From assembly GCA_024672315.1 (NCBI GenBank), contig GCA_024672315.1_4714.1: 64,000 nt of DNA. The stretch is one strand, 5' to 3'. The stretch comes from a phage. How positions within the stretch are numbered: the first letter of the stretch is position 1; each line of letters begins with the position of its first letter. The notes under the pieces are model-generated. The model saw only the letters and a program-made list of their open reading frames with translations, had not been told where the DNA came from and did no database searches. The translations under genes were made by a program, and so were the position numbers. Shown here in pieces: positions 1-64,000 of the stretch.

Positions 1-222
1 TTACTGGCGTTAAAAGCGTGGTTATTGGAGCTTCAGTTCGAAAGAGACGGCTTCTCATATCGGCGTCCGGCTGAACCGCTGATCGTTGCAATTCCTCCGG
101 TTGGTTCTGGCTGCGGTAATATCGGCTACGGACAATCCGAAACAATCCAGCCTCAATGGGTACGCGCACAAATCAAACAGTATCTTGCCACCGTGCCAAA
201 CGTTCATTTCTACTTGTTCTAA
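1..222 (+). CDS. hypothetical protein, C-terminal part only (gene begins upstream of window)
   Basis: Frame open from position 1 to stop at 220-222; track ORF starts with TTG at 25; followed by hairpin 238-271. Confidence 0.3.
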   Translation, partial: LLALKAWLLELQFERDGFSYRRPAEPLIVAIPPVGSGCGNIGYGQSETIQPQWVRAQIKQYLATVPNVHFYLF

Positions 223-237
223 TGTAAAGGTAACATA

Positions 238-271
238 GCCCTCTCCCTTCCCTTACGGGTTGGGAGAGGGC
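238..271. terminator. GC-rich hairpin at convergent junction, probable bidirectional terminator
   Basis: gccctctccc / gggagagggc arms with inner ccc-ttac-ggg; lies between + stop (222) and - stop (288); TATG follows on both strands. Confidence 0.5.
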
Positions 272-287
272 TTATGCTGTTATGTTA

Positions 288-662
288 TTAATGTTCGTTC
301 CAGATGGCATCTTCCGGTGGAACAATAGGATCTTTCTTCGGCATTGATGGCACTTCATGACGATGCTTACGGAACTGCCTATCAATAACCTCACGAAGCC
401 GGTACGCGTCAACCCACGTTGATTTATTGAACAGCTCCAATGTCACAGTTAATCGTGTTCTCGACATTGAATAGCTTTTCTTTGCAATCAAATTGGGATA
501 ATTCAGTTGAGCGAACCACGCACGTATTTGTGCTTCGGTAAAAGCGATGCTGTAATAACTAAGTTTACCGTCATTAAAATCGTGCGCGTGGGTGTAACGT
601 CCAGCGTAACGCCAGACAAGATGCACATTCAGATCGATCCATGGTGGGGTGGTATCAGCCAT
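288..662 (-). CDS. hypothetical protein (124 aa)
   Basis: Long ORF, last gene of leftward block, ends 17 nt before hairpin. Confidence 0.5.
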   Translation of the reverse strand: MADTTPPWIDLNVHLVWRYAGRYTHAHDFNDGKLSYYSIAFTEAQIRAWFAQLNYPNLIAKKSYSMSRTRLTVTLELFNKSTWVDAYRLREVIDRQFRKHRHEVPSMPKKDPIVPPEDAIWNEH

Positions 663-671
663 GTGTTACCC

Positions 672-1241
672 TCAACGATTCTTCATCACTTTACCCAGGC
701 TTTCGATATTATCCCAAAAGCGATTTTTACTTGGCGCATCGCCGACGATAACCGACATCAAATCACGACGTTCGCGACTGATGATGCCTTGTGATTTCCA
801 GATCACCATCGTCCAGCAAGCAGCCAGAACGAACAGATGGTTAATGCTCGGTTTGGTTTGTGCGACGAACGCAAGCCATGCCCAGATACCGGTATATACC
901 AACGTCACTAAAAAGAGAGAGATTGTTGCAACGACGACAACGAAGTTTTGGACAGCGGGCTGATTAGCCTTATCATGAATAGCGGTAAGATCAGGAAGAT
1001 TACCTTCAACTGAACTCGTTTCATCGATTTCCAATTCTTCGATTTCTTTTCGTGTGTCAGGAGCTAATCCAGCATCATCGAGATAGTTTTTTAACCGCTG
1101 AATACTTAATCGTTGACCGACAGGAATGTTGATGTTGTCGTAACTATTAAGCGCATCGACCAGTGAGCGCCCGTCAACGAGAACCAAGCTCGCAGTACCC
1201 ATCGTTTGCGGTTTTATTTTGTAAAGGTCTTTTACTTTCAT
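672..1241 (-). CDS. hypothetical membrane protein (189 aa)
   Basis: ORF with hydrophobic helices in C-terminal half (VVVVATISLFLVTLVYTGIWAWLAFV, LFVLAACWTMVIW). Confidence 0.5.
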   Translation of the reverse strand: MKVKDLYKIKPQTMGTASLVLVDGRSLVDALNSYDNINIPVGQRLSIQRLKNYLDDAGLAPDTRKEIEELEIDETSSVEGNLPDLTAIHDKANQPAVQNFVVVVATISLFLVTLVYTGIWAWLAFVAQTKPSINHLFVLAACWTMVIWKSQGIISRERRDLMSVIVGDAPSKNRFWDNIESLGKVMKNR

Positions 1242-1262
1242 CTAGACACCACCTCCAACGTG

Positions 1263-3875
1263 TTAAGCGTCCGGCGTAAAATCAAAAGGAATGTCCGTAC
1301 GAATGATATCATAACGTTTTCCGAGGAAATAAAACTCTTCGGGAACCTGGCCTGGAATGATGCTATCACCGATGAACTGCGGATACGCCCAGATGTACTG
1401 AGTGAGTCCTTCGAACATATCCAGGTTATTTGCGTGGTTACCCATGATACGTTTCCAGAGTTCGCGTTTATACGGCGTTTTAACATCGAACCCATAAAGC
1501 GGTGCAAGATCTTCACCAGGAACAAATCCCAGGTAATAGTGGATCTGACTAACCGGGAAACCAAGCGTATCTCGCGGAATGGTGATCGCTTGCTCAGCCT
1601 TGGTGACATGCGTCTCAATAATCCAGTCATAGCACTCCGAATAGAACCGATCGAATTTCTCTGGATTATACCATGCTTTGGGAAGATTGAGTTTCTCCGT
1701 GAACGCATTCGACATGATCGTCGGTAAGAACGGAAGAATACCGGTTTTGATCTGCGTGTATTTCGATTTTACCCGGTTAACGAGATTCCAGCAACTGTAT
1801 CCTAATTGGTCGTTACAAAACTCAACGTAGAGATCGTAGTCACCGCCGGATAATGGGTTGTTGATGTCACCGATGTCTGCGGCATATTTGTTGGGATATC
1901 GGTTATTGAAAGCCAGTTTGGTTTGGTAATCGTAGATACACGGTTTGTTGTTCGCTGTATTGATCCACCACCAAGGTTCACCTACCTGCACACAAATGTC
2001 CTGGACATGAGGGTAGATGATATCAGCAAATGCGGTTAACACATCCCCTAACCACGCCATCGCCTGTTGGTTACACGGAGACAACAACCAAGACGGTGGC
2101 GTATATCCGGTTGCTGCGATGTTTCCTTCCCAATCCTGCTGCGCCCATTCGAACGGGCATGCGGTACTCATCAATTCGTAACTTAAACTGATAGTGACAG
2201 AGAAATGGTGTTTTGCAGCATATGCAGCGAAAGCTTCATGCCACGCGATACAGGGCGGATTTAATACATCCGTGGTGTTCACCAGTAACTTACCCGCACT
2301 TGGTGTCCAGACAGTATCGTAGAAATGCGACATGCCAACATAATGCACTAATTCATCCTGATATCCCGCATAAACCAGGTTCTCAAATACACGCTCCGGC
2401 GTGATGTTGTAATGGTCATCATAAGCGGTTATCGCACGAAGTTCGTGTGGCGTACAGTGGTGGCGATTAACCGTCATTTCCTGATACACCCCATCGATAG
2501 GAAGAATCTCGATGGTTAAGCCGAGGTCGATCGGTGTTTCCAGATAGGTCGTTTCAGTCGCATCTTCCTTATAATGTCGAGAACTCATGCTGAACATCAA
2601 CGACGTTACCGATTCGAGTTCGATAGGTTCGTCAGCATAGAACCCCGCCATTGCGTCGTTGAAATCGATCGTTACGATTGCGCTTCTACCGTCTTCAGAG
2701 ACATCTGTCGCATATCGGGTTAATGAGATATACTGACGGCTATCGTCTTTGTGTACAACGGTTAAAACCGGCGGGTGTTCGGTATCTGCAAAGTTACGCT
2801 GATCGCCAGTAAACGTGATCTTCGCTTTAAAGATCAAACCAAGCAACGACGTCATGGGATCATACGCAATACAGCCGTGATCCAGCGTATCCGTTGTCCG
2901 CCATTCTATCCCGACCAACCCGTTAGCGGTATGGCATCGCATATACGCATTAAGTACCATGTCTTCACTGACAACCGCGAAGTTCTCTGTTGACTGACCG
3001 TTGATAATCCAATACATCGGCTGCCAGAGGTTACGCGTACCTTTTGCGTAGCGGTAGGTTGGTGCGCCTTTAGGGTTGCCGTTATTGAGATGGAATACGG
3101 CAGTACCTTGATAATGGTCGTTCGTATTAATCGGAACACTGTAAGCATCACCGAGGTCCGTACGTTCCACCTTCGTGATTGTTGCGTTTTCAAATAACCT
3201 ACGTAGCGCGGGTAAACCGATATCTTCAGGCGCGTTTTCTCGACGAATCGCATCCGCGATGCGGTGGGCTAAGGCGGGGTAAATGACTTCACCCTGTTGT
3301 AGGTTTGCAAGACCTACAAAGCGATCGGGGCCGATACCAGCAATCAATAACTCGACACCACCCTTCGTTCTATCGTCGTTAAGATATTTCAGTCCGGTAA
3401 GGTCAAGATGCTGAATAAGCGACAACAGGTTGTAATTACGGTTCTCAACAGTTAGTACAAGATCGCCCGCCCAAACCAAACTTCCCTCATCCGCTGTTAC
3501 TTTAACGGATTGTCGGCCTGTTGTAGACGTTGTTGTCGTTTTATTTAATTGTCCTTGTAGGAAGTCGGTTGCGAGGTCAAAGGCAATACCGTAACGGTCA
3601 GCGACCGCTTGCATGATTTCACGTAACTGGGTATCTTCTTCAATGATAATCTTGACAGGTATTCCCAAGAACGCTTTAGCAAGGTCTCGTTTAACCAACG
3701 AGACGAATACGGATTTGTAGTATCGGCTTCCATCTTTCCCTTTAAAAAGAATGGAGGTTGTTTCGGGTGCCGATAGAACACGTGCAAATACAACATCGTC
3801 GGAAGTAAGAGAAAGTCCGTTTTTCTCGTTGACCAATCTTAGTATTTCATTTTGCGCGGTTTCATGTAACTTCAT
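1263..3875 (-). CDS. tail fiber/tailspike protein (870 aa) with conserved N-terminal fiber domain and large enzyme-like C-terminal region
   Basis: N-terminus shares motif SLVKRDLAKAFLGIPVKIIIE with ORFs 9064-9591, 13408-14238 and 49364-50815; long aromatic-rich ORF. Confidence 0.65.
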   Translation of the reverse strand: MKLHETAQNEILRLVNEKNGLSLTSDDVVFARVLSAPETTSILFKGKDGSRYYKSVFVSLVKRDLAKAFLGIPVKIIIEEDTQLREIMQAVADRYGIAFDLATDFLQGQLNKTTTTSTTGRQSVKVTADEGSLVWAGDLVLTVENRNYNLLSLIQHLDLTGLKYLNDDRTKGGVELLIAGIGPDRFVGLANLQQGEVIYPALAHRIADAIRRENAPEDIGLPALRRLFENATITKVERTDLGDAYSVPINTNDHYQGTAVFHLNNGNPKGAPTYRYAKGTRNLWQPMYWIINGQSTENFAVVSEDMVLNAYMRCHTANGLVGIEWRTTDTLDHGCIAYDPMTSLLGLIFKAKITFTGDQRNFADTEHPPVLTVVHKDDSRQYISLTRYATDVSEDGRSAIVTIDFNDAMAGFYADEPIELESVTSLMFSMSSRHYKEDATETTYLETPIDLGLTIEILPIDGVYQEMTVNRHHCTPHELRAITAYDDHYNITPERVFENLVYAGYQDELVHYVGMSHFYDTVWTPSAGKLLVNTTDVLNPPCIAWHEAFAAYAAKHHFSVTISLSYELMSTACPFEWAQQDWEGNIAATGYTPPSWLLSPCNQQAMAWLGDVLTAFADIIYPHVQDICVQVGEPWWWINTANNKPCIYDYQTKLAFNNRYPNKYAADIGDINNPLSGGDYDLYVEFCNDQLGYSCWNLVNRVKSKYTQIKTGILPFLPTIMSNAFTEKLNLPKAWYNPEKFDRFYSECYDWIIETHVTKAEQAITIPRDTLGFPVSQIHYYLGFVPGEDLAPLYGFDVKTPYKRELWKRIMGNHANNLDMFEGLTQYIWAYPQFIGDSIIPGQVPEEFYFLGKRYDIIRTDIPFDFTPDA

Positions 3876-3897
3876 TAAAAACCTCAGCCCTTTAGAA

Positions 3898-4539
3898 TTA
3901 GATGTACTGCTTACCGCCCACGAAGGAAGTTAACCAGTTCCCGCTGACGAGTTGTGATACCCAGCCTGGAACGGCTCTACCATTCTGGCTCATGATGTTA
4001 CCACACCAACCAGGGAATCCGGGACGGATGTAATAGAAAGTTAAATTGTAGAGATGACAGTTCCATACCGCAACGTTATGTTTACCAGAAACCGCTTTAA
4101 AGACAAACGCGACAGGTAAAGGAGACGATAACAATTCGGTCACAGGGACGGCTGACCAGTTCGCATTCGCGTTCCACGGCTGCCAGGTATGACTACGCGA
4201 GTCGCAATATACGTTACCGTTGTTACCGCGCCCACCCGCATGCCACCACAGCGACGGACTCATGTTCTTAAGTGAGGTAAATTGTTGCGGTGGAATATTA
4301 GGAATAATAACAGGGTTGGTACCTTGTCCATGTTTCTTTTCTTTTGCGTTCACATACCCGCTTATCGATTCGAGGTATTTGGTACCAGGATAATTGTTCT
4401 GGACTTGTGTCGCAATATCACGAACGTCGAACGTCCAGCAGATCATGGTGTTATAGTAAGCGTCGGTGTTATCGTGCCATGAGTTACCATCTTGTAAACG
4501 TGCGCCGCTATTCGGTGTTTTATCTGTACTTATAGCCAT
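3898..4539 (-). CDS. hypothetical protein (213 aa), Gly/Trp/Asn-rich, possibly virion-associated
   Basis: ORF between tailspike and lipoprotein genes; 139-nt leader contains palindrome GTGAAC-N6-GTTCAC. Confidence 0.45.
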   Translation of the reverse strand: MAISTDKTPNSGARLQDGNSWHDNTDAYYNTMICWTFDVRDIATQVQNNYPGTKYLESISGYVNAKEKKHGQGTNPVIIPNIPPQQFTSLKNMSPSLWWHAGGRGNNGNVYCDSRSHTWQPWNANANWSAVPVTELLSSPLPVAFVFKAVSGKHNVAVWNCHLYNLTFYYIRPGFPGWCGNIMSQNGRAVPGWVSQLVSGNWLTSFVGGKQYI

Positions 4540-4678
4540 GGTCTTGTCCTATACGTTGGTGGTTGAGGTGACGGATATCGGATGCGTGCTGGACGTGAAC
4601 CCTATAGTTCACGCTATCGCCATTTTCTACCTCGTTTCTATTCTCAAAAAGGAAATTTCATACGATGACGCCATAGCA

Positions 4679-4708
4679 GCTCCTCCTTCCCTGACGGGTT
4701 GGAGGAGC
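4679..4708 (-). terminator. hairpin downstream of lipoprotein gene
   Basis: gctcctcc-N14-ggaggagc; followed on minus strand by TGCTATGG. Confidence 0.5.
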
Positions 4709-4716
4709 ATACTTAA

Positions 4717-5223
4717 TTACTTACTGATAACCTCAACGGAGTTGGGATCAGCGATCAATGCACGGTCGGTAGAACAATTGAAGAAGACCATCCCAACACC
4801 ATCGCCGTTCGAGTTCAGGGTTGAACTTGCGTAAGACAATGTTGGTTTGTTCATGCGGTAGAAGCGTTCGCTGGTTGCGGTATTGAACCCCAGGTCAACG
4901 TAGTCTTTCACCGTGGTATACAACTGGGTGGACTCGAAAACGGTTACCGGAGAGTCAACGGTAAACTGACTGCCTTCATCCACAACCAGAACTTTATCGT
5001 TCCAGATTTCAGTGGTTGAGAACTTCGGTTTCCAATGTTCGAATTCCTGGGTTGCGCCCCAGCAAGAATACACAGCGAGATTGCTGTTCTTCTCAACAGG
5101 TTTCAAACCCACCAGTTGCGTCAGGTCTTTATCCAGGTTCGGTAAACCTTCCAGCGTAGCACACCCACCCAGAGAAAGCACCATCAACATACCAAGAACG
5201 ATCGCGCAAAGTTTCTTCATCAT
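4717..5223 (-). CDS. putative lipoprotein (168 aa)
   Basis: N-terminus MMKKLCAIVLGMLMVLSLGGC: signal peptide with lipobox-like LGGC; embedded in tail fiber cluster. Confidence 0.6.
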   Translation of the reverse strand: MMKKLCAIVLGMLMVLSLGGCATLEGLPNLDKDLTQLVGLKPVEKNSNLAVYSCWGATQEFEHWKPKFSTTEIWNDKVLVVDEGSQFTVDSPVTVFESTQLYTTVKDYVDLGFNTATSERFYRMNKPTLSYASSTLNSNGDGVGMVFFNCSTDRALIADPNSVEVISK

Positions 5224-5277
5224 CGGATTTCCTTATGTGTTAACGGAAGTGATTTCCATAAGAATAATCGTCCGATG

Positions 5278-8200
5278 TTAATATCCCTGGTTTGTAGCTC
5301 CTGCTGTACCTGCGAACTTCAGCCATTGCCCTTCCGGCGACAATGCGCTCCGATAATGATACACTACAATCATATTTGTCAAACCGCTATAATCTGCTTT
5401 ATGTTGCGTAGTAATACGTATCGTATAATCCAACCCGTTAGGGAAGTTGAATACTTCAATGATCGTACCGGCGAGCTGGAGAGCACCGAACCCGGTGATT
5501 GTTCCTGTGCTTCCGGCGTTCATGCCCATCGCATCGCCGAATCCAATCCAGTAGCGTTTCCGAAACGCACCTTCGCTTTTCAGATAGTTGATGAAGTCAC
5601 TAAACGACATGTTCATACCACCAGATGAAAGCGTGGATGTTTTAATCGCCATGTTAGGGATATCGCTACTGGATGCTTTATATCCTAATTTCGTATCGAT
5701 TTCTGACTTCGTATACGTAGACAGATCCGCCGCAGTTAACGTGATATTCGCCGAACCATCGAACGCTTTCCCGTTGATCGTACGCGCAGTCCGCAACTTC
5801 GTTGCCGTTGCTGCGTTTCCTGAAGTATTCTGATTACCAGCGGTGTTGACACCTGGTAGGTTAATATTAGCGCTGCCGTCAAAAGACACTCCGCCTATTG
5901 TCCGGGCCGTCTTTAACTTGGTCGCTGTCGCCGCATTTCCTGTGGTATCTTGGTTACCTGTGGTATTAACACCAGGTAAGTTGATGTTTGCTGTACCGTT
6001 GAATGATACCCCACCTATCGTTCTTGCCGTTTGAAGCCTTGTCGCTGAAGCGGCATTACCCGTCGTGTTTTGGTTACCTGTTGCATTCACACCCGGGATA
6101 CTATCCTTAGATGTGTAAATCTGTGCCCATTCCGACCATTTCGCATCGGTTGTATCGCGACGTGAACGTAAATAAGCTGGAGCGTGCGCGCCCGAGGTAC
6201 CCGACCATCCAATGAGGATTTCACCTTCACCAACCGATGAAGCACCTTTAAGATGAACAATGTTACCGTAGGCTGTAGGGTATCCGTTATTGTACACTTC
6301 ATACATCTGAATACCCGTATTGCTGCCCTGGGTCGCATTAGCTAAAGCGGTGACCCGTCCCTTGGAAGCGAGCACGTTAATGCTAAAGCTAATATCAGTT
6401 GTACCGTCAAAGGCGACCCCATTAATCCTCCGCGCCGTTTGGAGTTTCGTGGCAGTAGCCGCATTACCAGAGGTACTCTGATTACCCGCTTTGTTCACAC
6501 CCGGTAAATCAATGTTGGCGGTCCCATCAAAGGACACACCCCCTATGGTTCTCGCCGTCCGAAGTTTTGTTGCTGAACCAGCGTTTCCGGAAGTGCTTTG
6601 ATTCCCCGACGCGTTGACACCCGGTAGGTTAATGCTCGCAGAACCATCAAAAGAAACTCCGCCGATCGTGATCGGTGTTTGCAGCTTCGTGGCTGTCGCA
6701 GCATTACCCGTCGTATTCTGATTGCCAACCGCATTAACGCCTGGTAATGCGATATCGGCCGTACCATCGAACGCAACACCACCGATTTTACGGGCGGTCT
6801 GTAGCTTGGTCGCTGTCGCCGCGTTGCCGCTGGTATTTTGCGTGCCCGCTTCATTTACGCCTGGTAAATCAATGTTCGCAGTACCGTCAAAAGAAACACC
6901 CCCGATGGTTCTCGCGGTCTGCAACTTCGTTGCACTTCCTGCGTTTCCGCTGGTGCTTTGATTTCCCGCTGCATTAACACCTGGTAGACTGATGCTGGCT
7001 GAACCATCGAAACTCACACCACCGATCGTAACAGCGGTTTTCAATTTCGTGGCGGTTGCTGCGTTACCGGTTGTATTTTGGTTGCCTGTCGCATTCACGC
7101 CAGGTAATGCAATATCCGCTGTTCCGTCAAAGGCAACGCCACCGATTTTACGTGCAGTTTGTAGCTTGGTTGCACTAGCAGCGTTACCGCTGGTATTCTG
7201 GGTGCCCGCTTTGTTAACACCGGGGAGATCGATGTTAGCAGAACCATCGAAGCTGACGCCACCTATCGTTCTTGCGGTAGCGAGTTTAGCTGCTGTGGCT
7301 GCATTATTACCCACTTTCAGCCAATCATCCCATGGACCATCCTGGCCGTTCCATGATGCCGTTAAACTACGTACGTAAATATTGCCGGTACGTACAGTGT
7401 AACGTTGCGTTCCACCGAATTGCCCGGTTGGGAGCACTTCAATGTAACCTGCGGCGTTTGCTTCAGGGAAATTGTGGGCGATGTCCGCGTTCGTTGTTAC
7501 TGGTTTAGACCAAATACCCACAGACGCTTCGACTGGGCCGAAGGTATTCAGATTTGCGTCTATCGCCATAGCGCCATTAAATTTCAGGTATGTCTCTGAC
7601 GATAACCCGATCGTTTTAGCAAACGCAGCTTTATCTACGATATCACTACCGTTATTCCCTGCTTGCAACGCCGTCTTAGCTGCCTTTATGGTTTCGGTCA
7701 ATCCAAGATACTGTAAGATCGCATCAACGCTTCCTTTGTTTAGCAGATTCAGACCTGTTGACGTTACGTTAGTTAGTCCGATTTGGTTCCGTCCAGTAAA
7801 ATAAGGGAGTTTATTCGCTTCTGTTGTTAGGTTAGACCACGCAGTCAACAACGCGTTCAAAGGCTGTTTACCCGCCAACGCATTGGTTACTGTCGTTGCG
7901 AAATTAGGATCGTTCCCTAAAGCTTGAGCCAGCTCATTAAGCGTATTTAGCGCTTCTGGAGACGAGTCGATCAGCGATGCGATAGCGCGCATCACAAATT
8001 CCGTGTTGGCAATCTGTCGACTGCTATCGTTCTCTGCAGCCGTAGGCGCTGCCGGGATACCGGTGAACACGGGGCTATTAAGATCTGCCTTGAGCGCGAT
8101 GAGACGTTTAAGTGCGTCGACATCGACTTTCAGGTTTTCCCACCCGATGAGAGAACCACCACTGCTGGCATGATAACGGTTATACCAGAAGTCACCGTTA

Positions 8201-9057
8201 ATGCCTAAAAAGAATATTCCCTTCTCTTCGTTTTGTGGGCCAGAACTGTTCCGTGACGAGCTGATGTAATTGATTTCAATAAGACCGGTAAACGTCACTC
8301 CTGGAATTATTTTATTGTCTCCAGCTGACTGTGATACCTGGTAAATCCCCGGGGTTGCGGCTTTAACCCATGTTAAGAATTCTGTTACTCCAGCGGTGCC
8401 GCTAAAATTCTTAACGTCGGTAAGTATTGCCCCATAACCGAACATACCGGGTAGAGCCACTCGTCCGCTGGTACGATCACGAATATCTGTTGCAACAACA
8501 GGCAATTGTTTACGAACGGCATTAACCGCTTTAGGTGTAGCCGATTTTGTCTCGTCGTCGCTATCGGTTGCATTACTTAGAATAGTTAAACCGCGCGTAG
8601 CAGTCGTTGCATCAGGAAGAAATGCGTTATCCAACACCTTAAGCTGTACTGCACTCGTATTACTAACAACGACATGCACTTGACAGTTAAGAACGCTGGT
8701 TGCGCCTTCGGCAGGCGTAGGCTTATATCTTTCTGGTGCACTGCAGACGGCAATCAGAACACCTTGGTCATCATACAGACCGATCTCACGTACCCAGAAC
8801 CCACCTTGACCAGCAGGAATAATACCCTCAACGATAATCCTGGTTGTGCTGTCACCATCCGCATGGATATTAGAAACTTCCCCACGATAAACTTCGTGAA
8901 CAAGCGCTGTTTGGCTGGCGGTCGGAGTTGGGATCGAGCCGTTACCATCACCAACGGCAAAGTGTGTGATTTTTAGTTTCTCACCGTCGGGAAGTAACGC
9001 GGCGGTGATACGTTCTGCTCCTTTATCGGTAACTACCGTTATATATGCTGTACTCAT
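5278..9057 (-). CDS. tail fiber protein (1259 aa), P2 gpH-like N-terminal domain plus tandem fiber repeats
   Basis: N-terminus ITVVTDKGAERITAALLPDGEKLKITHFAVGDGNG...GGFWVREIGLYDDQGVLIAV matches the conserved N-domain of P2 gpH/Stf-type fibers; more than ten ~45-aa repeats of type GGVSFDGSANIDLPGVNxAGNQNTSGNAATATKLQTAR. Confidence 0.8.
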   Translation of the reverse strand: MSTAYITVVTDKGAERITAALLPDGEKLKITHFAVGDGNGSIPTPTASQTALVHEVYRGEVSNIHADGDSTTRIIVEGIIPAGQGGFWVREIGLYDDQGVLIAVCSAPERYKPTPAEGATSVLNCQVHVVVSNTSAVQLKVLDNAFLPDATTATRGLTILSNATDSDDETKSATPKAVNAVRKQLPVVATDIRDRTSGRVALPGMFGYGAILTDVKNFSGTAGVTEFLTWVKAATPGIYQVSQSAGDNKIIPGVTFTGLIEINYISSSRNSSGPQNEEKGIFFLGINGDFWYNRYHASSGGSLIGWENLKVDVDALKRLIALKADLNSPVFTGIPAAPTAAENDSSRQIANTEFVMRAIASLIDSSPEALNTLNELAQALGNDPNFATTVTNALAGKQPLNALLTAWSNLTTEANKLPYFTGRNQIGLTNVTSTGLNLLNKGSVDAILQYLGLTETIKAAKTALQAGNNGSDIVDKAAFAKTIGLSSETYLKFNGAMAIDANLNTFGPVEASVGIWSKPVTTNADIAHNFPEANAAGYIEVLPTGQFGGTQRYTVRTGNIYVRSLTASWNGQDGPWDDWLKVGNNAATAAKLATARTIGGVSFDGSANIDLPGVNKAGTQNTSGNAASATKLQTARKIGGVAFDGTADIALPGVNATGNQNTTGNAATATKLKTAVTIGGVSFDGSASISLPGVNAAGNQSTSGNAGSATKLQTARTIGGVSFDGTANIDLPGVNEAGTQNTSGNAATATKLQTARKIGGVAFDGTADIALPGVNAVGNQNTTGNAATATKLQTPITIGGVSFDGSASINLPGVNASGNQSTSGNAGSATKLRTARTIGGVSFDGTANIDLPGVNKAGNQSTSGNAATATKLQTARRINGVAFDGTTDISFSINVLASKGRVTALANATQGSNTGIQMYEVYNNGYPTAYGNIVHLKGASSVGEGEILIGWSGTSGAHAPAYLRSRRDTTDAKWSEWAQIYTSKDSIPGVNATGNQNTTGNAASATRLQTARTIGGVSFNGTANINLPGVNTTGNQDTTGNAATATKLKTARTIGGVSFDGSANINLPGVNTAGNQNTSGNAATATKLRTARTINGKAFDGSANITLTAADLSTYTKSEIDTKLGYKASSSDIPNMAIKTSTLSSGGMNMSFSDFINYLKSEGAFRKRYWIGFGDAMGMNAGSTGTITGFGALQLAGTIIEVFNFPNGLDYTIRITTQHKADYSGLTNMIVVYHYRSALSPEGQWLKFAGTAGATNQGY
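5610..7290 (-). repeat. in-frame tandem coding repeats (~135 bp period) inside tail fiber gene, interrupted by a non-repeat segment
   Basis: Near-identical DNA units visible (e.g. gttaacacctggtaggttaat...gccgtc recurring); boundaries approximate. Confidence 0.7.
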
Positions 9058-9063
9058 GTTGTT

Positions 9064-9591
9064 TTATCCTGGATAAATAGTGATGATATCACCAATGACG
9101 GTTGTGGCACCGGCGTAAAGATGAGCCGGAGATACATCGTGTTGGTTTGTCACAGTAAGATCCAATCGACCACGCCAAACCATGGAGGTATTCGCGATGG
9201 GGATAGAAATCTTTTTGGATATATCGTCACGAAAATCAATAACAGTGGCAAGGGTAACTGCATCAAAATCAACGTCGGGATCAAAGACGAACCCGTATTG
9301 ATCTGAAATCGCCCGAATAATCGCATGTATAGTTGTTGTCTCAACGGACTCTAAAACGATTTTTACCGGTATTCCTAAAAATGCCTTCGCGATATCGCGT
9401 CGAGCGTAAACGATAAAACTTTCACCGCACCACTTTGTTCCTTCATTTGCTGTGACGATCACTTTTGCCCTGTTAGCACCAGAACTCCCATCCAAGGTTA
9501 ATGTAAGATCGGAGCTGCTGAACACGCTACCGTTACGTTGGTTTATCAACGTAATCAGTTCGTCTTTCCATGGCGGGTAAAGTGAACGCAT
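9064..9591 (-). CDS. short fiber N-domain paralog (175 aa), encoded immediately upstream of the 1259-aa fiber
   Basis: Contains IVYARRDIAKAFLGIPVKIVLE motif shared with 870-aa, 276-aa and 483-aa proteins; 7-nt gap to next gene. Confidence 0.6.
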   Translation of the reverse strand: MRSLYPPWKDELITLINQRNGSVFSSSDLTLTLDGSSGANRAKVIVTANEGTKWCGESFIVYARRDIAKAFLGIPVKIVLESVETTTIHAIIRAISDQYGFVFDPDVDFDAVTLATVIDFRDDISKKISIPIANTSMVWRGRLDLTVTNQHDVSPAHLYAGATTVIGDIITIYPG

Positions 9592-9705
9592 AAGCGCAAC
9601 CCTCCTCCAACAGTCAAATTAAATTGTAAAACTCCTCGAGATCAGAGTGCGATTCGAGGTAAACGTAAACAGTCCAGACGACCGCATAAAATTCCGCGCA
9701 TATTG

Positions 9706-9737
9706 CCCCTCTATCTCGCTTTGTCGAGATAGAGGGG
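9706..9737 (-). terminator. 13-bp-stem hairpin
   Basis: cccctctatctcg-ctttgt-cgagatagagggg; followed on minus strand by ...TTTTATGCGG. Confidence 0.55.
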
Positions 9738-9773
9738 AGGATAATACGATTATGCTGCCGCACTCCAAAGTTC

Positions 9774-9794
9774 ATGGGGCGGTAACCGCCCCAT
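9774..9794 (-). terminator. hairpin immediately after stop of 1198-aa gene
   Basis: atggggcgg-taa-ccgccccat. Confidence 0.45.
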
Positions 9795-9797
9795 CGG

Positions 9798-12700
9798 TTA
9801 AATGGTTGGTTTTACATCACGTAATAAGGCAATATAATAGCCTAATCCTCGGAGGATCTCCCCACTCCAGAAACCAAAATACATTCCGTCTCTGCCGAGA
9901 TTAGCGCTATCTGGTGCAGGACTCCACCCACCATTCATTACGTCGTCAACAGTGTAATGGTTGATGTAGTTCTCAACGATTTCGTTATAAGCATTAACCG
10001 CAACAGAATAGCCTTTATCGTTGGGATGTCCGTACAACATTGCTAACGACGCACCCGCCAACCATAATCCCGCCATGTGACCAGTAAAGTCATTAGGGAT
10101 AAAAGCAGGGGGTTTATCCATCGGAAAATCCGTAGGGGATTGATAAGCGTTTTCCTGTTGATACGTAAACAAGAAATCGATCCAATGACTGATGTAAGTG
10201 GTTAATTTCTCAGGGACAGCCAAACCATGATCAAGCAGTCCAGCATAAAGCCTCACCGCTGAGAAGAAAGCCCTCGGCTGATAACCGGACCATGCCGTCT
10301 GATCGCCGAAGTGGTACATCGTAAAATCGTTAACTTTTGATCCGCTTGGCGCATCCCAACGATCCCACACGTACGCACTTGCCCCTGGCCCTAAAACCCC
10401 GAATTTCTGATAATACCACTGTTGTGAGTCATACCAGAAATTCACAACGTTCTGAATCATGAGGTCACGTCGTTCAGTCGGTACTTCCATATCCAGGAAG
10501 ACCCATGGATGTTGGTAGCCGGGATAAGGCTGACCACGCCAACTGTCGAACGTCGGTGCGTTAGGGATATAGTTGTTCGAGAACGGAATAATACCAGGAG
10601 TATAAGGCAGTGGGTCAAGACGTTGGTTGACAATCGTGCAATCGCCAACACGTAATGTTCCCTCTGCCTCAAAGGTTGCTTTTAACGTAAACAACATGGT
10701 ATATCCGTCATCCGTGGTGTAAGTTGACGGTGGATTGTTGATGGCGTAAAGCTTAAATACCCCTTCAGCGATATCGCTGTCGTCAGGCAAGAACAGAATT
10801 TCAGTTGAGCCATCGCCCCACACAGGTGCAGAAGGTTTAGGGTCAGTATCAGCGTGGCCCGGTTGATACCCTGAAAGCGTCCATCCGTTCACCGAAAGCG
10901 TCAACGTATTTCTTGCCGTGGTGGCCGGTAGCATATACCACCATCGCCAACCATTTGCATCTTCTACACGAACGTTGTAGTCAATCGACGCGAAATAACT
11001 GACCTGTCTTACGATCTGTTTTGCTGTTGGATTGAATTCAAATTGCCCGCCTGCTGCAGTAAGCTGCGCTTTTAGGAACAACCCATCCCAGGAATCTTCC
11101 ACCGCTTCGCTGAATTCTGTTGTGATGGCGACATCATCTTTCCAGCCGACTTTATCAGCCGATATCAACACAGAACCTGTAACAACATCACCGGTTGGTG
11201 TTGAAGCTTCATCAACCGCATCGGCAGGAATCAACGAGCCTATTTTGAAATCCCATTCTTTCGGTTCAGCGCTGGAAGGTAGTACCAGTTTGTACGTTTT
11301 GGCGTTCGCTTCGGTTTTGTCCAAAGAAAGCGATAATGAGATCTCAACCGGAATTGCAACACCTGCTGTATCTTTACCTCCGCAGGTTACACGAAGAATT
11401 GAATCACGATTGACGCGGAACGGAATGGCCTGCTGCTCAAGGTAAATTTGTGCTGAAGATGCTTGAATCACGATCCAGCCATCGGTATCACGCGTGATTG
11501 TAAACGGTGCTTTCGATGGGTATGTATACGTGTAAGCGATACCGTCGGTGTCGTAACGATCGGTTCCTTTTACCTGACGGAAGAACTTATCATTGGCGTC
11601 GATACGGGTATATTCTTCAATCGTAAACAACGATGCCTTGTACGCTTTCTGATAACGCTCCTGCTGCGTTAAACGGTATAAGGTGTAGGCTGCTTCACAA
11701 AACCACTGTTCAGCGTCTGACGCGTTTCCCATGTAGTCTCTGGTGACCGGCACCTGGATCGGTCGGTTATGCTGACATTCGTTCGTTTTGATAAGGTATC
11801 CGCCATATTCAACAGGAACACGGGGTGCCCATGCAACCAAGTAAGAACCGTTGACGGATTTATCTTTGAGTACGATAGTACCTACTTCATCGTCAGTACA
11901 CGCTTCAAGATCGTCTCCGTCAGCACTTACGTAACGTTTTGTGCGTAACGCAACTTTCTCGATAGGGAACACCGTACCCTTTGTATCCCAGTCAATTGTC
12001 CCATCATCATTGGTTTTGAACACATCCGCGTTCAAATTCTGCCAGCCGAGTTTACCCTCATAGACCTGAACAACAAGATCCATGTATTCCCCGAACGTTG
12101 GCGCACCGTGTGTTATTTTTCCGATACCGTTGGTGAATGTAACCGCTGTGTCATGGAAACCGCCATGTGTTGGGTAATCGTCTTTTGCAAGAGGATAATG
12201 GGCCAACACAGGTTGTTTACCATTAACAATCCAGTTAGCGATCCAGCGTGCTGGTGTATCCGGTGGTTCAAGGCCTGCATAGAACGCATTTATATACGCA
12301 TCGAACGATGCCTCCGCTAATGTGAGATAATGCGCTTTAAGCTTGGTATCATCCGTTGTATGACTGAATATACCCGCACCCAGAATTAACAACGACTGTC
12401 CTTCTGTTGTTGCGTCACCGTCCGGTTGTGCTTCTTGTCGTGTTGCTGCAATGAAATGACGGTTGTTTACCATGACTCCGCTTTCATTTAACACGTAATG
12501 ATCGGTTTCTGGATCGGTAAACGTTCCTGTGTTTCGGGTTAAGAATCTTGCATGACCATAACCAACGAAATTAACCGGCGACGCCGTAAGCACCCATTTA
12601 CCGATAAGTTGAGCGACGTCATTATAACGCTCCGATGCGGTGATTTGTTTCACGTACCAATCTTTACGGTTAAATGTCCAGAGCAGGAAGTAATAGGTTG

Positions 12701-13394
12701 TATTGATTTCCATCACTGGGAACGTCGGCGTTAACGGCTCCAGCGTTAAGTAGTTGCTCCAATCAATCTGTCCACCAACCACCGATGGGGTAATCTCTAA
12801 TAACTGACACCATTCATAACGGTTCGGTACACTACCGGACGTTGTTGGTAAAGGTAACTTGTATACGCCAGTACGATTCAGATCGAACGCTTTTCTAGCC
12901 GATCCTAAATCAACATAAATACTCGATGATGCGCTTGCATCAGATGCCTCCAAAGCACCTAGCGTTGACCGATACATTGAGATGAACAACGTATCTTTCC
13001 AGTAAGGGTTATCCTCGGTTGGTTCTAAAGCGATTTGTGCGGAGATGCTGTTCCATGTCCCTAACTGGTATGCTGCATTTAAAGATTCTTCCGTGAAATA
13101 ACTTTCCGCAATCGCCAGATGGAACTGTTCATTCAATAACGCGAGTGCACTGCGACCGGTAACATCCTCGTTACCGGTTTCTTTTTTCATGATCGCGCCG
13201 AACGGAAACAGTGTCGCGAATGACCGTTTTGGTTTATTAACCGTAACCGTCCCCGTGTATTTTCCAACACCATCAAGTTTTTGACTATCGCCAACAGCAG
13301 TGACTGCGATACCATCAACCGGGATATCTGTTTTATTTAGTATATTGAGTTGGTCAACCAGATCCTGCTTATCGTCAGGTAAGAATGTCGCCAT
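9798..13394 (-). CDS. large virion/tailspike-like protein (1198 aa)
   Basis: Very long ORF in fiber cluster, aromatic-rich, preceded by a fiber N-domain paralog gene; function not assignable from sequence. Confidence 0.55.
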   Translation of the reverse strand: MATFLPDDKQDLVDQLNILNKTDIPVDGIAVTAVGDSQKLDGVGKYTGTVTVNKPKRSFATLFPFGAIMKKETGNEDVTGRSALALLNEQFHLAIAESYFTEESLNAAYQLGTWNSISAQIALEPTEDNPYWKDTLFISMYRSTLGALEASDASASSSIYVDLGSARKAFDLNRTGVYKLPLPTTSGSVPNRYEWCQLLEITPSVVGGQIDWSNYLTLEPLTPTFPVMEINTTYYFLLWTFNRKDWYVKQITASERYNDVAQLIGKWVLTASPVNFVGYGHARFLTRNTGTFTDPETDHYVLNESGVMVNNRHFIAATRQEAQPDGDATTEGQSLLILGAGIFSHTTDDTKLKAHYLTLAEASFDAYINAFYAGLEPPDTPARWIANWIVNGKQPVLAHYPLAKDDYPTHGGFHDTAVTFTNGIGKITHGAPTFGEYMDLVVQVYEGKLGWQNLNADVFKTNDDGTIDWDTKGTVFPIEKVALRTKRYVSADGDDLEACTDDEVGTIVLKDKSVNGSYLVAWAPRVPVEYGGYLIKTNECQHNRPIQVPVTRDYMGNASDAEQWFCEAAYTLYRLTQQERYQKAYKASLFTIEEYTRIDANDKFFRQVKGTDRYDTDGIAYTYTYPSKAPFTITRDTDGWIVIQASSAQIYLEQQAIPFRVNRDSILRVTCGGKDTAGVAIPVEISLSLSLDKTEANAKTYKLVLPSSAEPKEWDFKIGSLIPADAVDEASTPTGDVVTGSVLISADKVGWKDDVAITTEFSEAVEDSWDGLFLKAQLTAAGGQFEFNPTAKQIVRQVSYFASIDYNVRVEDANGWRWWYMLPATTARNTLTLSVNGWTLSGYQPGHADTDPKPSAPVWGDGSTEILFLPDDSDIAEGVFKLYAINNPPSTYTTDDGYTMLFTLKATFEAEGTLRVGDCTIVNQRLDPLPYTPGIIPFSNNYIPNAPTFDSWRGQPYPGYQHPWVFLDMEVPTERRDLMIQNVVNFWYDSQQWYYQKFGVLGPGASAYVWDRWDAPSGSKVNDFTMYHFGDQTAWSGYQPRAFFSAVRLYAGLLDHGLAVPEKLTTYISHWIDFLFTYQQENAYQSPTDFPMDKPPAFIPNDFTGHMAGLWLAGASLAMLYGHPNDKGYSVAVNAYNEIVENYINHYTVDDVMNGGWSPAPDSANLGRDGMYFGFWSGEILRGLGYYIALLRDVKPTI

Positions 13395-13407
13395 TATTTA
13401 CTCCACC

Positions 13408-14238
13408 TTAATCGTAACTAAAATAAAGTTTGCTGCTGACGCCGCTATCGGAATGAGGTTTTAACACCAGAACAGAGCTTCCGAACGACGGAAGTATTGG
13501 AACATTTAAATCGTTTGCGTCGGCAACTTTTCCATTATAAACGACACTGGCTGTTGTGATGAGTTCCCAAGCCGAGGCATAACTCATTGAAATCAGCGAT
13601 GAGGCTAAACGGAATGCGTTGTATCCTTCGGGAGTATCTCCAACCGACATCGAACGTATCGCATCTTGCGGCGGTAAATTTAGCTTGATGCCGTATGTAC
13701 TGAATGTGTGGAAATCCCCTTGTTTACTATCTTCTGGATAATACGAGGTTAGTGGTTCTCGTACCGTAAACAGTTCGCTAATATCGGCACTTACATCTTT
13801 TCGTGCGAGGAATTGAAACGTACCGTACCACGATGCTGACGCGTCAGAAAGAACGGGAACAGATATGGTTTTCTCGCCGCTTTCAAATTTAACCTGTGAC
13901 GCTAACGCTGAAGAATCAAAGATCGTTAAATCGATCTTCAACCCATACTTCTTAAACAGCTGCGTTAAGCAGTCTGCTGTCGTCGTCTTATCAGCAACGA
14001 CAATAAAAGGTTGGTGTTTGATAAAGAGCTTATTAATATCGCGACGTTGAAGATAAACCTGTACGGGGTCTTCGACGTAGTAAACCGATTGTGGTGTGGG
14101 GGCTATAGAAAGGCGTAACCGACCTGATGCACCATACCAGGCTGGCGTTAACGTAATGTCTGACAGAGACAGCGGATGCTGGAGATAAGCGTTTATTTTA
14201 GATAACGCTTCTTCCTGCCACGATGCTTCAGGATACAT
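13408..14238 (-). CDS. fiber N-domain paralog (276 aa)
   Basis: Motif YLQRRDINKLFIKHQPFIVVADKT aligns with RRDIAKAFLGIP family; directly upstream of 1198-aa gene. Confidence 0.55.
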   Translation of the reverse strand: MYPEASWQEEALSKINAYLQHPLSLSDITLTPAWYGASGRLRLSIAPTPQSVYYVEDPVQVYLQRRDINKLFIKHQPFIVVADKTTTADCLTQLFKKYGLKIDLTIFDSSALASQVKFESGEKTISVPVLSDASASWYGTFQFLARKDVSADISELFTVREPLTSYYPEDSKQGDFHTFSTYGIKLNLPPQDAIRSMSVGDTPEGYNAFRLASSLISMSYASAWELITTASVVYNGKVADANDLNVPILPSFGSSVLVLKPHSDSGVSSKLYFSYD

Positions 14239-14320
14239 ACTGACCTCATAGATGATCGTTGATAGGAAAGAAACCTAATTCATACCATGGGAACCTCAAA
14301 AAAAAACGAAAAATAGGAAA

Positions 14321-14353
14321 ACGGTGTTCATCCCTAAAAAGGATGAACACCGT
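14321..14353 (-). terminator. intrinsic terminator (13-bp stem plus T-tract)
   Basis: acggtgttcatcc-ctaaaaa-ggatgaacaccgt, followed on minus strand by TTTTCCTATTTTTCGTTTTTTTTT. Confidence 0.75.
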
Positions 14354-14372
14354 GTACCGTTATATCGAACGA

Positions 14373-14948
14373 TTAGTAAGGAATCAGATCGTTAAGCTTT
14401 TCTTCTTCAATGACAAAGAAGTTGTTCTGGTCGTCTAAATCTGTTAACAGGACTTGTCCGACAGTAAAGCAAGTGCCGCCCTTCTTAGGCATCCATACCG
14501 GCTCATTCGTTACCTTATCGGGATACCATTTGAAACGATTGGTGTCTAAGAAGAACGCTGCTTTGTTCGCTTTATCGGTTGAACGATAGCTAACCAATGC
14601 AGGCCACTCAATCCAGGTGTTTGTGCACGGCACATGTAAAGGATACCATGCGCGCCAGCGTTTGCCTGGCCTGTTAGGATCAACCCAATACTCGGCAGTC
14701 AATACAGCATCTTTATAATGTTTCTGCATTAACATTTCGAGCACAAGCTCATTGCCTTTAGACGCATCTAAAGTCACTTCCGTCATATAAAGCGATTTAG
14801 GTAATTCAGACTGTTTTGCGGGTGTTACAACACCGGTAACCAACGGTCTGCTCGGTTTACGTTTCTGTTCTTTCCGACGTGTGTAAAAGAATAGTCCGAT
14901 AGATACAGCAACAAGGATAATAAACAACACTACCTTAATCCAATTCAT
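14373..14948 (-). CDS. membrane-anchored protein (191 aa)
   Basis: N-terminal TM helix MNWIKVVLFIILVAVSIGLFFY followed by basic stretch. Confidence 0.5.
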   Translation of the reverse strand: MNWIKVVLFIILVAVSIGLFFYTRRKEQKRKPSRPLVTGVVTPAKQSELPKSLYMTEVTLDASKGNELVLEMLMQKHYKDAVLTAEYWVDPNRPGKRWRAWYPLHVPCTNTWIEWPALVSYRSTDKANKAAFFLDTNRFKWYPDKVTNEPVWMPKKGGTCFTVGQVLLTDLDDQNNFFVIEEEKLNDLIPY

Positions 14949-15712
14949 TCGTCAATATCTCCTTCTACAAACAGAGTCAATTTGATTTCAGGATCATAGA
15001 ACATGGTAATCACATCATCTTGCTCTACTGAACGCTGTGCTGTCCATATTAACTGTTCATCCCGAATATCAAATTTATGTCGTTCGTCACTCACCACAGC
15101 TTCCGCATCAACGTAATGGTAAACATCACCGAGAGGATTCTCAATCCAGCCGCGTACCATCAAACGTTCTTTTTGTTTACGTGTAAAGAAGCGATAAGGA
15201 TCTTCGCATGTGCGCCATACGTCCCCGTTCTCGTTAACCAGTTCATCATAAACTTTAGAGAGTTCGTCAGGTACCGGAATCAAAATGTTATCTTGATAGT
15301 TCGACCAGAAACGACGTACATCTTGGATCAACTCGTCGCCCGGGAGTTTAGTCGCTATGTTACTATAATCGATTTCAACAGTATCGATATCAAGACGGGT
15401 AAACGGAAGAGCGTCTAGGTTTCCCACCATGACCTCGATACCATCATGATGGACACGAATCCATCCGTCGAACCATCTGTACCCATCAGCTTGATATAAC
15501 GTTGTGTGATAAGTGACGACGTTAATATCCTCGAACGATTCTAATAAGGCTTTAGCGGCTAAAAGCGGCGAAAAGTTCTTCGATTGTCCTGGTTTACGTA
15601 TTTCTTCTTTGATGAACAATTTACCAAGCGTCGGGTGTTCAACAACAAAACCACAGGAAAGCATGATGCTTCCTTGATAACGTGCTTCTTGCATTTTCCA
15701 TTCCTCAAACAA
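14945..15712 (-). CDS. hypothetical protein (255 aa)
   Basis: ORF, 4-nt overlap with downstream gene. Confidence 0.5.
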   Translation of the reverse strand: MFEEWKMQEARYQGSIMLSCGFVVEHPTLGKLFIKEEIRKPGQSKNFSPLLAAKALLESFEDINVVTYHTTLYQADGYRWFDGWIRVHHDGIEVMVGNLDALPFTRLDIDTVEIDYSNIATKLPGDELIQDVRRFWSNYQDNILIPVPDELSKVYDELVNENGDVWRTCEDPYRFFTRKQKERLMVRGWIENPLGDVYHYVDAEAVVSDERHKFDIRDEQLIWTAQRSVEQDDVITMFYDPEIKLTLFVEGDIDE

Positions 15713-15771
15713 AAGATTGTCTTTTACGCGACATGATTACTAATACACAGGTTACTGAATTTCTGTAAAAG

Positions 15772-16302
15772 TTAATGTTTGTTCTTTACGAACTCTACCG
15801 CTTCCAGAATAGCAGCGTTTAATCGTTGACCGCGTTCCTCCATTGTCCCGCCATCGCGATGTTTGAAATTAACCGAGTGGATATCCCAAGCCCAGTAATG
15901 TGTCTCCGGCGTGTCGTCTTCTTTGGTGGGATCGCTCAATCTGTTAACCCCGATTCGCCAAATATAATCAGCGGGTTGTCGTCGTAAGCATTCACCTATA
16001 GCGTCTATATAAGACAACCCTTCGGTCGTCACAGCGACGATAACGTGCGGATGCTTACGAACAACCTTTGTGCTTGTTTTCCCATCAACGACCACTTTAC
16101 GGGTTACATTATCGTGTCCTTCGCATGACCACATCGGTGCAATACCAGGCGCATCTAACAACGCCTGGCACGCGGGTAATATTCCGGGTTCAATGACTCC
16201 TTCCTTGATAGCCATCCATGCACGTTCTTTGAATATCGCTAATTGTTCTTCGCTGACAACAAAAGAAAACATAATTACTCCTTTCTGGTTCTTCCCCTCC
16301 AC
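15772..16302 (-). CDS. hypothetical protein (176 aa)
   Basis: ORF; start uncertain. Confidence 0.45.
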   Translation of the reverse strand: MEGKNQKGVIMFSFVVSEEQLAIFKERAWMAIKEGVIEPGILPACQALLDAPGIAPMWSCEGHDNVTRKVVVDGKTSTKVVRKHPHVIVAVTTEGLSYIDAIGECLRRQPADYIWRIGVNRLSDPTKEDDTPETHYWAWDIHSVNFKHRDGGTMEERGQRLNAAILEAVEFVKNKH

Positions 16303-16344
16303 AGCCTCAGGAAGAGAAGAACCGTTTGCTAAGTTGCTAAGTAA

Positions 16345-16602
16345 TTAAAATGCGTTGATTGGGTTGTTCAGCGCTTTATCGCGGATTTGAATCGCCGCCA
16401 ACATCGCTTTCTGGTACGAATCGTAAGCATCAACAGAAACCGTCATATCAACCAATTTCTCTAATACGGATTCAGCCGCTTTTACACGAACGCGGAACTT
16501 GGTGATGGCGTTATCTTTGTTACGGTAAACCGTGATATGGTGCAGCGGCTGAACGTTAGTTTTATTTGTTTTAACGGATTTAGTTGCTTTGATCGTTTTC
16601 AT
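16345..16602 (-). CDS. hypothetical protein (85 aa)
   Basis: ORF with AGGAA-type RBS upstream of ATG. Confidence 0.45.
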   Translation of the reverse strand: MKTIKATKSVKTNKTNVQPLHHITVYRNKDNAITKFRVRVKAAESVLEKLVDMTVSVDAYDSYQKAMLAAIQIRDKALNNPINAF

Positions 16603-16656
16603 GATGATTTCCTTCTTTATTAGGATGATTACATTTAGTCAGTTTAACAGCATAAA

Positions 16657-16681
16657 CCCTTCCTGCGTAATGCAGGAAGGG
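16657..16681 (-). terminator. hairpin downstream of endolysin gene
   Basis: cccttcctgc-gtaat-gcaggaaggg; followed on minus strand by GTTTATGCTG. Confidence 0.55.
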
Positions 16682-16695
16682 CATACGGATTTGTT

Positions 16696-17193
16696 TTACG
16701 TGTGACGTCGTTTACCAAAGAAAATGTGACTGTCTACCACGGTGATATTGGTAGCATGTTTTCTGAAATGTTTAGGGCGAAGATGTTTCGCGTTAAAGAA
16801 TACGGCTCCTCGTGTTGGGTCGGCTTTATGGTAAGCCGCAATGTCAGTATAACGTAATGTTGCGACCTCTCGCGCTATTGCTCTTGCTCGCTCAAAAGCA
16901 GCATGATCGCGTATGATAATACGCCTTTGTTTTGTCCAGGGGAATTGACCTCTTTGCAGTACGACGTCTTTGACGTTCGTAGGGAATCGGTAGTCCATAG
17001 ATCGATTATGTATTAAAAACGCCACGGAGTATTGCCCTTTTACAGATTCGCCTCTGGCTTCCATATACACAGCGCATGCGACGATCTCTTTCCGGCAATC
17101 GATTCTAGGTCCTGCGTTCACTGATGCTTGACTGAACGGTGTGATAAGCAACATAACAAGCCCTAAAATCAACGTGTGTAAAATACCTTGCAT
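16696..17193 (-). CDS. cell wall hydrolase, SleB/CwlJ (Hydrolase_2) type endolysin with N-terminal signal peptide
   Basis: Core AVYMEARGESVKGQYSVAFLIHNRSMDYRFPTNVKDVVLQRGQFPW matches the SleB-type hydrolase signature; N-terminus LILGLVMLLITPFSQASV is a signal peptide. Confidence 0.75.
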   Translation of the reverse strand: MQGILHTLILGLVMLLITPFSQASVNAGPRIDCRKEIVACAVYMEARGESVKGQYSVAFLIHNRSMDYRFPTNVKDVVLQRGQFPWTKQRRIIIRDHAAFERARAIAREVATLRYTDIAAYHKADPTRGAVFFNAKHLRPKHFRKHATNITVVDSHIFFGKRRHT

Positions 17194-17445
17194 CTTAATA
17201 ACCTCACGATAAGGTGCTGTCCACTGGCGTCTTGATAACGCATCCCATCATCGGGTTGTTCTATTCAGCGGGCAGCAGGTTAGCGTCAGATGTTTGCCCG
17301 ACATCCACGACAGAAATAAGCGGTACTGAAATTACGGTCTCCTCTGGTTTGGCAATAAACATAACGTTGGATAACAGAACCCATTTCCCGCATCCAACGC
17401 GGTAAAGGTGTACATCGTTTGAATTCATATAGTTTCTCAAAGATG

Positions 17446-17766
17446 TTAACCTCTACCGTCAAGCCATAGGTTGTATTTATCCCGAACATACGGATCGCGA
17501 TAAATACGTCGATAGACTTGATGTGGTATAAACTCGCAATGTACGAGTTCGTCGCTTAATTTATGACGTCGCTCCATACCGTTGTGTATACGACGTATCT
17601 CCCGGATATTAAAGGTTGTTTTATTCAAGAGAATAGACATAATGGCGGATCGATGATCCAGATTAAAGATCGCCATCACGCTTCGTATCTCACGTAAAAC
17701 AACTTCTCTATCGACAAGGATGCGATTAGTTAACTTAAGATTCTCCGTGATACCCATAACCTTCAT
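17446..17766 (-). CDS. hypothetical protein (~106 aa)
   Basis: Track ORF 17446-17814 trimmed to internal Met to reduce overlap; start uncertain. Confidence 0.35.
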   Translation of the reverse strand: MKVMGITENLKLTNRILVDREVVLREIRSVMAIFNLDHRSAIMSILLNKTTFNIREIRRIHNGMERRHKLSDELVHCEFIPHQVYRRIYRDPYVRDKYNLWLDGRG

Positions 17767-18106
17767 CCTCGACACGTCGACACATCGGTAAAAATAAACA
17801 CCAGCTTGTTGCACTGAGGATCGCTGTTGCGATGATATTTGCGATATCGCTCAGTCGAGCATCGACCTGCCACATAACAAGCATAAAAAGAACGTACGCG
17901 AACCCATACACAACAAACCGTTTGATGTTACGCGTCGACCATGTACAAATATACAAAAGGGGAAGCTGCCCTATAACACAAACGATGGTTCGGATAACGT
18001 AATAAACGCGTTCCGTCGTTGTTTCAAAATCGATATTCGCTGCAGAAATCCCAATCATTATAAAAGTGAAAATGAAATAGATTTTTGCGTATGTCTTTAA
18101 ACTCAT
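17735..18106 (-). CDS. membrane protein (123 aa), lysis-associated candidate
   Basis: Multiple hydrophobic helices (IYFIFTFIMIGISAA, FAYVLFMLVMW, IIATAILSATSWCLFL); near endolysin. Confidence 0.45.
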   Translation of the reverse strand: MSLKTYAKIYFIFTFIMIGISAANIDFETTTERVYYVIRTIVCVIGQLPLLYICTWSTRNIKRFVVYGFAYVLFMLVMWQVDARLSDIANIIATAILSATSWCLFLPMCRRVEDEGYGYHGES

Positions 18107-18122
18107 GGTTTTTCCCGATCGT

Positions 18123-18356
18123 TTATTTGTGTTTTCCTACATTCCTCAACAAGGTAACGATAACGAATACCGCTATCATCAAGAAGACGAACCATAACCC
18201 TACGTTAATTCGGGCAGCAGGTTCATCGACCATGAAGAACATCATCCCACAAAACCCAATGACCATCCATGCTAGAACCATCCCCGTTAATCCCCGTAGT
18301 AGCATATGTCCCATCATGAACTCCTTCTTACTTTTTCTGATAAAGCGATGATTCAA
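18123..18356 (-). CDS. small two-TM membrane protein (77 aa), holin-like candidate
   Basis: Two hydrophobic segments (GMVLAWMVIGFCGMMFFMV; LWFVFLMIAVFVIVTLL) and basic C-terminus. Confidence 0.4.
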   Translation of the reverse strand: MNHRFIRKSKKEFMMGHMLLRGLTGMVLAWMVIGFCGMMFFMVDEPAARINVGLWFVFLMIAVFVIVTLLRNVGKHK

Positions 18357-18490
18357 ATTTTAGAAACATCACTAATGCGAATGCGAGTAATAACGCACGT
18401 ACCCACATACCTCCTTGATAACTGTTGTACAACATAAAGACCAGAGCGATGCCGCCCATATGCAGGCGGCACTTATCGAACAGTGTTGGT

Positions 18491-18718
18491 TTATACATAA
18501 GTGATTAAACGTTGAATGATTTTTACTTTGCCTTTACCTGGACCTTTCTTGCGGCGATTCAACAGACGGATACGGGTTCGAGTTACAACGTCGCCGTCAT
18601 AATCAGCCTGGAACTGTGATAAAAAAGCAGGCTGTATCGGATCGACACCAGGATTGCTATAGAAAGGATTGAGACCTAAAAGAGGGTTAACTGGAATCAT
18701 CGCATTGTCCTTACTCAA
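18491..18718 (-). CDS. small basic protein with KKGPGKGK motif (75 aa)
   Basis: C-terminus RIRLLNRRKKGPGKGKVKII; paralogous motif in ORFs at 34968-35533. Confidence 0.45.
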   Translation of the reverse strand: MSKDNAMIPVNPLLGLNPFYSNPGVDPIQPAFLSQFQADYDGDVVTRTRIRLLNRRKKGPGKGKVKIIQRLITYV

Positions 18719-19069
18719 TTATTTACCCAGATAGAGGTATTCACCACCCTGAACAACACCGGTTGCTGGATCAACAAGTATACGAACCCGTGCGTAGGTC
18801 TTGAAAGAGGGGTTGAAAACTTCGAAGTCTGCCACTTTCAATTTCACGCTGGGGTTGGTAGGGTTCTTAACTCCGGGAAGTTCTTTCGGGGTACCGAAAT
18901 CAACACCACATTCTTCAAGGTCTGCTGGCGTCATGCTCTCCATGGCCATGTAGATTGCTTTTGCTTTATCGTAAACCTCTGGGCTATCCAGCAATCCAGC
19001 CTGTGCTGAACCGACAACACTACCGAACAGAATAGCAACAGCAACAAACAATTTAGTTAACGTTTTCAT
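18719..19069 (-). CDS. secreted protein (116 aa)
   Basis: Signal peptide MKTLTKLFVAVAILFGSVVGSAQA. Confidence 0.55.
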   Translation of the reverse strand: MKTLTKLFVAVAILFGSVVGSAQAGLLDSPEVYDKAKAIYMAMESMTPADLEECGVDFGTPKELPGVKNPTNPSVKLKVADFEVFNPSFKTYARVRILVDPATGVVQGGEYLYLGK

Positions 19070-19105
19070 GATATTTTCCTCGAAAGTAAAATGTTACAAT
19101 ACCTA

Positions 19106-19528
19106 TTAACGTACGGCCGCTACGCTGTTAGCGCATGCCTGAATATCATCGGTATTTACGATGATGGTTTCGTTAAACGCACGAATACGCGCACGACGTG
19201 CTTCTTTAAGGCTGGCGATTGCGCTAGTAGCTTGATCTGTATTCGCAAGGCTAATAACCGGGATCAAACGCATGTCAGGACTGCAGATATTCAATGCTTG
19301 GTATACACGTCCATTGATTCCTACGGTATCAGACATCGGATAGTGCGCACGGCATTGAAATTGACCCATGACAACAAGCGAACGATCGGAGATACCAATC
19401 TGATAACGACCGTCTTCGCTGTAGGCGTAACAGTTATTCCCACGAGCCATCCAGTTAGCCTGTGCTTGCGTGCTAACAAAAGCCAGAGTGGTGACGATAG
19501 CGAATACGATATTTTTGAACAGTTTCAT
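19106..19528 (-). CDS. secreted protein (~140 aa)
   Basis: Start reassigned to ATG at 19528 (MKLFKNIVFAIVTTLAFVSTQAQA signal peptide) with GAGGA RBS; track start 19573 lies in hairpin. Confidence 0.55.
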   Translation of the reverse strand: MKLFKNIVFAIVTTLAFVSTQAQANWMARGNNCYAYSEDGRYQIGISDRSLVVMGQFQCRAHYPMSDTVGINGRVYQALNICSPDMRLIPVISLANTDQATSAIASLKEARRARIRAFNETIIVNTDDIQACANSVAAVR

Positions 19529-19562
19529 GATAAAGATCCTCGTTGAAATAAAATCGGTATAA

Positions 19563-19585
19563 AGGCCCCCCATTTAGGGGGACCT
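19563..19585 (-). terminator. hairpin
   Basis: agg(c)ccccc-attta-ggggg(a)cct; followed on minus strand by CTTTATACCG. Confidence 0.4.
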
Positions 19586-19587
19586 GA

Positions 19588-19905
19588 TTAGTTTGCGCGT
19601 AAGAAACGACCCAGAACCGTTACGATTGGAAACAGCCCTGTAACAGTATCATCGCCCGAAAACATCATCATTGTTCCGTTAACGGTGATGAAACGGATGT
19701 CTGTTGCGGACCCATCGATAGCGACAAAACGCATCGAGTTCGGTGGAAGGTCCTCAACCACTTCCACGAGATACTCGCGATTGTCAAAGGCTTCTTTAAC
19801 ACGACGCATGAAACGAATCAATGTTCCTTCCGCGTCGGCTTCCAAATGACCTAAGATATCGCGATTATTACGAATAGCAAATACAGCCATTTTAAACATA
19901 CACAT
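19588..19905 (-). CDS. hypothetical protein (105 aa)
   Basis: First ORF downstream of the 25-bp TATATTAC element. Confidence 0.45.
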   Translation of the reverse strand: MCMFKMAVFAIRNNRDILGHLEADAEGTLIRFMRRVKEAFDNREYLVEVVEDLPPNSMRFVAIDGSATDIRFITVNGTMMMFSGDDTVTGLFPIVTVLGRFLRAN

Positions 19906-19970
19906 CTTGACATCCTTTTATATCGGATTGATTGCTAATAATTCAAGGTGAAGCTGATTACTGCATTGCT

Positions 19971-19995
19971 TCACCTAAGTAATATAGCCGTGAAA
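19971..19995 (-). promoter_or_regulatory. candidate phage promoter element, copy 1 (minus-strand reading TTTCACGGCTATATTACTTAGGTGA)
   Basis: 25-bp match (24/25) to element at 47014-47038; both 40-90 nt upstream of leftward genes. Confidence 0.45.
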
Positions 19996-20013
19996 ATTAA
20001 TGTATTAACCTAT

Positions 20014-20970
20014 TCACGCTTTTGCTAAGTAGGGTTGGATCTCATTAATCCGTTTAACCACAACTTCAGGGAAAAGTTTGAGTATTTCATCAGGTGGTAT
20101 TGAACCTTCTGTCCAACGATAGCGTTCAACCATCTCGATGCGCGGACTCCCTCCGACGTCAGCGATACGAAAGATACAGGCGATGCCTAAATCGAAACAT
20201 ACGCTGTAAATATCTTCCGTACCTCCTTTATCAGCAAGTATTTTCGCAAAATGCTCGTTATCGGGAAGAATGGCTAAATTACGGATACACCAAACATTAT
20301 TCCCCATTTCTTCAAGTTTTGGGTAGGTTAAAGTGTGCCCGTATTGCGTTAACCATCGATGATTTTCGAGGTAGAAGTCCTTATCCCCTGGCCGATAACC
20401 CAGTATCACTCCCGTGTAGAAGAAATTGGGCATATCAAGCAGTTCTTGCACTGTCGGGCCGGTATGCTCCCAAAGACAGATTTGTTTACGGTCTATATCG
20501 TAATCTGTGACGTTACTCACCTCCCAACTTATCGTAAGTTCATCGGCAACGTGCCAACCTAAAGCGTGTTCGCCGCCAAGCAGATTAACAATGGTTGACA
20601 CTTCATACTTGTCAAATACGCCTAAATTACGCGGTGGTTGCATCGTACGTAATGGCTCCCACAACACACTGTAATCATAGAGCAAATGGCGACATAAACT
20701 TTTTGTTAGGGGCGTCTGTTCAGTGAACAGGGGAAGAATCACCGTATCCAATAACGGGCGTAACGGATGATCGTTCGGTGGTAACGGGGTAGCCAGCCGA
20801 CCTCCTTCTTTGGGGTAATCGAGACCAAACCCGTAACGCTCCGAAATGAGTGCAATCAGCACTTTTGCTACGCGGTTACGTAGTATGCGATGGATATCAT
20901 CACTGTAACTGAATTTCGGTTTATTACCGCAAACGAAGGTGAAGTATCTGGGCGTTAGCACAGCCATCAT
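20014..20970 (-). CDS. hypothetical protein (318 aa)
   Basis: ORF. Confidence 0.5.
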   Translation of the reverse strand: MMAVLTPRYFTFVCGNKPKFSYSDDIHRILRNRVAKVLIALISERYGFGLDYPKEGGRLATPLPPNDHPLRPLLDTVILPLFTEQTPLTKSLCRHLLYDYSVLWEPLRTMQPPRNLGVFDKYEVSTIVNLLGGEHALGWHVADELTISWEVSNVTDYDIDRKQICLWEHTGPTVQELLDMPNFFYTGVILGYRPGDKDFYLENHRWLTQYGHTLTYPKLEEMGNNVWCIRNLAILPDNEHFAKILADKGGTEDIYSVCFDLGIACIFRIADVGGSPRIEMVERYRWTEGSIPPDEILKLFPEVVVKRINEIQPYLAKA

Positions 20971-20977
20971 CTTTCCC

Positions 20978-21424
20978 TCAATCTAAATAGTACGTGATGG
21001 ATAGGTCTTTTCCATCGAATACAATATCCGTGCAGTCGTGAATGGTCGGTAATACCATTTTTGCTGCTATTGGGACGTATGCCTGCAGTTCCATGAAGTT
21101 ATTCATGCGGAACGCACGACGTACCATCAGCGGTGTTAGCGTAAACGTTACGCTGACGTTACCGCTTGGAAGCAGGTGCATTATCGCATGTCCGTGATCG
21201 CACCAGCAATGGTTTTCGATCCATCCGGTGTAAATCAGAATGTCTTTATCTTCGTCGTAATAAGCAATGCCGGTCTGCTTTAGATGACTAGTGAATCGAG
21301 AGGCTTGCTCGTAGCCTGCACGCAACATTCGAGCAACCAGTCGAGTATTGTTAGCGATTCGATTCTGTTCGTTGGTTTTTGTGGTTTTGAAAATTTCGAT
21401 ACGTTCTGCTTTTGTAATTTGCAT
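20978..21424 (-). CDS. hypothetical protein (148 aa)
   Basis: ORF. Confidence 0.5.
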   Translation of the reverse strand: MQITKAERIEIFKTTKTNEQNRIANNTRLVARMLRAGYEQASRFTSHLKQTGIAYYDEDKDILIYTGWIENHCWCDHGHAIMHLLPSGNVSVTFTLTPLMVRRAFRMNNFMELQAYVPIAAKMVLPTIHDCTDIVFDGKDLSITYYLD

Positions 21425-21502
21425 GATTACTGTCCTTTTGAAATATGTTTAGATAAGGAGGATTTACCCGGTATTAAAAGTTATTTGGTGTATGTAATGT
21501 TT

Positions 21503-22102
21503 TTACTTAGGTTCCAGTATTGGTCCGAACAACCAGAATGTCAGACGCTGGTAAACCTGTTCGATGACTGCAGCTTCTGTTTGCTCTTCTAGTGCTTTCC
21601 CTTTCTTATGTTGTATTTCTGGCGGGATGTCGCCGTTGTAAACATACCCTGTTGAGAAGTCCCACGCCAACCGTTTACCGAAAGTGGGTAAGAACACCTC
21701 TTCGAATCGGAACGCTTTCGAATTCCAATGAAGCAGCTGATCGGATTCAACATGTAAGGCTTTATTACGTTTGCTTGGCGTGTTTCCGAAGTACTGAACG
21801 ATAGCTGATTTCATAACCCGATCGGCGAAGTCTTTGGCTTCGGCCTCATCGAGGGGAGGCAGACGATGTGATAGATTCAGCTTGCGTTGTTCAACATCAA
21901 TCTTACGCATCGCTTTAATCAAATCACCAGGAACGATTTTACCCTTATGGCCTTCCTGTCGGTGTACGAAACACCCCTGGAATAGCACGCAAAGTTCTTG
22001 AGGTGCGCTACTTTCCATTCGCCCATAAGCAACAATCACCGATCGACGACGATCAATAACTTCGCGGATAAACCGCGGCTCAGTAATACTCACCACTGTC
22101 AT
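21503..22102 (-). CDS. hypothetical protein (199 aa)
   Basis: ORF. Confidence 0.5.
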   Translation of the reverse strand: MTVVSITEPRFIREVIDRRRSVIVAYGRMESSAPQELCVLFQGCFVHRQEGHKGKIVPGDLIKAMRKIDVEQRKLNLSHRLPPLDEAEAKDFADRVMKSAIVQYFGNTPSKRNKALHVESDQLLHWNSKAFRFEEVFLPTFGKRLAWDFSTGYVYNGDIPPEIQHKKGKALEEQTEAAVIEQVYQRLTFWLFGPILEPK

Positions 22103-22146
22103 TTAAAGCCCTCTTTATCTTTTTCCATTTCTCTTTACATAACCAC

Positions 22147-22851
22147 TTAAGACGTTGCCATCTTACCTTCCAGAGACTTCTTCGGTAAACCATGGATAAC
22201 TCCTTCCGGGGTTAAGAACACACAGTCTGGATTCTGCGTTCGTGAACGGTCGTCTGGACTGTTCAACGAAAACAGCAATGCAGAAATACCTTTTGTCCGA
22301 TTTAACGTTGCGACGATCACATCAAGCTGCCGTAGCGCATCCGATACTGTTCGATGTGGAACGATTCGCGACTGTTTGAAGCTGGCTAACCGCCAAGTCT
22401 CGAACAAACAACGCAGTTTAAACACGTCGGACGGAATAGCTGTAGATCCCTGTTCGATAACCTCAACCCGATCCGCTTCAGGATAACCTACAGCAACCGC
22501 ACTAAAGTGTTTTACCCCATTATGAAAATCATCGATAGACGCTTCAGCGTATTTACATACCGTGCCAGAAACGACCATCACTTTTGCTAAACCGCGATAA
22601 TTGATCGTTAACGGAATACGAAATACGCGTAAAGCATGTTCCGGATTTAATGAGACGTCATTCACTTTCGCAGATACCAGCGCACCTCGTTCATATCGAG
22701 CTTTGAACGGCAGCCCATTATAAACGGGATTGATCACAACGCCCCCTGGGGAGGCGTTAGCGTTAAGATGGGTGTTAAGCCAATCGGATACTTCCTGTCT
22801 GCTGGTTACGATTAACATAAAACGGTCCTCCATTTCTTTTCCTTCATTCAT
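22147..22851 (-). CDS. hypothetical protein (~234 aa)
   Basis: Track ORF 22147-22872; start trimmed to internal Met, uncertain. Confidence 0.45.
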   Translation of the reverse strand: MNEGKEMEDRFMLIVTSRQEVSDWLNTHLNANASPGGVVINPVYNGLPFKARYERGALVSAKVNDVSLNPEHALRVFRIPLTINYRGLAKVMVVSGTVCKYAEASIDDFHNGVKHFSAVAVGYPEADRVEVIEQGSTAIPSDVFKLRCLFETWRLASFKQSRIVPHRTVSDALRQLDVIVATLNRTKGISALLFSLNSPDDRSRTQNPDCVFLTPEGVIHGLPKKSLEGKMATS

Positions 22852-23494
22852 GGCGCATATCTTCCAAATCATCCTTTTGTTTTGTAAATTCTGATTGCTT
22901 GCGATAAACCTCCCATGAGTCGTATATACCGTAAAAGTTCAAATGGCGTGCATTTAAGTTCACAGTAAATTCTTCCACAGAGGCAAAATCCGAACGAAGC
23001 ATCGAATGGAAGGTGTCATCTCCAGTGCAGCCTCCGTATCCTTCACCCTGATAGACCAAAAGCTGGTGAGGTTGGATACGTGCGGCAACCAATGCAGCTT
23101 GTGGTTCGTCGTAAGGTGGCCATGACAGTAGAATAACGTCGTACTGTGAAAGATCGATGTTTGTGTAGTCGGCTTGCTGAATGTCCTCGATAAACGGGTG
23201 GGGATGTAATTCCGTATCGTAAGCGGTAATATCCTCAACACCGAGTTTACGTAACACGTAAGTCAGGTAACCTGTCCCACAACCCAGGTCAGCGACGCGT
23301 CGCCCGTAACAGATGCTCGCTAACTGGAGCGCGGTATCCATGGTTAACAATGACCACCCGATGCGCTGGGTATATTCTTCACGCACGATCCATTGTTGAT
23401 GGTGCGTCATTGGTTCTAAGATAGCAGCAAGCTGCTGGTACGGCAACGGCATTTTGGTTTCGCCTTGCGTGACTAATGCAATAACGTCGTTCAT
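22844..23494 (-). CDS. SAM-dependent methyltransferase (216 aa)
   Basis: Motif I VADLGCGTGYLTYVL; AAGGAAAC RBS upstream. Confidence 0.6.
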   Translation of the reverse strand: MNDVIALVTQGETKMPLPYQQLAAILEPMTHHQQWIVREEYTQRIGWSLLTMDTALQLASICYGRRVADLGCGTGYLTYVLRKLGVEDITAYDTELHPHPFIEDIQQADYTNIDLSQYDVILLSWPPYDEPQAALVAARIQPHQLLVYQGEGYGGCTGDDTFHSMLRSDFASVEEFTVNLNARHLNFYGIYDSWEVYRKQSEFTKQKDDLEDMRHE

Positions 23495-23519
23495 TTTGTT
23501 TCCTTTTTATCGGCATAAG

Positions 23520-23538
23520 CCCTCCCATGCCGGGAGGG
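23520..23538 (-). terminator. hairpin CCCTCCC/GGGAGGG
   Basis: ccctccc-atgcc-gggaggg; followed on minus strand by CTTATGCCG about 20 nt before methyltransferase ATG. Confidence 0.5.
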
Positions 23539-23636
23539 TACAATTATTCATTTATGTGGGTAAAGGTGTGGATCGGCAGCCGTTGAGGCGATAACGCAAT
23601 AGAACGGCCGTTCATTAATAACTACTGTTTTGATGC

Positions 23637-24143
23637 TCATGCTAAAATTCCCTCATTACCTAACAGTCGATTACGATGACGTCGGTACATTTGACAAAGT
23701 GTTGTGATTTGATAATGTTTGTTGTAGCGTACCTCGATACGTTTTTGCACCTCTTTCCATGGAAGTTTATCGTATTGTCGATAACGATGGATTTCATTTA
23801 ACATACGAAGACGAGTAGGATCGGTGTTCTTTATCGTCGTGAGCTTCACGCGTTGATATCCACGCTGTAGTCCCGATTCGGAATACGTGACATCAAACTC
23901 ATCCTGAATGATGGTGATGATCTCCCGCCACCGACGGTTCTCGCCATCACGTAAATGGACAACCCGCGATAAGATATCGTTCCGATTACGATGACTCAGT
24001 TTGATGTTAAGCATTGAAGCAATCGCGCTAATTGCTCTCTGACTCCGTCCTAACGCTTCACCGATTTCTTTCGATGTCATGACGCCCGCGTTTCGGCGTA
24101 TGAATGCGATTTCGGTTGTTGTGTATTCTTTACCTACTGCCAT
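23637..24143 (-). CDS. Myb/SANT-like HTH repeat protein, paralog A (168 aa)
   Basis: Repeated units of type TSKEIGEALGRSQRAISAIASML; C-terminal QxY/RW-type ending shared with paralogs. Confidence 0.5.
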   Translation of the reverse strand: MAVGKEYTTTEIAFIRRNAGVMTSKEIGEALGRSQRAISAIASMLNIKLSHRNRNDILSRVVHLRDGENRRWREIITIIQDEFDVTYSESGLQRGYQRVKLTTIKNTDPTRLRMLNEIHRYRQYDKLPWKEVQKRIEVRYNKHYQITTLCQMYRRHRNRLLGNEGILA

Positions 24144-24607
24144 TTCTTACCACGTGTGTTATAATAGTAACGCTGACAAAGATGTGTGTGACGATACTCC
24201 CGTTTGAACTCGACGCTGATAATGCGAGCAACTTCTCTCCAGTTAACCCCTTCACGTCGAAGTGCTGTAATACGGTCTGAAATTCTGCACCATTCATCCG
24301 GGTCGTATCGTCGTAGCTTGAGTCGTCGTATTACGGAGGCGACGCTCGCTCTCGATCGGCCAAGATGATTTGACAGCTGTTTGACCGAGTATCTGTGGAT
24401 ATTGTCGCGAATATAGGAAATCTCGTTGTCCGTATATGCCTCATTGGTTCTCGACGAAGGGAACAGCATATACAGCTTATTCTTAATCGCGCTTTCTGTG
24501 CGTTGAAATACAGCAGCCAGCTCACTAACCGGTGGTCTGGGTATCCGGTCCGCGTAATCCTCGAGGCGTGAGAGTTCCTCATCTGTCCAGCGATGGTACT
24601 TGCGCAT
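24134..24607 (-). CDS. Myb/SANT-like HTH repeat protein, paralog B (~158 aa)
   Basis: Start reassigned to ATG 24607 (MRKYHRWTDEELSRL) with AAGGAG RBS; W-x-EEL...RTESAIKNKL repeat. Confidence 0.5.
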   Translation of the reverse strand: MRKYHRWTDEELSRLEDYADRIPRPPVSELAAVFQRTESAIKNKLYMLFPSSRTNEAYTDNEISYIRDNIHRYSVKQLSNHLGRSRASVASVIRRLKLRRYDPDEWCRISDRITALRREGVNWREVARIISVEFKREYRHTHLCQRYYYNTRGKKWQ

Positions 24608-25082
24608 GGGCAACTCCTTTGTTTTTCGTGTAGTAACACCAACGTTGATACAACGCATGTTTATTCGTTGTAATCCCAAATTTAACAACAACGTCGTAGG
24701 TAATAACATCCCAATTTTGGGTGACGTTAAGTCGTTCCGCGATAAACGCGATAATCGCTTCCCGTTCTTGCTTGGTTAGCGCACGACGAATTCCATTAAG
24801 CCGTATAAACTGACGAACCGAGTCATACGAACGGTTTAAATCGTACGCAATCTCCCGCAGCGATTTTTGTCTGATTACCGACTTGATGTACGCACGTTCT
24901 TCTTCCGTATACGGCCGATGCTTTTGACGTTGACGTATTCCTAAGCGTCCCAGACGCGCGTCGACGCTGGCGCGTGTTCGTCCTGTCCGTTGCGCGATTT
25001 CATCAATCGTCATCGACGTGTTCAAATACAGATGCGTAACATCTTTCAGCTCGTCGTCACGCCACGGTTGAGATCGTCCCAT
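24579..25082 (-). CDS. Myb/SANT-like HTH repeat protein, paralog C (167 aa)
   Basis: PWRDDELKDVTHLY...IDEIAQRTGRTRASVDARL and second repeat YTEEERAYIKSV...LREIAYDLNRSYDSVRQ. Confidence 0.5.
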   Translation of the reverse strand: MGRSQPWRDDELKDVTHLYLNTSMTIDEIAQRTGRTRASVDARLGRLGIRQRQKHRPYTEEERAYIKSVIRQKSLREIAYDLNRSYDSVRQFIRLNGIRRALTKQEREAIIAFIAERLNVTQNWDVITYDVVVKFGITTNKHALYQRWCYYTKNKGVAHAQVPSLDR

Positions 25083-25560
25083 CTTGTATCCCTCTTTTCT
25101 TTCTATGATGCCACCAACGCTGATAGACAGCCTGCTTCGTACGTGTTATACCGAAATGCGCATTAACCCGTTCAGCAATGTGGTGCCAATCCTGCGTTTC
25201 TTCCAACAATGTATCAACGAAGGCTATGAAGATCTTAGTATCAGCCTCGCTTAACCGCTTGAAACCATGACGATGTGCTATCGTTCTGATACTGTTTGGA
25301 TCCCTGTTTAAATCGCGCGCGAGCTGTTTATAACTTTTGTGTTTGCAGTGCACTCTGATGTATTCCAACTCATCGACACTGAAACGTTTATGCGGTTTAC
25401 GACGTTCAACATTTAAGTATATCAACCTCGATTTAATTGCACCGTACGTTGTTTCCATGATTTCTGCGATTTCACGGATTTTTAATTTCGGGTGACGATA
25501 GTACAATTCCAGCAACTGTTCATCATCCTTACGATTCCATCGTCGTACTGGAGGTTTCAC
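25057..25560 (-). CDS. Myb/SANT-like HTH repeat protein, paralog D (167 aa)
   Basis: RRWNRKDDEQLLELYY...IREIAEIMETTYGAIKSRL; GTG start with AGGAGA RBS. Confidence 0.5.
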   Translation of the reverse strand: MKPPVRRWNRKDDEQLLELYYRHPKLKIREIAEIMETTYGAIKSRLIYLNVERRKPHKRFSVDELEYIRVHCKHKSYKQLARDLNRDPNSIRTIAHRHGFKRLSEADTKIFIAFVDTLLEETQDWHHIAERVNAHFGITRTKQAVYQRWWHHRKKRGIQDGTISTVA

Positions 25561-25573
25561 AACGAGATTTCTC

Positions 25574-26041
25574 CTATTCTACGCGTTTTAATGCTTGAGT
25601 GTAGTAGAGGCTATGAACACCGCTTAACGTGTAATGGGTGTTAAATTCGTTATTGATGATATTCCGTATTCTCTCCCAGGTGTTATTCTCTTTTCTAAGC
25701 GTATGTATTCGATAATAAATCATCTCTCGACGTTGCGCTTTGCATGCAACAATACCGTAACGGTAGCAGAGTTTAGCGATTGCGTCCACGCTACGGTTGA
25801 ACATCGCTGCAGCTTCTTTTACGCTATGCGTCTTAAGATAATCGGCTAACATCACGCGTTCTTCGAAACAGCAATAGCGGTGACGCGACATGAGTTTCCA
25901 GCGCTTGCGATTACGGTTAATTCGACCTTGAACAGAGCCTTCTGTTCGGTCAAGCCGTGCCGCAATCTCTTGCATCGGGATACCGTTTCGGTACAGGGTA
26001 ATCAATATCGCGTCTTCTTCGGGTGTCCAGTCCTTGACCAT
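25574..26041 (-). CDS. Myb/SANT-like HTH repeat protein, paralog E (155 aa)
   Basis: DWTPEEDAILITLYRNGIPMQEIAARLDRTEGSVQGR. Confidence 0.5.
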   Translation of the reverse strand: MVKDWTPEEDAILITLYRNGIPMQEIAARLDRTEGSVQGRINRNRKRWKLMSRHRYCCFEERVMLADYLKTHSVKEAAAMFNRSVDAIAKLCYRYGIVACKAQRREMIYYRIHTLRKENNTWERIRNIINNEFNTHYTLSGVHSLYYTQALKRVE

Positions 26042-26053
26042 AGTGCCACCCCA

Positions 26054-28789
<2,736 letters not shown>

Positions 28790-28824
28790 GATGGGAGGGA
28801 CACAGGCAATACGCTTTTATTTCG

Positions 28825-29457
28825 TCACGACTTCACGACGCATTCGACTTCGTCGTTCATATAAGCTTCGTATAACGACAGCACTTCCTTCATTTTAATT
28901 TCAGGTAACGCGACGGAACGAATCGCTTTCAGGATATTCCGTGTTTGATGGTGTTTAACCTTCGCTTCACGGGATTTACAGAATTGACGGATACAGGTAT
29001 TAACCTTACCCCCTTCAGCACGTTCGAGGGCGACATGCAGTTTCAGGTCAAGTAATACTTCTGTGAGTTCCTGGGTGGCAGGATCGTTACGAATAAGCCG
29101 CACCGTCCGTTCATCTGGATTCAGCATCTCGAGGAACTGAAGCTTGATCTGTTCAGGTACGGGTTTCGTGTTCATCATGATGGCATCAAGCTGTTCCTTA
29201 ACACCCGGCTCATTAAACACGTAACGTTCGATGCTTACGACGTGTTCTTTTCCTGACTCGCCATAAACCGCCATCGCACGATAGTCATCAAACAGCACGG
29301 CATACAACAAATCCTGTTCCGGTCCGATGGTACCATCGATGAGCTTCGGCGCGTGCTTCTTCAGGAAGCCATAGCGAACAGCTTCATCCGGCATGAGCGT
29401 CCACGCATTAACGGGTTGCTTTACGAGTTCCATGTAACACCTCATCAAGATTATCAC
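28825..29457 (-). CDS. hypothetical protein (up to 210 aa; start uncertain)
   Basis: ORF; overlaps upstream ORF at track start. Confidence 0.45.
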   Translation of the reverse strand: MIILMRCYMELVKQPVNAWTLMPDEAVRYGFLKKHAPKLIDGTIGPEQDLLYAVLFDDYRAMAVYGESGKEHVVSIERYVFNEPGVKEQLDAIMMNTKPVPEQIKLQFLEMLNPDERTVRLIRNDPATQELTEVLLDLKLHVALERAEGGKVNTCIRQFCKSREAKVKHHQTRNILKAIRSVALPEIKMKEVLSLYEAYMNDEVECVVKS

Positions 29458-29728
29458 TTACACCTGGCGGTACCACGATACCGGTACGAATCACGGCAGC
29501 AACTTCCTGCATGCCTTTACCCTTCAACGCATAGGTTTCATGTACCGTATTACGTCGCGTCGTTAACCCAACAAATTTACATACAACCATGTTGTTTTCT
29601 GAAAGGTAAGCGGTGTCGAGTTCACCATGCAACAATTCTTTCTCTTTGGTATCAATACCCAATAACGCAATTTGATAAGCTGAAAGTTTCCAATAGCGCA
29701 TGTTATCACCCAAACTGTTAAGAAGCAT
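29408..29728 (-). CDS. hypothetical protein (106 aa)
   Basis: ORF. Confidence 0.4.
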   Translation of the reverse strand: MLLNSLGDNMRYWKLSAYQIALLGIDTKEKELLHGELDTAYLSENNMVVCKFVGLTTRRNTVHETYALKGKGMQEVAAVIRTGIVVPPGVSDNLDEVLHGTRKATR

Positions 29729-30134
29729 CCTGTTTAATGTTGATGAGTATTTCCGTTCGAACCGAATTAGTCAGCACAGCACGCATACGTTCAAGCATCA
29801 TCGGGTTATCCGTAACCACCACATCGGCGTAACACAACGGATGGCTTTCGAATGCTTCGGTGTCACTTACTAACAGAACACCCATCACATTTACGTATTG
29901 CGGTATGCGTCCACGGATGCGTTGCCACATGTCTTGAGTAAGGTCTTCGTTTTCTAATGCGACCACGATAACAGGGCTGATATTTACCGGGAAACGCGGA
30001 TGCACCGTGCGGCGAAAGGTTACCCAGCTTTCGACGTGGGATAATGCAAGTTCGAGAGAACAGCACTTTGGAGAAATCTGTATGTTTATTTGCTGAATCA
30101 ATGAAAGGGGGTTTTGTACAGTCGCTTCAGCCAT
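29718..30134 (-). CDS. hypothetical protein (138 aa)
   Basis: ORF. Confidence 0.45.
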   Translation of the reverse strand: MAEATVQNPLSLIQQINIQISPKCCSLELALSHVESWVTFRRTVHPRFPVNISPVIVVALENEDLTQDMWQRIRGRIPQYVNVMGVLLVSDTEAFESHPLCYADVVVTDNPMMLERMRAVLTNSVRTEILINIKQDAS

Positions 30135-31112
30135 TTACTTTTTCCTGAAAATTAATGTCGGTAAGCCGTTTCTTACAGCATAATACAACACTAAGAGGTT
30201 AATCTTGCCAGCGGATACCGTAAGCATTTTACGACGACGTGGTAAACTAACCGGTACGGTAGATGCCATCGTTGCGCTGTTCTTGAACGTTTGGGAATAA
30301 CGTCGCAGCGACGCTTCACCTAACAATGGAAGGAACAGATCCTCGGTAAGAATATCATCGCAGATATACGTAATCGCAAGTAACGGCGGATTCCATTCGT
30401 TCAGGAACTCGAAAATCTCGTTTGCGATACCCATCGCGTTATTGGGAAGCGGAACCTCACGAACGTATTTCTGATTGCCTTTATCCAACAGGATTCTTGA
30501 CATACAGTAGTCGTGGATTATACCCGCAACGTCATCCGCTGTTTCTGCGTTCTGCATCAACGCTCGTGCTTCTTCCCAGGTCAGTTGACGTTTTGTTTCG
30601 TAGTAGGTTGGTTTCAAAACCGCGTAAAAATCGTGGATTAAGCGACCAACATCCCCACGGGTTTTCTCCGCCAACGCGATCGCGTACGCTTTCTTCTCCG
30701 CATCCGTTAAGATCTGATTACGCCACAGCTCGTATTCGTCTAACAGCTCGGTGTATTTGGCTGTCCATTCAGAGGAAAGATAATAACCAATACTGTCAAT
30801 CAATGCGTGCGTTAAAACACCCAGACGCTCGCGTCTTGGATCGACCGACGGCTCATAGACAAAAGGTAGCTTCGGTTTTTCAAAGCCGCTGGCTACGACG
30901 GTATCTGAAAAAGCGTTAGCGAAAACACCCATCGGTTTCCATGACGTAAGGAGATCCTGATACAGCATTGGATGAACGTTATTAATCGCTGTGAGTTTAT
31001 CATCGAAAAGACTCACGCTTGGATGTTCGGCATTCGCAAGCTCAAAATAAATTCTTTCGAGCAACGCCTTTACCGCATCGCGTGTCTTATCGATTGGGCC
31101 AACAGAAGCCAT
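30135..31112 (-). CDS. hypothetical protein (325 aa)
   Basis: ORF. Confidence 0.5.
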   Translation of the reverse strand: MASVGPIDKTRDAVKALLERIYFELANAEHPSVSLFDDKLTAINNVHPMLYQDLLTSWKPMGVFANAFSDTVVASGFEKPKLPFVYEPSVDPRRERLGVLTHALIDSIGYYLSSEWTAKYTELLDEYELWRNQILTDAEKKAYAIALAEKTRGDVGRLIHDFYAVLKPTYYETKRQLTWEEARALMQNAETADDVAGIIHDYCMSRILLDKGNQKYVREVPLPNNAMGIANEIFEFLNEWNPPLLAITYICDDILTEDLFLPLLGEASLRRYSQTFKNSATMASTVPVSLPRRRKMLTVSAGKINLLVLYYAVRNGLPTLIFRKK

Positions 31113-31126
31113 GTAAATTATCCTCG

Positions 31127-31393
31127 TTAAAAAGTACCCATGATCGATAGGGCAATATGGTCTTTATTCGCACGCGCTTGTAACGACATATCAAGACCGC
31201 TTTTCTTAATATGCCAACGTGCCACCAGTTCCGGTTGGTCAACGGAATACAGCCCTTCTCGATGTTGATTCAACCATTTAGCAATTGGATGCAATTTATC
31301 AGGATCGACCACACCCAATTCCAACCCACCGGGTGTTAATGGTTTAGAATAAAAGTCAAGTGCGTTCCGTAAAAAGTCATCCTCGATGCTCAT
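31127..31393 (-). CDS. hypothetical protein (88 aa)
   Basis: ORF; start overlaps stop of small upstream ORF (ATGA). Confidence 0.45.
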   Translation of the reverse strand: MSIEDDFLRNALDFYSKPLTPGGLELGVVDPDKLHPIAKWLNQHREGLYSVDQPELVARWHIKKSGLDMSLQARANKDHIALSIMGTF

Positions 31394-31506
31394 CGTAGCA
31401 TACCTACCATGCCAATTACGGCAAACAGTACGCCGACGGCGCTATACGCAAGCAGCGCTTTAGCAACCCAAGATTTTATTTCCGTAAGCTCGTCATTATT
31501 CACCAT
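31390..31506 (-). CDS. small single-TM protein (38 aa), not in ORF track
   Basis: ATG at 31506 with GAGGTG RBS; MVNNDELTEIKSWVAKALLAYSAVGVLFAVIGMVGMLR; stop overlaps next start. Confidence 0.4.
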   Translation of the reverse strand: MVNNDELTEIKSWVAKALLAYSAVGVLFAVIGMVGMLR

Positions 31507-31558
31507 GTTTCACCTCGTTCGGTTATTGTCTGATCTCATACCTTTACCTAAGCGTATC

Positions 31559-31577
31559 CCCCGTCATTAAGACGGGG
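31559..31577 (-). terminator. hairpin
   Basis: ccccgtc-attaa-gacgggg just downstream of stop at 31584. Confidence 0.45.
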
Positions 31578-31583
31578 TGCTTA

Positions 31584-31958
31584 TCACCAGAGACGATTAC
31601 CTTCCTCATCCCACCAAGCAATCGCTTGTGTCGACTCGAATGCATTAGGGCGTAACGTCATGCCCTTGTGGTCAACGATTAACCGCAACTCAGTACCGAA
31701 CCACTCAATCGAGATAAACAAACCCTTCCGAATGATTGCTTGATAACCTGATAGCCGGTCAAAGAGTCGTTGAAAGATTTCATCATGCTCACACGACACT
31801 AATGCTTCTGAATAGCGTCGCATCGATTTTGCATCGCTAGGTAAGCGTGTTTTACAGTCCCACCATAACACAGCGTACATCAATGCGGCATTACGCAATC
31901 GTAACGATTGAACTGGCGTTAGCTGCCGTCCTTCAACATCATCGATAATAACGTACAT
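31584..31958 (-). CDS. hypothetical protein (124 aa)
   Basis: ORF. Confidence 0.5.
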   Translation of the reverse strand: MYVIIDDVEGRQLTPVQSLRLRNAALMYAVLWWDCKTRLPSDAKSMRRYSEALVSCEHDEIFQRLFDRLSGYQAIIRKGLFISIEWFGTELRLIVDHKGMTLRPNAFESTQAIAWWDEEGNRLW

Positions 31959-32191
31959 TGCGTCTTATTCCGCGTTTGTTTCCTTAACATGGACACATTC
32001 CGCATCGATAGTCACACCGGTAGAACGACTGGTCTCGTGGGTAGAATCAAATCCGCTGTTGAACAACATGGCGAACGTGTTATTATCCATACGAGCAAAG
32101 GTCTCCGCAATACGATCGGGATGAAAATCGGTGCGGTTGATGGTCGATTTCACAAAAACTCCTATAAACGATTTAATTATTGGTATTAAGA

Positions 32192-32677
32192 TTAAAGCAG
32201 GATCTGCGGACAGCAGCATGATTCGTAACCACCTTCATGGGGTAACGTATTGCTGGTGTCAGGCCAAACGAGCTGAATACCTGCAACTTTTTTACCATAT
32301 CGAGCGAAAGCCGCTATCGCATACACTTCGTTGAAGGATTCAATATCCTCGATTTCGCGCACGTCAAGACGCAAGGTTTCACCCGTACCTTTCAAAGTCA
32401 GATTGCCATCGAACGCGCCTAACGGGATGGTCTTTGCCTTCACCATGAAGTTACCCAGTTTGTTGATTGCTGAACCAAGGGCAGGGCAGTAACCGGATAC
32501 GAAGATTTCCGGCATTCCGTGTTCGGTTAGACCAACAGTATACATATAGCCAGGCTCGTCGCTTCCCTCATCAGGAGCGACACTGATAATAGCCCATTGC
32601 TTTTTCTCGATATATTCTTCGATAAAATCGTCCATTTTTGAAAAATTGTTTTCATTAAGTTTAACTGTGTTACTCAT
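32192..32677 (-). CDS. hypothetical protein (161 aa)
   Basis: ORF; segment GYMYTVGLTEHGMPEIFVSG loosely resembles a DUF4262-type domain (unverified recollection). Confidence 0.45.
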   Translation of the reverse strand: MSNTVKLNENNFSKMDDFIEEYIEKKQWAIISVAPDEGSDEPGYMYTVGLTEHGMPEIFVSGYCPALGSAINKLGNFMVKAKTIPLGAFDGNLTLKGTGETLRLDVREIEDIESFNEVYAIAAFARYGKKVAGIQLVWPDTSNTLPHEGGYESCCCPQILL

Positions 32678-32963
32678 GTTCTTTATCCTTTAAAGCGTTT
32701 TCTAACCAGCGGACATAACTTTCACGATAAAGGTGAATATGTCTTTTACCGTCGCGAAAGTTAGGGTCAATAAGATGAATCGCAGCATGGGTTGAAGTCA
32801 TCGCATGCTGTAAATGTTTTCGTGTTAATCGTCCAAGTTTTACCCAGCGTTGAATATACCGCGCGTCTGCCGCTAAACAGGTACGTTCGTCGATGAAAGG
32901 TACCAATACCTGAACGATACTACCGTAATACACCATCGAGCTGTTGAACATCTGCGTCTCCAT
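32670..32963 (-). CDS. hypothetical protein (97 aa)
   Basis: ORF. Confidence 0.45.
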   Translation of the reverse strand: METQMFNSSMVYYGSIVQVLVPFIDERTCLAADARYIQRWVKLGRLTRKHLQHAMTSTHAAIHLIDPNFRDGKRHIHLYRESYVRWLENALKDKEHE

Positions 32964-32981
32964 GCAAATGGATGGGGCGGA

Positions 32982-33290
32982 TTAGTGAAGAATTACCGTT
33001 TGCGACCCTTTCTCATACTCGGTAAGTAACTCGTCATATCGACGATCGACCGCCTTGATTGCATTATCGATCTCTGTCGTGTCTGATACAACAGATCGTT
33101 TCGCTTCCAGTCGATATACTAACGCATCACGCATACCCTCGGCAGCAGCGAGTTCACAGGTTGCTTGATGTTTATTATCCGAAAAGACGAAGAATGGTTT
33201 GTTCTCTTCATCAGCCAAGAAGTAGTCACGAATCGCAACCAACCTTTCTTCTGGAACCAGTTCACAATTGTTTTCGTTCATTCTCATCAT
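32982..33290 (-). CDS. hypothetical protein (102 aa)
   Basis: ORF. Confidence 0.45.
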   Translation of the reverse strand: MMRMNENNCELVPEERLVAIRDYFLADEENKPFFVFSDNKHQATCELAAAEGMRDALVYRLEAKRSVVSDTTEIDNAIKAVDRRYDELLTEYEKGSQTVILH

Positions 33291-33295
33291 CTCTC

Positions 33296-33628
33296 TTAAA
33301 GTTTTAACGTATTGACGCCGCTTATAAAGGCGTTGATTTCATTGTCGATGTTACCGGTTTGCTCGATAATCTTCTCCACCATCAATCTTGGTTTGTTATA
33401 AGCAATGCTTACAGCATCGGGACCATTTCCATACATGCTCGCGACGTAAATTCGAAGTTCTTTTAAACGATCAAGTAACAACTGCGCGATTTCCAGAACT
33501 TCTTCTGTGGCGGTCTGTGTGTTGCATTCGCGTAACTTGTGCTCTAACAGCGAAGTCGCAGCATCGAGCATGGATGTGTATTTACGATAGTTATAAATAT
33601 CAATTATAGCTGTCTGATTCATATACAC
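33296..33628 (-). CDS. hypothetical protein (110 aa)
   Basis: ORF. Confidence 0.45.
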   Translation of the reverse strand: MYMNQTAIIDIYNYRKYTSMLDAATSLLEHKLRECNTQTATEEVLEIAQLLLDRLKELRIYVASMYGNGPDAVSIAYNKPRLMVEKIIEQTGNIDNEINAFISGVNTLKL

Positions 33629-33633
33629 GTTGT

Positions 33634-34002
33634 TTATTTATCGGGGTCTGGAAAATAGTAAAATCGCCAATGTAACATAGAAATCGCATTTCTTATTCGA
33701 TTCGCACGAACACAGCGTCCGAGAAAGGACTTGTAGCAAGAATCGCGATCCATAAACAACTCGTGGCTCGATTTCATCAGAACCACGATGTCTCTTATAT
33801 ACGAATTGCAGTACTCGATAAACGGATCTGTATCGTACGTATATTTCCTCGCACTACCTATCCCCAACTCCCTATTTAACTCACGACAATTTATCATGAG
33901 CTTCACATAACGGATAAGCCGAACGAAGTCACGTAAATTACGATTAAACCAATATCGATACCAAAATGACTGTATACCCCAACCAGTTCTATTTAACTTC
34001 AT
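33634..34002 (-). CDS. hypothetical protein (122 aa)
   Basis: ORF. Confidence 0.45.
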   Translation of the reverse strand: MKLNRTGWGIQSFWYRYWFNRNLRDFVRLIRYVKLMINCRELNRELGIGSARKYTYDTDPFIEYCNSYIRDIVVLMKSSHELFMDRDSCYKSFLGRCVRANRIRNAISMLHWRFYYFPDPDK

Positions 34003-34633
34003 TGATACCTTCTATTAGTTGTACAGCAACTTCTTTTTCGGTGCTATAAAAGAACTTGCGGTGGAACTGAACAAGAAGCTTTTCGAATTTACATTGAACG
34101 ATCTTTTTGCGTTCAATATGGCCTAGGGAGAGCAAAGCACCCATACAGCGTACCGCTTGTTCGAGAACCTGTTTCGCGGTATCGTGATCGTCCGGTAACG
34201 GTAAATCTTCCTCATCATCTTTAGCGATAAGACGTCTAATGATGTTATCGATACGTATCTCATCACCGTTAATAAAAGCCCCCTTCTCCCATTCATCAAA
34301 TCGTTGATGGATTCGACGTTGTAAATTGGCCCTGTCTTCCATTAACTCTTTTAACTGGCTTTCTAAGTGGGATATGGTACGGCGGTCGGTATCAGTAAAG
34401 TTTTCCGATTCTTTGTACCACCAATCATTACGCGCTTGTAAGTCATTGATGCGAGAAATCGTCCGACGACACTCGTTAACAAACACATCACCGTTCGATA
34501 GCTCTGTACCGAAATAGCATTTGTATTTATAACGCATGACACGGATTAAACGTTTCGCTAGAAAACCTTGTTTCTCTAGTTTCTTCTTCAGTTGGGTGTA
34601 TTTCTCTTCTTTTGTTTCCGCGATATCTTTCAT
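33989..34633 (-). CDS. hypothetical protein (214 aa)
   Basis: ORF. Confidence 0.45.
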   Translation of the reverse strand: MKDIAETKEEKYTQLKKKLEKQGFLAKRLIRVMRYKYKCYFGTELSNGDVFVNECRRTISRINDLQARNDWWYKESENFTDTDRRTISHLESQLKELMEDRANLQRRIHQRFDEWEKGAFINGDEIRIDNIIRRLIAKDDEEDLPLPDDHDTAKQVLEQAVRCMGALLSLGHIERKKIVQCKFEKLLVQFHRKFFYSTEKEVAVQLIEGINEVK

Positions 34634-34980
34634 GCCATATTCTCCGTTATATGCTTTAAACTGTTACGTACACTTTTCAATCGATGGTTAAATCCGGAAC
34701 GATAACATTTCCGTACAACCCATGGCGCTCGCGCTTTATTCGCCTGATGAAGCTGTTCATTGACCTGCGACGCTATACGTAAACGCTCTAATAAAGACCT
34801 CAACCGAACGACAACCAACGGCTGTTCTTTCACCTTCTCTAGTTTGAGTAAAGAGTCAATATGAAACTTTATTTCGATAATCTGATTCCTGTTTTTGCGG
34901 TACTGATGAATATACCAGCATCGACGAAAATAAGTGATGCTAAGCATAGGGTAGATCCTCTTCAACGCTATCTCCAACAA
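34630..34980 (-). CDS. hypothetical protein (116 aa)
   Basis: ORF. Confidence 0.45.
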   Translation of the reverse strand: MLEIALKRIYPMLSITYFRRCWYIHQYRKNRNQIIEIKFHIDSLLKLEKVKEQPLVVVRLRSLLERLRIASQVNEQLHQANKARAPWVVRKCYRSGFNHRLKSVRNSLKHITENMA

Positions 34981-35165
34981 TACATCGGATTAGGTGCTTT
35001 ATGGCATTTATAAATACCTACTTTCTTCTGTCTGCCTTTACCTGGGCCTCGTTTAATACGTTTGTTATAAACACGATCCAAATATCGAGTGGCGATAAAT
35101 CGGGATGAATACATCGGGTCGATATATTCTAGCGTACCTGCTTCTGTCACTTCGAGACATTGCAT
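34968..35165 (-). CDS. small basic protein with KRGPGKGR motif (65 aa)
   Basis: YNKRIKRGPGKGRQKKVGIY; paralogous motif with 18491-18718 and two neighbours. Confidence 0.45.
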   Translation of the reverse strand: MQCLEVTEAGTLEYIDPMYSSRFIATRYLDRVYNKRIKRGPGKGRQKKVGIYKCHKAPNPMYCWR

Positions 35166-35190
35166 GCGTAACCTCTCTTTCCTCTAAAAG

Positions 35191-35394
35191 TCAGTCCAAC
35201 ATAAGCCACGGCATCGCTTTCGCGATAGAATCCACCGCAGCATTTGCGATCCTTCGTTCAGTCGTTGGTACCACATGCGCCACGAACCGTTTTCCTTTAT
35301 TGCAACCTTTCTTGTGTTTTCCTTTGACCAAACGAACGCCAATCATGTCGTTGATAACATGATTTAGTATATGGCGCTGTAGAGAATTAATCAT
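35191..35394 (-). CDS. small basic protein with KGKHKKGCNKGK motif (~67 aa)
   Basis: IGVRLVKGKHKKGCNKGKRF; ATG at 35394. Confidence 0.45.
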   Translation of the reverse strand: MINSLQRHILNHVINDMIGVRLVKGKHKKGCNKGKRFVAHVVPTTERRIANAAVDSIAKAMPWLMLD

Positions 35395-35533
35395 CACTTT
35401 TACTCCAGGCAGAGAAGATTCTCGGTTTTAGTTCTATCTGTCCGTATATCCAGGTGTATCTCCATTTACCTTTACGAGGACCTTTCTTATTTTTAACACC
35501 TATCAGAATACGATAGGGGTATGACCAGGCCAT
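35387..35533 (-). CDS. small basic protein with KNKKGPRKGK motif (48 aa), not in ORF track
   Basis: ATG at 35533 with AGGAG RBS; MAWSYPYRILIGVKNKKGPRKGKWRY...; stop overlaps next start. Confidence 0.4.
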   Translation of the reverse strand: MAWSYPYRILIGVKNKKGPRKGKWRYTWIYGQIELKPRIFSAWSKSDD

Positions 35534-35563
35534 TCTAAACTCCTAAAATAAATCTCGATATTC

Positions 35564-35857
35564 TTAATGCAATTGCTTCTTAAAACCTAATTTAAGAAGC
35601 GTCATTCTCTTGTCGATGGTATCTAATGCTTCCAGCAAGGATTTACGCTGCTCCTTTGTAAGCATATCGACGCGTAGACGTTCGTTAATTTCCGCTTTAA
35701 GCTGTATAGGAAGGGTTTGTGTAAGTATGCTATCAGCCTCCATCTCGTAACTATTTTTCGGTGTGGGTAATGCTTCAGTAACACCAGTGAGATAAAAACC
35801 GATAGTGGTTACTCGTTCATCCATTGCTTCTAGCAGTTCAGAACTTACCTCATCCAC
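35564..35857 (-). CDS. hypothetical protein (~97 aa; start uncertain)
   Basis: Track GTG start at 35890 lies inside a hairpin; GTG at 35857 has GGAGAA RBS; ATG at 35824 is an alternative. Confidence 0.35.
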   Translation of the reverse strand: MDEVSSELLEAMDERVTTIGFYLTGVTEALPTPKNSYEMEADSILTQTLPIQLKAEINERLRVDMLTKEQRKSLLEALDTIDKRMTLLKLGFKKQLH

Positions 35858-35874
35858 GATAGTTCTCCGTATTA

Positions 35875-35892
35875 GGGTGGGCGTACCCACCC
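35875..35892 (-). terminator. hairpin downstream of thymidylate synthase gene
   Basis: gggtgg-gcgtac-ccaccc. Confidence 0.45.
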
Positions 35893-35904
35893 TCAGTTGT
35901 TAAT

Positions 35905-36924
35905 TTACACCGCCACCTTAGCCTTGATAGCCGGATGTGATTGATATCCAACAAACACAAAGTCTTCGTAACGGTAATCCGTAATACTTTCCGGTTTACG
36001 TACGATTGTTAGCTTCGGTAATGGATACGGCTCACGACTGAGCTGCTCTTTAACCTGTTCGAAGTGGTTGTGATAGATGTGGCAATCTCCACCCGTCCAC
36101 ACGAACTCACCAACGTCCATATTCAGCTGTTGGGCAAGCATATGTGTTAACAACGAATATGATGCGATGTTGAACGGTGTTCCAAGCAGCGCGTCCTGCG
36201 ATCTCGCGATCAGCATACACGACAAGGCACGTGTTGGTACGTTATGCGCATTCAACCAAAGTTCCGTTTCACTGTGTCGTACGTCATCCGTAACCCACTG
36301 GGTTCTTAATACGTCATTGTGCTGGACATAATCAACACGTTCATCGATCGTGAGTTCGTGGGTATAGAACTGATAAAATGAATGGCACGCGGGAAGCGCC
36401 ATATCGTCTAAATCACCTACGTTCCACGCGCTAACGATGATCCGTCGAGAATCAGGATCTTCTTTAAGCTGACGCATCACGTTTGCAATCTGATCGTGAG
36501 GTTTAACATACACGAGGTGTTTTAGCATACCGCCATCAAGAATGCCGCAATATTCATAGCCGCGTTGCATCAACTCACGAGTACGTTCTGTATCGTGCGG
36601 AACAACCACTTTGTAGTCGATCCATTCCCGCCATTGTTTGCCGTAAATCGGTCCTAGATTCCCTTCTTCGTCAGCCCATTCATTCCAAATACGAACACCG
36701 TTATCTTGAAGATAAGCAACGTTTGTGTCGCCGTTAAGAAACCAGAGCAGTTCGTGGATAACGCTCTTAAGGTGAATCTTCTTGGTGGTTACCAGCGGAA
36801 ATCCTTTCTTCAAGTCAAAACGCATTTGACGCCCGAATACAGAACGGGTCCCGGTGCCCGTGCGGTCGGCCTTATCGCGACCGTTATCCATGATGTCTTG
36901 CAAAAGGTCCAAATACTGTTTCAT
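35905..36924 (-). CDS. thyA: thymidylate synthase (339 aa) with two insertions
   Basis: Near-identical blocks to bacterial ThyA ([37 protein letters not shown] catalytic Cys, [20 protein letters not shown]); extra segments at ~residues 102-143 and 191-233. Confidence 0.85.
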
Positions 36925-37124
36925 TTTAATCCTCTAAGTGTTTCGAATAGTTCCTGAAATTTATAACGATATTTAGGATCGCTTAACGTGTAACAGCAAC
37001 CATGTAACACGTTATACGCGTAATCAACTTGTAAACCACGAACCTTCGGATCCAATGATAGATTCAACGGCGCATCATCAAAAATCCACGCTTCAATGTT
37101 CTTCTTGGATTCCTTCGTTAACAT
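36921..37124 (-). CDS. hypothetical protein (67 aa)
   Basis: ORF; stop overlaps thyA start. Confidence 0.4.
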
Positions 37125-37257
37125 CGTTTTTCACCTCGTCGTAAAAGTAAATAGAGTTTTGTCGAGACGCCCTAATTACTTACAACGTCGGTTCTCCCGG
37201 CTTCAGAGAATTCTTAAAATCCGTTAGTTTTGATAGATAGGGTAAGACGGCATAAAA

Positions 37258-37276
37258 GCCTCCCATTACGGGAGGC
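37258..37276 (-). terminator. hairpin plus T-tract
   Basis: gcctccc-attac-gggaggc followed on minus strand by TTTTATGCCG; 14 nt after stop at 37290. Confidence 0.6.
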
Positions 37277-37289
37277 TCTATTAATCAGC

Positions 37290-37838
37290 TTATTTCACAA
37301 GAACAGCGAATTCGAGAACATGAATAGCTTCATCGTCCATCGGATTTGTCGTGGTATAACCGACGAAGCAATAGCCCATATCCACGATAAACTCTCTAAG
37401 TTTATCGATGACTGATGCCCCGATACGATCGTCAACAGACAGGCGACATTTACGGGTTATGTTTTGCCCGCGAGGAACGCCAGCTAACACGGATAGGAAA
37501 TGTACGATCTGGTTATTGGTTGCGAACTGCACGTAATCATCGTAGTGCTTAAGGTCTTTCATCGCAGACTCTACCGTCATACGACGACCAGGTGACACAT
37601 ACTCAGAATAAGAATAAGCTGCAATCGTGCGGCGGTCTTCAGTGAGGTAAGTATTCCCATCAGGATGATAACTCTCGATTGTTCCGTCTTCATAAGCGAC
37701 GGTCACAACAGGTGCGCCGTACTCGTCGCGACCAAAATCAATTTTACATTTATCCGAAAGCGGTAGAACCGTGCAAGGCTTTGCGTTGTTCTCATCTGGA
37801 AGATCGTAACCGCTCATCATTTTCAAAAACATAGACAT
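37290..37838 (-). CDS. hypothetical protein (182 aa), paralog of 37925-38458
   Basis: N-terminus MFLKMMSGYDLPDENNAKPCTVLPL similar to VIVKVMANCDTSDRNNAKPFTLHVV of neighbour. Confidence 0.5.
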   Translation of the reverse strand: MSMFLKMMSGYDLPDENNAKPCTVLPLSDKCKIDFGRDEYGAPVVTVAYEDGTIESYHPDGNTYLTEDRRTIAAYSYSEYVSPGRRMTVESAMKDLKHYDDYVQFATNNQIVHFLSVLAGVPRGQNITRKCRLSVDDRIGASVIDKLREFIVDMGYCFVGYTTTNPMDDEAIHVLEFAVLVK

Positions 37839-37890
37839 AATAGAACCTCATGATAATAGATAATAGAAATGATAGATAGTACAACAAATT

Positions 37891-37914
37891 GAGGGGGTAT
37901 TATCCCACCCCCTC
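37891..37914 (-). terminator. hairpin
   Basis: gagggggt-attatccc-accccctc, 11 nt after stop at 37925. Confidence 0.5.
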
Positions 37915-37924
37915 GTAGGGATTA

Positions 37925-38458
37925 TTATCTGACGACTGCGGTGATTTTGCCATCCATGCCGTCGTAATATGCTGTTAACTTACCAGTAAACAACTCTTCT
38001 AAAAGATGATTTACATCACTAACAAAGTTAGGATTGCCCGCTTTTACAAACTCGATATGACGCGTTTGTTTTACATCACGATCGATTAAACGGATTTCCA
38101 ACAACGCACAAATAAGGCTATCGTTAAGTTTGCCATTCAAATCCAACGCTTTCCCATACGTCGTAGCACGGACGTCTGCATACATACGGTCAACATCATC
38201 CTTCCCAAAACCACAGGAATAGGCGTACGTTGCGATGGTATTACCATTGTCCATTACATAAACGTTACCGCCTGGGTAATCGATGAATCGTTGATCCTTA
38301 TCGCCATGAGCGACGAACTCCAGTGTCGGTCTACCTAGTGAATCACGATTGAATTCGATTGTGGTCAAGCGATCTGGTACCACATGTAACGTAAACGGTT
38401 TTGCGTTGTTACGATCGCTAGTATCGCAGTTAGCCATTACTTTTACAATAACACTCAT
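37925..38458 (-). CDS. hypothetical protein (177 aa), paralog of 37290-37838
   Basis: See paralog; ORF. Confidence 0.5.
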   Translation of the reverse strand: MSVIVKVMANCDTSDRNNAKPFTLHVVPDRLTTIEFNRDSLGRPTLEFVAHGDKDQRFIDYPGGNVYVMDNGNTIATYAYSCGFGKDDVDRMYADVRATTYGKALDLNGKLNDSLICALLEIRLIDRDVKQTRHIEFVKAGNPNFVSDVNHLLEELFTGKLTAYYDGMDGKITAVVR

Positions 38459-38532
38459 GTTTTATTCCTTAGTAGTCCTAGTAGTAGTATTGAGGAATTT
38501 CACCTCATTAGATAGTCTAATTTAGTAATGTT

Positions 38533-38832
38533 TTACTGAAACAAGACATTAAATTCGACGAGATATCCATCGGCTCTATCACCGCGATATCTGTTGCAGA
38601 AAACACCGAATTTCATCAAGAACGCACATAACTCTTCGGCTTTGTATAACGGAATACGATTTTCGTCGAGCAGAGGACACTTATGGCTAACCCGCTCCGA
38701 CGAATCAACGCAACACAAATAAAGAAGGAATCGAACAATAGCTTGGTTCTTAGTGAAGCTCTCGAATTGACCCGCGGTTCTGAACTCATCGAGGAGCTTT
38801 GTCGTTTTCTTCAATCGTTCACGATCAAGCAT
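38533..38832 (-). CDS. hypothetical protein (~99 aa)
   Basis: Start reassigned to ATG 38832 (MLDRERLKK) with GAGGT RBS; track start 38865 lies inside hairpin. Confidence 0.45.
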   Translation of the reverse strand: MLDRERLKKTTKLLDEFRTAGQFESFTKNQAIVRFLLYLCCVDSSERVSHKCPLLDENRIPLYKAEELCAFLMKFGVFCNRYRGDRADGYLVEFNVLFQ

Positions 38833-38854
38833 GTTAACCTCAATACGAACATAA

Positions 38855-38886
38855 CCCTCCTCCAACCCAACAGGGAAGGAGGAGGG
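38855..38886 (-). terminator. hairpin
   Basis: ccctcctcc-N14-ggaggaggg, 10 nt after stop at 38896. Confidence 0.5.
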
Positions 38887-38895
38887 AATATGCTG

Positions 38896-39210
38896 TTATT
38901 CTGTTTTCGGTGTTGAACCGTTCTTCTTGAAGTCGGATTCGTATTTCACGTTAGAATCGAGAACCTCACGAACGGTTTTATCTGTACAACCACGAGCGAT
39001 GTACGCATTAAGATCGTCGCGTAATTTACGCATCGTTGTTTTATCAGCATCAGAAATATCTGACTTGGTAAGACGGAATGCAATTGCATCACGAACTTTA
39101 TTCAGCGTTGCTGGGTTATTACGCTGTTCTGCAAATACTGCTTTGATGAATGTACCGCTATCTTTCGAAGCGACGGCTGCATCAAGAATCTCAATATGCT
39201 TTTCAGACAT
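38896..39210 (-). CDS. hypothetical protein (104 aa)
   Basis: ORF. Confidence 0.45.
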   Translation of the reverse strand: MSEKHIEILDAAVASKDSGTFIKAVFAEQRNNPATLNKVRDAIAFRLTKSDISDADKTTMRKLRDDLNAYIARGCTDKTVREVLDSNVKYESDFKKNGSTPKTE

Positions 39211-39243
39211 CTTCTTTCCTTTAATAAACGATCATCGTCATAT

Positions 39244-40464
39244 TCATTTAGACACCGCCATGCTTCGCGCCATCGCAACGTCATACGCATCCATGATTGC
39301 ATCACCGATAGCGGTATGACGGATCAACGGAATACCCATATCTGGGTACTCTTTGGTGCCTAAGATGGATACCGGTTTGTCTTGATACGCGGCAATCATC
39401 GAACGAATATCCTGAACCTGGTTATAACGGCAGATTGGTTTGAAGCCCGCCTTACGGAACCAATGCTCCAATTGAGGCCAATCTGTTTCGCCACGAGCAA
39501 GATAATAGAAGGTATCTTTACCGTAGTAATCAGTAAACACTTCACGAATTGTATTAATAAACTCGTTTACTTCGGCGACGGCTTCTTTATAATCCATCAC
39601 TTTACTATGTTGAAAACAATAGTCACGCGCTTCCTTCGGTGCTTTGGTTTGCCACCATTCTACCGTTGATTCACTGATACGACCACCGTCAACGATTTGA
39701 CCGTGAACGTCAGGGAAGATATCTATACGTGGGCCGTTAGCAACGGATTCCGGATTAGCTAGATCAAAGAACACAATACCGATTTCCAGCAGTACCCCGT
39801 TCTTTTCCAGACTGAGATTCTCAACATCCAGACAAAAAGCGGGTTTCTCTACCGCCGATAAATCAAAACGTCCTTCATATCGTGGAGCTAGCTCAGCACC
39901 GAGGAACGTCTCTCGGATGAACTGGGAGAATGTTATATTCTCTGCTACTAAATCAATACCTAATTTACTTAGCAGAGGTATAAGTTCACGGTCGTTCTGC
40001 TTAATTAGCAACATCACTTGGTCGTTGACACAACAACTAATTGAGTAAAAGAGATGAACGATATCTAACGGTTTGTACGGAGCCTCAAAAATATGAGTCT
40101 GGAACGATTGGGCTAGCGCCTTATGCGTTTCTTCACGATGATTCATCAGTTGGAAAATAGCACAGCGCAGATAATGTCGAAGTGTTATCCCGTGAAGATG
40201 CGACGTATCTTCTTGAAATAACGTCATGAAACCGTGATACGTATAATACTCTCCTCTTTTAATTTCTTCGTGGAGTTCTTTGTTCCCCTTTATTTCCTCT
40301 GGTGTTATCGGTTCGATTTGATCGAGGATAATGTTGAGCAGGTCACTGCCGTGTACCTTAAACAGTTTTTCAACGGCAAGATTAGGTAATGTCGCAATCG
40401 CTGCGTACATTAATGTTTCTGCGGGATTAAGTTCTTTATTGTCAATTGTGATGGTTAAAGCCAT
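39244..40464 (-). CDS. DEDDh-type 3'-5' exonuclease with ~200-aa N-terminal extension (406 aa)
   Basis: Exo I FCLDVENLSLEKNGVLLEIGIVFFD (DxE) and Exo III HTAIGDAIMDAYD in C-terminal half; start set to ATG 40464 with GAGGT RBS. Confidence 0.6.
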   Translation of the reverse strand: MALTITIDNKELNPAETLMYAAIATLPNLAVEKLFKVHGSDLLNIILDQIEPITPEEIKGNKELHEEIKRGEYYTYHGFMTLFQEDTSHLHGITLRHYLRCAIFQLMNHREETHKALAQSFQTHIFEAPYKPLDIVHLFYSISCCVNDQVMLLIKQNDRELIPLLSKLGIDLVAENITFSQFIRETFLGAELAPRYEGRFDLSAVEKPAFCLDVENLSLEKNGVLLEIGIVFFDLANPESVANGPRIDIFPDVHGQIVDGGRISESTVEWWQTKAPKEARDYCFQHSKVMDYKEAVAEVNEFINTIREVFTDYYGKDTFYYLARGETDWPQLEHWFRKAGFKPICRYNQVQDIRSMIAAYQDKPVSILGTKEYPDMGIPLIRHTAIGDAIMDAYDVAMARSMAVSK

Positions 40465-40489
40465 TTTATTATACCTCATCGAAATCAAA

Positions 40490-40831
40490 TTAGTTCAGTT
40501 CTGGTTTATCAGCAGCCAGACCAAGTCCAGCTAATATCACGTAGTCGTACCAAGCTTTTACTTTTGCTTTCGCTTCATCTAAACTATCAGCGTTGATGTG
40601 CGGAAACTCCTCGTTGACTGGGAAAGGTAAATCGCAGTCGTAGCTGGTATAATCCTTCCAACCTTTCCATTCGATAGTTAAAGAACCAAAAACGGTCTCA
40701 GCGACAATATGGTTATAGCGGCATTCTTCACATGGCGCGCGCTCTCCCGACCAAACAAGCTCATGCTGCGCTAAAAGTTGTTGTACGACCGATAACGGCT
40801 GCTCTTCATTAAGTTCGATACTGTCTATCAT
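40490..40831 (-). CDS. hypothetical protein (113 aa)
   Basis: ORF. Confidence 0.45.
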   Translation of the reverse strand: MIDSIELNEEQPLSVVQQLLAQHELVWSGERAPCEECRYNHIVAETVFGSLTIEWKGWKDYTSYDCDLPFPVNEEFPHINADSLDEAKAKVKAWYDYVILAGLGLAADKPELN

Positions 40832-41424
40832 CGCATACCCTCCTTTTCCTTATCGTAATCGCTGCAAATATTGACAAACGCCGTATTATCAGACAGCCTG
40901 CTGACCATCTGACGGATTGCGACCAATGGTTCAAGTTTAGGATTGATTGATTCACCAGTCAACGCGCTTATTGCTCGTGTGATCTCAACCAAATCAACGT
41001 TCGGGTCTTTGTCATCGATAATAAGCAGACTCTTCGTTGGTTTCTGACGACGTTTGATGATCAACAAATACGTGATGAGGTTCTCACGCCAAGCGTCAGA
41101 ATCCAGATTACGTATTACGGTTAACGCGCGACGTTCTTCCGCCCATGATGGTTTCTCACGGATAACGGGCATGTAAGATAATTGCTCAGCAAGCCCTTTC
41201 AAACTGACCCGGTTGGTGCCACCGGGGTGCTCACTAATCCGCAACATCTCGGCTAACAGACGGACATAGGCGGTCGTTGTCGAAACGCCTCGTAACGGCA
41301 AGAACACATTATGTCCCGGAACCCCATCGTGACTCAGCGGTGCGATATATGCCATGAATCGCCGAATATCATCGTCGGTCTGTTCTCCAGCAACGAACTT
41401 AAACGCTTCCCGTAGAACGCTCAC
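40828..41424 (-). CDS. hypothetical protein (198 aa)
   Basis: ORF; ATGA-type overlap. Confidence 0.45.
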   Translation of the reverse strand: MSVLREAFKFVAGEQTDDDIRRFMAYIAPLSHDGVPGHNVFLPLRGVSTTTAYVRLLAEMLRISEHPGGTNRVSLKGLAEQLSYMPVIREKPSWAEERRALTVIRNLDSDAWRENLITYLLIIKRRQKPTKSLLIIDDKDPNVDLVEITRAISALTGESINPKLEPLVAIRQMVSRLSDNTAFVNICSDYDKEKEGMR

Positions 41425-41710
41425 TATGAAGTCTCCTTAATGTTTCTTGTATACGCAGTCTCTCCGGCAGGTACAGACGTTTGTATAGATCAACTAACAG
41501 ATAACGCATAACGGAAGCAACCACCAGGTATTCGCCTTCGGCTTCCGAGTAGCGTATCATGTTAATCGGGTAGTTCAAATAAGAATAAGAAAAGAGATCA
41601 TCGTTGGTGAGGTGATGATCTTCAAGATACTGACGAAACAATTTTGCTAAGGCATCGTACTCCATTCCGTAATAACACAACGACACCTGTCTTGCAGATA
41701 GTCGTTTCAT
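41399..41710 (-). CDS. hypothetical protein (103 aa)
   Basis: ORF. Confidence 0.4.
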   Translation of the reverse strand: MKRLSARQVSLCYYGMEYDALAKLFRQYLEDHHLTNDDLFSYSYLNYPINMIRYSEAEGEYLVVASVMRYLLVDLYKRLYLPERLRIQETLRRLHSERSTGSV

Positions 41711-42549
41711 GCTGGGTTACCTTTTAGTTTTCCGCGTATCATGTCGACAACGCGTGAGGGATCAGAAATAACATTGGCGATAAGATGATCGATAGGTAGG
41801 TCGAGAACGATTTTCTTCAGCTGGAAAATCGTATCTTTACGACGTACGCCATAGAACACGCCATCTTTAAACACAACCTCGTACGAAATGGGGAGCTGGC
41901 TGATAATCGTGTTAGCGTAATCACCCAACCACATCGACCCCGCCATCAGATGCGCACAAACCGCATGACTAATACGCACATCTTTGTTCTTCTGGCTAAC
42001 GTCTTTGATTTTCGACATGGTGACCAGAAGCTCACCGATCTTACAGAGCATATCGTCATATACCCCAAAGAACTTAATCAGTTGTCGGGCACCTAACGAT
42101 ATATATGTTTCTCGCGGTAAGACACAACACACTTGCGGTAACGTTCCAACCCCATAGACACAACTGTGTGGTGACAATGGGAGCAATTCAGCAACCGCGT
42201 TTTTGATGTTGTTATACTCAACGATATCATTGAACGGTGAAAGGCCTTTCGTAATCGGTTTATCAAGCGTTACATCAAACTCTGCGAATGTCCATGCTGC
42301 TTTACGGGGTTCCCCCTTCTGGTACGGTGGAGCCAATACCGCAACAACGCGAAGCCGATATTCATGGGTATCACGTAGCTTAAGTTGGACCCCCTCATCG
42401 TCTCCTTCACGCACCAGTATGTAGCGGCTTGCGCAGTCATCACATACCACCGTTGGTTCGTGTTGGCCGTATGCTGCAAGCATCGGTTTACTAAGATCTT
42501 TATCACAGTGTTTACAGCGATGATCCTGTTCCTGATAACTGATTTTCAC
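41707..42549 (-). CDS. zinc-ribbon-containing protein (280 aa)
   Basis: N-terminal CKHCDKDL...VVCDDC Cys4 motif. Confidence 0.5.
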   Translation of the reverse strand: MKISYQEQDHRCKHCDKDLSKPMLAAYGQHEPTVVCDDCASRYILVREGDDEGVQLKLRDTHEYRLRVVAVLAPPYQKGEPRKAAWTFAEFDVTLDKPITKGLSPFNDIVEYNNIKNAVAELLPLSPHSCVYGVGTLPQVCCVLPRETYISLGARQLIKFFGVYDDMLCKIGELLVTMSKIKDVSQKNKDVRISHAVCAHLMAGSMWLGDYANTIISQLPISYEVVFKDGVFYGVRRKDTIFQLKKIVLDLPIDHLIANVISDPSRVVDMIRGKLKGNPA

Positions 42550-42564
42550 ACCGAGACCCCTTTG

Positions 42565-43521
42565 TTAATGCAAGACACGATCTGCTGGAATTATCGAGGC
42601 ATTGCTGTCGGACAGATTCGTCGCTTTACGATCGGGACTGAATCGACGAGCGTTCTCTTCATGGTAGTTGACGGGGTTATCCTGTTTTAACAGTTCCATT
42701 GCCTCATCAAACGTTAGTTCCCGAAATCCTCTTGGATAGAGGAACAGGGGTTCATCAACATCCAACCCTTTAACAAACCCGTGCGACAACCAGACGCTAC
42801 CATCAGCACTGTAAAGAACCGGCTCAACGTCATAATCCAAGACGTATTGATACCAATAATTAAACAGTTGAGCAATCCACCGATTACGTAATAAGTAATC
42901 GATCGTAACCGCACTACGCACGCTGTGGCACCAGCCGATCTTACCATCAACTTTCTGCAACAACGTACCCTCATTTGCTTGATGAATAACCGCATTAAAT
43001 AACCACGCAAGATCGGTTGCGAAAAGTGCGGCTTCTTGAATATCGCTAATGTAACGCATGGGTATCGTCAGATGCGTGCGGTAATGCGACATCGCCTCTT
43101 CGTAGTTGTCTCCTTCGATGCAGAGAGTCCCGTTTGGTGACAGATGCCCCTGATTCAACGACTGACCAATATAAAGATCAGCGATCGCATTAATATGTTC
43201 GACGGTACCCAAGGTTAACTCGGACATAAAACAATCGACATCAACAGCCATCGATGTACTGGAAACAAACGGATTGGCTGGGCGAGTTGTATTAGAGAAA
43301 ATAATCGACCAAATCGCTTCGTGTTTTTCATCCGATGGCAAAAACGAAATATGGCGTTCTGCGCTGTTATCGACAACAAATACCTTTACGGTTTTCAAAC
43401 AGCTAGTACAAACATAGCACGTGTTCGGCAACGGCATATCCGAAAACATATCGTAACGAATCGATGCCAACGAAATATCATGTCCGCAATGAGGGCATGT
43501 CGTATCAATAAGCGTTTTCAT
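42565..43521 (-). CDS. zinc-ribbon-containing protein (318 aa)
   Basis: N-terminal CPHCGHD...CYVCTSC Cys4 motif. Confidence 0.5.
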   Translation of the reverse strand: MKTLIDTTCPHCGHDISLASIRYDMFSDMPLPNTCYVCTSCLKTVKVFVVDNSAERHISFLPSDEKHEAIWSIIFSNTTRPANPFVSSTSMAVDVDCFMSELTLGTVEHINAIADLYIGQSLNQGHLSPNGTLCIEGDNYEEAMSHYRTHLTIPMRYISDIQEAALFATDLAWLFNAVIHQANEGTLLQKVDGKIGWCHSVRSAVTIDYLLRNRWIAQLFNYWYQYVLDYDVEPVLYSADGSVWLSHGFVKGLDVDEPLFLYPRGFRELTFDEAMELLKQDNPVNYHEENARRFSPDRKATNLSDSNASIIPADRVLH

Positions 43522-43751
43522 TATTGAATTCCTTTTGATAAGAATAACTGAATATCGGTAAACTGTTCTTCAGGAACATCGTCAGCAGCCGTTAGAACCT
43601 TAGAGCCATGTTCATTGAGGTAAGCTTCCCGTAGACAACGATGACGTCGATTGGCTTCCTGGAACTCAGTGTCCGTCATGTAAACCAGCGTAAACTTCGA
43701 ACGTTTATTCGGATTATATCTCTTATTACGTTTCTTTGGTTTCTTCGCCAT
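43521..43751 (-). CDS. small protein with highly basic N-terminus (~76 aa)
   Basis: Start reassigned to ATG 43751 (MAKKPKKRNKRYNPNKRSK); track start 43784 lies inside hairpin. Confidence 0.45.
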   Translation of the reverse strand: MAKKPKKRNKRYNPNKRSKFTLVYMTDTEFQEANRRHRCLREAYLNEHGSKVLTAADDVPEEQFTDIQLFLSKGIQ

Positions 43752-43762
43752 AATAGCCTCGT

Positions 43763-43792
43763 GAAGGTGGATGGGTGTACCCATCCACCTTC
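43763..43792 (-). terminator. 13-bp-stem hairpin
   Basis: gaaggtggatggg-tgta-cccatccaccttc, 8 nt after stop at 43800. Confidence 0.55.
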
Positions 43793-43799
43793 CTCCATG

Positions 43800-44321
43800 T
43801 TAAAGTGCGTTCATTTCTTCAGGTGTACGTACGGTACGCGTGTTGGGATCAACCATTGCTGGCACACCCGCTGGGCATTTACGGACATCGATTCGCATCT
43901 CTGGTTCTATCGGACGAACGCGATACGTTTTTCCATCATCGGTTAACACCGAAATGGTCAACGCTTGATTCAACTCACTAACGAAGTTCACTAAACGCTG
44001 TTGTCCGCCCTTCGACCAGAAGTTAAGATCGGTTTCTCCATTGAAATAACTGATTCCATCAGCGGTTCCAATCGTGATTTTAACGATACCTGGATAGTCA
44101 CGAAGAAGAGGTGCCTGATAACCTTCATCTTCCGTATCCAGTTTTACCCACGCGCCTCCCGTAGACAAGCAGTTAACTTCCAAGGCGGTTGGTGCGCTGA
44201 CTTCTGCTGATGACCAGGTATACATCGTGCCTAGTTTGGCGTGTCCAGTTTCCAGTTCGCTATAATCCCAAGCATGTGCTGAAGCTGTAATAAATAAAGC
44301 CGCAAGAAACAACTTTTTCAT
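43800..44321 (-). CDS. secreted protein (~174 aa)
   Basis: Start reassigned to ATG 44321 (MKKLFLAALFITASAHA signal peptide) with AGGAA RBS. Confidence 0.55.
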   Translation of the reverse strand: MKKLFLAALFITASAHAWDYSELETGHAKLGTMYTWSSAEVSAPTALEVNCLSTGGAWVKLDTEDEGYQAPLLRDYPGIVKITIGTADGISYFNGETDLNFWSKGGQQRLVNFVSELNQALTISVLTDDGKTYRVRPIEPEMRIDVRKCPAGVPAMVDPNTRTVRTPEEMNAL

Positions 44322-44376
44322 TCTTTCGATTCCTATTAAAAAGTGACCGATTTCTGTGGTCGAGATTGCTAATAAA

Positions 44377-44838
44377 TTAATTCCGGTTTTGTTTCCGTAT
44401 TGCACGGTTACGTTTACGTTCTTGGTCCTTGATGGTACCAAGAAACTTCTTTAATTCTGACGGTTCGAGCGTACCCTCACGTACCACACCGTTTTGTTCG
44501 ATATGGTACGACCAATAACCAACTTCAGCCGTTAAGGATAACGTTGTCGGTTGTTCGTCAGGTAACGATCGGGGCGAGAAAATAAAGAGTAATTCAAAGG
44601 GCGTTTCTCGGCTGATGGTGGGACGGATACTCACATCAAGCCCCTCCCATCGCTGAGGTTTAAATATTCCTCCGGCGGCGATGATTGTCTCCGAGCGCTG
44701 GTCTACAAGCTCAGCTAATTCACGATCATCATTGAAATAAATATCGTGAAGGATATCCGTATCGATAAAAAACCCGCGATCCGAATCGTGACGAACAATG
44801 GAATTCTTCATTCTAACGCCTTTGTTGTTTGTTTTCAT
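44377..44838 (-). CDS. hypothetical protein (153 aa)
   Basis: ORF. Confidence 0.45.
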   Translation of the reverse strand: MKTNNKGVRMKNSIVRHDSDRGFFIDTDILHDIYFNDDRELAELVDQRSETIIAAGGIFKPQRWEGLDVSIRPTISRETPFELLFIFSPRSLPDEQPTTLSLTAEVGYWSYHIEQNGVVREGTLEPSELKKFLGTIKDQERKRNRAIRKQNRN

Positions 44839-44885
44839 GTCCTATACGAACATGAAAAACCGTTAATTTTTACCGTAGTCGTGTG

Positions 44886-45161
44886 TTAAAAATCCACACC
44901 GCGACCCGTCATCGACGAAGGAACCGCGTGATAATAGAAGTAGATGTAATGGTCACGATGGCTAAAACAGTTTTTGCAAGCATAGAACTCTCCAGATCCA
45001 ATGAATGATTTAATACGTGTAACTTGAGGGTGTCGTGCGATTAACGCCTGTAAAACGATTTCCATTTGGTGTGCGCTCAGGCCCGGTCGAGCTGCGACAT
45101 GATAATGAAGCTCCTTAAGAAATCGCTTCCAGGGGTCAGGTTGTGTCGATGATCGAGGCAT
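44886..45161 (-). CDS. hypothetical protein (91 aa)
   Basis: ORF with AAGGAGA RBS. Confidence 0.45.
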   Translation of the reverse strand: MPRSSTQPDPWKRFLKELHYHVAARPGLSAHQMEIVLQALIARHPQVTRIKSFIGSGEFYACKNCFSHRDHYIYFYYHAVPSSMTGRGVDF

Positions 45162-45199
45162 CTTTATCTCCTTAACGGGTGCTGGTAACGCAGCATAAA

Positions 45200-45217
45200 C
45201 CCTCCCCGAAGGGAGGG
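45200..45217 (-). terminator. hairpin CCCTCCC/GGGAGGG
   Basis: ccctccc-cgaa-gggaggg; followed on minus strand by TTTATGCTG about 30 nt before next ATG. Confidence 0.5.
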
Positions 45218-45227
45218 CGGTTAACGA

Positions 45228-45785
45228 TCACTCCATCCATACTTCTTCGTCGTAATGATTTTCTATCGCATTACGCCAAAAACGCACGGTGTCCAAACTA
45301 ATCGGCGCATAGAAATGCTGATCAACGCCGACATTAAGTCCGTTAGCTTTCGCTAACATACAGCGATGAATATGACCGAATAAATTAAAGTAGCCTGGGT
45401 TTCTTTCGCTGGGCTTATGGCATAGCCAGTAGGATTCGTCATTGCTAATCGGCAACACCAACGGATGTTCATAAACCGCAGCAAACCCCATACCGAGCAA
45501 TTTATCACGCCACGCTTCAAAGCTTAATCCTGTCGCTTTGTATGCGTCTTCGTCCCAATTCCCCATCACCAATTGAACCTGGATATCAGAACGAATGGCT
45601 TCCACGAACTCGAACTTACCCCAATCACCTAAATGCCATAACACACTGTTCTTTGGAAGATTGTTGATGGCTTTCAGCATATGCTGGTTCATATCGGCGA
45701 CGCTTGCGAACGGACGGCGTGAATACGTCCAGGTACGCTCGCTATCAAAATGGGTATCCGACGTAAAGAAGATGGCCGGGGTCAT
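45228..45785 (-). CDS. metallophosphoesterase / Ser-Thr protein phosphatase-like (185 aa)
   Basis: Calcineurin-like motifs SDTHFD, HLGDWG, GNWDE, GHIH. Confidence 0.65.
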   Translation of the reverse strand: MTPAIFFTSDTHFDSERTWTYSRRPFASVADMNQHMLKAINNLPKNSVLWHLGDWGKFEFVEAIRSDIQVQLVMGNWDEDAYKATGLSFEAWRDKLLGMGFAAVYEHPLVLPISNDESYWLCHKPSERNPGYFNLFGHIHRCMLAKANGLNVGVDQHFYAPISLDTVRFWRNAIENHYDEEVWME

Positions 45786-46264
45786 TGATTTAATTGCTCC
45801 AGAAACGCACGTCCCGATTTACTTGCTTTTAAATGCTGTTCTGCGGAAGTAAGCAGAAGATCGGTTGGCGTGTATGCAGCGCCACCTTTCCATGCTGTTT
45901 TCAGTTTACCCTTTTCGATACTGAACTGAATCAGTTGTTGGGTACCGAAGTTAAGCGTGTTCGTCGCAGCACTAAATACACCACCCATCATGCTGTAACC
46001 AAAGACTTTCACGTTTTCCGTGTAGAAGTCATTGTCGATCAATTTGTTCTGAAGCTCGAGTTGGTCGGACGGTAGCAATCCCCCATCAAAGACGCTTAAA
46101 ATACCAGCCAGGCGATACATACTCACCTTTCCTGAAACGCCCACCACGTAATTGCCATACAGGGTTTCTTCCAGTTTAGCAACAACGGTGCGATCGTCGG
46201 AGGTTTTCATCGAAACCTCAATACCATCACCAACTTCTGTTAACGTTAAATCAACGATACTCAT
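45782..46264 (-). CDS. hypothetical protein (160 aa)
   Basis: ORF; ATGA-type overlap with phosphatase gene. Confidence 0.45.
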   Translation of the reverse strand: MSIVDLTLTEVGDGIEVSMKTSDDRTVVAKLEETLYGNYVVGVSGKVSMYRLAGILSVFDGGLLPSDQLELQNKLIDNDFYTENVKVFGYSMMGGVFSAATNTLNFGTQQLIQFSIEKGKLKTAWKGGAAYTPTDLLLTSAEQHLKASKSGRAFLEQLNQ

Positions 46265-46286
46265 TCATTATTCTCCGCTTTCATGT

Positions 46287-46973
46287 TTAACACATGATTT
46301 CACCATGTTTCTTTTCAACATACGTATAAACGTCATCCAAATAAGCAATGAGTTTATCACGATCCCCACACAGCGATTTAATCACCGCAATCTCTTTCAT
46401 ATAAAGCTGCTGACCTAACGCTGGATACGTAATCCAAGCGTAGCCGTCAGGCGCAAATTTAGAAATAAGATAATCGGCGGTTTCCTGTAATGCGAACTCT
46501 TTGCTCATCTGGCCGTAACGATGTTCGATTGCACGGATACCAAAACGTTCGCTATCGAGACGACCCATATCCGCCAGACGAAGCACCTGAGAAGCAACCG
46601 AACTACGTGGACCAGAGTACGATGCACGATGTTCAGCAATAAGTACGCGTATCTCCTCGATGTCTTCCGGTGTGAAAATATGCTGCTCGTTACGAAGCAG
46701 GATAACCGACGCACGAATACCCCCGATAAGGTGGTGGTATGTTCTGTTTTCGTGGCAAGCGATATCATGCATAAAAGCAGCGGTTAATAGACGACGACGT
46801 TCCGTGGGTCTGATGATCCCAACCACATCAGCAAGTTCATTTGCCAGTTCAACAACGGCAAGCACATGTTCTTCTTGATGTGCAAGATCGTTCTTCCGAA
46901 TATTTTCAATTACTTCAGCGCGTGTTTCCTGAGATAAAAAATTTAAACAATCCAACGAATATAAAGATTTCAT
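46287..46973 (-). CDS. HD-domain phosphohydrolase (228 aa)
   Basis: H...HD...D pattern (HQEEHVLAV ... AAFMHDIACH); first gene downstream of TATATTAC element. Confidence 0.55.
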   Translation of the reverse strand: MKSLYSLDCLNFLSQETRAEVIENIRKNDLAHQEEHVLAVVELANELADVVGIIRPTERRRLLTAAFMHDIACHENRTYHHLIGGIRASVILLRNEQHIFTPEDIEEIRVLIAEHRASYSGPRSSVASQVLRLADMGRLDSERFGIRAIEHRYGQMSKEFALQETADYLISKFAPDGYAWITYPALGQQLYMKEIAVIKSLCGDRDKLIAYLDDVYTYVEKKHGEIMC

Positions 46974-47013
46974 CGCACGTACCTCTTTGAATCTATTAAT
47001 AAATTTTCTTTAC

Positions 47014-47038
47014 TCACGTAAGTAATATAGCCGTGAAA
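47014..47038 (-). promoter_or_regulatory. candidate phage promoter element, copy 2 (minus-strand reading TTTCACGGCTATATTACTTACGTGA)
   Basis: 24/25 identity with 19971-19995; sits in divergent intergenic region 41-65 nt upstream of HD gene. Confidence 0.45.
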
Positions 47039-47117
47039 GGATTTGTGTTGGTCCGTCTCGATGCCCATCGTATTTTATGGATTGTCGAATGACGTCATTT
47101 TAAGGGACATCCCCGGC

Positions 47118-47151
47118 CTCCTCCCCAGGAAAGGTGTGGGGAGGAGTTTTT
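47118..47151 (+). terminator. hairpin plus T5 tract upstream of helicase gene
   Basis: ctcctcccca-ggaaaggtg-tggggaggag-ttttt; no upstream + gene within window, so role ambiguous. Confidence 0.4.
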
Positions 47152-47181
47152 ATCATACATTCTATTAAATCGAGCGCGATT

Positions 47182-49263
47182 ATGTTGGATAGAATCAATC
47201 GTTTAATGAACCGAATAGCGGTTAAAAATCAGAGTAACAACACCGTGCATATCGGGGGTATCGATGCCTGGCGTCTTTCAGATGACATTCAGCGAATATG
47301 GGGTACCTCCCGATTTATGAAACATATGTTTCGTAATTTCTCTTCTAGTGGACTCAGTCTCCACAACTTTTACCTTCCCGATTTCGTTTATATTCTCGAA
47401 ACGATCATCGAAGCAAAGAATACCCGCAGTAATAAACGCATGCTGAAACACCTTATTGAGGTACTGCTGCAGGAAACCTGGTTGCAAAATACCACAATCG
47501 AGCAACCTGCAATCCTCGATAAAGCACGCATGAACAAAATGCTAACGCTCTCTTTGTTCGATTATCAAGATGAGTTTATCGACATCTATAACCGTAACGT
47601 ACCTAAATACCGACTGAAAGGATACGTGTGCGCAATGGGTGCCGGTGCGGGTAAAACAATCACCGCATTGGCTTTAAGCGCTGCAATGAACGTCGACGTA
47701 TTTGTGGTCTGCTGTCCTAAGAACACCATGCGTTCAGCATGGCAATCCGATGTAAACAAAGCCATCGTTGACCCTGCAACAGAAACCGCGTTCTGGTCAG
47801 ATACAATGCCCCCATCACAGCTGCAGAAAAGCGATAAGTATTATTTTCTGCATTACGAGTCGATGGGTTTATTAAACGATGTGATGATCAAGCATAAACG
47901 CACAGCGAAGCGCGTGTTGATCGTGGTTGACGAAAGCCATAACTTCAACGACAAGAACAGCCAACGTTCCCAACGACTGGTTGATCTCGTACAGACGATG
48001 CGTCAGACCATGAATGCGGATGTGCATGTCTTGTTTATGTCGGGTACGCCCGTTAAACAGATGGGTTCTGAGATGATCCCCTGTTTAGGTTGTATCGACC
48101 CGATGTTCCAAGGACAGGTGGTCGATAGCTTCAAAGCAATTTACGGTTTAACCAGCAGTCGCGCTAACGATATCCTCAGACATCGTCTTGGGTTCATGAT
48201 GCATGTCGTACCTAAAGAGGCTTACCGTAAAACCCGTCCGGAAGTTCAGGATGTTTACGTGAAGCTCCCTAACGGTAGCGATTATACCATCTCAAGTATC
48301 CGTGACGACATGGCGATATTTGTACGCGATCGGGCGAAGTATTACAAGGATAACTGGGGGCATTACAGAAAGATTTTTGATGATGCCTTGGACTACTATC
48401 GTAAGACTATTCGTACCGACGGAGAACGTAAAGAGCTATCTCGATACGAATCGATTGTTGCTCGTTTCCAGAAGGGTTACGACCCTGTCAGAGACAAAGA
48501 AGATGCGATGTTCTGCAACGCGTTTGAAAAACGTTCCATCATGCCGGTTCTTCCTTCTGATTTAAGGGTTGCTTTCAAAGACGCCAAGAGCGTCATCAAG
48601 TACGTTGGGTTGAAAATTCAGGGTGAAGCGTTGGCGCGTGTTCTAGGTGCAGCCCGCATTCGGTGTCATGTCGACATGGTGGAGTACATCGACTTCGAAG
48701 GGTACATCAACAACGCTGAAGCCAAAGTGTTGATCTTCACGTCGTACGTTCAGGTGGTTGAGCGCGTCGACAACATGCTTCGTGATGCGGGTTTCTTACC
48801 GGAACCCATTTACGGGAAGACCAACAAGAACATCAACCAGATACTTGCTCGTCTACGCGATGATCCTGACAGCGGTCCCGCTATCGCAACATTTGATAGC
48901 TTAGCTGAAGGGGTTCCAATGCTGATGTGTAATGTGGGTCTTTTCCTGAACAACCCATGGCGTTCATCCGATGAAATCCAAGCCATCAGTCGTCTCGATC
49001 GTGTAGGGCAAACGCAACCTGTTCGGATCTATCGTTTCATGTTGGATACAGGAAGCGAGGGTAACGTTTCTACACGTAGCCACGAAATCATGGAGTTAAG
49101 TCGACAGCTTGTTGAAGAAATCACGGGTGTCAAATACGTGGTGAACAAGCAAGACGATGTTAACTTGCAGGAAACGTTGGCGATGGAAGGATACGATCAA
49201 TACGTTACCGTAAACACCACGGAATACGATATTAAACCACGACCTGCGTTCTTGGAATGGTGA
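47182..49263 (+). CDS. SNF2-family ATP-dependent helicase (~693 aa)
   Basis: Motif I GAGAGKT, motif II VVDESHNF, SNF2-type motif VI QAISRLDRVGQTQPVRIYRF; start set to ATG 47182 (track start 47134 lies in hairpin). Confidence 0.7.
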   Translation: MLDRINRLMNRIAVKNQSNNTVHIGGIDAWRLSDDIQRIWGTSRFMKHMFRNFSSSGLSLHNFYLPDFVYILETIIEAKNTRSNKRMLKHLIEVLLQETWLQNTTIEQPAILDKARMNKMLTLSLFDYQDEFIDIYNRNVPKYRLKGYVCAMGAGAGKTITALALSAAMNVDVFVVCCPKNTMRSAWQSDVNKAIVDPATETAFWSDTMPPSQLQKSDKYYFLHYESMGLLNDVMIKHKRTAKRVLIVVDESHNFNDKNSQRSQRLVDLVQTMRQTMNADVHVLFMSGTPVKQMGSEMIPCLGCIDPMFQGQVVDSFKAIYGLTSSRANDILRHRLGFMMHVVPKEAYRKTRPEVQDVYVKLPNGSDYTISSIRDDMAIFVRDRAKYYKDNWGHYRKIFDDALDYYRKTIRTDGERKELSRYESIVARFQKGYDPVRDKEDAMFCNAFEKRSIMPVLPSDLRVAFKDAKSVIKYVGLKIQGEALARVLGAARIRCHVDMVEYIDFEGYINNAEAKVLIFTSYVQVVERVDNMLRDAGFLPEPIYGKTNKNINQILARLRDDPDSGPAIATFDSLAEGVPMLMCNVGLFLNNPWRSSDEIQAISRLDRVGQTQPVRIYRFMLDTGSEGNVSTRSHEIMELSRQLVEEITGVKYVVNKQDDVNLQETLAMEGYDQYVTVNTTEYDIKPRPAFLEW

Positions 49264-49268
49264 TTAAG

Positions 49269-49296
49269 AAGCTCTGTCTGACATCAGACAGAGCTT
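49269..49296 (+). terminator. 13-bp-stem hairpin after helicase stop
   Basis: aagctctgtctga-ca-tcagacagagctt followed by TATGTTG. Confidence 0.55.
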
Positions 49297-49363
49297 TATG
49301 TTGTATTTGTTGCAACAATCGTATGACGTATACGCGTTGTACTTATTTAATAAGGCAGAATAA

Positions 49364-50815
49364 ATGAAACTTAAACAAAGCTGGAAAGACGAACTTCTCG
49401 CGTTAGTAAACAGCAAAAACAGCTTACAGCTGACATTAGACGACGTAAAATTTGAACTAACTGAACCGGTAAGCGAAGTGCCCGGAACGGTTGTCGTTAC
49501 GATCAAACCGAACGATGATAGCCGTTACTTTAACGAGCAGTCTCTGACCTACATCCGTCGAGACATCGCTAAAAACTTCACCGGGATCCCGTTACGCGTT
49601 ATCGTTAAAAATGATACCGCTGTAAGGGATATCATCAACACGATCGCTGAACGTTACGGATTGGTATTTGACACAACCGTCGACTTCCTCGAATCCGAGC
49701 TGAATAAACAAATTACGTTCGAAGACACCGGTATTAAAGACATTACGGTTCCGGTTGCAAACACGTCTTATGTTTGGGCTGGTAATCTTCAGTTCAATAT
49801 CGCTAACGATACGTTGAGCTTGATTACGATCATCAAGCAAACCAATCTTACGAATCTGGTTTATCTGGATGGCGTTGAAGCTGACACATCGGGTTCGTTA
49901 CTGTTAGCAACGACCTCGGTTATCGGCGAAAACGGAAATGCCGAAACAACTGAAGGTGTCCTTGCCGCCACGTACTTCCAGAATATCCTGAACGTCATGG
50001 TTCGTTATGGTGATATTACCAGCGAACAAATGCAACAAGCAATGCAGACAATTAACGAAAGCGAAGACGCTCGTAGAGTAGAGGTGCGGTCATACGGTGA
50101 CGCCGAGTTACTGGTAACCACCAAGAAAGATTGGGTTATCGGTAGCCTTAAGGGTGCTATGGTTGTTGGTCACGCTTCACCTAAACCAATCCAATACATT
50201 CTTAAAACAAAAGGCGGCAGCATTATATTGTCATTAGATGGTTGGACAAATGTCAATATCGATTGGGGTGATGGGAATAAGACGACGGAGACCTCAGGCG
50301 ATAATGAATATCGACACAATTATGCGGACACTACAGAACGTACGATCGTCGCTACGGGTACCCCTACCAACGTTGAAGATACAGAGGTACAGCAAAGCTT
50401 CACCGGTGGTAACATCACTGAAATCGTTGACTGGAACAACGGATTACCTAAGGCCCCATCATTCCTTGCGGCGAACAGTTTAACTAAGGTTCCTGATTAT
50501 ATCCCGGCATACTGGACATCGTTAGAAGGTATGTTTACGCGATGCAGCGCTATTAACAACGTGAACATCACCAAATGGAACACCCGCAACATTACTTCAA
50601 TGAAGGACCTCTTCTACGGTTGCGCTACATTCAACCAACCGATCGGTTCGTGGGATGTTTCGTCTGTTAAGAATGCAGACAATATGTTGTCTGGGTGCTT
50701 CGCGTTCAATCAGGATCTGAGCGGTTGGACGTTCCCGGCAGGCACTTCACACGTCAACTACGACGCCATGACCGCCGCATGGCAGGCTGGTTATAAACCA
50801 CACTTCGCCGAGTAA
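49364..50815 (+). CDS. tail fiber protein (483 aa) with shared N-terminal fiber domain
   Basis: SWKDELLALVNSKNSLQLTLDDV...TYIRRDIAKNFTGIPLRVIVK matches the N-domain of three leftward paralogs. Confidence 0.65.
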   Translation: MKLKQSWKDELLALVNSKNSLQLTLDDVKFELTEPVSEVPGTVVVTIKPNDDSRYFNEQSLTYIRRDIAKNFTGIPLRVIVKNDTAVRDIINTIAERYGLVFDTTVDFLESELNKQITFEDTGIKDITVPVANTSYVWAGNLQFNIANDTLSLITIIKQTNLTNLVYLDGVEADTSGSLLLATTSVIGENGNAETTEGVLAATYFQNILNVMVRYGDITSEQMQQAMQTINESEDARRVEVRSYGDAELLVTTKKDWVIGSLKGAMVVGHASPKPIQYILKTKGGSIILSLDGWTNVNIDWGDGNKTTETSGDNEYRHNYADTTERTIVATGTPTNVEDTEVQQSFTGGNITEIVDWNNGLPKAPSFLAANSLTKVPDYIPAYWTSLEGMFTRCSAINNVNITKWNTRNITSMKDLFYGCATFNQPIGSWDVSSVKNADNMLSGCFAFNQDLSGWTFPAGTSHVNYDAMTAAWQAGYKPHFAE

Positions 50816-50835
50816 AAAAAAAATAGATAGTATAT

Positions 50836-50868
50836 CTTCCTCCCTACCCATAACGGGCGGGGAGGAAG
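50836..50868. terminator. bidirectional terminator at convergent junction
   Basis: cttcctccc-N13-gggaggaag; A9 run on + side gives T-tract for minus transcript; TTTATGTGG follows on + side. Confidence 0.65.
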
Positions 50869-50885
50869 GTTTATGTGGTTATGAC

Positions 50886-51224
50886 TTAGAACCAGAGTTC
50901 TTTCATGAAGTAGGCTTCCATATCGTAGATAAGCCACTCGTCAGGGATTTCTAAAGGATCGTCTTCGGTTAAGGTCAGCATGTGTAGGGCGAACGCACGC
51001 TTAATATCGTTCAGCAGTTTCTCGTCGTCGTAACCTTCAGGTAACTTACGGTCAACCAGCTGGGTTTGTTTATAGACATCGCGGAACGCTTCAGGGCTGT
51101 GTTTGTCCATCGGAAATTGTTCAGCGGCCTGAACCATCGAAAGCGTCCAGCTTACAACATTGTAACGCTCACCGTTAATTTCACTGAACTGATCATCGAT
51201 TAAACAGATTTGTTGTACGTTCAT
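50886..51224 (-). CDS. hypothetical protein (112 aa)
   Basis: ORF. Confidence 0.5.
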   Translation of the reverse strand: MNVQQICLIDDQFSEINGERYNVVSWTLSMVQAAEQFPMDKHSPEAFRDVYKQTQLVDRKLPEGYDDEKLLNDIKRAFALHMLTLTEDDPLEIPDEWLIYDMEAYFMKELWF

Positions 51225-52114
51225 TCATTTTCTCCATTCTTATCTTGATCGCAATCACACTCTTCGTTGTTCTTCTTACTTAAACGTAAGACACTGAGTG
51301 CAGCATGCTTAAGTTCTTGCAACGCGCTTTTCAGCTGACCTTCTTCATCGAAATCAAAATACTTCTCGTTGTAGCTTAACGCTGGAATCATATTTACGAG
51401 AGGTTCGATGGCAGGCATTAGCATTTCAATGACGACCTTAGGATCAACAAAGCGTTCAAACCCTTCAGGAAGTTTGCTCGCTACAACCTTATCGTTCTTG
51501 ATGTAGAATTTGTTCTTGAACAGATCGTCAAGAATAGCGTTCTCTTCATCCGTACGTTTTGCGTGAGGACGATCGATCATCTGCACAAACACGCCGCTCA
51601 ACGCTTCAGGCACGGTCGGATTTTCACGAAGATAAGTTCCAGCTGGAATTTCAATATCGATCTTCGTCCACTCAACAACCTGGTGGTCTCGCGTATAGAT
51701 GACGTCAACTTCCCATGCTAGACCATCAGCGCTTTCTACGGTGTAACGTGTTTTCGCCTGGCCTTCAGGAGCCATACGTTCGATCGCGTCAAACATCTCG
51801 ACTGGGATTTCGACTTCGCTTTCCGTTGCGTCACCTGGACCACGATACACCTTCGTGGTCATGATGTATTTCGGCTCTTCGTTATCGATCTGTATCGCAC
51901 GTGCGCGCACCTGACCTTTCACACCACCAACGGCCGTGTTATCAAACAACCATTGATGTTGCACCATATGTTCAATTTTTGATGCAACCTGACGAAGACG
52001 TTCAACACCGTCTTCAGCCAGTTTACCAAAGAAGACCAGCTCACGTTCCTGCTGTGTCTCACCACTTAACATCATTAAATTGGCGATTTGTTTCACGCCT
52101 CTTACTTGTGACAT
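51221..52114 (-). CDS. hypothetical protein (297 aa)
   Basis: ORF. Confidence 0.5.
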   Translation of the reverse strand: MSQVRGVKQIANLMMLSGETQQERELVFFGKLAEDGVERLRQVASKIEHMVQHQWLFDNTAVGGVKGQVRARAIQIDNEEPKYIMTTKVYRGPGDATESEVEIPVEMFDAIERMAPEGQAKTRYTVESADGLAWEVDVIYTRDHQVVEWTKIDIEIPAGTYLRENPTVPEALSGVFVQMIDRPHAKRTDEENAILDDLFKNKFYIKNDKVVASKLPEGFERFVDPKVVIEMLMPAIEPLVNMIPALSYNEKYFDFDEEGQLKSALQELKHAALSVLRLSKKNNEECDCDQDKNGENE

Positions 52115-52131
52115 ACATGCTCCGGTTATAA

Positions 52132-52149
52132 GGGCCTACATCGAGGCCC
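52132..52149 (-). terminator. hairpin
   Basis: gggcct-acatcg-aggccc after helicase stop; CTTATAACCGG follows on minus strand. Confidence 0.4.
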
Positions 52150-52182
52150 CTCATTGATTTTTGATTCCACCAAACGCTATCG

Positions 52183-54813
52183 TTACAATTCAAAATCTTC
52201 ATCGATAACACGCTGGGTAAGCACTTTGTCGCTGAAGAACTCCACCTTGCGCTGATGGTATTTACGGTGCGCTTCGATAGAAGTACATACCAGATACCAG
52301 AACGTTGGCGTCATTCCTTCAAACTTCCCTTTCAGCTGACGCAGTCGTCCCAACACCTGAATGTTACCGGTTCGTGACCCCATCGCTAGCGTCATGAACG
52401 TCATCACCAAGTCAGGAAGGTCGATACCTGTACCTGCTGATTTCACGGTTGTAACGCTAATATCGTTATCCAGCAAGACCATGAAATCTTCTTCAGCAGT
52501 ATAAGGACCGATCTCTAACTCAGGAATACGCTCACTGAGATAGTGCGACAACGACTTACACATATCAACGGTTGCACAATACACCAGCATCTTCATGCCT
52601 TCCTGATACTGGTTCATGAAACCCTTGATAATAACGGTATAGATGAAGTTAAAGTACGCGAGTTTGAGTTGCTTGTTCTTCATGATAGACTGTTCGAATA
52701 TCGTGTGTGAATAAGCTCCGCCAAACCCTTTGTATCTGACTTTATCTGTACTGCGTAGTCGATATGTTACCGCATTTACCGCAATGTATTTCTTGTATTC
52801 GCCTTTCGCATAACGGGCTTCTTTCGGATACATCAAATACAACATCTGTTCGATAAACGGATCATCGGATACCGCTGTTGCCGACAGATAAATGATTTCC
52901 GGAATATTGGCGTAACACTTGACCTTAAACAAGAAATGCAATGCTTCGTGACACTCGTCATGAATCAGCAAACCTATGCCGGTCTTTTCCCAAAACTCAG
53001 CGGGATGGAAGGCATATGGTGCAACGCAATTATTCTTCTCGTAGTCCGCAATGTAACGTTGGAACATGTTCAAGGAGAACAATGCGATTTTGAAGTCGAG
53101 CTCACCTTGTTCAACCAAGGTTTGAAACTCCAACATACTGTAACGAGGAATGTCGGGATGCGGTGGATCCTCCTTAGCGTTCCCGCGTATCTCGATAACG
53201 TCCCCTGGTTCCATCCCGAAGAAGTTCAGCAGTGAGCTTCGCCAACCTGGCATGTATCTCGGCGACAGAATGATACCCGTCCGTACACCACGTCTAAACA
53301 CGATTTCCTGTGACATCGCGGTGTTATGCGTGACGATAAAGTCTTTCACCACAAACAACGCTGAAGGATCATCGATCGTAATGCAACGTGCATCCGCAAC
53401 ACGGGAAGGTTTAATTGACAGTACACGTAGCATACTTTCGAAGTATTGTCCGTCAACAGGACAGCGTTCCAGCTTCTTCGGAAGCGTAACGATTTCATGC
53501 GGACGTTTATACCGTATCGTAACCATGTACGCTAGCCGTCCCTTATGTCTCTCCCCCTTGTAGGTGTAATACGGTTGTTTAATACGTAGACGAGCATACC
53601 CACCAATCGAACGAACCAAGTAGATAACGTCATCTGAAAGCTGTTTGCTCGAAGTACAGAAAACAATAGATCCTCCCTTCTCCACCGTTCCGTCGGTATC
53701 GATAAGACCTGCGAGTATTTCGCAACGTTGTCTGTGTGACGCCATCATGTACTGTTTCGGAACAAACTTCTCCCAGGATCGTTTACCCATCAACCCCAAC
53801 TGATCAAGCGCTAATGCCGTCTCTGACCGCCCACCGTAATTGATTAACGTTGCGGCAGGCGTCTTCGTTACCGCATAGTCGTATTTCTCGCGGTACTGTA
53901 TTTCACAGTCATCCGGAAGACGACTTAACACCTTATTCAAGATGAAATCGTCAGGAGTTGTGATTATCGGGGATGTTGATAAATGACCATCCCCTAACAG
54001 AACACCAAGCACGTACGGATCAAGCGGTAGATCTGCATCAGGAGTATGCTCAGACTCACAGTACGGAATGTAAAGTCGTTTATTGGACAGCTCCAGGATA
54101 CGAATCATCTCAAGTGTATTGATAACCCGCATGGGATAAGGATTGTTTTTGTCCCATCCCCAGTTAGGTCTCATACATGCCCAGAGATGCTCGCCGCAGG
54201 CTTCAACACGGCGACCGTCAGCAAAGACAATCTCATAGAGCTGTTTTGCTTTATGGTCGAAGATATTGGTTACCTTCGTTGGTCGGCCATTAGCAGCCGT
54301 GATGGTATCACCTATCTTCAAATCGCCTAATTGACGCCATCCGCCAGGGACTTTTACGAGCGTGGTAAGCGGATTTGCTTTACCCGACCCCGTTTGAGCG
54401 GTGTTTAGGCTCATTCTGAAGGGGGTATCCTTACCCCCGTCCATGTACTCCAACCATTCTTGCTGATCTTCACGCCATGGAAACTTCCATTTCTTTACGA
54501 ACTCCACTTCTTTACCTGGCACCGGATCGTGATAAACGATTTCCAACCACTCTTTTCGTATCCCTCGGGAAAAGATAAAATCCAAAAACGATTTCAATTG
54601 TTCACGGAGTAAGTATACCTCGCTATAATCGCTTCTCGCTGCGGCATACGTGTTTATGGTATCGGTAACCATTCTCCGTGTACGAGGGTCACGCCGTTTC
54701 CTCAGATGCAAACAACGGTCTCGAAGGTAATGGCCGATAAGATGGGCAAATCGAAGTCCGTATCCGCTCAGCCTCATGCCATGCGAGAAGACGTCGATAC
54801 GAGCTAACTTCAT
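52183..54813 (-). CDS. DExH-box SF2 helicase interrupted by an intein (876-aa precursor; ~524 aa after splicing)
   Basis: Motif I AQTGSGK|T split by insert, motif II LLIHDECHE, motif III YLSATAV, motif V TVKSAGTGIDLP, motif VI QVLGRLRQ. Confidence 0.7.
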   Translation of the reverse strand: MKLARIDVFSHGMRLSGYGLRFAHLIGHYLRDRCLHLRKRRDPRTRRMVTDTINTYAAARSDYSEVYLLREQLKSFLDFIFSRGIRKEWLEIVYHDPVPGKEVEFVKKWKFPWREDQQEWLEYMDGGKDTPFRMSLNTAQTGSGKANPLTTLVKVPGGWRQLGDLKIGDTITAANGRPTKVTNIFDHKAKQLYEIVFADGRRVEACGEHLWACMRPNWGWDKNNPYPMRVINTLEMIRILELSNKRLYIPYCESEHTPDADLPLDPYVLGVLLGDGHLSTSPIITTPDDFILNKVLSRLPDDCEIQYREKYDYAVTKTPAATLINYGGRSETALALDQLGLMGKRSWEKFVPKQYMMASHRQRCEILAGLIDTDGTVEKGGSIVFCTSSKQLSDDVIYLVRSIGGYARLRIKQPYYTYKGERHKGRLAYMVTIRYKRPHEIVTLPKKLERCPVDGQYFESMLRVLSIKPSRVADARCITIDDPSALFVVKDFIVTHNTAMSQEIVFRRGVRTGIILSPRYMPGWRSSLLNFFGMEPGDVIEIRGNAKEDPPHPDIPRYSMLEFQTLVEQGELDFKIALFSLNMFQRYIADYEKNNCVAPYAFHPAEFWEKTGIGLLIHDECHEALHFLFKVKCYANIPEIIYLSATAVSDDPFIEQMLYLMYPKEARYAKGEYKKYIAVNAVTYRLRSTDKVRYKGFGGAYSHTIFEQSIMKNKQLKLAYFNFIYTVIIKGFMNQYQEGMKMLVYCATVDMCKSLSHYLSERIPELEIGPYTAEEDFMVLLDNDISVTTVKSAGTGIDLPDLVMTFMTLAMGSRTGNIQVLGRLRQLKGKFEGMTPTFWYLVCTSIEAHRKYHQRKVEFFSDKVLTQRVIDEDFEL
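53323..54378 (-). other. intein with LAGLIDADG homing endonuclease domain (~352 aa) in helicase P-loop
   Basis: Begins ANPLTTLVKV after GSGK, ends ...FIVTHN before T; two LAGLIDADG motifs LGVLLGDGHLS and LAGLIDTDGTVEK; excision recreates AQTGSGKT. Confidence 0.65.
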
Positions 54814-56816
54814 AACGTGATTACATCCTCCGGTTTAGGTTCTTTACGCGGTAACAGCATGTAGTCGATCGGATGATCCGGCTTCATGGTTGGGATATAA
54901 CTGTTCGGGTTTTGGAACGCATCCAGCTGCTCTTGGTGAGCGAACTTCATACTCAAGGAGCGCATGTTCATGTTCTTCTTGAAGGTGCTGAAGTATCGTG
55001 TTGTTCCCTGTTTCGGCATGCGATAATCTTTCGTGTGTGGCGAACGAATCATGCTGGCGTAGAGAATAACATCGAGATGCGAAAGGTTCATTCGCAGACG
55101 CTGGGCACACAGACGATGCCAATAGTACAGCACGTTTGCAACTTCCTCCGGTGTTGCTTCGTCTTCCGAGAGGAATCCGGCACTGAAAGAACCTTTCCCG
55201 AATTTGAACTCACGTTCGATTTCTTTTGCGTACTCCATCATGTTTTTGTGGATTAACGGCATCTGGAATAACGTACGTGAATTGTCCCAATGTTTCAAGT
55301 CGAAAATCACAATCCCGTCAGACGTCACTTCCCAGCTATGGCGTTTGAGATAACGGATAAACGCTTTACTCGGTACAACAGGACGGCCGCAGAAATCGAA
55401 ATTGACTTTGAGTTTACGATAGCTTTCATCTTTCCTGTCGTAAATCTCCATATCGCAAAGCGTCATGTTAAACAGACGTTGCGGTATCAACGAACTGATT
55501 TCTTCCGCTTCCGCTACGTCGTACAACATGTTCGCAAGACCTAACTTCATCTTAATCAGCACATGTTTACCTTTCAGCTCACGTGCGAGTTTGATGTCGT
55601 TCATGTTCTGGCTGTAGCGAAGGATATGTTGATATTCCGGTGGGATTGGTGCTGTGGATACCGTTGACGAACCATCGTGGTGTTTGGTAGAAAGAATGTT
55701 CTGCGTTACCTGTTGCGAACAGGTACGCGCTGCACCGTCGCCGACATTATCAGTCAATGCGAAGTTATGACTTAATTCACCGTAACACGTCGTACATACC
55801 CCAGCAGGATCGGGATGATGACAATAGTTAACGGAGCGCATACGCACTGTGGTGCCGATCAATTCTTTCATGTGTGGCTGTATCGCTACCAACGAACCGT
55901 CATCACGAATAATGAATCGACCGTGGAAGCCACGCAGGTCAGTCTCATCACGGATTGGCATCGGGATGGTCTCTTTACTACCACAATCACCAGGATGGAG
56001 TCGTTGTACAACCGCTGTCGCTATCTGAAGTTCACGACCGAAATATTCAGACTTTTTAATCTGCTCTTTGTTGAACAGCAACGATTTCGCCGCAGAACGA
56101 CTTTCTTTCAAGCTGTCAGGAAGAGAGATCAAACCGGCTGCATACGACCGCATTACCGGATCGCGGAATATCTCGGAGTTAATATCGGTCAAGAATCCAC
56201 GCATCCCAATACACTGTAGCACCTGCCCAATCGAAACGTGTTCGGTTCTTACCGCACGTGCGATAGGGTTTGCATGTAACGTTTTATCGGTGCTCAGTAC
56301 CTTTGTCAGTTTCTTGTATGCGCTTTCGATACCTTCGCGGGTGGGTTCCGCTTCAGCGATGATTTTCTTAACTTCGGGGTGTACGGTAATCTGATAAAAA
56401 TCGTCCGCGCAAATCGTTGTTACGTATTCCTCCAACGCATACGTAAAGAAGTTATACACATTGTTAAACATATCGAACAGTGCTTTCCAGAGAACCTCAC
56501 GATTCTCTTGTGGATAAGCATACATGCATTGACGATACGCGGCGCTTTGCAACGCAACCGATGAACCCGCTGTGAACTTGCGTTTATCAACCAGGTTCTC
56601 TTTTGTCAATGGTGTCTCAGGATACATGCGATGCACAGACCAGTGCATGTAACTAAAGAAAATGCGTCGTGCACGCAATTCATGAACGCCATCGTCCATC
56701 TCGATATACACACGGTCATTAGGTTGTGCCCACTCGAACACCTCATCAACCGGCCAATGCATAAGCTCGCGTGCCCTCACACGACGTTTCGTGGTGGTTG
56801 TCTGTGTTGTAATCAT
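54810..56816 (-). CDS. multisubunit RNA polymerase beta'-like subunit fragment (668 aa)
   Basis: RSVNYCHHPDPAGVCTTCYG matches universal beta' segment (E. coli RSVVSCDTDFGVCAHCYG); upstream HPGDCGSKETIPMP matches EDDCGTHEGIMMTP; trigger-loop-like segment follows. Confidence 0.6.
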   Translation of the reverse strand: MITTQTTTTKRRVRARELMHWPVDEVFEWAQPNDRVYIEMDDGVHELRARRIFFSYMHWSVHRMYPETPLTKENLVDKRKFTAGSSVALQSAAYRQCMYAYPQENREVLWKALFDMFNNVYNFFTYALEEYVTTICADDFYQITVHPEVKKIIAEAEPTREGIESAYKKLTKVLSTDKTLHANPIARAVRTEHVSIGQVLQCIGMRGFLTDINSEIFRDPVMRSYAAGLISLPDSLKESRSAAKSLLFNKEQIKKSEYFGRELQIATAVVQRLHPGDCGSKETIPMPIRDETDLRGFHGRFIIRDDGSLVAIQPHMKELIGTTVRMRSVNYCHHPDPAGVCTTCYGELSHNFALTDNVGDGAARTCSQQVTQNILSTKHHDGSSTVSTAPIPPEYQHILRYSQNMNDIKLARELKGKHVLIKMKLGLANMLYDVAEAEEISSLIPQRLFNMTLCDMEIYDRKDESYRKLKVNFDFCGRPVVPSKAFIRYLKRHSWEVTSDGIVIFDLKHWDNSRTLFQMPLIHKNMMEYAKEIEREFKFGKGSFSAGFLSEDEATPEEVANVLYYWHRLCAQRLRMNLSHLDVILYASMIRSPHTKDYRMPKQGTTRYFSTFKKNMNMRSLSMKFAHQEQLDAFQNPNSYIPTMKPDHPIDYMLLPRKEPKPEDVITL

Positions 56817-56961
56817 TATTACTTTCCGATTTAAATGGTTTTATCATACGGTTTACCAATTCCGTTGGAATTTACTATCGCCATGATAGCATCGGGAATC
56901 CCTTCTCTTAGGTTATGTAGGTGTTAATATATCTCCACTGCCGGAGTAAAAGTCGGCAACA

Positions 56962-57447
56962 TTACCCGGCTTTCTGTCGTAGAGCGTACGGATCCATAGC
57001 GTCTGACATATCCGAAACAACCGTGAGAATGAAGCCCTTTATCTGTCTCACTTCGGTCACACGCAATCCTTTATCGTTACGATATACGTTTTCTTCACCA
57101 ACCAACTTTGGTCGGATAACATAAACGCCATCAACAAACGGGAATGTCGAATACGGATAAACACCAATAGAAATGATGTTTGGATGATCGCCTCGAAGGT
57201 CACGTCCGAACTTATCGACTCGACCATAAATCGTTCCATCCGCACCCTCCACTTCAATGAGGTCGTTACGAATATCCTGAAATAGCTGTTCTAAGGTGTT
57301 GGCAGGGTACGTATATGCGACGCCTAACGCTGGATCCTCGATCGTTTTGACATTGAATCCGTTAAGCCAAACAATCCGTTCATTCGCCCATGTTTCTTCA
57401 TATACCGTTAATCCATCGCCGTATATGTTGGCGTGTGCTATCTCCAT
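56962..57447 (-). CDS. hypothetical protein (161 aa)
   Basis: ORF. Confidence 0.5.
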   Translation of the reverse strand: MEIAHANIYGDGLTVYEETWANERIVWLNGFNVKTIEDPALGVAYTYPANTLEQLFQDIRNDLIEVEGADGTIYGRVDKFGRDLRGDHPNIISIGVYPYSTFPFVDGVYVIRPKLVGEENVYRNDKGLRVTEVRQIKGFILTVVSDMSDAMDPYALRQKAG

Positions 57448-57561
57448 AATCTCATTTCCTCTTCTACGTAGAAATAGATGACATGTTGGATATACGTTGC
57501 CTTTGCATATATTGCTTTATTTCCGTCAGAAATAACGGAAAATAAAAACAACAACATAGTT

Positions 57562-57591
57562 CCCTCCCACCTCCACATGGGAGAGGGAGGG
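57562..57591 (-). terminator. GC-rich hairpin
   Basis: ccctccc-N16-gggaggg; followed on minus strand by AACTATGTTG. Confidence 0.45.
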
Positions 57592-57604
57592 CTATACGTG
57601 TTTA

Positions 57605-57967
57605 TTACTCGATGCTGTCTTCTTCCGTATCTTCCTCTTCAGAACCATCGAATGTTTTCATTGTGGCGGTGGTATCCCAGTTAGCTGCGTAATCAGCCAT
57701 CGCTTCGCGCAGTGCTTCTTCACCAGCATCACCAGCCAGGTCAAGTACAACCAAACCCTGTGCGACGTTTTGAGCGACGGTATCAATAACGGTTGCATCT
57801 TCTTCAAAACTACGTACGGGTTCAATGGTACCTACATCAACAGCGTAGTTCGTGGTTGCTGTAAACACGGCGACTTGTAGCGCATTGCTATCTTCATCAT
57901 GCAGTGCTGCCTCAATACCGATTGGACGAGCCAGTTCTTGCAGTGTTAATTTGCGAATTAAGTTCAT
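57605..57967 (-). CDS. small acidic protein (120 aa), member of a 3-gene paralog set
   Basis: Acidic C-terminus DGSEEEDTEEDSIE; N-terminal NLIRKLTLQELAR resembles NNLILQDLAR of neighbour. Confidence 0.5.
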   Translation of the reverse strand: MNLIRKLTLQELARPIGIEAALHDEDSNALQVAVFTATTNYAVDVGTIEPVRSFEEDATVIDTVAQNVAQGLVVLDLAGDAGEEALREAMADYAANWDTTATMKTFDGSEEEDTEEDSIE

Positions 57968-58000
57968 TATGTTTTTCCTCAGGTGAATGTTAGCAATCGT

Positions 58001-58348
58001 TTAAAACTTTAAAACTTTTTCGATACGATGGTTGACGAATTCATTGAACGACTCTTCGGCTTGTTCGATAATTTCATCAACATCGATATCTAATTGTTGG
58101 GGTTGGATAACATGCTCTTTCATGGTTTCCAGCCAGTATTCGGCTTTAACCATAACGTTAGCGACGTGTTCGACCTGGCTGCGTATGTCGACGATCTGGC
58201 AATCAGGATTGTTAATATCGATGATGTGTCCGTGGTGTTTGATAAACCCTAACTTATTCGACGCCCTTACCGCATCGCGGGCAAGGTCTTGCAAGATTAA
58301 ATTATTGACGTAGTTCACTGCTATGGAACGATTTTCTTTATCACTCAT
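58001..58348 (-). CDS. small protein (115 aa), paralog set member
   Basis: ORF; N-terminal similarity to 57605-57967. Confidence 0.5.
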   Translation of the reverse strand: MSDKENRSIAVNYVNNLILQDLARDAVRASNKLGFIKHHGHIIDINNPDCQIVDIRSQVEHVANVMVKAEYWLETMKEHVIQPQQLDIDVDEIIEQAEESFNEFVNHRIEKVLKF

Positions 58349-58427
58349 ACCAGGGATCCTCTTTTAAGTGTTCACATTCTAGTGTTAAGCAGTTAAAATA
58401 AACCGTCCCTTTAATCAGCATAAACAT

Positions 58428-58456
58428 CCTCCTCCCACCACATGGGCAGGAGGAGG
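58428..58456 (-). terminator. hairpin
   Basis: cctcctcc-N13-ggaggagg; followed on minus strand by ATGTTTATGCTG. Confidence 0.5.
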
Positions 58457-58467
58457 CGTAATATGCA

Positions 58468-58878
58468 TCAGAAAGGAGGACGATCTTTAAATTCTAGCAA
58501 TGTATCTTCGAAGCAAGCGATAAGTTCAGACTGCAATTCGGTACGGCCTTGTTCACCGAAGAGTTCCAGCAACATTAACCCCCGAGCGGTCTTCGTAGCA
58601 ACCTCTTCGCAGATGCGGAGATCGCGAACTTCATCATCGCCGACATCTTTACGTAACTGCGCTGCAATGGGCTTAAGATTGCCGTTTTCATCGTGTTCGT
58701 CACGAAATGCATCATAAGCCGCATCGATGTTCGCGATCCGTGTCAATCCTTCAGAATCCCGCCAGTCTCGATATAATCCAAGCAGACGGTTATGATTCTT
58801 CGTTTTGACGTTCGGTGCTGGAAGGTTGCGCAACAGATGTGGTGTAATCATTGCTATCACGCTATCCGAATGATCCAT
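58468..58878 (-). CDS. small protein (136 aa), probable paralog set member
   Basis: C-terminal ATKTARGLMLLELFGEQGRTEL resembles AQNVAQGLVVLDLAGDAGEEAL of 57605-57967. Confidence 0.45.
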   Translation of the reverse strand: MDHSDSVIAMITPHLLRNLPAPNVKTKNHNRLLGLYRDWRDSEGLTRIANIDAAYDAFRDEHDENGNLKPIAAQLRKDVGDDEVRDLRICEEVATKTARGLMLLELFGEQGRTELQSELIACFEDTLLEFKDRPPF

Positions 58879-58889
58879 CGTATACCTCG

Positions 58890-61058
58890 TTAGCTTTCGC
58901 AGTCATCTGCGTCGATGATTTGTCCGCCAGCAACGTTCAGCTGATGATACAGGATCCTCAACGCACGGTTGCCGCCAATGGGATACTTCTCGAAGTTGGT
59001 CGCAATAGGAATCGCTGACGGCTTATCGGTCGCATAGATGCTTTCAGTGATGCTATCCACCTGTTTTGGATTGTTCGCATAGTCCATAAAGACGCTTGCG
59101 AACCATCCGCCAGCAAAGGCGGTAACTTCGCGATGTTCAGATTCACCACAGTAACGAGTCGGTTGCTCTTTACCAGGGGAACTGTATTTATCGCTATTAC
59201 TGAGTTTCGACGGTAATCCGTGCGCTTGCAGTTTAGGAATACCCACAGCTGACCAGTCGTTCGCCGTCTTCTCCAACATCATGATGTACGTGTCACCGAT
59301 CGCAATATCGTTCTTGGTTGTCCGCCATTGCCCGGAACGCCCACGATACCGTACAGGACCTTTCTTCAACGGGAACTCACGAATCAGATTCTCCATACGT
59401 TCTGAACCTGCTGCGATACTGTCCGTCGGGATATAAACTTCCGTACCGTGGCGTTGTACGTACCGTAAATGATCCCATTTATCCTCATCCGTGATACAGT
59501 ATTTTTCAACAACCTGTTCCACGAACTCAGGACTGACGATATAGTAGTAGCGCATCAGTGTGTTCCAAGCGGTCTCCAGATCGCCTGCATCCATCACCGG
59601 TTTCAGTTCACGCATGATCTGATCACCAACACCGTTGATGTATGGCGCATTAACACGACTCAAACTCATCCTTTTGATTACCGTGCTATCGTCGAACATA
59701 AAGTCCGCAACATTACCCCATTGGTCAACCGGCATTTCATCGTCTTCCATGATGTCGGTTACGACGAATTTATCACCCGCCATACCGGTGAATTTAAACC
59801 CGATACCTGGAACAACGTCGTACGTGTAGGTGATGGTCACACGCCAATCATCGAGATTCTCTTTGCGGTAATCGCGGGTTGGTAACACATGACGTAGCTG
59901 TCCGTTCGGATTGCGGATATCGATACCGTGTTCAGCATCAGCCAGGTTCAACCACCACATCACCGTTTGATGATGACGTATCGGCGTACCAACGCGTTCA
60001 CGTTCGTACTTACGAACAGCATCCTGAATTCGGGTGTAAAGCAAACCGATTGCGTTTTCATATTTCAGGAATTGACGATACGGAGGACGCATCTTCTCTT
60101 CCATCATAATCGCACGCTCGCGGGCTTGACGTCCAGAACGACGATGTCGATCGCTGACAACATCGATATCCGTTACACGCGCATTCGGTTCAGCGTAAGT
60201 GAGATCATCGTAAACATAATCCACACGCTGAAGGTTACATGTCATCATGTCAACAACGCTAAGAATAGGATCGATTTCGCGTGTTGCTGCAAGTAACCCA
60301 TCTTTACGAATACGCTCACCGTTCTCGGGTATTGCTTGATATACCTCGTCATCACCGTAGAGATTGATTGGGTATCGTGATTTACCTGACGTGATTGTTC
60401 GCTTCTCAATACCTGTGCTGGTGAAATGCTTCAATACACCACGACGGGCAACACCACCATCCTCGATACACTGATAGAAGCTACCGAAACACACTTTGCA
60501 ATCGCGACCGTAACCCCACTCGCGTGTTTCTTGATTGATCGCTGGGCTTTCCATCAAACGAGAATATCGCGGTACGATCTGGCCTCGACGGAGGGAATGG
60601 AACAAGTTGGTTGGTCGAAAACGGAAACCGTACTGCTGATGCATGATGTGATGCTCAGGCACTTCAAGCAAGCGTAGCTCGTGACGGTTACCATCCTCTT
60701 GGTTTTCATACAGCACGTAATGCATCGTGTTTGTTTTGATGCTGTTTGCTGTATGCCCCGGTTGGAAACGTGGGATGATATCTATGATGCGAGATTCGAC
60801 TGGAAACTCTACTGACCACGTGTTCTGTCCGTACTGGTATTCGATCCCCGTCGTCAGTCGGGACGGTTTCGCATCTTTGATAACCAACGCTTGGCTAAGA
60901 TGTCCACCAAACATCGCAGCGCGCTGTGCTGAGTTATAATGCAGTAGCCCGTTAAGTCCAGTCCCTACGCCAGTATACTCCTGTTTAATGGGAATGATTT
61001 TACCTTCAGCGATTGCCTGCTTCACAGATTCATAAAGAGGTTTTTCTTTATAATGCAT
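58890..61058 (-). CDS. probable multisubunit RNA polymerase beta-like subunit fragment (~722 aa)
   Basis: AGDKF...IMEDDEMPVDQWGNVADFMFDDSTVIKRM resembles beta GDKMAGRHGNKG...[25 protein letters not shown] but lacks RHGNKG; later RYCGESEHREVTAFAGG resembles RFGEMEVWALEAYGAA; start set to ATG 61058 with AGGAAG RBS. Confidence 0.45.
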   Translation of the reverse strand: MHYKEKPLYESVKQAIAEGKIIPIKQEYTGVGTGLNGLLHYNSAQRAAMFGGHLSQALVIKDAKPSRLTTGIEYQYGQNTWSVEFPVESRIIDIIPRFQPGHTANSIKTNTMHYVLYENQEDGNRHELRLLEVPEHHIMHQQYGFRFRPTNLFHSLRRGQIVPRYSRLMESPAINQETREWGYGRDCKVCFGSFYQCIEDGGVARRGVLKHFTSTGIEKRTITSGKSRYPINLYGDDEVYQAIPENGERIRKDGLLAATREIDPILSVVDMMTCNLQRVDYVYDDLTYAEPNARVTDIDVVSDRHRRSGRQARERAIMMEEKMRPPYRQFLKYENAIGLLYTRIQDAVRKYERERVGTPIRHHQTVMWWLNLADAEHGIDIRNPNGQLRHVLPTRDYRKENLDDWRVTITYTYDVVPGIGFKFTGMAGDKFVVTDIMEDDEMPVDQWGNVADFMFDDSTVIKRMSLSRVNAPYINGVGDQIMRELKPVMDAGDLETAWNTLMRYYYIVSPEFVEQVVEKYCITDEDKWDHLRYVQRHGTEVYIPTDSIAAGSERMENLIREFPLKKGPVRYRGRSGQWRTTKNDIAIGDTYIMMLEKTANDWSAVGIPKLQAHGLPSKLSNSDKYSSPGKEQPTRYCGESEHREVTAFAGGWFASVFMDYANNPKQVDSITESIYATDKPSAIPIATNFEKYPIGGNRALRILYHQLNVAGGQIIDADDCES

Positions 61059-61089
61059 AGGACTTCCTATTATCGAATTGAGGTACGTC

Positions 61090-61443
61090 ATGTCTAACAC
61101 GCCCCTGAACGACTTTCTTAAGACAAACCCCGATGACCTCATCCACGATCTTGATTTCAGGAACGTTGTTGAGATGCATCTGGAATATTTCAAAAATGCC
61201 GGACTGGTCTCTACGATAGACATACCACCCGAACGCGCCTACGAATTCGATGGTAACTTTTATGGATTGTGTCGTGTTCTGCTCGGTGAGGGCAGTGAAC
61301 CAATGCACTGGATAACCATGAGACTCAATGGTTATCGTGACCCTACGGAATACACCGCCGATGTTCTAACCATGAAGATTGTCGATACAAGCGCAATCAA
61401 CACATTAAAACAACAGTACCGCACAATCCACTACAGCGCTTAA
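61090..61443 (+). CDS. hypothetical protein (117 aa) on opposite strand
   Basis: ATG 61090 with GAGGT RBS; ORF ends 5 nt before hairpin 61449-61477; preferred over antisense track ORF 61048-61308. Confidence 0.4.
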   Translation: MSNTPLNDFLKTNPDDLIHDLDFRNVVEMHLEYFKNAGLVSTIDIPPERAYEFDGNFYGLCRVLLGEGSEPMHWITMRLNGYRDPTEYTADVLTMKIVDTSAINTLKQQYRTIHYSA

Positions 61444-61448
61444 GATAA

Positions 61449-61477
61449 CCCTCCCACAGCGTAAAGCGTAGGGAGGG
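61449..61477. terminator. hairpin at convergent junction
   Basis: ccctccc-N15-gggaggg followed on + strand by CATTTATGCCG. Confidence 0.5.
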
Positions 61478-61508
61478 CATTTATGCCGTCGTTCGATGAC
61501 TTAATACA

Positions 61509-62789
61509 TCAGAAACGATTTACAGTACGTCCTGTCCACGCGCTCAGGATGTTGTTACGTTCCATCTCAGCACGACGACGTAAACCGTTTGGCGACTGCG
61601 GTGCTTGCGGCATCCCCCATCCAGCAGGTTGCATGCCCATGCCCGGCCAAGCAGCGTTATTGAACATCGTACCGTTACGTTCAGCAACACGGTTCATCAA
61701 CGCATCAAACGTGCTATTACCTGCCGGTTGGTTACCACCACTTTCCCACTGATTAGGTTGGACAGGTGCGGTTTTACCTAACAGGTTATCGATCACACTG
61801 CCTGTTGAAGCAGGACGCGGTTGCATACCTTCATGTGCAGCTGCTGATGGATTCGGCTTAACCGTCGGCTGTGGACGACTGTTCAGCGTTACACCCATGT
61901 TGTATTTCGCTGGCGGAATTTGACCACGATGTTGATTAATCGGTTCAAAATCCTCGACCCAGGTAACATCACAATAACCGTTCTCTTTACCGTCGTACTT
62001 ATCACCAAACAGTTTGATGAGATGGTTCAGCGGTTCCATCAGCTTAGCGAAGCTGTGGATAAGACAATCGAAATACGGGGCATGAGGGTCGCTTGACCCA
62101 GCGTTGTACGTTTCACTTACCTCACCCGCGTGCGGGATAACGTACTCAACCAGGTTTCTCAGCATGTTAAGATCTTTCTTGGAAATCTCAACACCGCACC
62201 AGTACGTTTTCTTATCTTTCGTGCTGATATGTTCTTCTTCCATGAACGGGAAAGTAACGACCGCAACACGGGTCATCTTCTTACCCATGTAGGTTGCACC
62301 AGTACGACGAAGATAGATTTTGGACAGCGTATACGGCGTGTCACGTTTCAGCCAAACGGTGACCAGTTTGCCCAGGGTCGTTAATGTTTTATCGCTGGCG
62401 TCCGCAAGGATGTTGAAGAACTCTTTTTGCTTCGGTCCGAAACGTTTTGCTTCTTTAGGATTGATTGCGGTTTCAACCATCCAAATCAGCATGGAGCATA
62501 GCGTGGCGTTAAAACGAACAACCATCGCACGACGCAGGAACTGAAGTACTTCCGATTCGCCGTTCATCACGTCTTCACTTAGCGGATGGAACAGCACGCG
62601 TTCAGCCAGCTGATTTCCGGTACGAACTTCGGAAACCGGCATCAGCAACGGCATGCTTTCCACGGTAGCGGCAACCGCAACAACTTTACCATCCCCATCC
62701 GTAAAACGATATTCTAATTCGTGGGCGTCATTCTCAAAATAGTTAACGCTCTGTAGTGCTTTGCGATAAGCTTCGATAAGCTTCGACAT
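61509..62789 (-). CDS. hypothetical protein (426 aa) with Gly/Pro/Gln/Met-rich low-complexity C-terminal region
   Basis: ORF with AAGGAAAT RBS; C-terminus GMQPRPASTG...AAWPGMGMQPAGWGMPQAPQSP. Confidence 0.55.
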   Translation of the reverse strand: MSKLIEAYRKALQSVNYFENDAHELEYRFTDGDGKVVAVAATVESMPLLMPVSEVRTGNQLAERVLFHPLSEDVMNGESEVLQFLRRAMVVRFNATLCSMLIWMVETAINPKEAKRFGPKQKEFFNILADASDKTLTTLGKLVTVWLKRDTPYTLSKIYLRRTGATYMGKKMTRVAVVTFPFMEEEHISTKDKKTYWCGVEISKKDLNMLRNLVEYVIPHAGEVSETYNAGSSDPHAPYFDCLIHSFAKLMEPLNHLIKLFGDKYDGKENGYCDVTWVEDFEPINQHRGQIPPAKYNMGVTLNSRPQPTVKPNPSAAAHEGMQPRPASTGSVIDNLLGKTAPVQPNQWESGGNQPAGNSTFDALMNRVAERNGTMFNNAAWPGMGMQPAGWGMPQAPQSPNGLRRRAEMERNNILSAWTGRTVNRF

Positions 62790-62816
62790 ATTGTATTTCC
62801 TTTTCTTTACGTCAAC

Positions 62817-62838
62817 GGTCCCCCTACAACAGGGGACC
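62817..62838 (-). terminator. hairpin
   Basis: ggtcccc(c)t-acaac-aggggacc between stop at 62845 and start at 62789. Confidence 0.45.
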
Positions 62839-62844
62839 TATGGA

Positions 62845-63996
62845 TTAGAAGTTGCCTTTGGTAGTTACCGCATCCACCAGGTTAAACAAATCAACGCTCA
62901 GCTTATACACCTCCTGCTGACTACGGTTGAGCAGCGGGCTGTATGCAGATGGGTTGATGTTCGGCATGGTGTACGGAATCGGTGCAGAACCGTCAACGCT
63001 GATCTTGAACTGGCTATCCAGGAACAGGTTAATCGCGCCGCTCACCATAACCGCGTTCGGGTTGTTGCCCAACATGGAGGGTAGGATATTGGTAATCATG
63101 TCAGAACGCATTTGTTCAGCAGCACGGTTACAATCGTATCCTTTAATGAACGGTACAGCGTCGGTAACCGCAACAGCCCACTGACCAGGCATGATACCGA
63201 GTTCTGGGTGACCGTGGTTGTCAGCAATGAAACGGAACGACTCCAACATGCGATAGGTCATCGCAGCAGGCATCATTGCAGCAAGCGATGAACAATACAG
63301 CGTTGGATAATCGATCACGTCCCAGCTCTGGCTATCGGTCGGCATCCAACCAAACTCGGTGGTTGCTGACGTACCGCGACGAGCTTCCACATACGGGAAT
63401 AACGTTAAGACATCACGGATATGTTCACCGAACATCCGTTTCATGTCTGCCCAACTCAGGCTACCGCTGAAAGCGAATCCTTCATCACGCATAATCGCAC
63501 CGAATACCGGATGCGCAACCAACGGTTCTTCACGAACAGCTTGAGCGGCTTCCACGTAAATATCCTCGTTCTCCGCGCTACCTGGATGAGACCCGCTTTC
63601 GTACGTCTGACGAATAGCCCCAACATTATCGAAGGCTTTTCTTAGATAGATGGTTGGGATGTTCGTATCAGCACTAGCGGGTTTGATTTTCTCTGTTGCG
63701 AAACACATTGCTGCTTCCACACCACGGAAAACCGGTTCCGGCTGTGGTGGATAGGATGTACGATGAACCACGTCAGCGTAGGCGGGATCGAACTGCTGCA
63801 TCACGTTCTGCATCGCTGGGTCCATGAACTGGTTATCAAAACCGCCATTGCCTACCCAACGTGCTGTTGATGCATAAGTCAGCGTATCCTGAACACGAGT
63901 ACTGAACTGAACATCGCGATTAACAGGGTCGTATGCACCAGTCAGCAGGTTCGTTGCATCCATCGGGGTTGCACGAACGATTTGCTTACCGAACAT
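62845..63996 (-). CDS. hypothetical protein (at least 383 aa; start may lie beyond window end)
   Basis: ORF with ATG at 63994-63996; upstream codon in frame is not a stop, so N-terminus may extend past position 64000. Confidence 0.45.
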   Translation of the reverse strand: MFGKQIVRATPMDATNLLTGAYDPVNRDVQFSTRVQDTLTYASTARWVGNGGFDNQFMDPAMQNVMQQFDPAYADVVHRTSYPPQPEPVFRGVEAAMCFATEKIKPASADTNIPTIYLRKAFDNVGAIRQTYESGSHPGSAENEDIYVEAAQAVREEPLVAHPVFGAIMRDEGFAFSGSLSWADMKRMFGEHIRDVLTLFPYVEARRGTSATTEFGWMPTDSQSWDVIDYPTLYCSSLAAMMPAAMTYRMLESFRFIADNHGHPELGIMPGQWAVAVTDAVPFIKGYDCNRAAEQMRSDMITNILPSMLGNNPNAVMVSGAINLFLDSQFKISVDGSAPIPYTMPNINPSAYSPLLNRSQQEVYKLSVDLFNLVDAVTTKGNF

Positions 63997-64000
63997 ATCC

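Follow-up and report, generated by a model that had tools for sequence, protein, structure and literature searches.

Two polymerase genes and their neighbours

On the minus strand of the window—the 64,000-nucleotide stretch of phage DNA (GenBank assembly GCA_024672315.1) analysed here—lie two large genes that almost certainly encode two subunits, beta'-C and beta-C, of a non-virion multisubunit RNA polymerase (nvRNAP). The phage is a nucleus-forming jumbo phage of E. coli that resembles Goslar (Chimalliviridae). The beta'-C gene (54810–56816, 668 aa) is the ortholog of Goslar gp165 and phiKZ gp74; the beta-C gene (58890–61058, 722 aa, uninterrupted) is the ortholog of Goslar gp171 and phiKZ gp71–73. 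A sequence-only reading of the window had picked out both open reading frames (ORFs), leaving their strand unstated. Both are real, and the motifs quoted from them (RSVNYCHHPDPAGVCTTCYG, GMAGDKFVVTDIMEDDEMPVDQWGNVADF and TRYCGESEHREVTAFAGG) are present.

The longest frame at the beta-C gene (58890–61223) would specify a protein of 777 aa. We rejected this reading and prefer the start at 61058 because the annotated start of Goslar gp171 corresponds to it, because an AGGAAG ribosome-binding site sits 5 nt upstream, because homology to phiKZ gp71 starts only downstream of 61058, and because the upstream extension would overlap a conserved plus-strand gene (61078–61443) that matches phrog_3455 (9.5e-22).

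The stop of beta'-C is overlapped by the start of an SF2 helicase gene (52183–54813, minus strand), the homolog by BLASTP of phiKZ gp75 and Goslar gp164. On the far side of beta-C, on the same strand, is a homolog of phiKZ gp70 and Goslar gp173 (61509–62789, 426 aa), a protein with no assigned function (BLASTP to phiKZ gp70, 2.5e-23; phrog_3520, 1.5e-63) and no sequence match in the PDB; its counterparts in PhiPA3, gp63 and gp64, have been reported to associate with the nucleus (10.1101/2023.09.22.559000). Next comes a homolog of phiKZ gp69 and Goslar gp174 (62845–64000, minus strand), whose gene runs past the window end. The C-terminal 383 aa of its product are 100% identical to residues 146–528 of Goslar gp174, which matches phiKZ gp69 at 6e-15. 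By BLASTP and tblastn, the phiKZ order gp69–gp70–gp71/73–gp74–gp75 is reproduced in the window, in the same orientation. In Goslar the conserved block reaches gp68 (Goslar gp175), and it has been described for PhiPA3, too (10.1101/2023.09.22.559000). Neither the gp70-like nor the gp69-like ORF, for which the PDB sequence search gave nothing useful, is the gp68-like subunit; synteny puts the gene of that subunit just past the window end.

In phiKZ the beta-C and beta'-C genes are adjacent (gp73/gp74), with no gene between them, whereas in the present phage they are parted by a 2-kb, variable accessory island of four small ORFs (161, 120, 115 and 136 aa; 56962–58878, minus strand), none with a match in Pfam or PHROG. 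A relative, L008, whose beta'-C is 68% identical, has 13 genes at this point; of the four small ORFs it shares those of 136 and 161 aa but not those of 120 and 115 aa. No tRNAs were found in the window. A scan for sigma-70 promoters returned 21 sites where 20.6 were expected, which is chance level; the scan is uninformative because such phages do not use the host polymerase.

Non-virion and virion polymerases

Each of the two proteins corresponds along its whole length, as an ortholog, to a phiKZ nvRNAP chain of solved structure, with a similarity well outside the range of chance. In a PHROG search, beta'-C matches phrog_3015 at 4.7e-170 over aa 11–658, and beta-C matches phrog_3295 at 2e-180; against the PDB, phmmer aligns beta'-C with PHIKZ074 (7ogp_D) at 1.3e-86 over residues 11–654, and beta-C with 7ogp_C at 1e-85 over nearly its full length. 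Profiles built from the two families reach further. That of beta'-C detects phiKZ gp74 at ~5e-193, AR9 at 6e-37 and bacterial beta' at ~1e-15 to 1e-18 (~3e-15 for residues 702–944 of the E. coli subunit); that of beta-C detects phiKZ at ~1e-227, AR9 at 2e-69 and E. coli beta at 9e-27, and extends to Rpb2, RPA2 and archaeal subunit B as well. AlphaFold2 models tell the same story. For beta'-C (pLDDT 88) the best Foldseek match is 8que_D (1e-42, TM 0.77), and for beta-C (pLDDT 80) it is 8que_C (1e-54, TM 0.70); in both rankings the phiKZ chain is followed by AR9 nvRNAP and then by the bacterial subunit. The structural comparison proposed along with the sequence-only reading matches both models to phiKZ, AR9 and bacterial polymerases.

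Comparison of single sequences gives less. Residues 928–1241 of E. coli RpoB match beta-C at 4e-7 in BLASTP, the sole E. coli-to-beta-C match in pairwise BLAST. The Pfam model PF00562 (RNA_pol_Rpb2_6) is matched by 25 of the 27 members of the beta-C family, at best with an E-value of 2e-14, and the window's own protein scores 16.5 bits (E 0.005), below the cut-off of 23.4. On its own beta'-C has no Pfam match, and the RNA polymerase models in Pfam are matched by none of its 66 family members, so the case for homology to cellular beta' is made by comparing profiles and structures.

That these genes belong to a phage-encoded multisubunit polymerase had been proposed from the sequence, and it holds; the type can now be given more sharply, as the non-virion and not the virion enzyme. 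Chimalliviruses encode two paralogous split polymerases, and beta'-C weakly and partially matches a second PHROG that is annotated as an RNA polymerase subunit (phrog_2962, 3.1e-10, residues 272–385), as might be expected if both proteins were subunits of the virion-packaged polymerase (vRNAP), the enzyme injected along with the DNA for early transcription. We think this very improbable. It is the phiKZ non-virion chains gp74 and gp71–73 that the two proteins match best and over their full length, and the order of the genes is that of the phiKZ nvRNAP block, gp68–gp75. Mass spectrometry of Goslar virions names gp78, gp196, gp205, gp207 and gp210 as vRNAP; of these our family profiles barely detect gp207 (E 0.007), and the other loaded vRNAP subunits go undetected. 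The ortholog in Erwinia phage RAY, moreover, is annotated as 'nvRNAP beta' subunit 2', and GFP fusions of it are located within the phage nucleus.

Catalytic elements of beta-C and beta'-C

The catalytic residues map one-to-one, and the phiKZ structure paper (PMC8287921) names the same ones. On the beta side, the catalytic barrel with its pair of conserved lysines comes from beta-C, as do an acidic Glu–Asp pair and the C-terminal clamp/assembly region. Nearest the N-terminus is the equivalent of beta region D (aa 42–57, NSAQRAAMFGGHLSQA; 60888–60935, minus strand), which aligns with E. coli beta 674–689 (DDANRALMGANMQRQA). Residues S43, R46, M49 and Q56 are invariant in the beta-C family, and the last three pair with R678, M681 and Q688 of E. 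coli beta. The acidic pair (E199, D200) follows in CIEDGG (60453–60470, minus strand), aligned to N811-F-E813-D814-S of E. coli beta; D200 does not vary in the family, and E199 reaches at least 90% conservation.

The barrel motif itself, GFKFTGMAGDKFVV...EDDEMPVDQWGNVADF (59700–59801, minus strand), is a diverged form of GDKMAGRHGNKGVI...EDMPYDENGTPVDI. Its first lysine, K422, is invariant in the family and corresponds to K1065 of E. coli and K386 of phiKZ; its second, K430, corresponds to K1073 and K394, in agreement with the published phiKZ assignment (PMC8287921). The earlier proposal that beta-C lacks the RHGNKG core was mistaken, for the GDK that it noted, within the stretch found at aa 425–453 (GMAGDKFVVTDIMEDDEMPVDQWGNVADF), is that core in diverged form: G425-M-A-G-D-K430 aligns with G1068-R-H-G-N-K1073. 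The loop is unusually diverged nonetheless, reading MAGDKF in the Goslar lineage whereas the family consensus is xHGGKG and phiKZ has HGGKG. The last element, TRYCGESEHREVTAFAGG (aa 634–651; 59106–59159, minus strand), is collinear with G1266–A1283 of E. coli beta (GGQRFGEMEVWALEAYGA). The GDK block and this later GE.E block had been proposed to follow the order of the C-terminal half of beta. Sequence by itself gives a weak match for the later block, whose alignment is to E. coli beta 1270–1297 (-2.4 as profile domain score; E 0.053 against the single target), and the block falls inside the full-length Foldseek match to beta.

It might be supposed that ORFs like these are decaying, non-functional remnants of a polymerase—'fragments', as they had been called—since each accounts for only one half of its cellular counterpart, RHGNKG has diverged, and the window's beta-C falls under the Pfam threshold. 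The chance of this seems to us slight indeed. The phiKZ and AR9 enzymes, which are active and whose structures are solved, are natively split too; both proteins align with their orthologs over the whole length, free of frameshifts and stops; and every catalytic or structural residue that is invariant in the families is intact. Compared with Goslar, one gene has 69 synonymous and 2 non-synonymous substitutions, and the other has 64 and none (133 and 2 for the pair), such that the 54810–56816 protein is 99.7% identical to gp165 and the 58890–61058 protein 100% identical to gp171. 'Fragments' is a misleading term: each gene encodes a whole subunit of a predicted five-subunit enzyme and is under strong constraint.

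From beta'-C come the bridge helix, a zinc site of four cysteines, and the trigger loop, in which one histidine is invariant. The equivalent of beta' region F (aa 183–211, NPIARAV...QVLQCIGMRGFLTD; 56184–56270, minus strand) is defined by a residue alignment to E. coli beta' in which N183 pairs with N720, Q198 with Q736, Q201 with Q739, R206 with R744, and G207 with G745; N183 and G207 are invariant among the 66 homologs. The bridge helix (aa 238–273; 55998–56105, minus strand) aligns both with the E. coli bridge-helix segment (R240=H777, K244=K781, Y258=Y795, R261=R798) and with L242–Y279 of phiKZ gp74, the bridge helix of that protein (PMC8287921), and the alignment stops just short of D277=D813. 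The AlphaFold2 model has a single long helix here, at 232–267. The DCG segment, in HPGDCGSKE (aa 276–280), had been placed near the bridge helix from the sequence; its cysteine, C278, aligns with C814 of E. coli.

C278, in GDCGS, is also the first of the four zinc-site cysteines (55779–55991, minus strand). The other three, C332, C341 and C344, lie in RSVNYCHHPDPAGVCTTCYG (aa 327–346; 55779–55838), which occurs exactly as it had been quoted. Together they correspond to C814, C888, C895 and C898 of E. coli beta' and to C288, C341, C350 and C353 of phiKZ gp74, which form a conserved zinc-binding domain in the phiKZ structure (PMC8287921), and each of the four is present in all 66 homologs. Beyond them lies the trigger loop, first helix and tip (aa 358–384, ...ILSTKHHDGSS; 55665–55745, minus strand), identified by alignment to E. 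coli and from the model. L375-S-T-K-H379 aligns with M932-R-T-F-H936, and none of the 66 homologs departs from K378 or H379; in the model a helix (358–375) is followed by a low-confidence tip at 382–384, as a mobile trigger loop would lead one to expect. Cys-x2-Cys is a common short motif, and Pfam is blank for the single sequence, but that the cluster is an unrelated zinc ribbon, resembling beta' by coincidence of motif, is scarcely credible when the four cysteines match those of beta' in order and spacing, when the bridge helix lies on one side of them and the trigger loop on the other in one 240-residue profile alignment, when the model superposes on phiKZ gp74 and bacterial beta', and when the same four cysteines are assigned to the conserved zinc-binding domain of phiKZ (PMC8287921). 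Trigger loop and beta-side barrel lysines are present, and the cysteine cluster is the beta' zinc site. The sequence-only reading had proposed beta and beta' genes of a phiKZ-like jumbo phage, split and highly diverged; on this, profiles, solved-structure searches, AlphaFold with Foldseek, residue mapping, synteny and the literature all agree, and none of the data speak against the assignment.

Partner subunits, proposed working and known relatives

As had been claimed, the window does not include the N-terminal halves. The NADFDGD motif is absent from beta'-C, whose alignment is confined to E. coli beta' 702–944; tblastn with phiKZ gp55 and gp68 finds no match in the window, and with E. coli RpoB and RpoC it finds zero matches at E<=0.01. 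The remaining large or unannotated ORFs of the window match structural proteins or nothing in PHROG, and all large ORFs are accounted for. The Goslar homologs are elsewhere: NADFDGD is in a separate Goslar gene ~11 kb past the window end; beta'-N (gp247) is 31% identical to phiKZ gp55; beta-N (gp039) matches PHIKZ123 (7ogp_E) at 1e-40; and the gp68-like protein (gp175) matches phiKZ gp68 at 3e-32. From the 96%-identical genome of Goslar we infer that the present phage has these three partner genes, too.

If the phiKZ enzyme and the biology of Goslar are a guide, beta'-C and beta-C would join three partners whose genes lie in other parts of the genome: beta-N; beta'-N, with the DFDGD loop that binds Mg; and, in the place of sigma, a fifth subunit resembling gp68. 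The resulting enzyme would have five subunits and be without alpha or omega. Its genes would be read early by the injected virion polymerase, and it would then be imported into the phage nucleus, there to transcribe middle and late genes without the host RNA polymerase. For the phiKZ enzyme both DNA-dependent RNA synthesis without host subunits and resistance to rifampicin have been shown (PMC8287921). Assembly, promoter use, rifampicin resistance and nuclear import in the present phage are extrapolated from phiKZ, PhiPA3 and RAY.

The changes to the active-site loop in the Goslar lineage (GRHGNKG to GMAGDKF; HGGKG in the family) might alter catalysis or nucleotide handling, and some of the island ORFs might be lineage-specific accessory factors of nvRNAP; we offer this as conjecture, and an unlikely one. 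The strongest candidate for an accessory factor is the 136-aa ORF (58468–58878), which follows close behind beta-C and is conserved in the relative whose beta'-C is 68% identical.

The closest solved relative is phiKZ nvRNAP (PDB 7OGP, 7OGR, 8QUE, 9RJS), whose gp74 and gp71–73 are full-length orthologs at ~28–30% identity, with the same split points, bridge helix, trigger loop, zinc cysteines, two lysines and gp68–gp75 block. In phiKZ the beta-C gene is broken between gp71 and gp73, inside the HGGKG motif, by an insert with the gp72 ORF, whereas the present gene is continuous. We take the phiKZ insert to be a self-splicing intron; the phiKZ record annotates none. With phiKZ in mind an intron was considered for the present beta-C as well, and Rfam gave no match above threshold in the whole window; the ORF runs on without a break.

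The nvRNAP of Bacillus phage AR9 (PDB 7S00, 7S01, 7UM0, 7UM1) is also split in beta and beta' and is also without alpha and omega, but it is much more distant, with 13–18% identity in structural alignments. For beta'-C and beta-C, respectively, the AR9 matches are 1e-13 and 3e-17 by phmmer, 6e-37 and 2e-69 by profile, and 2e-20 and 4e-41 by Foldseek. Membership of the AR9/PBS2 type was considered and rejected, since every search placed AR9 far behind phiKZ, in second position. The AR9 genome contains uracil; the phage has a different promoter-recognition subunit and is not known to build a chimallin nucleus.

With bacterial RpoC and RpoB the phage proteins share catalytic architecture at an identity of only ~13–15%: beta'-C matches E. 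coli beta' 702–944, and beta-C matches E. coli beta 659–709, 771–836 and 993–1241. Unlike the bacterial subunits, each phage subunit is split over two genes far apart in the genome, and none of the lineage-specific insertions that E. coli carries (SI3, for example) is present. Also unlike the bacterial enzyme, alpha and omega are missing, and a gp68-type fifth subunit stands in the place of sigma (PMC8287921). The phage proteins are homologs of beta' and beta, and not members of the cellular families: NADFDGD and the bridge helix and trigger loop do not occur in one polypeptide.

Nearest of all is Goslar (vB_EcoM_Goslar, NC_048170; Goslarvirus, Chimalliviridae). The window, DNA of a Goslar-like E. 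coli chimallivirus, is ~96% (95.8%) identical to Goslar 93207–158707, with the same order of genes and the same neighbours. Judged by its sequence, the gene pair is already known, being annotated and published in Goslar, where RefSeq (NC_048170) labels gp165 and gp171 'RNA polymerase beta subunit', and the finding is an ordinary one. Split, host-independent RNA polymerases inside the phage nucleus are established biology, with phiKZ structures solved and Goslar orthologs annotated. What is gained is an identification—the window is that of a Goslar-type nucleus-forming jumbo phage, with two essential transcription genes pinned down—and, of limited practical value, a residue-level map of the catalytic elements in the Goslar lineage along with the correction on RHGNKG. 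Differences from Goslar amount to ~4% of the DNA, nearly all at synonymous sites, and several indels elsewhere in the window. One further difference lies in the helicase gene, in whose product Pfam detects a LAGLIDADG domain: in the present phage it carries a 352-aa intein (53323–54378) that alignment shows to be absent from Goslar gp164.

Identity and state of the gene pair

Two minus-strand genes, at 54810–56816 (668 aa) and 58890–61058 (722 aa), were picked out by a sequence-only reading as β′-like and β-like fragments of a phage multisubunit RNA polymerase. Both are present, and so are all of the strings quoted for them: GDCGS, RSVNYCHHPDPAGVCTTCYG, GDK…EDDEMP…GNVADF and RYCGESE…AFAGG. We refer to the proteins as β′-C and β-C. 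The profile and structure searches that the reading proposed, against RpoB/RpoC and the phiKZ and AR9 polymerases, have been run and all go in its favor; the observation is confirmed and its β′/β interpretation is supported, with corrections. The proteins belong to phrog_3015 (β′-C, 4.7e-170) and phrog_3295 (β-C, 2e-180). Among PDB sequences, phmmer matches β′-C (residues 11–654) to gp74 of the phiKZ non-virion RNA polymerase, hereafter nvRNAP (7OGP chain D, 1.3e-86), and β-C to gp71-73 (chain C, 1e-85); AR9 nvRNAP follows at 1e-13 and 3e-17, and bacterial β′ and β at about 1e-4 and 0.006. Family profiles of 66 β′-C and 27 β-C homologs reach phiKZ at 5e-193 and 1e-227, AR9 at 6e-37 and 2e-69, and the bacterial subunits at 1e-15 to 1e-18 (E. 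coli β′ 702–944) and 9e-27 (E. coli β 993–1241). The β-C profile has two further collinear matches, to E. coli β 659–709 and 771–836, and extends to the second-largest subunits of eukaryotes, archaea and poxviruses. In Foldseek searches, the AlphaFold models (mean pLDDT 88 for β′-C and 80 for β-C) match the phiKZ transcribing complex (8que_D, 1e-42, TM 0.77; 8que_C, 1e-54, TM 0.70), AR9 (2e-20; 4e-41) and the bacterial subunits (about 1e-11; about 1e-28).

The longest open frame of the second gene, 58890–61223 (777 aa), was dropped in favor of the start at 61058, as in the sequence-only reading. In Goslar the ortholog is annotated as starting at the position that corresponds to 61058, an AGGAAG ribosome-binding site lies 5 nt upstream of it, similarity to phiKZ gp71 is confined to the sequence downstream, and the extension would overlap a conserved plus-strand gene at 61078–61443 (phrog_3455, 9.5e-22).

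Across 54810–61223, identity to Escherichia phage vB_EcoM_Goslar (NC_048170, 149525–155930) is 95.8%. Goslar belongs to the Chimalliviridae and is a jumbo phage that forms a nucleus. The gene pair is published and annotated in this well-studied family, and so is already known; RefSeq labels Goslar gp165 and gp171 alike, as 'RNA polymerase beta subunit'. β′-C is 99.7% identical to gp165, and β-C 100% identical to gp171. Nearly all of the DNA differences from Goslar are synonymous—69 synonymous to 2 non-synonymous in the β′-C gene, 64 to 0 in the β-C gene—so that strong purifying selection acts on both; if 'fragments' is taken to mean decay, the word does not hold. Goslar-type phages are represented in the phage collection by the Goslar genome alone, and the nearest phage homologs apart from it are only about 32% identical. 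Phage records with a homolog number 311; most are of phiKZ-like phages, among them phages of Pseudomonas, Erwinia, Salmonella and Vibrio, and the most distant belong to AR9-like phages of Bacillus and Staphylococcus. The 90%-identity clusters that hold the two proteins, P0001 and P0089, have 206 and 163 members, mostly from public sequencing-run assemblies; Goslar-type phage sequence thus occurs in many runs.

Anatomy of the two proteins

For the residue map, the family profiles served as the common frame onto which the window proteins, the phiKZ subunits and E. coli RpoB/RpoC were aligned. β′-C and β-C are shown here to supply half of the active-center machinery, β′-C contributing the bridge helix, trigger loop and zinc site, and β-C the lysine-bearing catalytic barrel and the ED pair. 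In β′-C, N183, R206 and G207 of region F correspond to E. coli N720, R744 and G745; aa 238–273 to the E. coli bridge-helix segment (R240=H777 to R261=R798) and phiKZ L242–Y279; the zinc-site cysteines C278, C332, C341 and C344 to E. coli C814, C888, C895 and C898 and phiKZ C288, C341, C350 and C353; and L375-S-T-K-H379 of the trigger loop to E. coli M932-R-T-F-H936. Every one of the 66 homologs keeps the four cysteines, K378 and H379. These same β′-C elements are named in the phiKZ structure paper (PMC8287921).

In β-C, R46, M49 and Q56 correspond to E. coli β R678, M681 and Q688, the ED pair E199 and D200 to E813 and D814, and the two lysines K422 and K430 to K1065 and K1073 (phiKZ K386 and K394). 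G425-M-A-G-D-K430-F aligns with E. coli G1068-R-H-G-N-K1073-G. The 'GDK' of the sequence-only reading is therefore the RHGNKG motif itself, diverged, and the claim that this core is missing was wrong; here most of the family has HGGKG and the Goslar lineage MAGDKF. The C-terminal GESE…AFAGG block is collinear with E. coli 'GEMEVWALEAYGA', a match for which support from sequence alone is weak.

A non-virion enzyme and its partners

Chimalliviruses each have two paralogous split polymerases. On best matches, gene order and profile contrast, the pair is assigned to the non-virion enzyme. Both proteins have phiKZ non-virion chains as their best matches over the full length, and the window reproduces the phiKZ nvRNAP gene order: a gp69-like C-terminus (62845–63996), a gp70-like gene (61509–62789), β-C, β′-C and a gp75-like helicase (52183–54813), whose start overlaps the β′-C stop. 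Goslar gp175, the gp68-like fifth subunit, is next in the block, just past the window end. Goslar gp207, one of the virion polymerase chains, is scarcely detected by the family profiles (E 0.007).

The N-terminal halves lie outside the window, as predicted: tblastn with phiKZ gp55 and gp68 finds nothing within it, and all of its large ORFs are otherwise accounted for. In Goslar, β′-N is gp247 (31% identity to phiKZ gp55), adjoining the chimallin gene about 11 kb beyond the window end, and β-N is gp039 (7ogp_E PHIKZ123, 1e-40), located close to the major capsid gene. By analogy with phiKZ and Goslar, β′-C and β-C would join β′-N, bearing the Mg-binding DFDGD, β-N and the gp68-like, sigma-positioned subunit in one enzyme that has no alpha or omega. 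Both genes would be transcribed early by the injected virion polymerase; the enzyme would be imported into the phage nucleus, and would then transcribe the middle and late genes without host polymerase.

The β-C gene is uninterrupted in the window, whereas in phiKZ an insert that carries gp72 splits it at the HGGKG motif. Similar breaks at this motif occur in the metagenomic homologs P0113 and P0114. The annotated Goslar gp247 CDS (168235–170910; 3236–5911 of L005, a Goslar sequence outside the window) ends …GYNADFSFFN, inside the catalytic NADFDGD. After it come an annotated group I intron and a gene for an HNH endonuclease. Polymerase motifs of the highest conservation seem to be the targets of mobile insertions.

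Surroundings of the genes

Four small minus-strand ORFs (161, 120, 115 and 136 aa) lie between β-C and β′-C, at 56962–58878, none with a family in Pfam or PHROG. This interval is empty in phiKZ, but holds 13 genes in L008, a relative from a public sequencing run with a 68% identical β′-C. Of the four, only the 136-aa ORF, directly after β-C, and the 161-aa ORF are also present in L008, which marks this interval as a variable accessory island. Across the entire window, neither Rfam nor tRNA scanning gave a hit. Two GC-rich minus-strand hairpins are possible transcript ends: one at 58428–58456 (12-bp stem), just past the 136-aa ORF, and one at 61449–61477 (CCCTCCC…GGGAGGG), between the gp70-like gene and the plus-strand gene 61078–61443, whose ends converge there.

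The entire window is collinear with Goslar 93207–158707 at roughly 95–96% identity, except for one tail-fiber segment that is more divergent (85%) and a few indels. Divergence is sharp in the tail-fiber/tail-fiber-assembly region, 5260–6763: 5260–5888 has no megablast match to Goslar, and the remainder, up to 6763, is 85% identical, which suggests a swapped host-recognition module. Three deletions relative to Goslar, of roughly 390, 860 and 710 bp, at about 21456–21503, 23553 and 26378, have taken out or shortened its gp108, gp112/gp113 and gp120 regions.

The SF2 helicase gene downstream of β′-C carries a 352-aa in-frame insertion (A146…N497; 53323–54378, minus strand) within its Walker A motif (GSGK|T); neither Goslar gp164 nor L008 has it. 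The insertion runs from an initial Ala to …VTHN|T and includes a LAGLIDADG endonuclease domain. Its W (CGEHLW), C (ARCITID) and T (VTHN) stand at the positions characteristic of class 3 'WCT' inteins, of which it may be one. In other jumbo phages, inteins 40–44% identical to it are found in genes that bear a RAD2/SF2 or ATP-dependent helicase annotation, and in some that bear a terminase annotation.

Follow-up and report, generated by a model that had tools for sequence, protein, structure and literature searches.

Class 3 inteins form a monophyletic clade. Splicing has been proven for those of Mycobacteriophage Bethlehem DnaB, Deinococcus radiodurans Snf2 and Mycobacteriophage Catera gp206, and for the Msm, Mle and Mch DnaB-1 mini-inteins (structures 6bs8, 6rix and 6riy). 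The class 3 pathway is well described (PMC5222942, PMC5050341, PMC7664689), down to the roles of the catalytic residues of MchDnaB1 (PMC7664689). The signature of the class is a complete WCT motif with Ser or Thr, rarely Cys, at position +1 (PMC5222942). Its biochemical criterion is a branched thioester intermediate at block F, with loss of splicing on mutation of Cys F:4 (PMC5222942, PMC3196547).

The GK|T sequence of the P-loop is a 'classic' intein insertion site, and phage inteins of this kind are known from class 1 as well as class 3 (PMC5050341). The mycobacteriophage TerL1-a terminase inteins separate the invariant Lys in the Walker A motif of a phage ATPase from the Thr that follows it, carry a LAGLIDADG endonuclease and are sporadic among close relatives (Kelley et al. 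2016, PMC5050341). In nucleus-forming jumbo phages, a role in competition was shown for the homing endonuclease gp210 of PhiPA3, which resides in a conserved essential-type gene and is found in one phage but missing in a close relative (Birkholz et al. 2024, PMC11620839). Our search of the literature on inteins in nucleus-forming phages returned nothing specific, and the word intein is absent from a 2025 Annual Review.

The locus studied here lies in a DNA stretch of 64,000 nucleotides from a Goslar-like E. coli jumbo phage, hereafter the window. It very probably holds a full-length class 3 intein with a LAGLIDADG homing endonuclease, placed between the Walker A Lys and Thr of a jumbo-phage SF2 helicase. 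A class 3 intein in a phage P-loop ATPase is an element type already well known in phages, real but ordinary. The gene and its parts are as follows.

52183..54813, minus strand: helicase precursor ORF, 876 aa, 101.2 kDa; ortholog of Goslar gp164, with a match to PHROG 16
54379..54813, minus strand: N-extein, aa 1-145, whose C-terminal end is the first part of Walker A, AQTGSGK (54379-54399)
53323..54378, minus strand: predicted class 3 intein, 352 aa, 40.0 kDa, Ala1 to Asn352, from the gap against Goslar gp164, homologues, AlphaFold and Foldseek
52183..53322, minus strand: C-extein, aa 498-876 and stop codon, with motifs II, III, V and VI
52948-52959, minus strand: motif II (DECH), in the C-extein
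52876-52884, minus strand: motif III (SAT), in the C-extein
52420-52449, minus strand: motif V, in the C-extein
52339-52359, minus strand: motif VI, in the C-extein

The ORF adjoins the RNA polymerase beta-subunit gene on the downstream side and overlaps its stop codon; a helicase gene downstream of the beta subunit is also found in Erwinia phage Rebecca, Salmonella phage JN03 and Serratia phage 2050HW. SF2 motifs I, II, III, V and VI all occur in order in the 876-aa ORF (DECH at aa 619, SAT at 644, TVKSAGTGID at 789 and QVLGRLR at 819). On the whole ORF, Pfam and NCBIfam models gave no more than weak or partial matches, Intein_splicing staying below threshold. Once the intein is removed, ResIII gives a single match across the junction (aa 111-294), at 17.1 under the Pfam threshold of 22.5, and the spliced sequence matches PHROG 16 'DNA helicase' with E = 1.6e-26. 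The insert-bearing gene encodes an SF2 (DExH) helicase, which has orthologs in 290 jumbo-phage records.

Motif I reads AQTGSGK (aa 139-145) and is followed by the insert at aa 146-497 (ANPL...FIVTHN) and then by Thr498, so that the Lys and Thr of Walker A are split in frame. Deleting the insert in silico restores AQTGSGKT in a protein of 524 aa. Goslar gp164, also of 524 aa, has an uninterrupted GSGKT and is identical to the flanks at 512/524 positions (97.7%). The alignment of the two proteins contains one gap, exactly the 352 residues, between K145 and T146, and this empty allele proves the positions of the putative splice junctions. In a search of 5.8 billion proteins, the insert matched intein-bearing proteins with E-values down to 2e-77; that search missed the query's own protein, and absence from its list is no evidence of rarity. 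An exact look-up found the protein on Logan contig SRR13871333, 100% identical to the window. The matches to the flanks-only ortholog, to intein homologues and to Pfam models are far beyond chance.

These observations bear directly on an earlier, sequence-only reading of the locus. The four helicase motifs that it had placed in the ORF (II, III, V and VI) were all located, its coordinates for an insert of about 352 residues running from AQTGSGK to THN|T were exact, and its central proposal, a LAGLIDADG intein in a helicase P-loop, is upheld by the empty Goslar allele, the class 3 residues and two intact LAGLIDADG motifs. It had also suggested a comparison with intein-less homologues of related phages, which might have revealed an integral domain or junctions falling elsewhere; in Goslar gp164, precisely aa 146-497 are missing and the predicted junctions join as GSGK|T.

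The class 3 residues lie in four conserved splicing blocks.

54340..54378, minus strand: intein block A (ANPLTTLVKVPGG); residue 1 is Ala, which is no nucleophile
54181..54219, minus strand: intein block B (DGRRVEACGEHLW); His64 (B:10) and Trp66 (B:12, the 'W' of the WCT motif)
53353..53388, minus strand: intein block F (RCITIDDPSALF); Cys332 (F:4), predicted initiating nucleophile of the class 3 pathway
53320..53343, minus strand: intein block G and the +1 residue (DFIVTHN|T); Thr350 (G:5), His351, Asn352 and Thr+1

The best PDB sequence match of the intein is MchDnaB1 (6rix, E = 1.9e-9). His64, Trp66 and Cys332 align to its His65, Trp67 and Cys124, and Thr350-His351-Asn352 to its Thr143-His144-Asn145. 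Class 3 DnaB inteins rank best among the PDB matches, followed by the class 1 gp41-1 intein. Thr+1 is the Walker A Thr itself (ORF Thr498). Across 47 aligned family members, the class 3 signature positions are 91-100% conserved (His64 98%, Trp66 91%, Cys332 98%, Thr350 100%, His351 98%, Asn352 98%), and the +1 Thr, with His64, His351 and Asn352, reaches 98-100%. Residue 1 is Ala, Gly, Ser or Glu in the homologues, and most of 46 homologues show the pattern GK|A-x-P-L...IVTHN|T at P-loop sites. The homologues occupy unrelated host proteins, among them PhoH, ClpX-like ATPases, terminases and SNF2 helicases.

Because the Pfam Intein_splicing model scores 14.7 on the insert, below its threshold of 35.8, the HINT assignment rests on the family alignment, the PDB matches and the predicted fold. 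The AlphaFold model of the intein (pLDDT 94.6, pTM 0.92) retrieved PI-SceI and other intein endonucleases with Foldseek (E = 1e-17, TMq up to 0.77); class 3 DnaB mini-inteins were matched at TMt 0.75-0.84, and the endonuclease fold also resembles I-DmoI. The modelled insert has a HINT fold. PI-SceI, from yeast VMA1, is the best structural match (TMq 0.74-0.77) and likewise has a LAGLIDADG endonuclease set within a HINT splicing domain. Points of difference are its membership of class 1 (Cys1, Cys+1), its additional DNA-recognition region and greater length, by about 100 residues, and an identity of only 15-17%.

With Ala1, Trp B:12, Cys F:4, Thr G:5 and Thr+1 all present, the insert is, as far as its residues tell, a class 3 intein. 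The sequence-only reading had proposed a search for class 3-type block residues, all of which were found and aligned to MchDnaB1. It had offered two readings of the Ala start, of which the non-canonical mechanism stands, given that every class 3 residue is present and conserved. The other, an inactive, recently invaded element, was rejected because the catalytic residues are conserved in the family and the intein is under purifying selection (pN/pS 0.04). The Ala start appears to be neither a new mechanism nor a sign of decay; the class 3 route that it implies is nothing out of the ordinary among phages.

Like the proven class 3 inteins, the phage helicase intein has no nucleophile at residue 1, possesses Trp B:12, Cys F:4, Thr G:5, a His-Asn end and Ser/Thr+1, and is associated with phages. 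Like class 3 DnaB-1, whose flanks are FGVGK|...|STLGL (PMC5222942), it follows the Lys of a helicase Walker A motif. However, its sequence identity to the proven members is low, with the match mostly in blocks A/B and F/G, and block B has Cys at B:7 (CGEHLW) where they have Thr or Ala. Its host is a jumbo-phage SF2 DExH helicase rather than DnaB or Snf2, and it is full-length, unlike the DnaB-1 mini-inteins, which have no endonuclease. It shares with the TerL1-a inteins the position between Walker A Lys and Thr, the LAGLIDADG endonuclease and the sporadic occurrence, but differs in host protein and phage group, and belongs to a jumbo-phage/PhoH-associated branch of the family.

The splicing steps that follow are taken from the established class 3 pathway and should be read as its projection onto this protein. 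Translation would yield a 101-kDa precursor with a split P-loop. Cys332 (F:4), activated by His64 and placed by Trp66 and Thr350, would attack the Lys145-Ala146 bond to form a thioester-branched intermediate. The N-extein would then be transferred to the hydroxyl of Thr+1, cyclisation of Asn352 would free the 40-kDa intein, and an O-to-N acyl shift would leave a 61-kDa helicase with a whole AQTGSGKT loop. Computed masses are 101.2 kDa for the precursor, 61.2 kDa for the spliced helicase and 40.0 kDa for the free intein; the figure of about 58 kDa that the earlier reading gave for the spliced product was a little low. Because the Walker A motif is split, helicase activity would depend on splicing.

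The central part of the intein carries the features of a homing endonuclease.

53449..54081, minus strand: LAGLIDADG homing-endonuclease domain, with approximate bounds (intein residues ~100-310), from Pfam and fold
53986-54018, minus strand: LAGLIDADG motif 1, PYVLGVLLGDG, aa 266-276; D130 is invariant in the family
53689-53715, minus strand: LAGLIDADG motif 2, LAGLIDTDG, aa 367-375; D229 is 96% conserved

Two endonuclease models pass their Pfam gathering thresholds on the insert (LAGLIDADG_3, 29.8 against 22.5; Hom_end, 22.6 against 21.1). Compared with its metagenomic twin L005, the intein shows 24 synonymous and 3 nonsynonymous codon differences (pN/pS 0.04), and the three replacements are conservative. 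The intein is under strong purifying selection.

Occupancy of the site is sporadic. Orthologous helicases with an intein at the same site were found in Rebecca, JN03, Aeromonas phage AerS_266 and 2050HW, four other jumbo-phage genera among those checked. The Rebecca relatives Ea35-70, Desertfox and Mortimer have the helicase without the intein, and most helicase orthologs of other jumbo phages lack the 352-residue segment. The inteins of Rebecca (gp251), JN03 (Seoulvirus), AerS_266 and 2050HW share the GK|A...THN|T site, the class 3 residues and the LAGLIDADG architecture with the one in the window; identity to these phiKZ-like jumbo-phage inteins is only 39-44%, and they belong to other phage genera and hosts. 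Among Goslar-like genomes, the site occurs in three states: empty, full-length and occupied by an endonuclease-less intein of 229 aa. The last was found in L009, a Goslar-like IMG/VR sequence, by a second scan with the C-extein, its differing and shorter intein having been missed by a first IMG/VR scan with exact intein peptide patterns, which gave no match. A scan of GTDB genomes returned no relative.

In co-infected cells, the endonuclease of the excised intein is predicted to cleave alleles without an intein, Goslar's for example, and repair from the intein-bearing genome would copy the intein with flanking extein DNA, as in homing. Splicing, DNA cleavage and target specificity are activities that we infer from these features. 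The alternative with the greatest remaining weight, though clearly the less probable one, is that the intein splices with an inactive endonuclease and is immobile and inherited only vertically, in the late 'fixed' stage of the homing cycle. Decay of this kind is seen at the same site: the L009 intein keeps the WCT residues and has neither LAGLIDADG motifs nor a Pfam match, and 2050HW carries a frameshift within the endonuclease domain. In the window, however, neither LAGLIDADG motif is damaged and the acidic residues of both are present and conserved, the Pfam endonuclease models exceed their thresholds, and the low pN/pS against L005 includes the endonuclease domain, which is not expected of a decaying one.

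A mobile class 3 intein also accords with the DNA that surrounds it, where two stretches form a single divergent tract.

52903..53322, minus strand: divergent C-extein tract, adjoining the intein; divergence from Goslar is 16-27%, where the background is about 4-5%
54379..54408, minus strand: divergent N-extein stretch of the same tract; of the 30 nt just upstream of the insertion point, 6 differ

The roughly 420 nt beside the site fall in the top 1% of 300-nt windows for divergence from Goslar across 56 kb, where the median is 4%, and 8/40 nt differ around the insertion site. The tract is common to all three intein-bearing Goslar-like genomes and nearly identical among them; outside it, the four Goslar-like sequences are roughly equidistant. 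It is probably a footprint of gene conversion or recombination linked to the intein. The tract may have arrived together with the intein; alternatively, Goslar may have acquired an intein-less one from a divergent phage. No suitable outgroup to polarise it was found. Relaxed constraint was rejected as a cause of the divergent flank, in view of this near identity and because nearly every change is synonymous (extein differences from Goslar: 114 synonymous, 12 nonsynonymous). The N-extein differences include a Gly-to-Gln codon change in the P-loop; a link with intein presence was discarded, the intein-less Ea35-70 also having Gln. Sporadic presence among Goslar-like and Agricanvirus phages and an apparently co-converted flank together make up the population signature of homing.

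Far less probable is a splicing-dead remnant, which would make the helicase gene a pseudogene or a two-domain fusion that never matures. Ala at residue 1 blocks splicing in canonical class 1 inteins, and a non-splicing class 3-like intein pseudogene is on record, Arthrobacter Arth_1007 (PMC3196547). Arth_1007, however, lacks Cys F:4, whereas the phage intein has it along with all other class 3 residues. The ORF is open across 876 codons, the differences from Goslar point to strong purifying selection on the exteins, the helicase is conserved in the 290 jumbo-phage records, and the intein itself is constrained. Lower still stands the idea that splicing is class 2-like, with Thr+1 attacking the N-terminal junction directly, or follows an undescribed mechanism. 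Ala1 is also found in class 2 inteins, but these are known from KlbA genes only (PMC3196547) and the host here is a helicase; the complete WCT motif with Ser/Thr+1, the class 3 signature (PMC5222942), is present and conserved, and a class 2 mechanism was rejected on that motif; among solved structures, class 3 DnaB inteins are nearest in sequence. That the 352 residues form a built-in accessory domain of the helicase family and are not excised, for which the uninterrupted reading frame is the one argument, can practically be dismissed given the 97.7%-identical Goslar ortholog without exactly those residues, the other jumbo-phage orthologs, most of which lack the segment, and its homologues in unrelated hosts.

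A class 3 intein with a homing endonuclease invites comparison with gp210 of PhiPA3, although the latter lies in a group I intron, and hence depends on RNA splicing, is an HNH nickase and targets an RNA polymerase gene. Nucleus-forming phages such as Goslar have their proteins made in the cytoplasm and selectively imported into the phage nucleus. By analogy, the intein endonuclease may ride the helicase import signal into the nucleus, including that of an intein-less relative, and serve as a weapon of interference competition rather than as a purely selfish element. We regard this as doubtful; if true, the empty, full and endonuclease-less alleles of Goslar-like phages would reflect an ongoing arms race at the site. 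Goslar, which forms a phage nucleus and can be cultivated on E. coli, could be used to ask whether intein endonucleases act across phage nuclei. Three allelic states at one site and a clear flanking conversion tract make the Goslar-like phages convenient for studying the intein homing cycle.

The value of the locus lies mainly in annotation and in a tidy natural example, and knowledge of intein mechanisms is unchanged. The proper annotation is an intein-containing helicase with a class 3 intein. The records with an intein at the same site carry no intein annotation and read helicase, 'DarB-like antirestriction' or 'DOD-type homing endonuclease'. In public records with related inteins, the hosts are labelled 'terminase large subunit', 'DarB-like antirestriction' or 'DOD-type homing endonuclease', or are split in two genes.

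The helicase gene of the window encodes an 876-residue precursor whose Walker A motif is split by an intein, and the translated ORF places the insert exactly at the coordinates proposed by the sequence-only reading:

Helicase precursor ORF: window 52183-54813, minus strand, 876 aa
First part of Walker A, AQTGSGK: aa 139-145 of the ORF
Intein: aa 146-497, window 53323-54378, minus strand, 352 aa, ANPL...FIVTHN, followed by Thr498

As that reading had also described, SF2 motifs II, III, V and VI, all those besides motif I, are intact (DECH, SAT, TVKSAGTGID and QVLGRLR), and the insert carries two LAGLIDADG motifs (PYVLGVLLGDG and LAGLIDTDG) and ends in THN before Thr. After in-silico removal of the intein, PHROG 16 'DNA helicase' matches the ORF at 1.6e-26, and ResIII gives one match across the junction with a score below threshold.

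The window phage itself is absent from the phage collection searched, where the sole match to the ORF region is Escherichia phage vB_EcoM_Goslar, split into two pieces. This nucleus-forming jumbo phage (Goslarvirus) is collinear with the window at ~95% nucleotide identity across ~56 kb. Its gp164 (524 aa, annotated 'DNA helicase') occupies the matching position, immediately after the gene for the RNA polymerase beta subunit, with an uninterrupted P-loop, AGTGSGKT. In a global alignment, 512 of 524 residues are identical to the window ORF, and the single gap, of exactly 352 residues, falls at K145/T146, where GSGKT is continuous. Neither outcome named as refuting the sequence-only reading is therefore borne out: the segment is not an integral helicase domain, and the P-loop is restored at the junctions. 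A Logan contig of 39.7 kb, from sequencing run SRR13871333, matches window 49183-57813 at 100% identity; the window phage was therefore sampled in that run.

The first intein residue, Ala, had been taken to imply either non-canonical splicing or an inactive element. In class 3 inteins residue 1 is not a nucleophile, a dispersed motif Trp(B:12)-Cys(F:4)-Thr(G:5) is present, Cys F:4 is the nucleophile that forms a class-specific branched intermediate, and the +1 residue is usually Ser/Thr (PMC5222942, PMC5050341, PMC3196547, PMC7664689). Among PDB sequences, the insert is matched best by the class 3 DnaB-1 mini-inteins found in Mycobacterium chimaera and M. smegmatis (6rix, 6riy, 6bs8; lowest E-value 1.9e-9), and the alignment pairs it with residues of MchDnaB1 that form the catalytic triad plus Trp (PMC7664689):

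His64 of the window intein: His65 of MchDnaB1
Trp66 of the window intein: Trp67 of MchDnaB1
Cys332 of the window intein: Cys124 of MchDnaB1
Thr350-His351-Asn352 of the window intein: Thr143-His144-Asn145 of MchDnaB1

A protein search with the insert returned 80 homologues, 46 of which span the full intein; most of these show the pattern GK|A-x-P-L...IVTHN|T, in the P-loops of PhoH-like, helicase, terminase and other ATPases. Conservation in the 47-sequence alignment reaches 98% for H64, 91% for W66, 98% for C332, 100% for T350 and 98% for both H351 and N352. Since the class 3 residues are present and conserved and the GK|A junction is found in most homologues, an Ala at position 1 is what this family normally has; it represents no defect and no new mechanism. 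The non-canonical start thus stands as a class 3 signature, with W66, C332 and T350 as the block residues that were to be looked for. Block B position 7 is Cys in this family (CGEHLW, residues 61-66, window 54181-54198); canonical inteins have Thr there (TxxH). In the window intein, residue 68, two residues past Trp66, is a further Cys. With these extra cysteines close to the catalytic Cys332, splicing might be under redox or metal control, as has been reported for DnaB inteins of mycobacteria.

The other half of that proposal, an inactive element, fares less well. On metagenome contig L005 (ERZ1664509) the helicase gene contains the same intein, which differs from that of the window at 27 nt (24 synonymous and 3 nonsynonymous codons, pN/pS 0.04); the exteins differ from Goslar by 114 synonymous and 12 nonsynonymous changes. 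From these ratios, both host gene and intein, endonuclease domain included, have been under purifying selection, which argues against a dead insert or a decaying endonuclease. The isolated intein scores above the Pfam gathering thresholds of LAGLIDADG_3 and Hom_end, and of its motif aspartates D130 is invariant and D229 96% conserved in the 47-sequence alignment. In a Foldseek search of the PDB, the AlphaFold model of the intein, computed from the family alignment (mean pLDDT 94.6, pTM 0.92), matches intein endonucleases best, PI-SceI among them (E about 1e-17, TMq up to 0.77); its endonuclease core matches I-DmoI and its splicing core class 3 DnaB inteins (TMt 0.75-0.84).

The analysis itself shows the anatomy of the insert, its residues and fold, the selective constraint and the population footprints; all chemical and enzymatic activities we infer from these features and from the established class 3 pathway (PMC5222942, PMC7664689). 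The precursor (computed mass 101.2 kDa), its P-loop split, should be ATPase-dead. Cys332 would attack the Lys145-Ala146 bond to give the block F branched thioester, the N-extein would move to Thr+1, Asn352 cyclisation would free the 40.0-kDa intein, and an O-to-N shift would yield the 61.2-kDa helicase. The freed LAGLIDADG enzyme would then cut intein-less alleles of co-infecting relatives, and repair would copy the intein in. Characterisation of class 3 inteins in the helicase P-loops of phages and bacteria dates back to 2010 (MP-Be DnaB, Dra Snf2 and MP-Catera gp206, cited in PMC3196547); these share location and class 3 residues with the window intein, and Lys|Thr of the P-loop has been called the 'classic' insertion site (PMC5050341). 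Given these precedents and related inteins in 869 phage records, among them inteins at the orthologous site of further jumbo phages, there is mechanistically nothing new in the window intein. Intron-encoded homing endonucleases act as competition weapons in nucleus-forming phages (PMC11620839), a recent review of which leaves inteins unmentioned (PMC12908238); such a role for this intein would be pure speculation.

Helicase orthologs occur in 290 phage records, essentially phiKZ-like jumbo phages, and most are uninterrupted. Besides two metagenomic twins, the nearest relatives of the window intein are 44% identical. A same-site class 3 intein is found in Erwinia phage Rebecca gp251 (GKGK|ATTL...THN|T, 43% identity, same synteny), Salmonella phage JN03 and Aeromonas phage AerS_266; the helicase orthologs of the Rebecca relatives Ea35-70, Desertfox and Mortimer lack it. 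Walker A reads GKGK-S in intein-less Ea35-70 and GKGK-[intein]-T in Rebecca, so the filled and empty alleles differ at the +1 nucleophile. In Serratia phage 2050HW (L013 1393-3955, NC_048668) the frame of the same-site intein is broken inside the endonuclease domain, which points to a sequencing error or else to disruption of the helicase gene; the record splits the locus into gp330 'DarB-like antirestriction' and gp331 'DNA helicase'. Goslar-like phages show three states:

Empty: Goslar
Full-length intein: the window (identical to Logan contig L004) and L005
229-aa intein: L009 (IMGVR_UViG_3300011560_000001, 1879-4140), 753-aa helicase, identical K|T site

The intein of L009, a 237.5-kb Goslar-like genome, retains Ala1, HLW, RCITV and THN|T, with splicing blocks ~50% identical to those of the window intein; neither LAGLIDADG motifs nor a Pfam endonuclease match were found in its 229 residues. 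It has either decayed from an ancestral intein or invaded the site independently.

The flanks of the insertion also carry a footprint. The first 405 nt of the helicase gene differ from Goslar at 10 positions, whereas divergence rises to 16-27% per 100 nt in a tract that begins 30 nt before the insertion point and runs to ~420 nt past it, dropping beyond to ~4-5% in the extein. Among 300-nt windows over the 56 kb aligned (median 4%), this tract belongs to the most divergent 1%, a level reached elsewhere only by the tail-fibre region and one further location. Extein changes are almost all synonymous, which excludes relaxed constraint and points to a different history. In the outer tract, the window, L005 and L009 are each ~20-30% divergent from Goslar and differ mutually by 0-2 nt per 45 nt (extein positions 540-765, rising to at most 5 in the bin that follows), whereas outside it the four genomes are about equidistant. 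Immediately beside the insertion site L009 has a distinct haplotype, a sign that conversion may have happened more than once. Between Rebecca and Ea35-70, too, differences fall mostly on the C-extein side (33 vs 10 mismatches per 2.5 kb), although the asymmetry is weaker. Homing that co-converts neighbouring DNA is expected to leave such a pattern; the intein would either have come in together with the flanks of its donor, or a divergent allele lacking the intein would have converted Goslar.

Elsewhere, the most divergent part of the window is the tail-fibre region (5261-7050, counterpart of Goslar gp090), with no Goslar match at 5261-5736 and 20-32% divergence from there to ~7050, which suggests a different receptor specificity. 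A third local hot spot lies at window ~15900-16300 (20-23% per 300-nt window, median 4%). Three segments are present only in Goslar, namely gp108, parts of gp112/gp113 (acetyltransferase region) and gp120:

Goslar segments absent from the window: NC_048170 ~115267-115654, ~117703-118565 and ~121394-122106; window ~21456-21503, ~23550 and ~26377

In public records, intein-bearing genes are often named for the intein match and not the host protein, or vice versa: a helicase is called 'terminase large subunit' in SPLA3/SPLA5c, 'DarB-like antirestriction' is a further example, and the whole AerS_266 helicase is labelled 'DOD-type homing endonuclease'. Inteins thereby spread misleading annotation.
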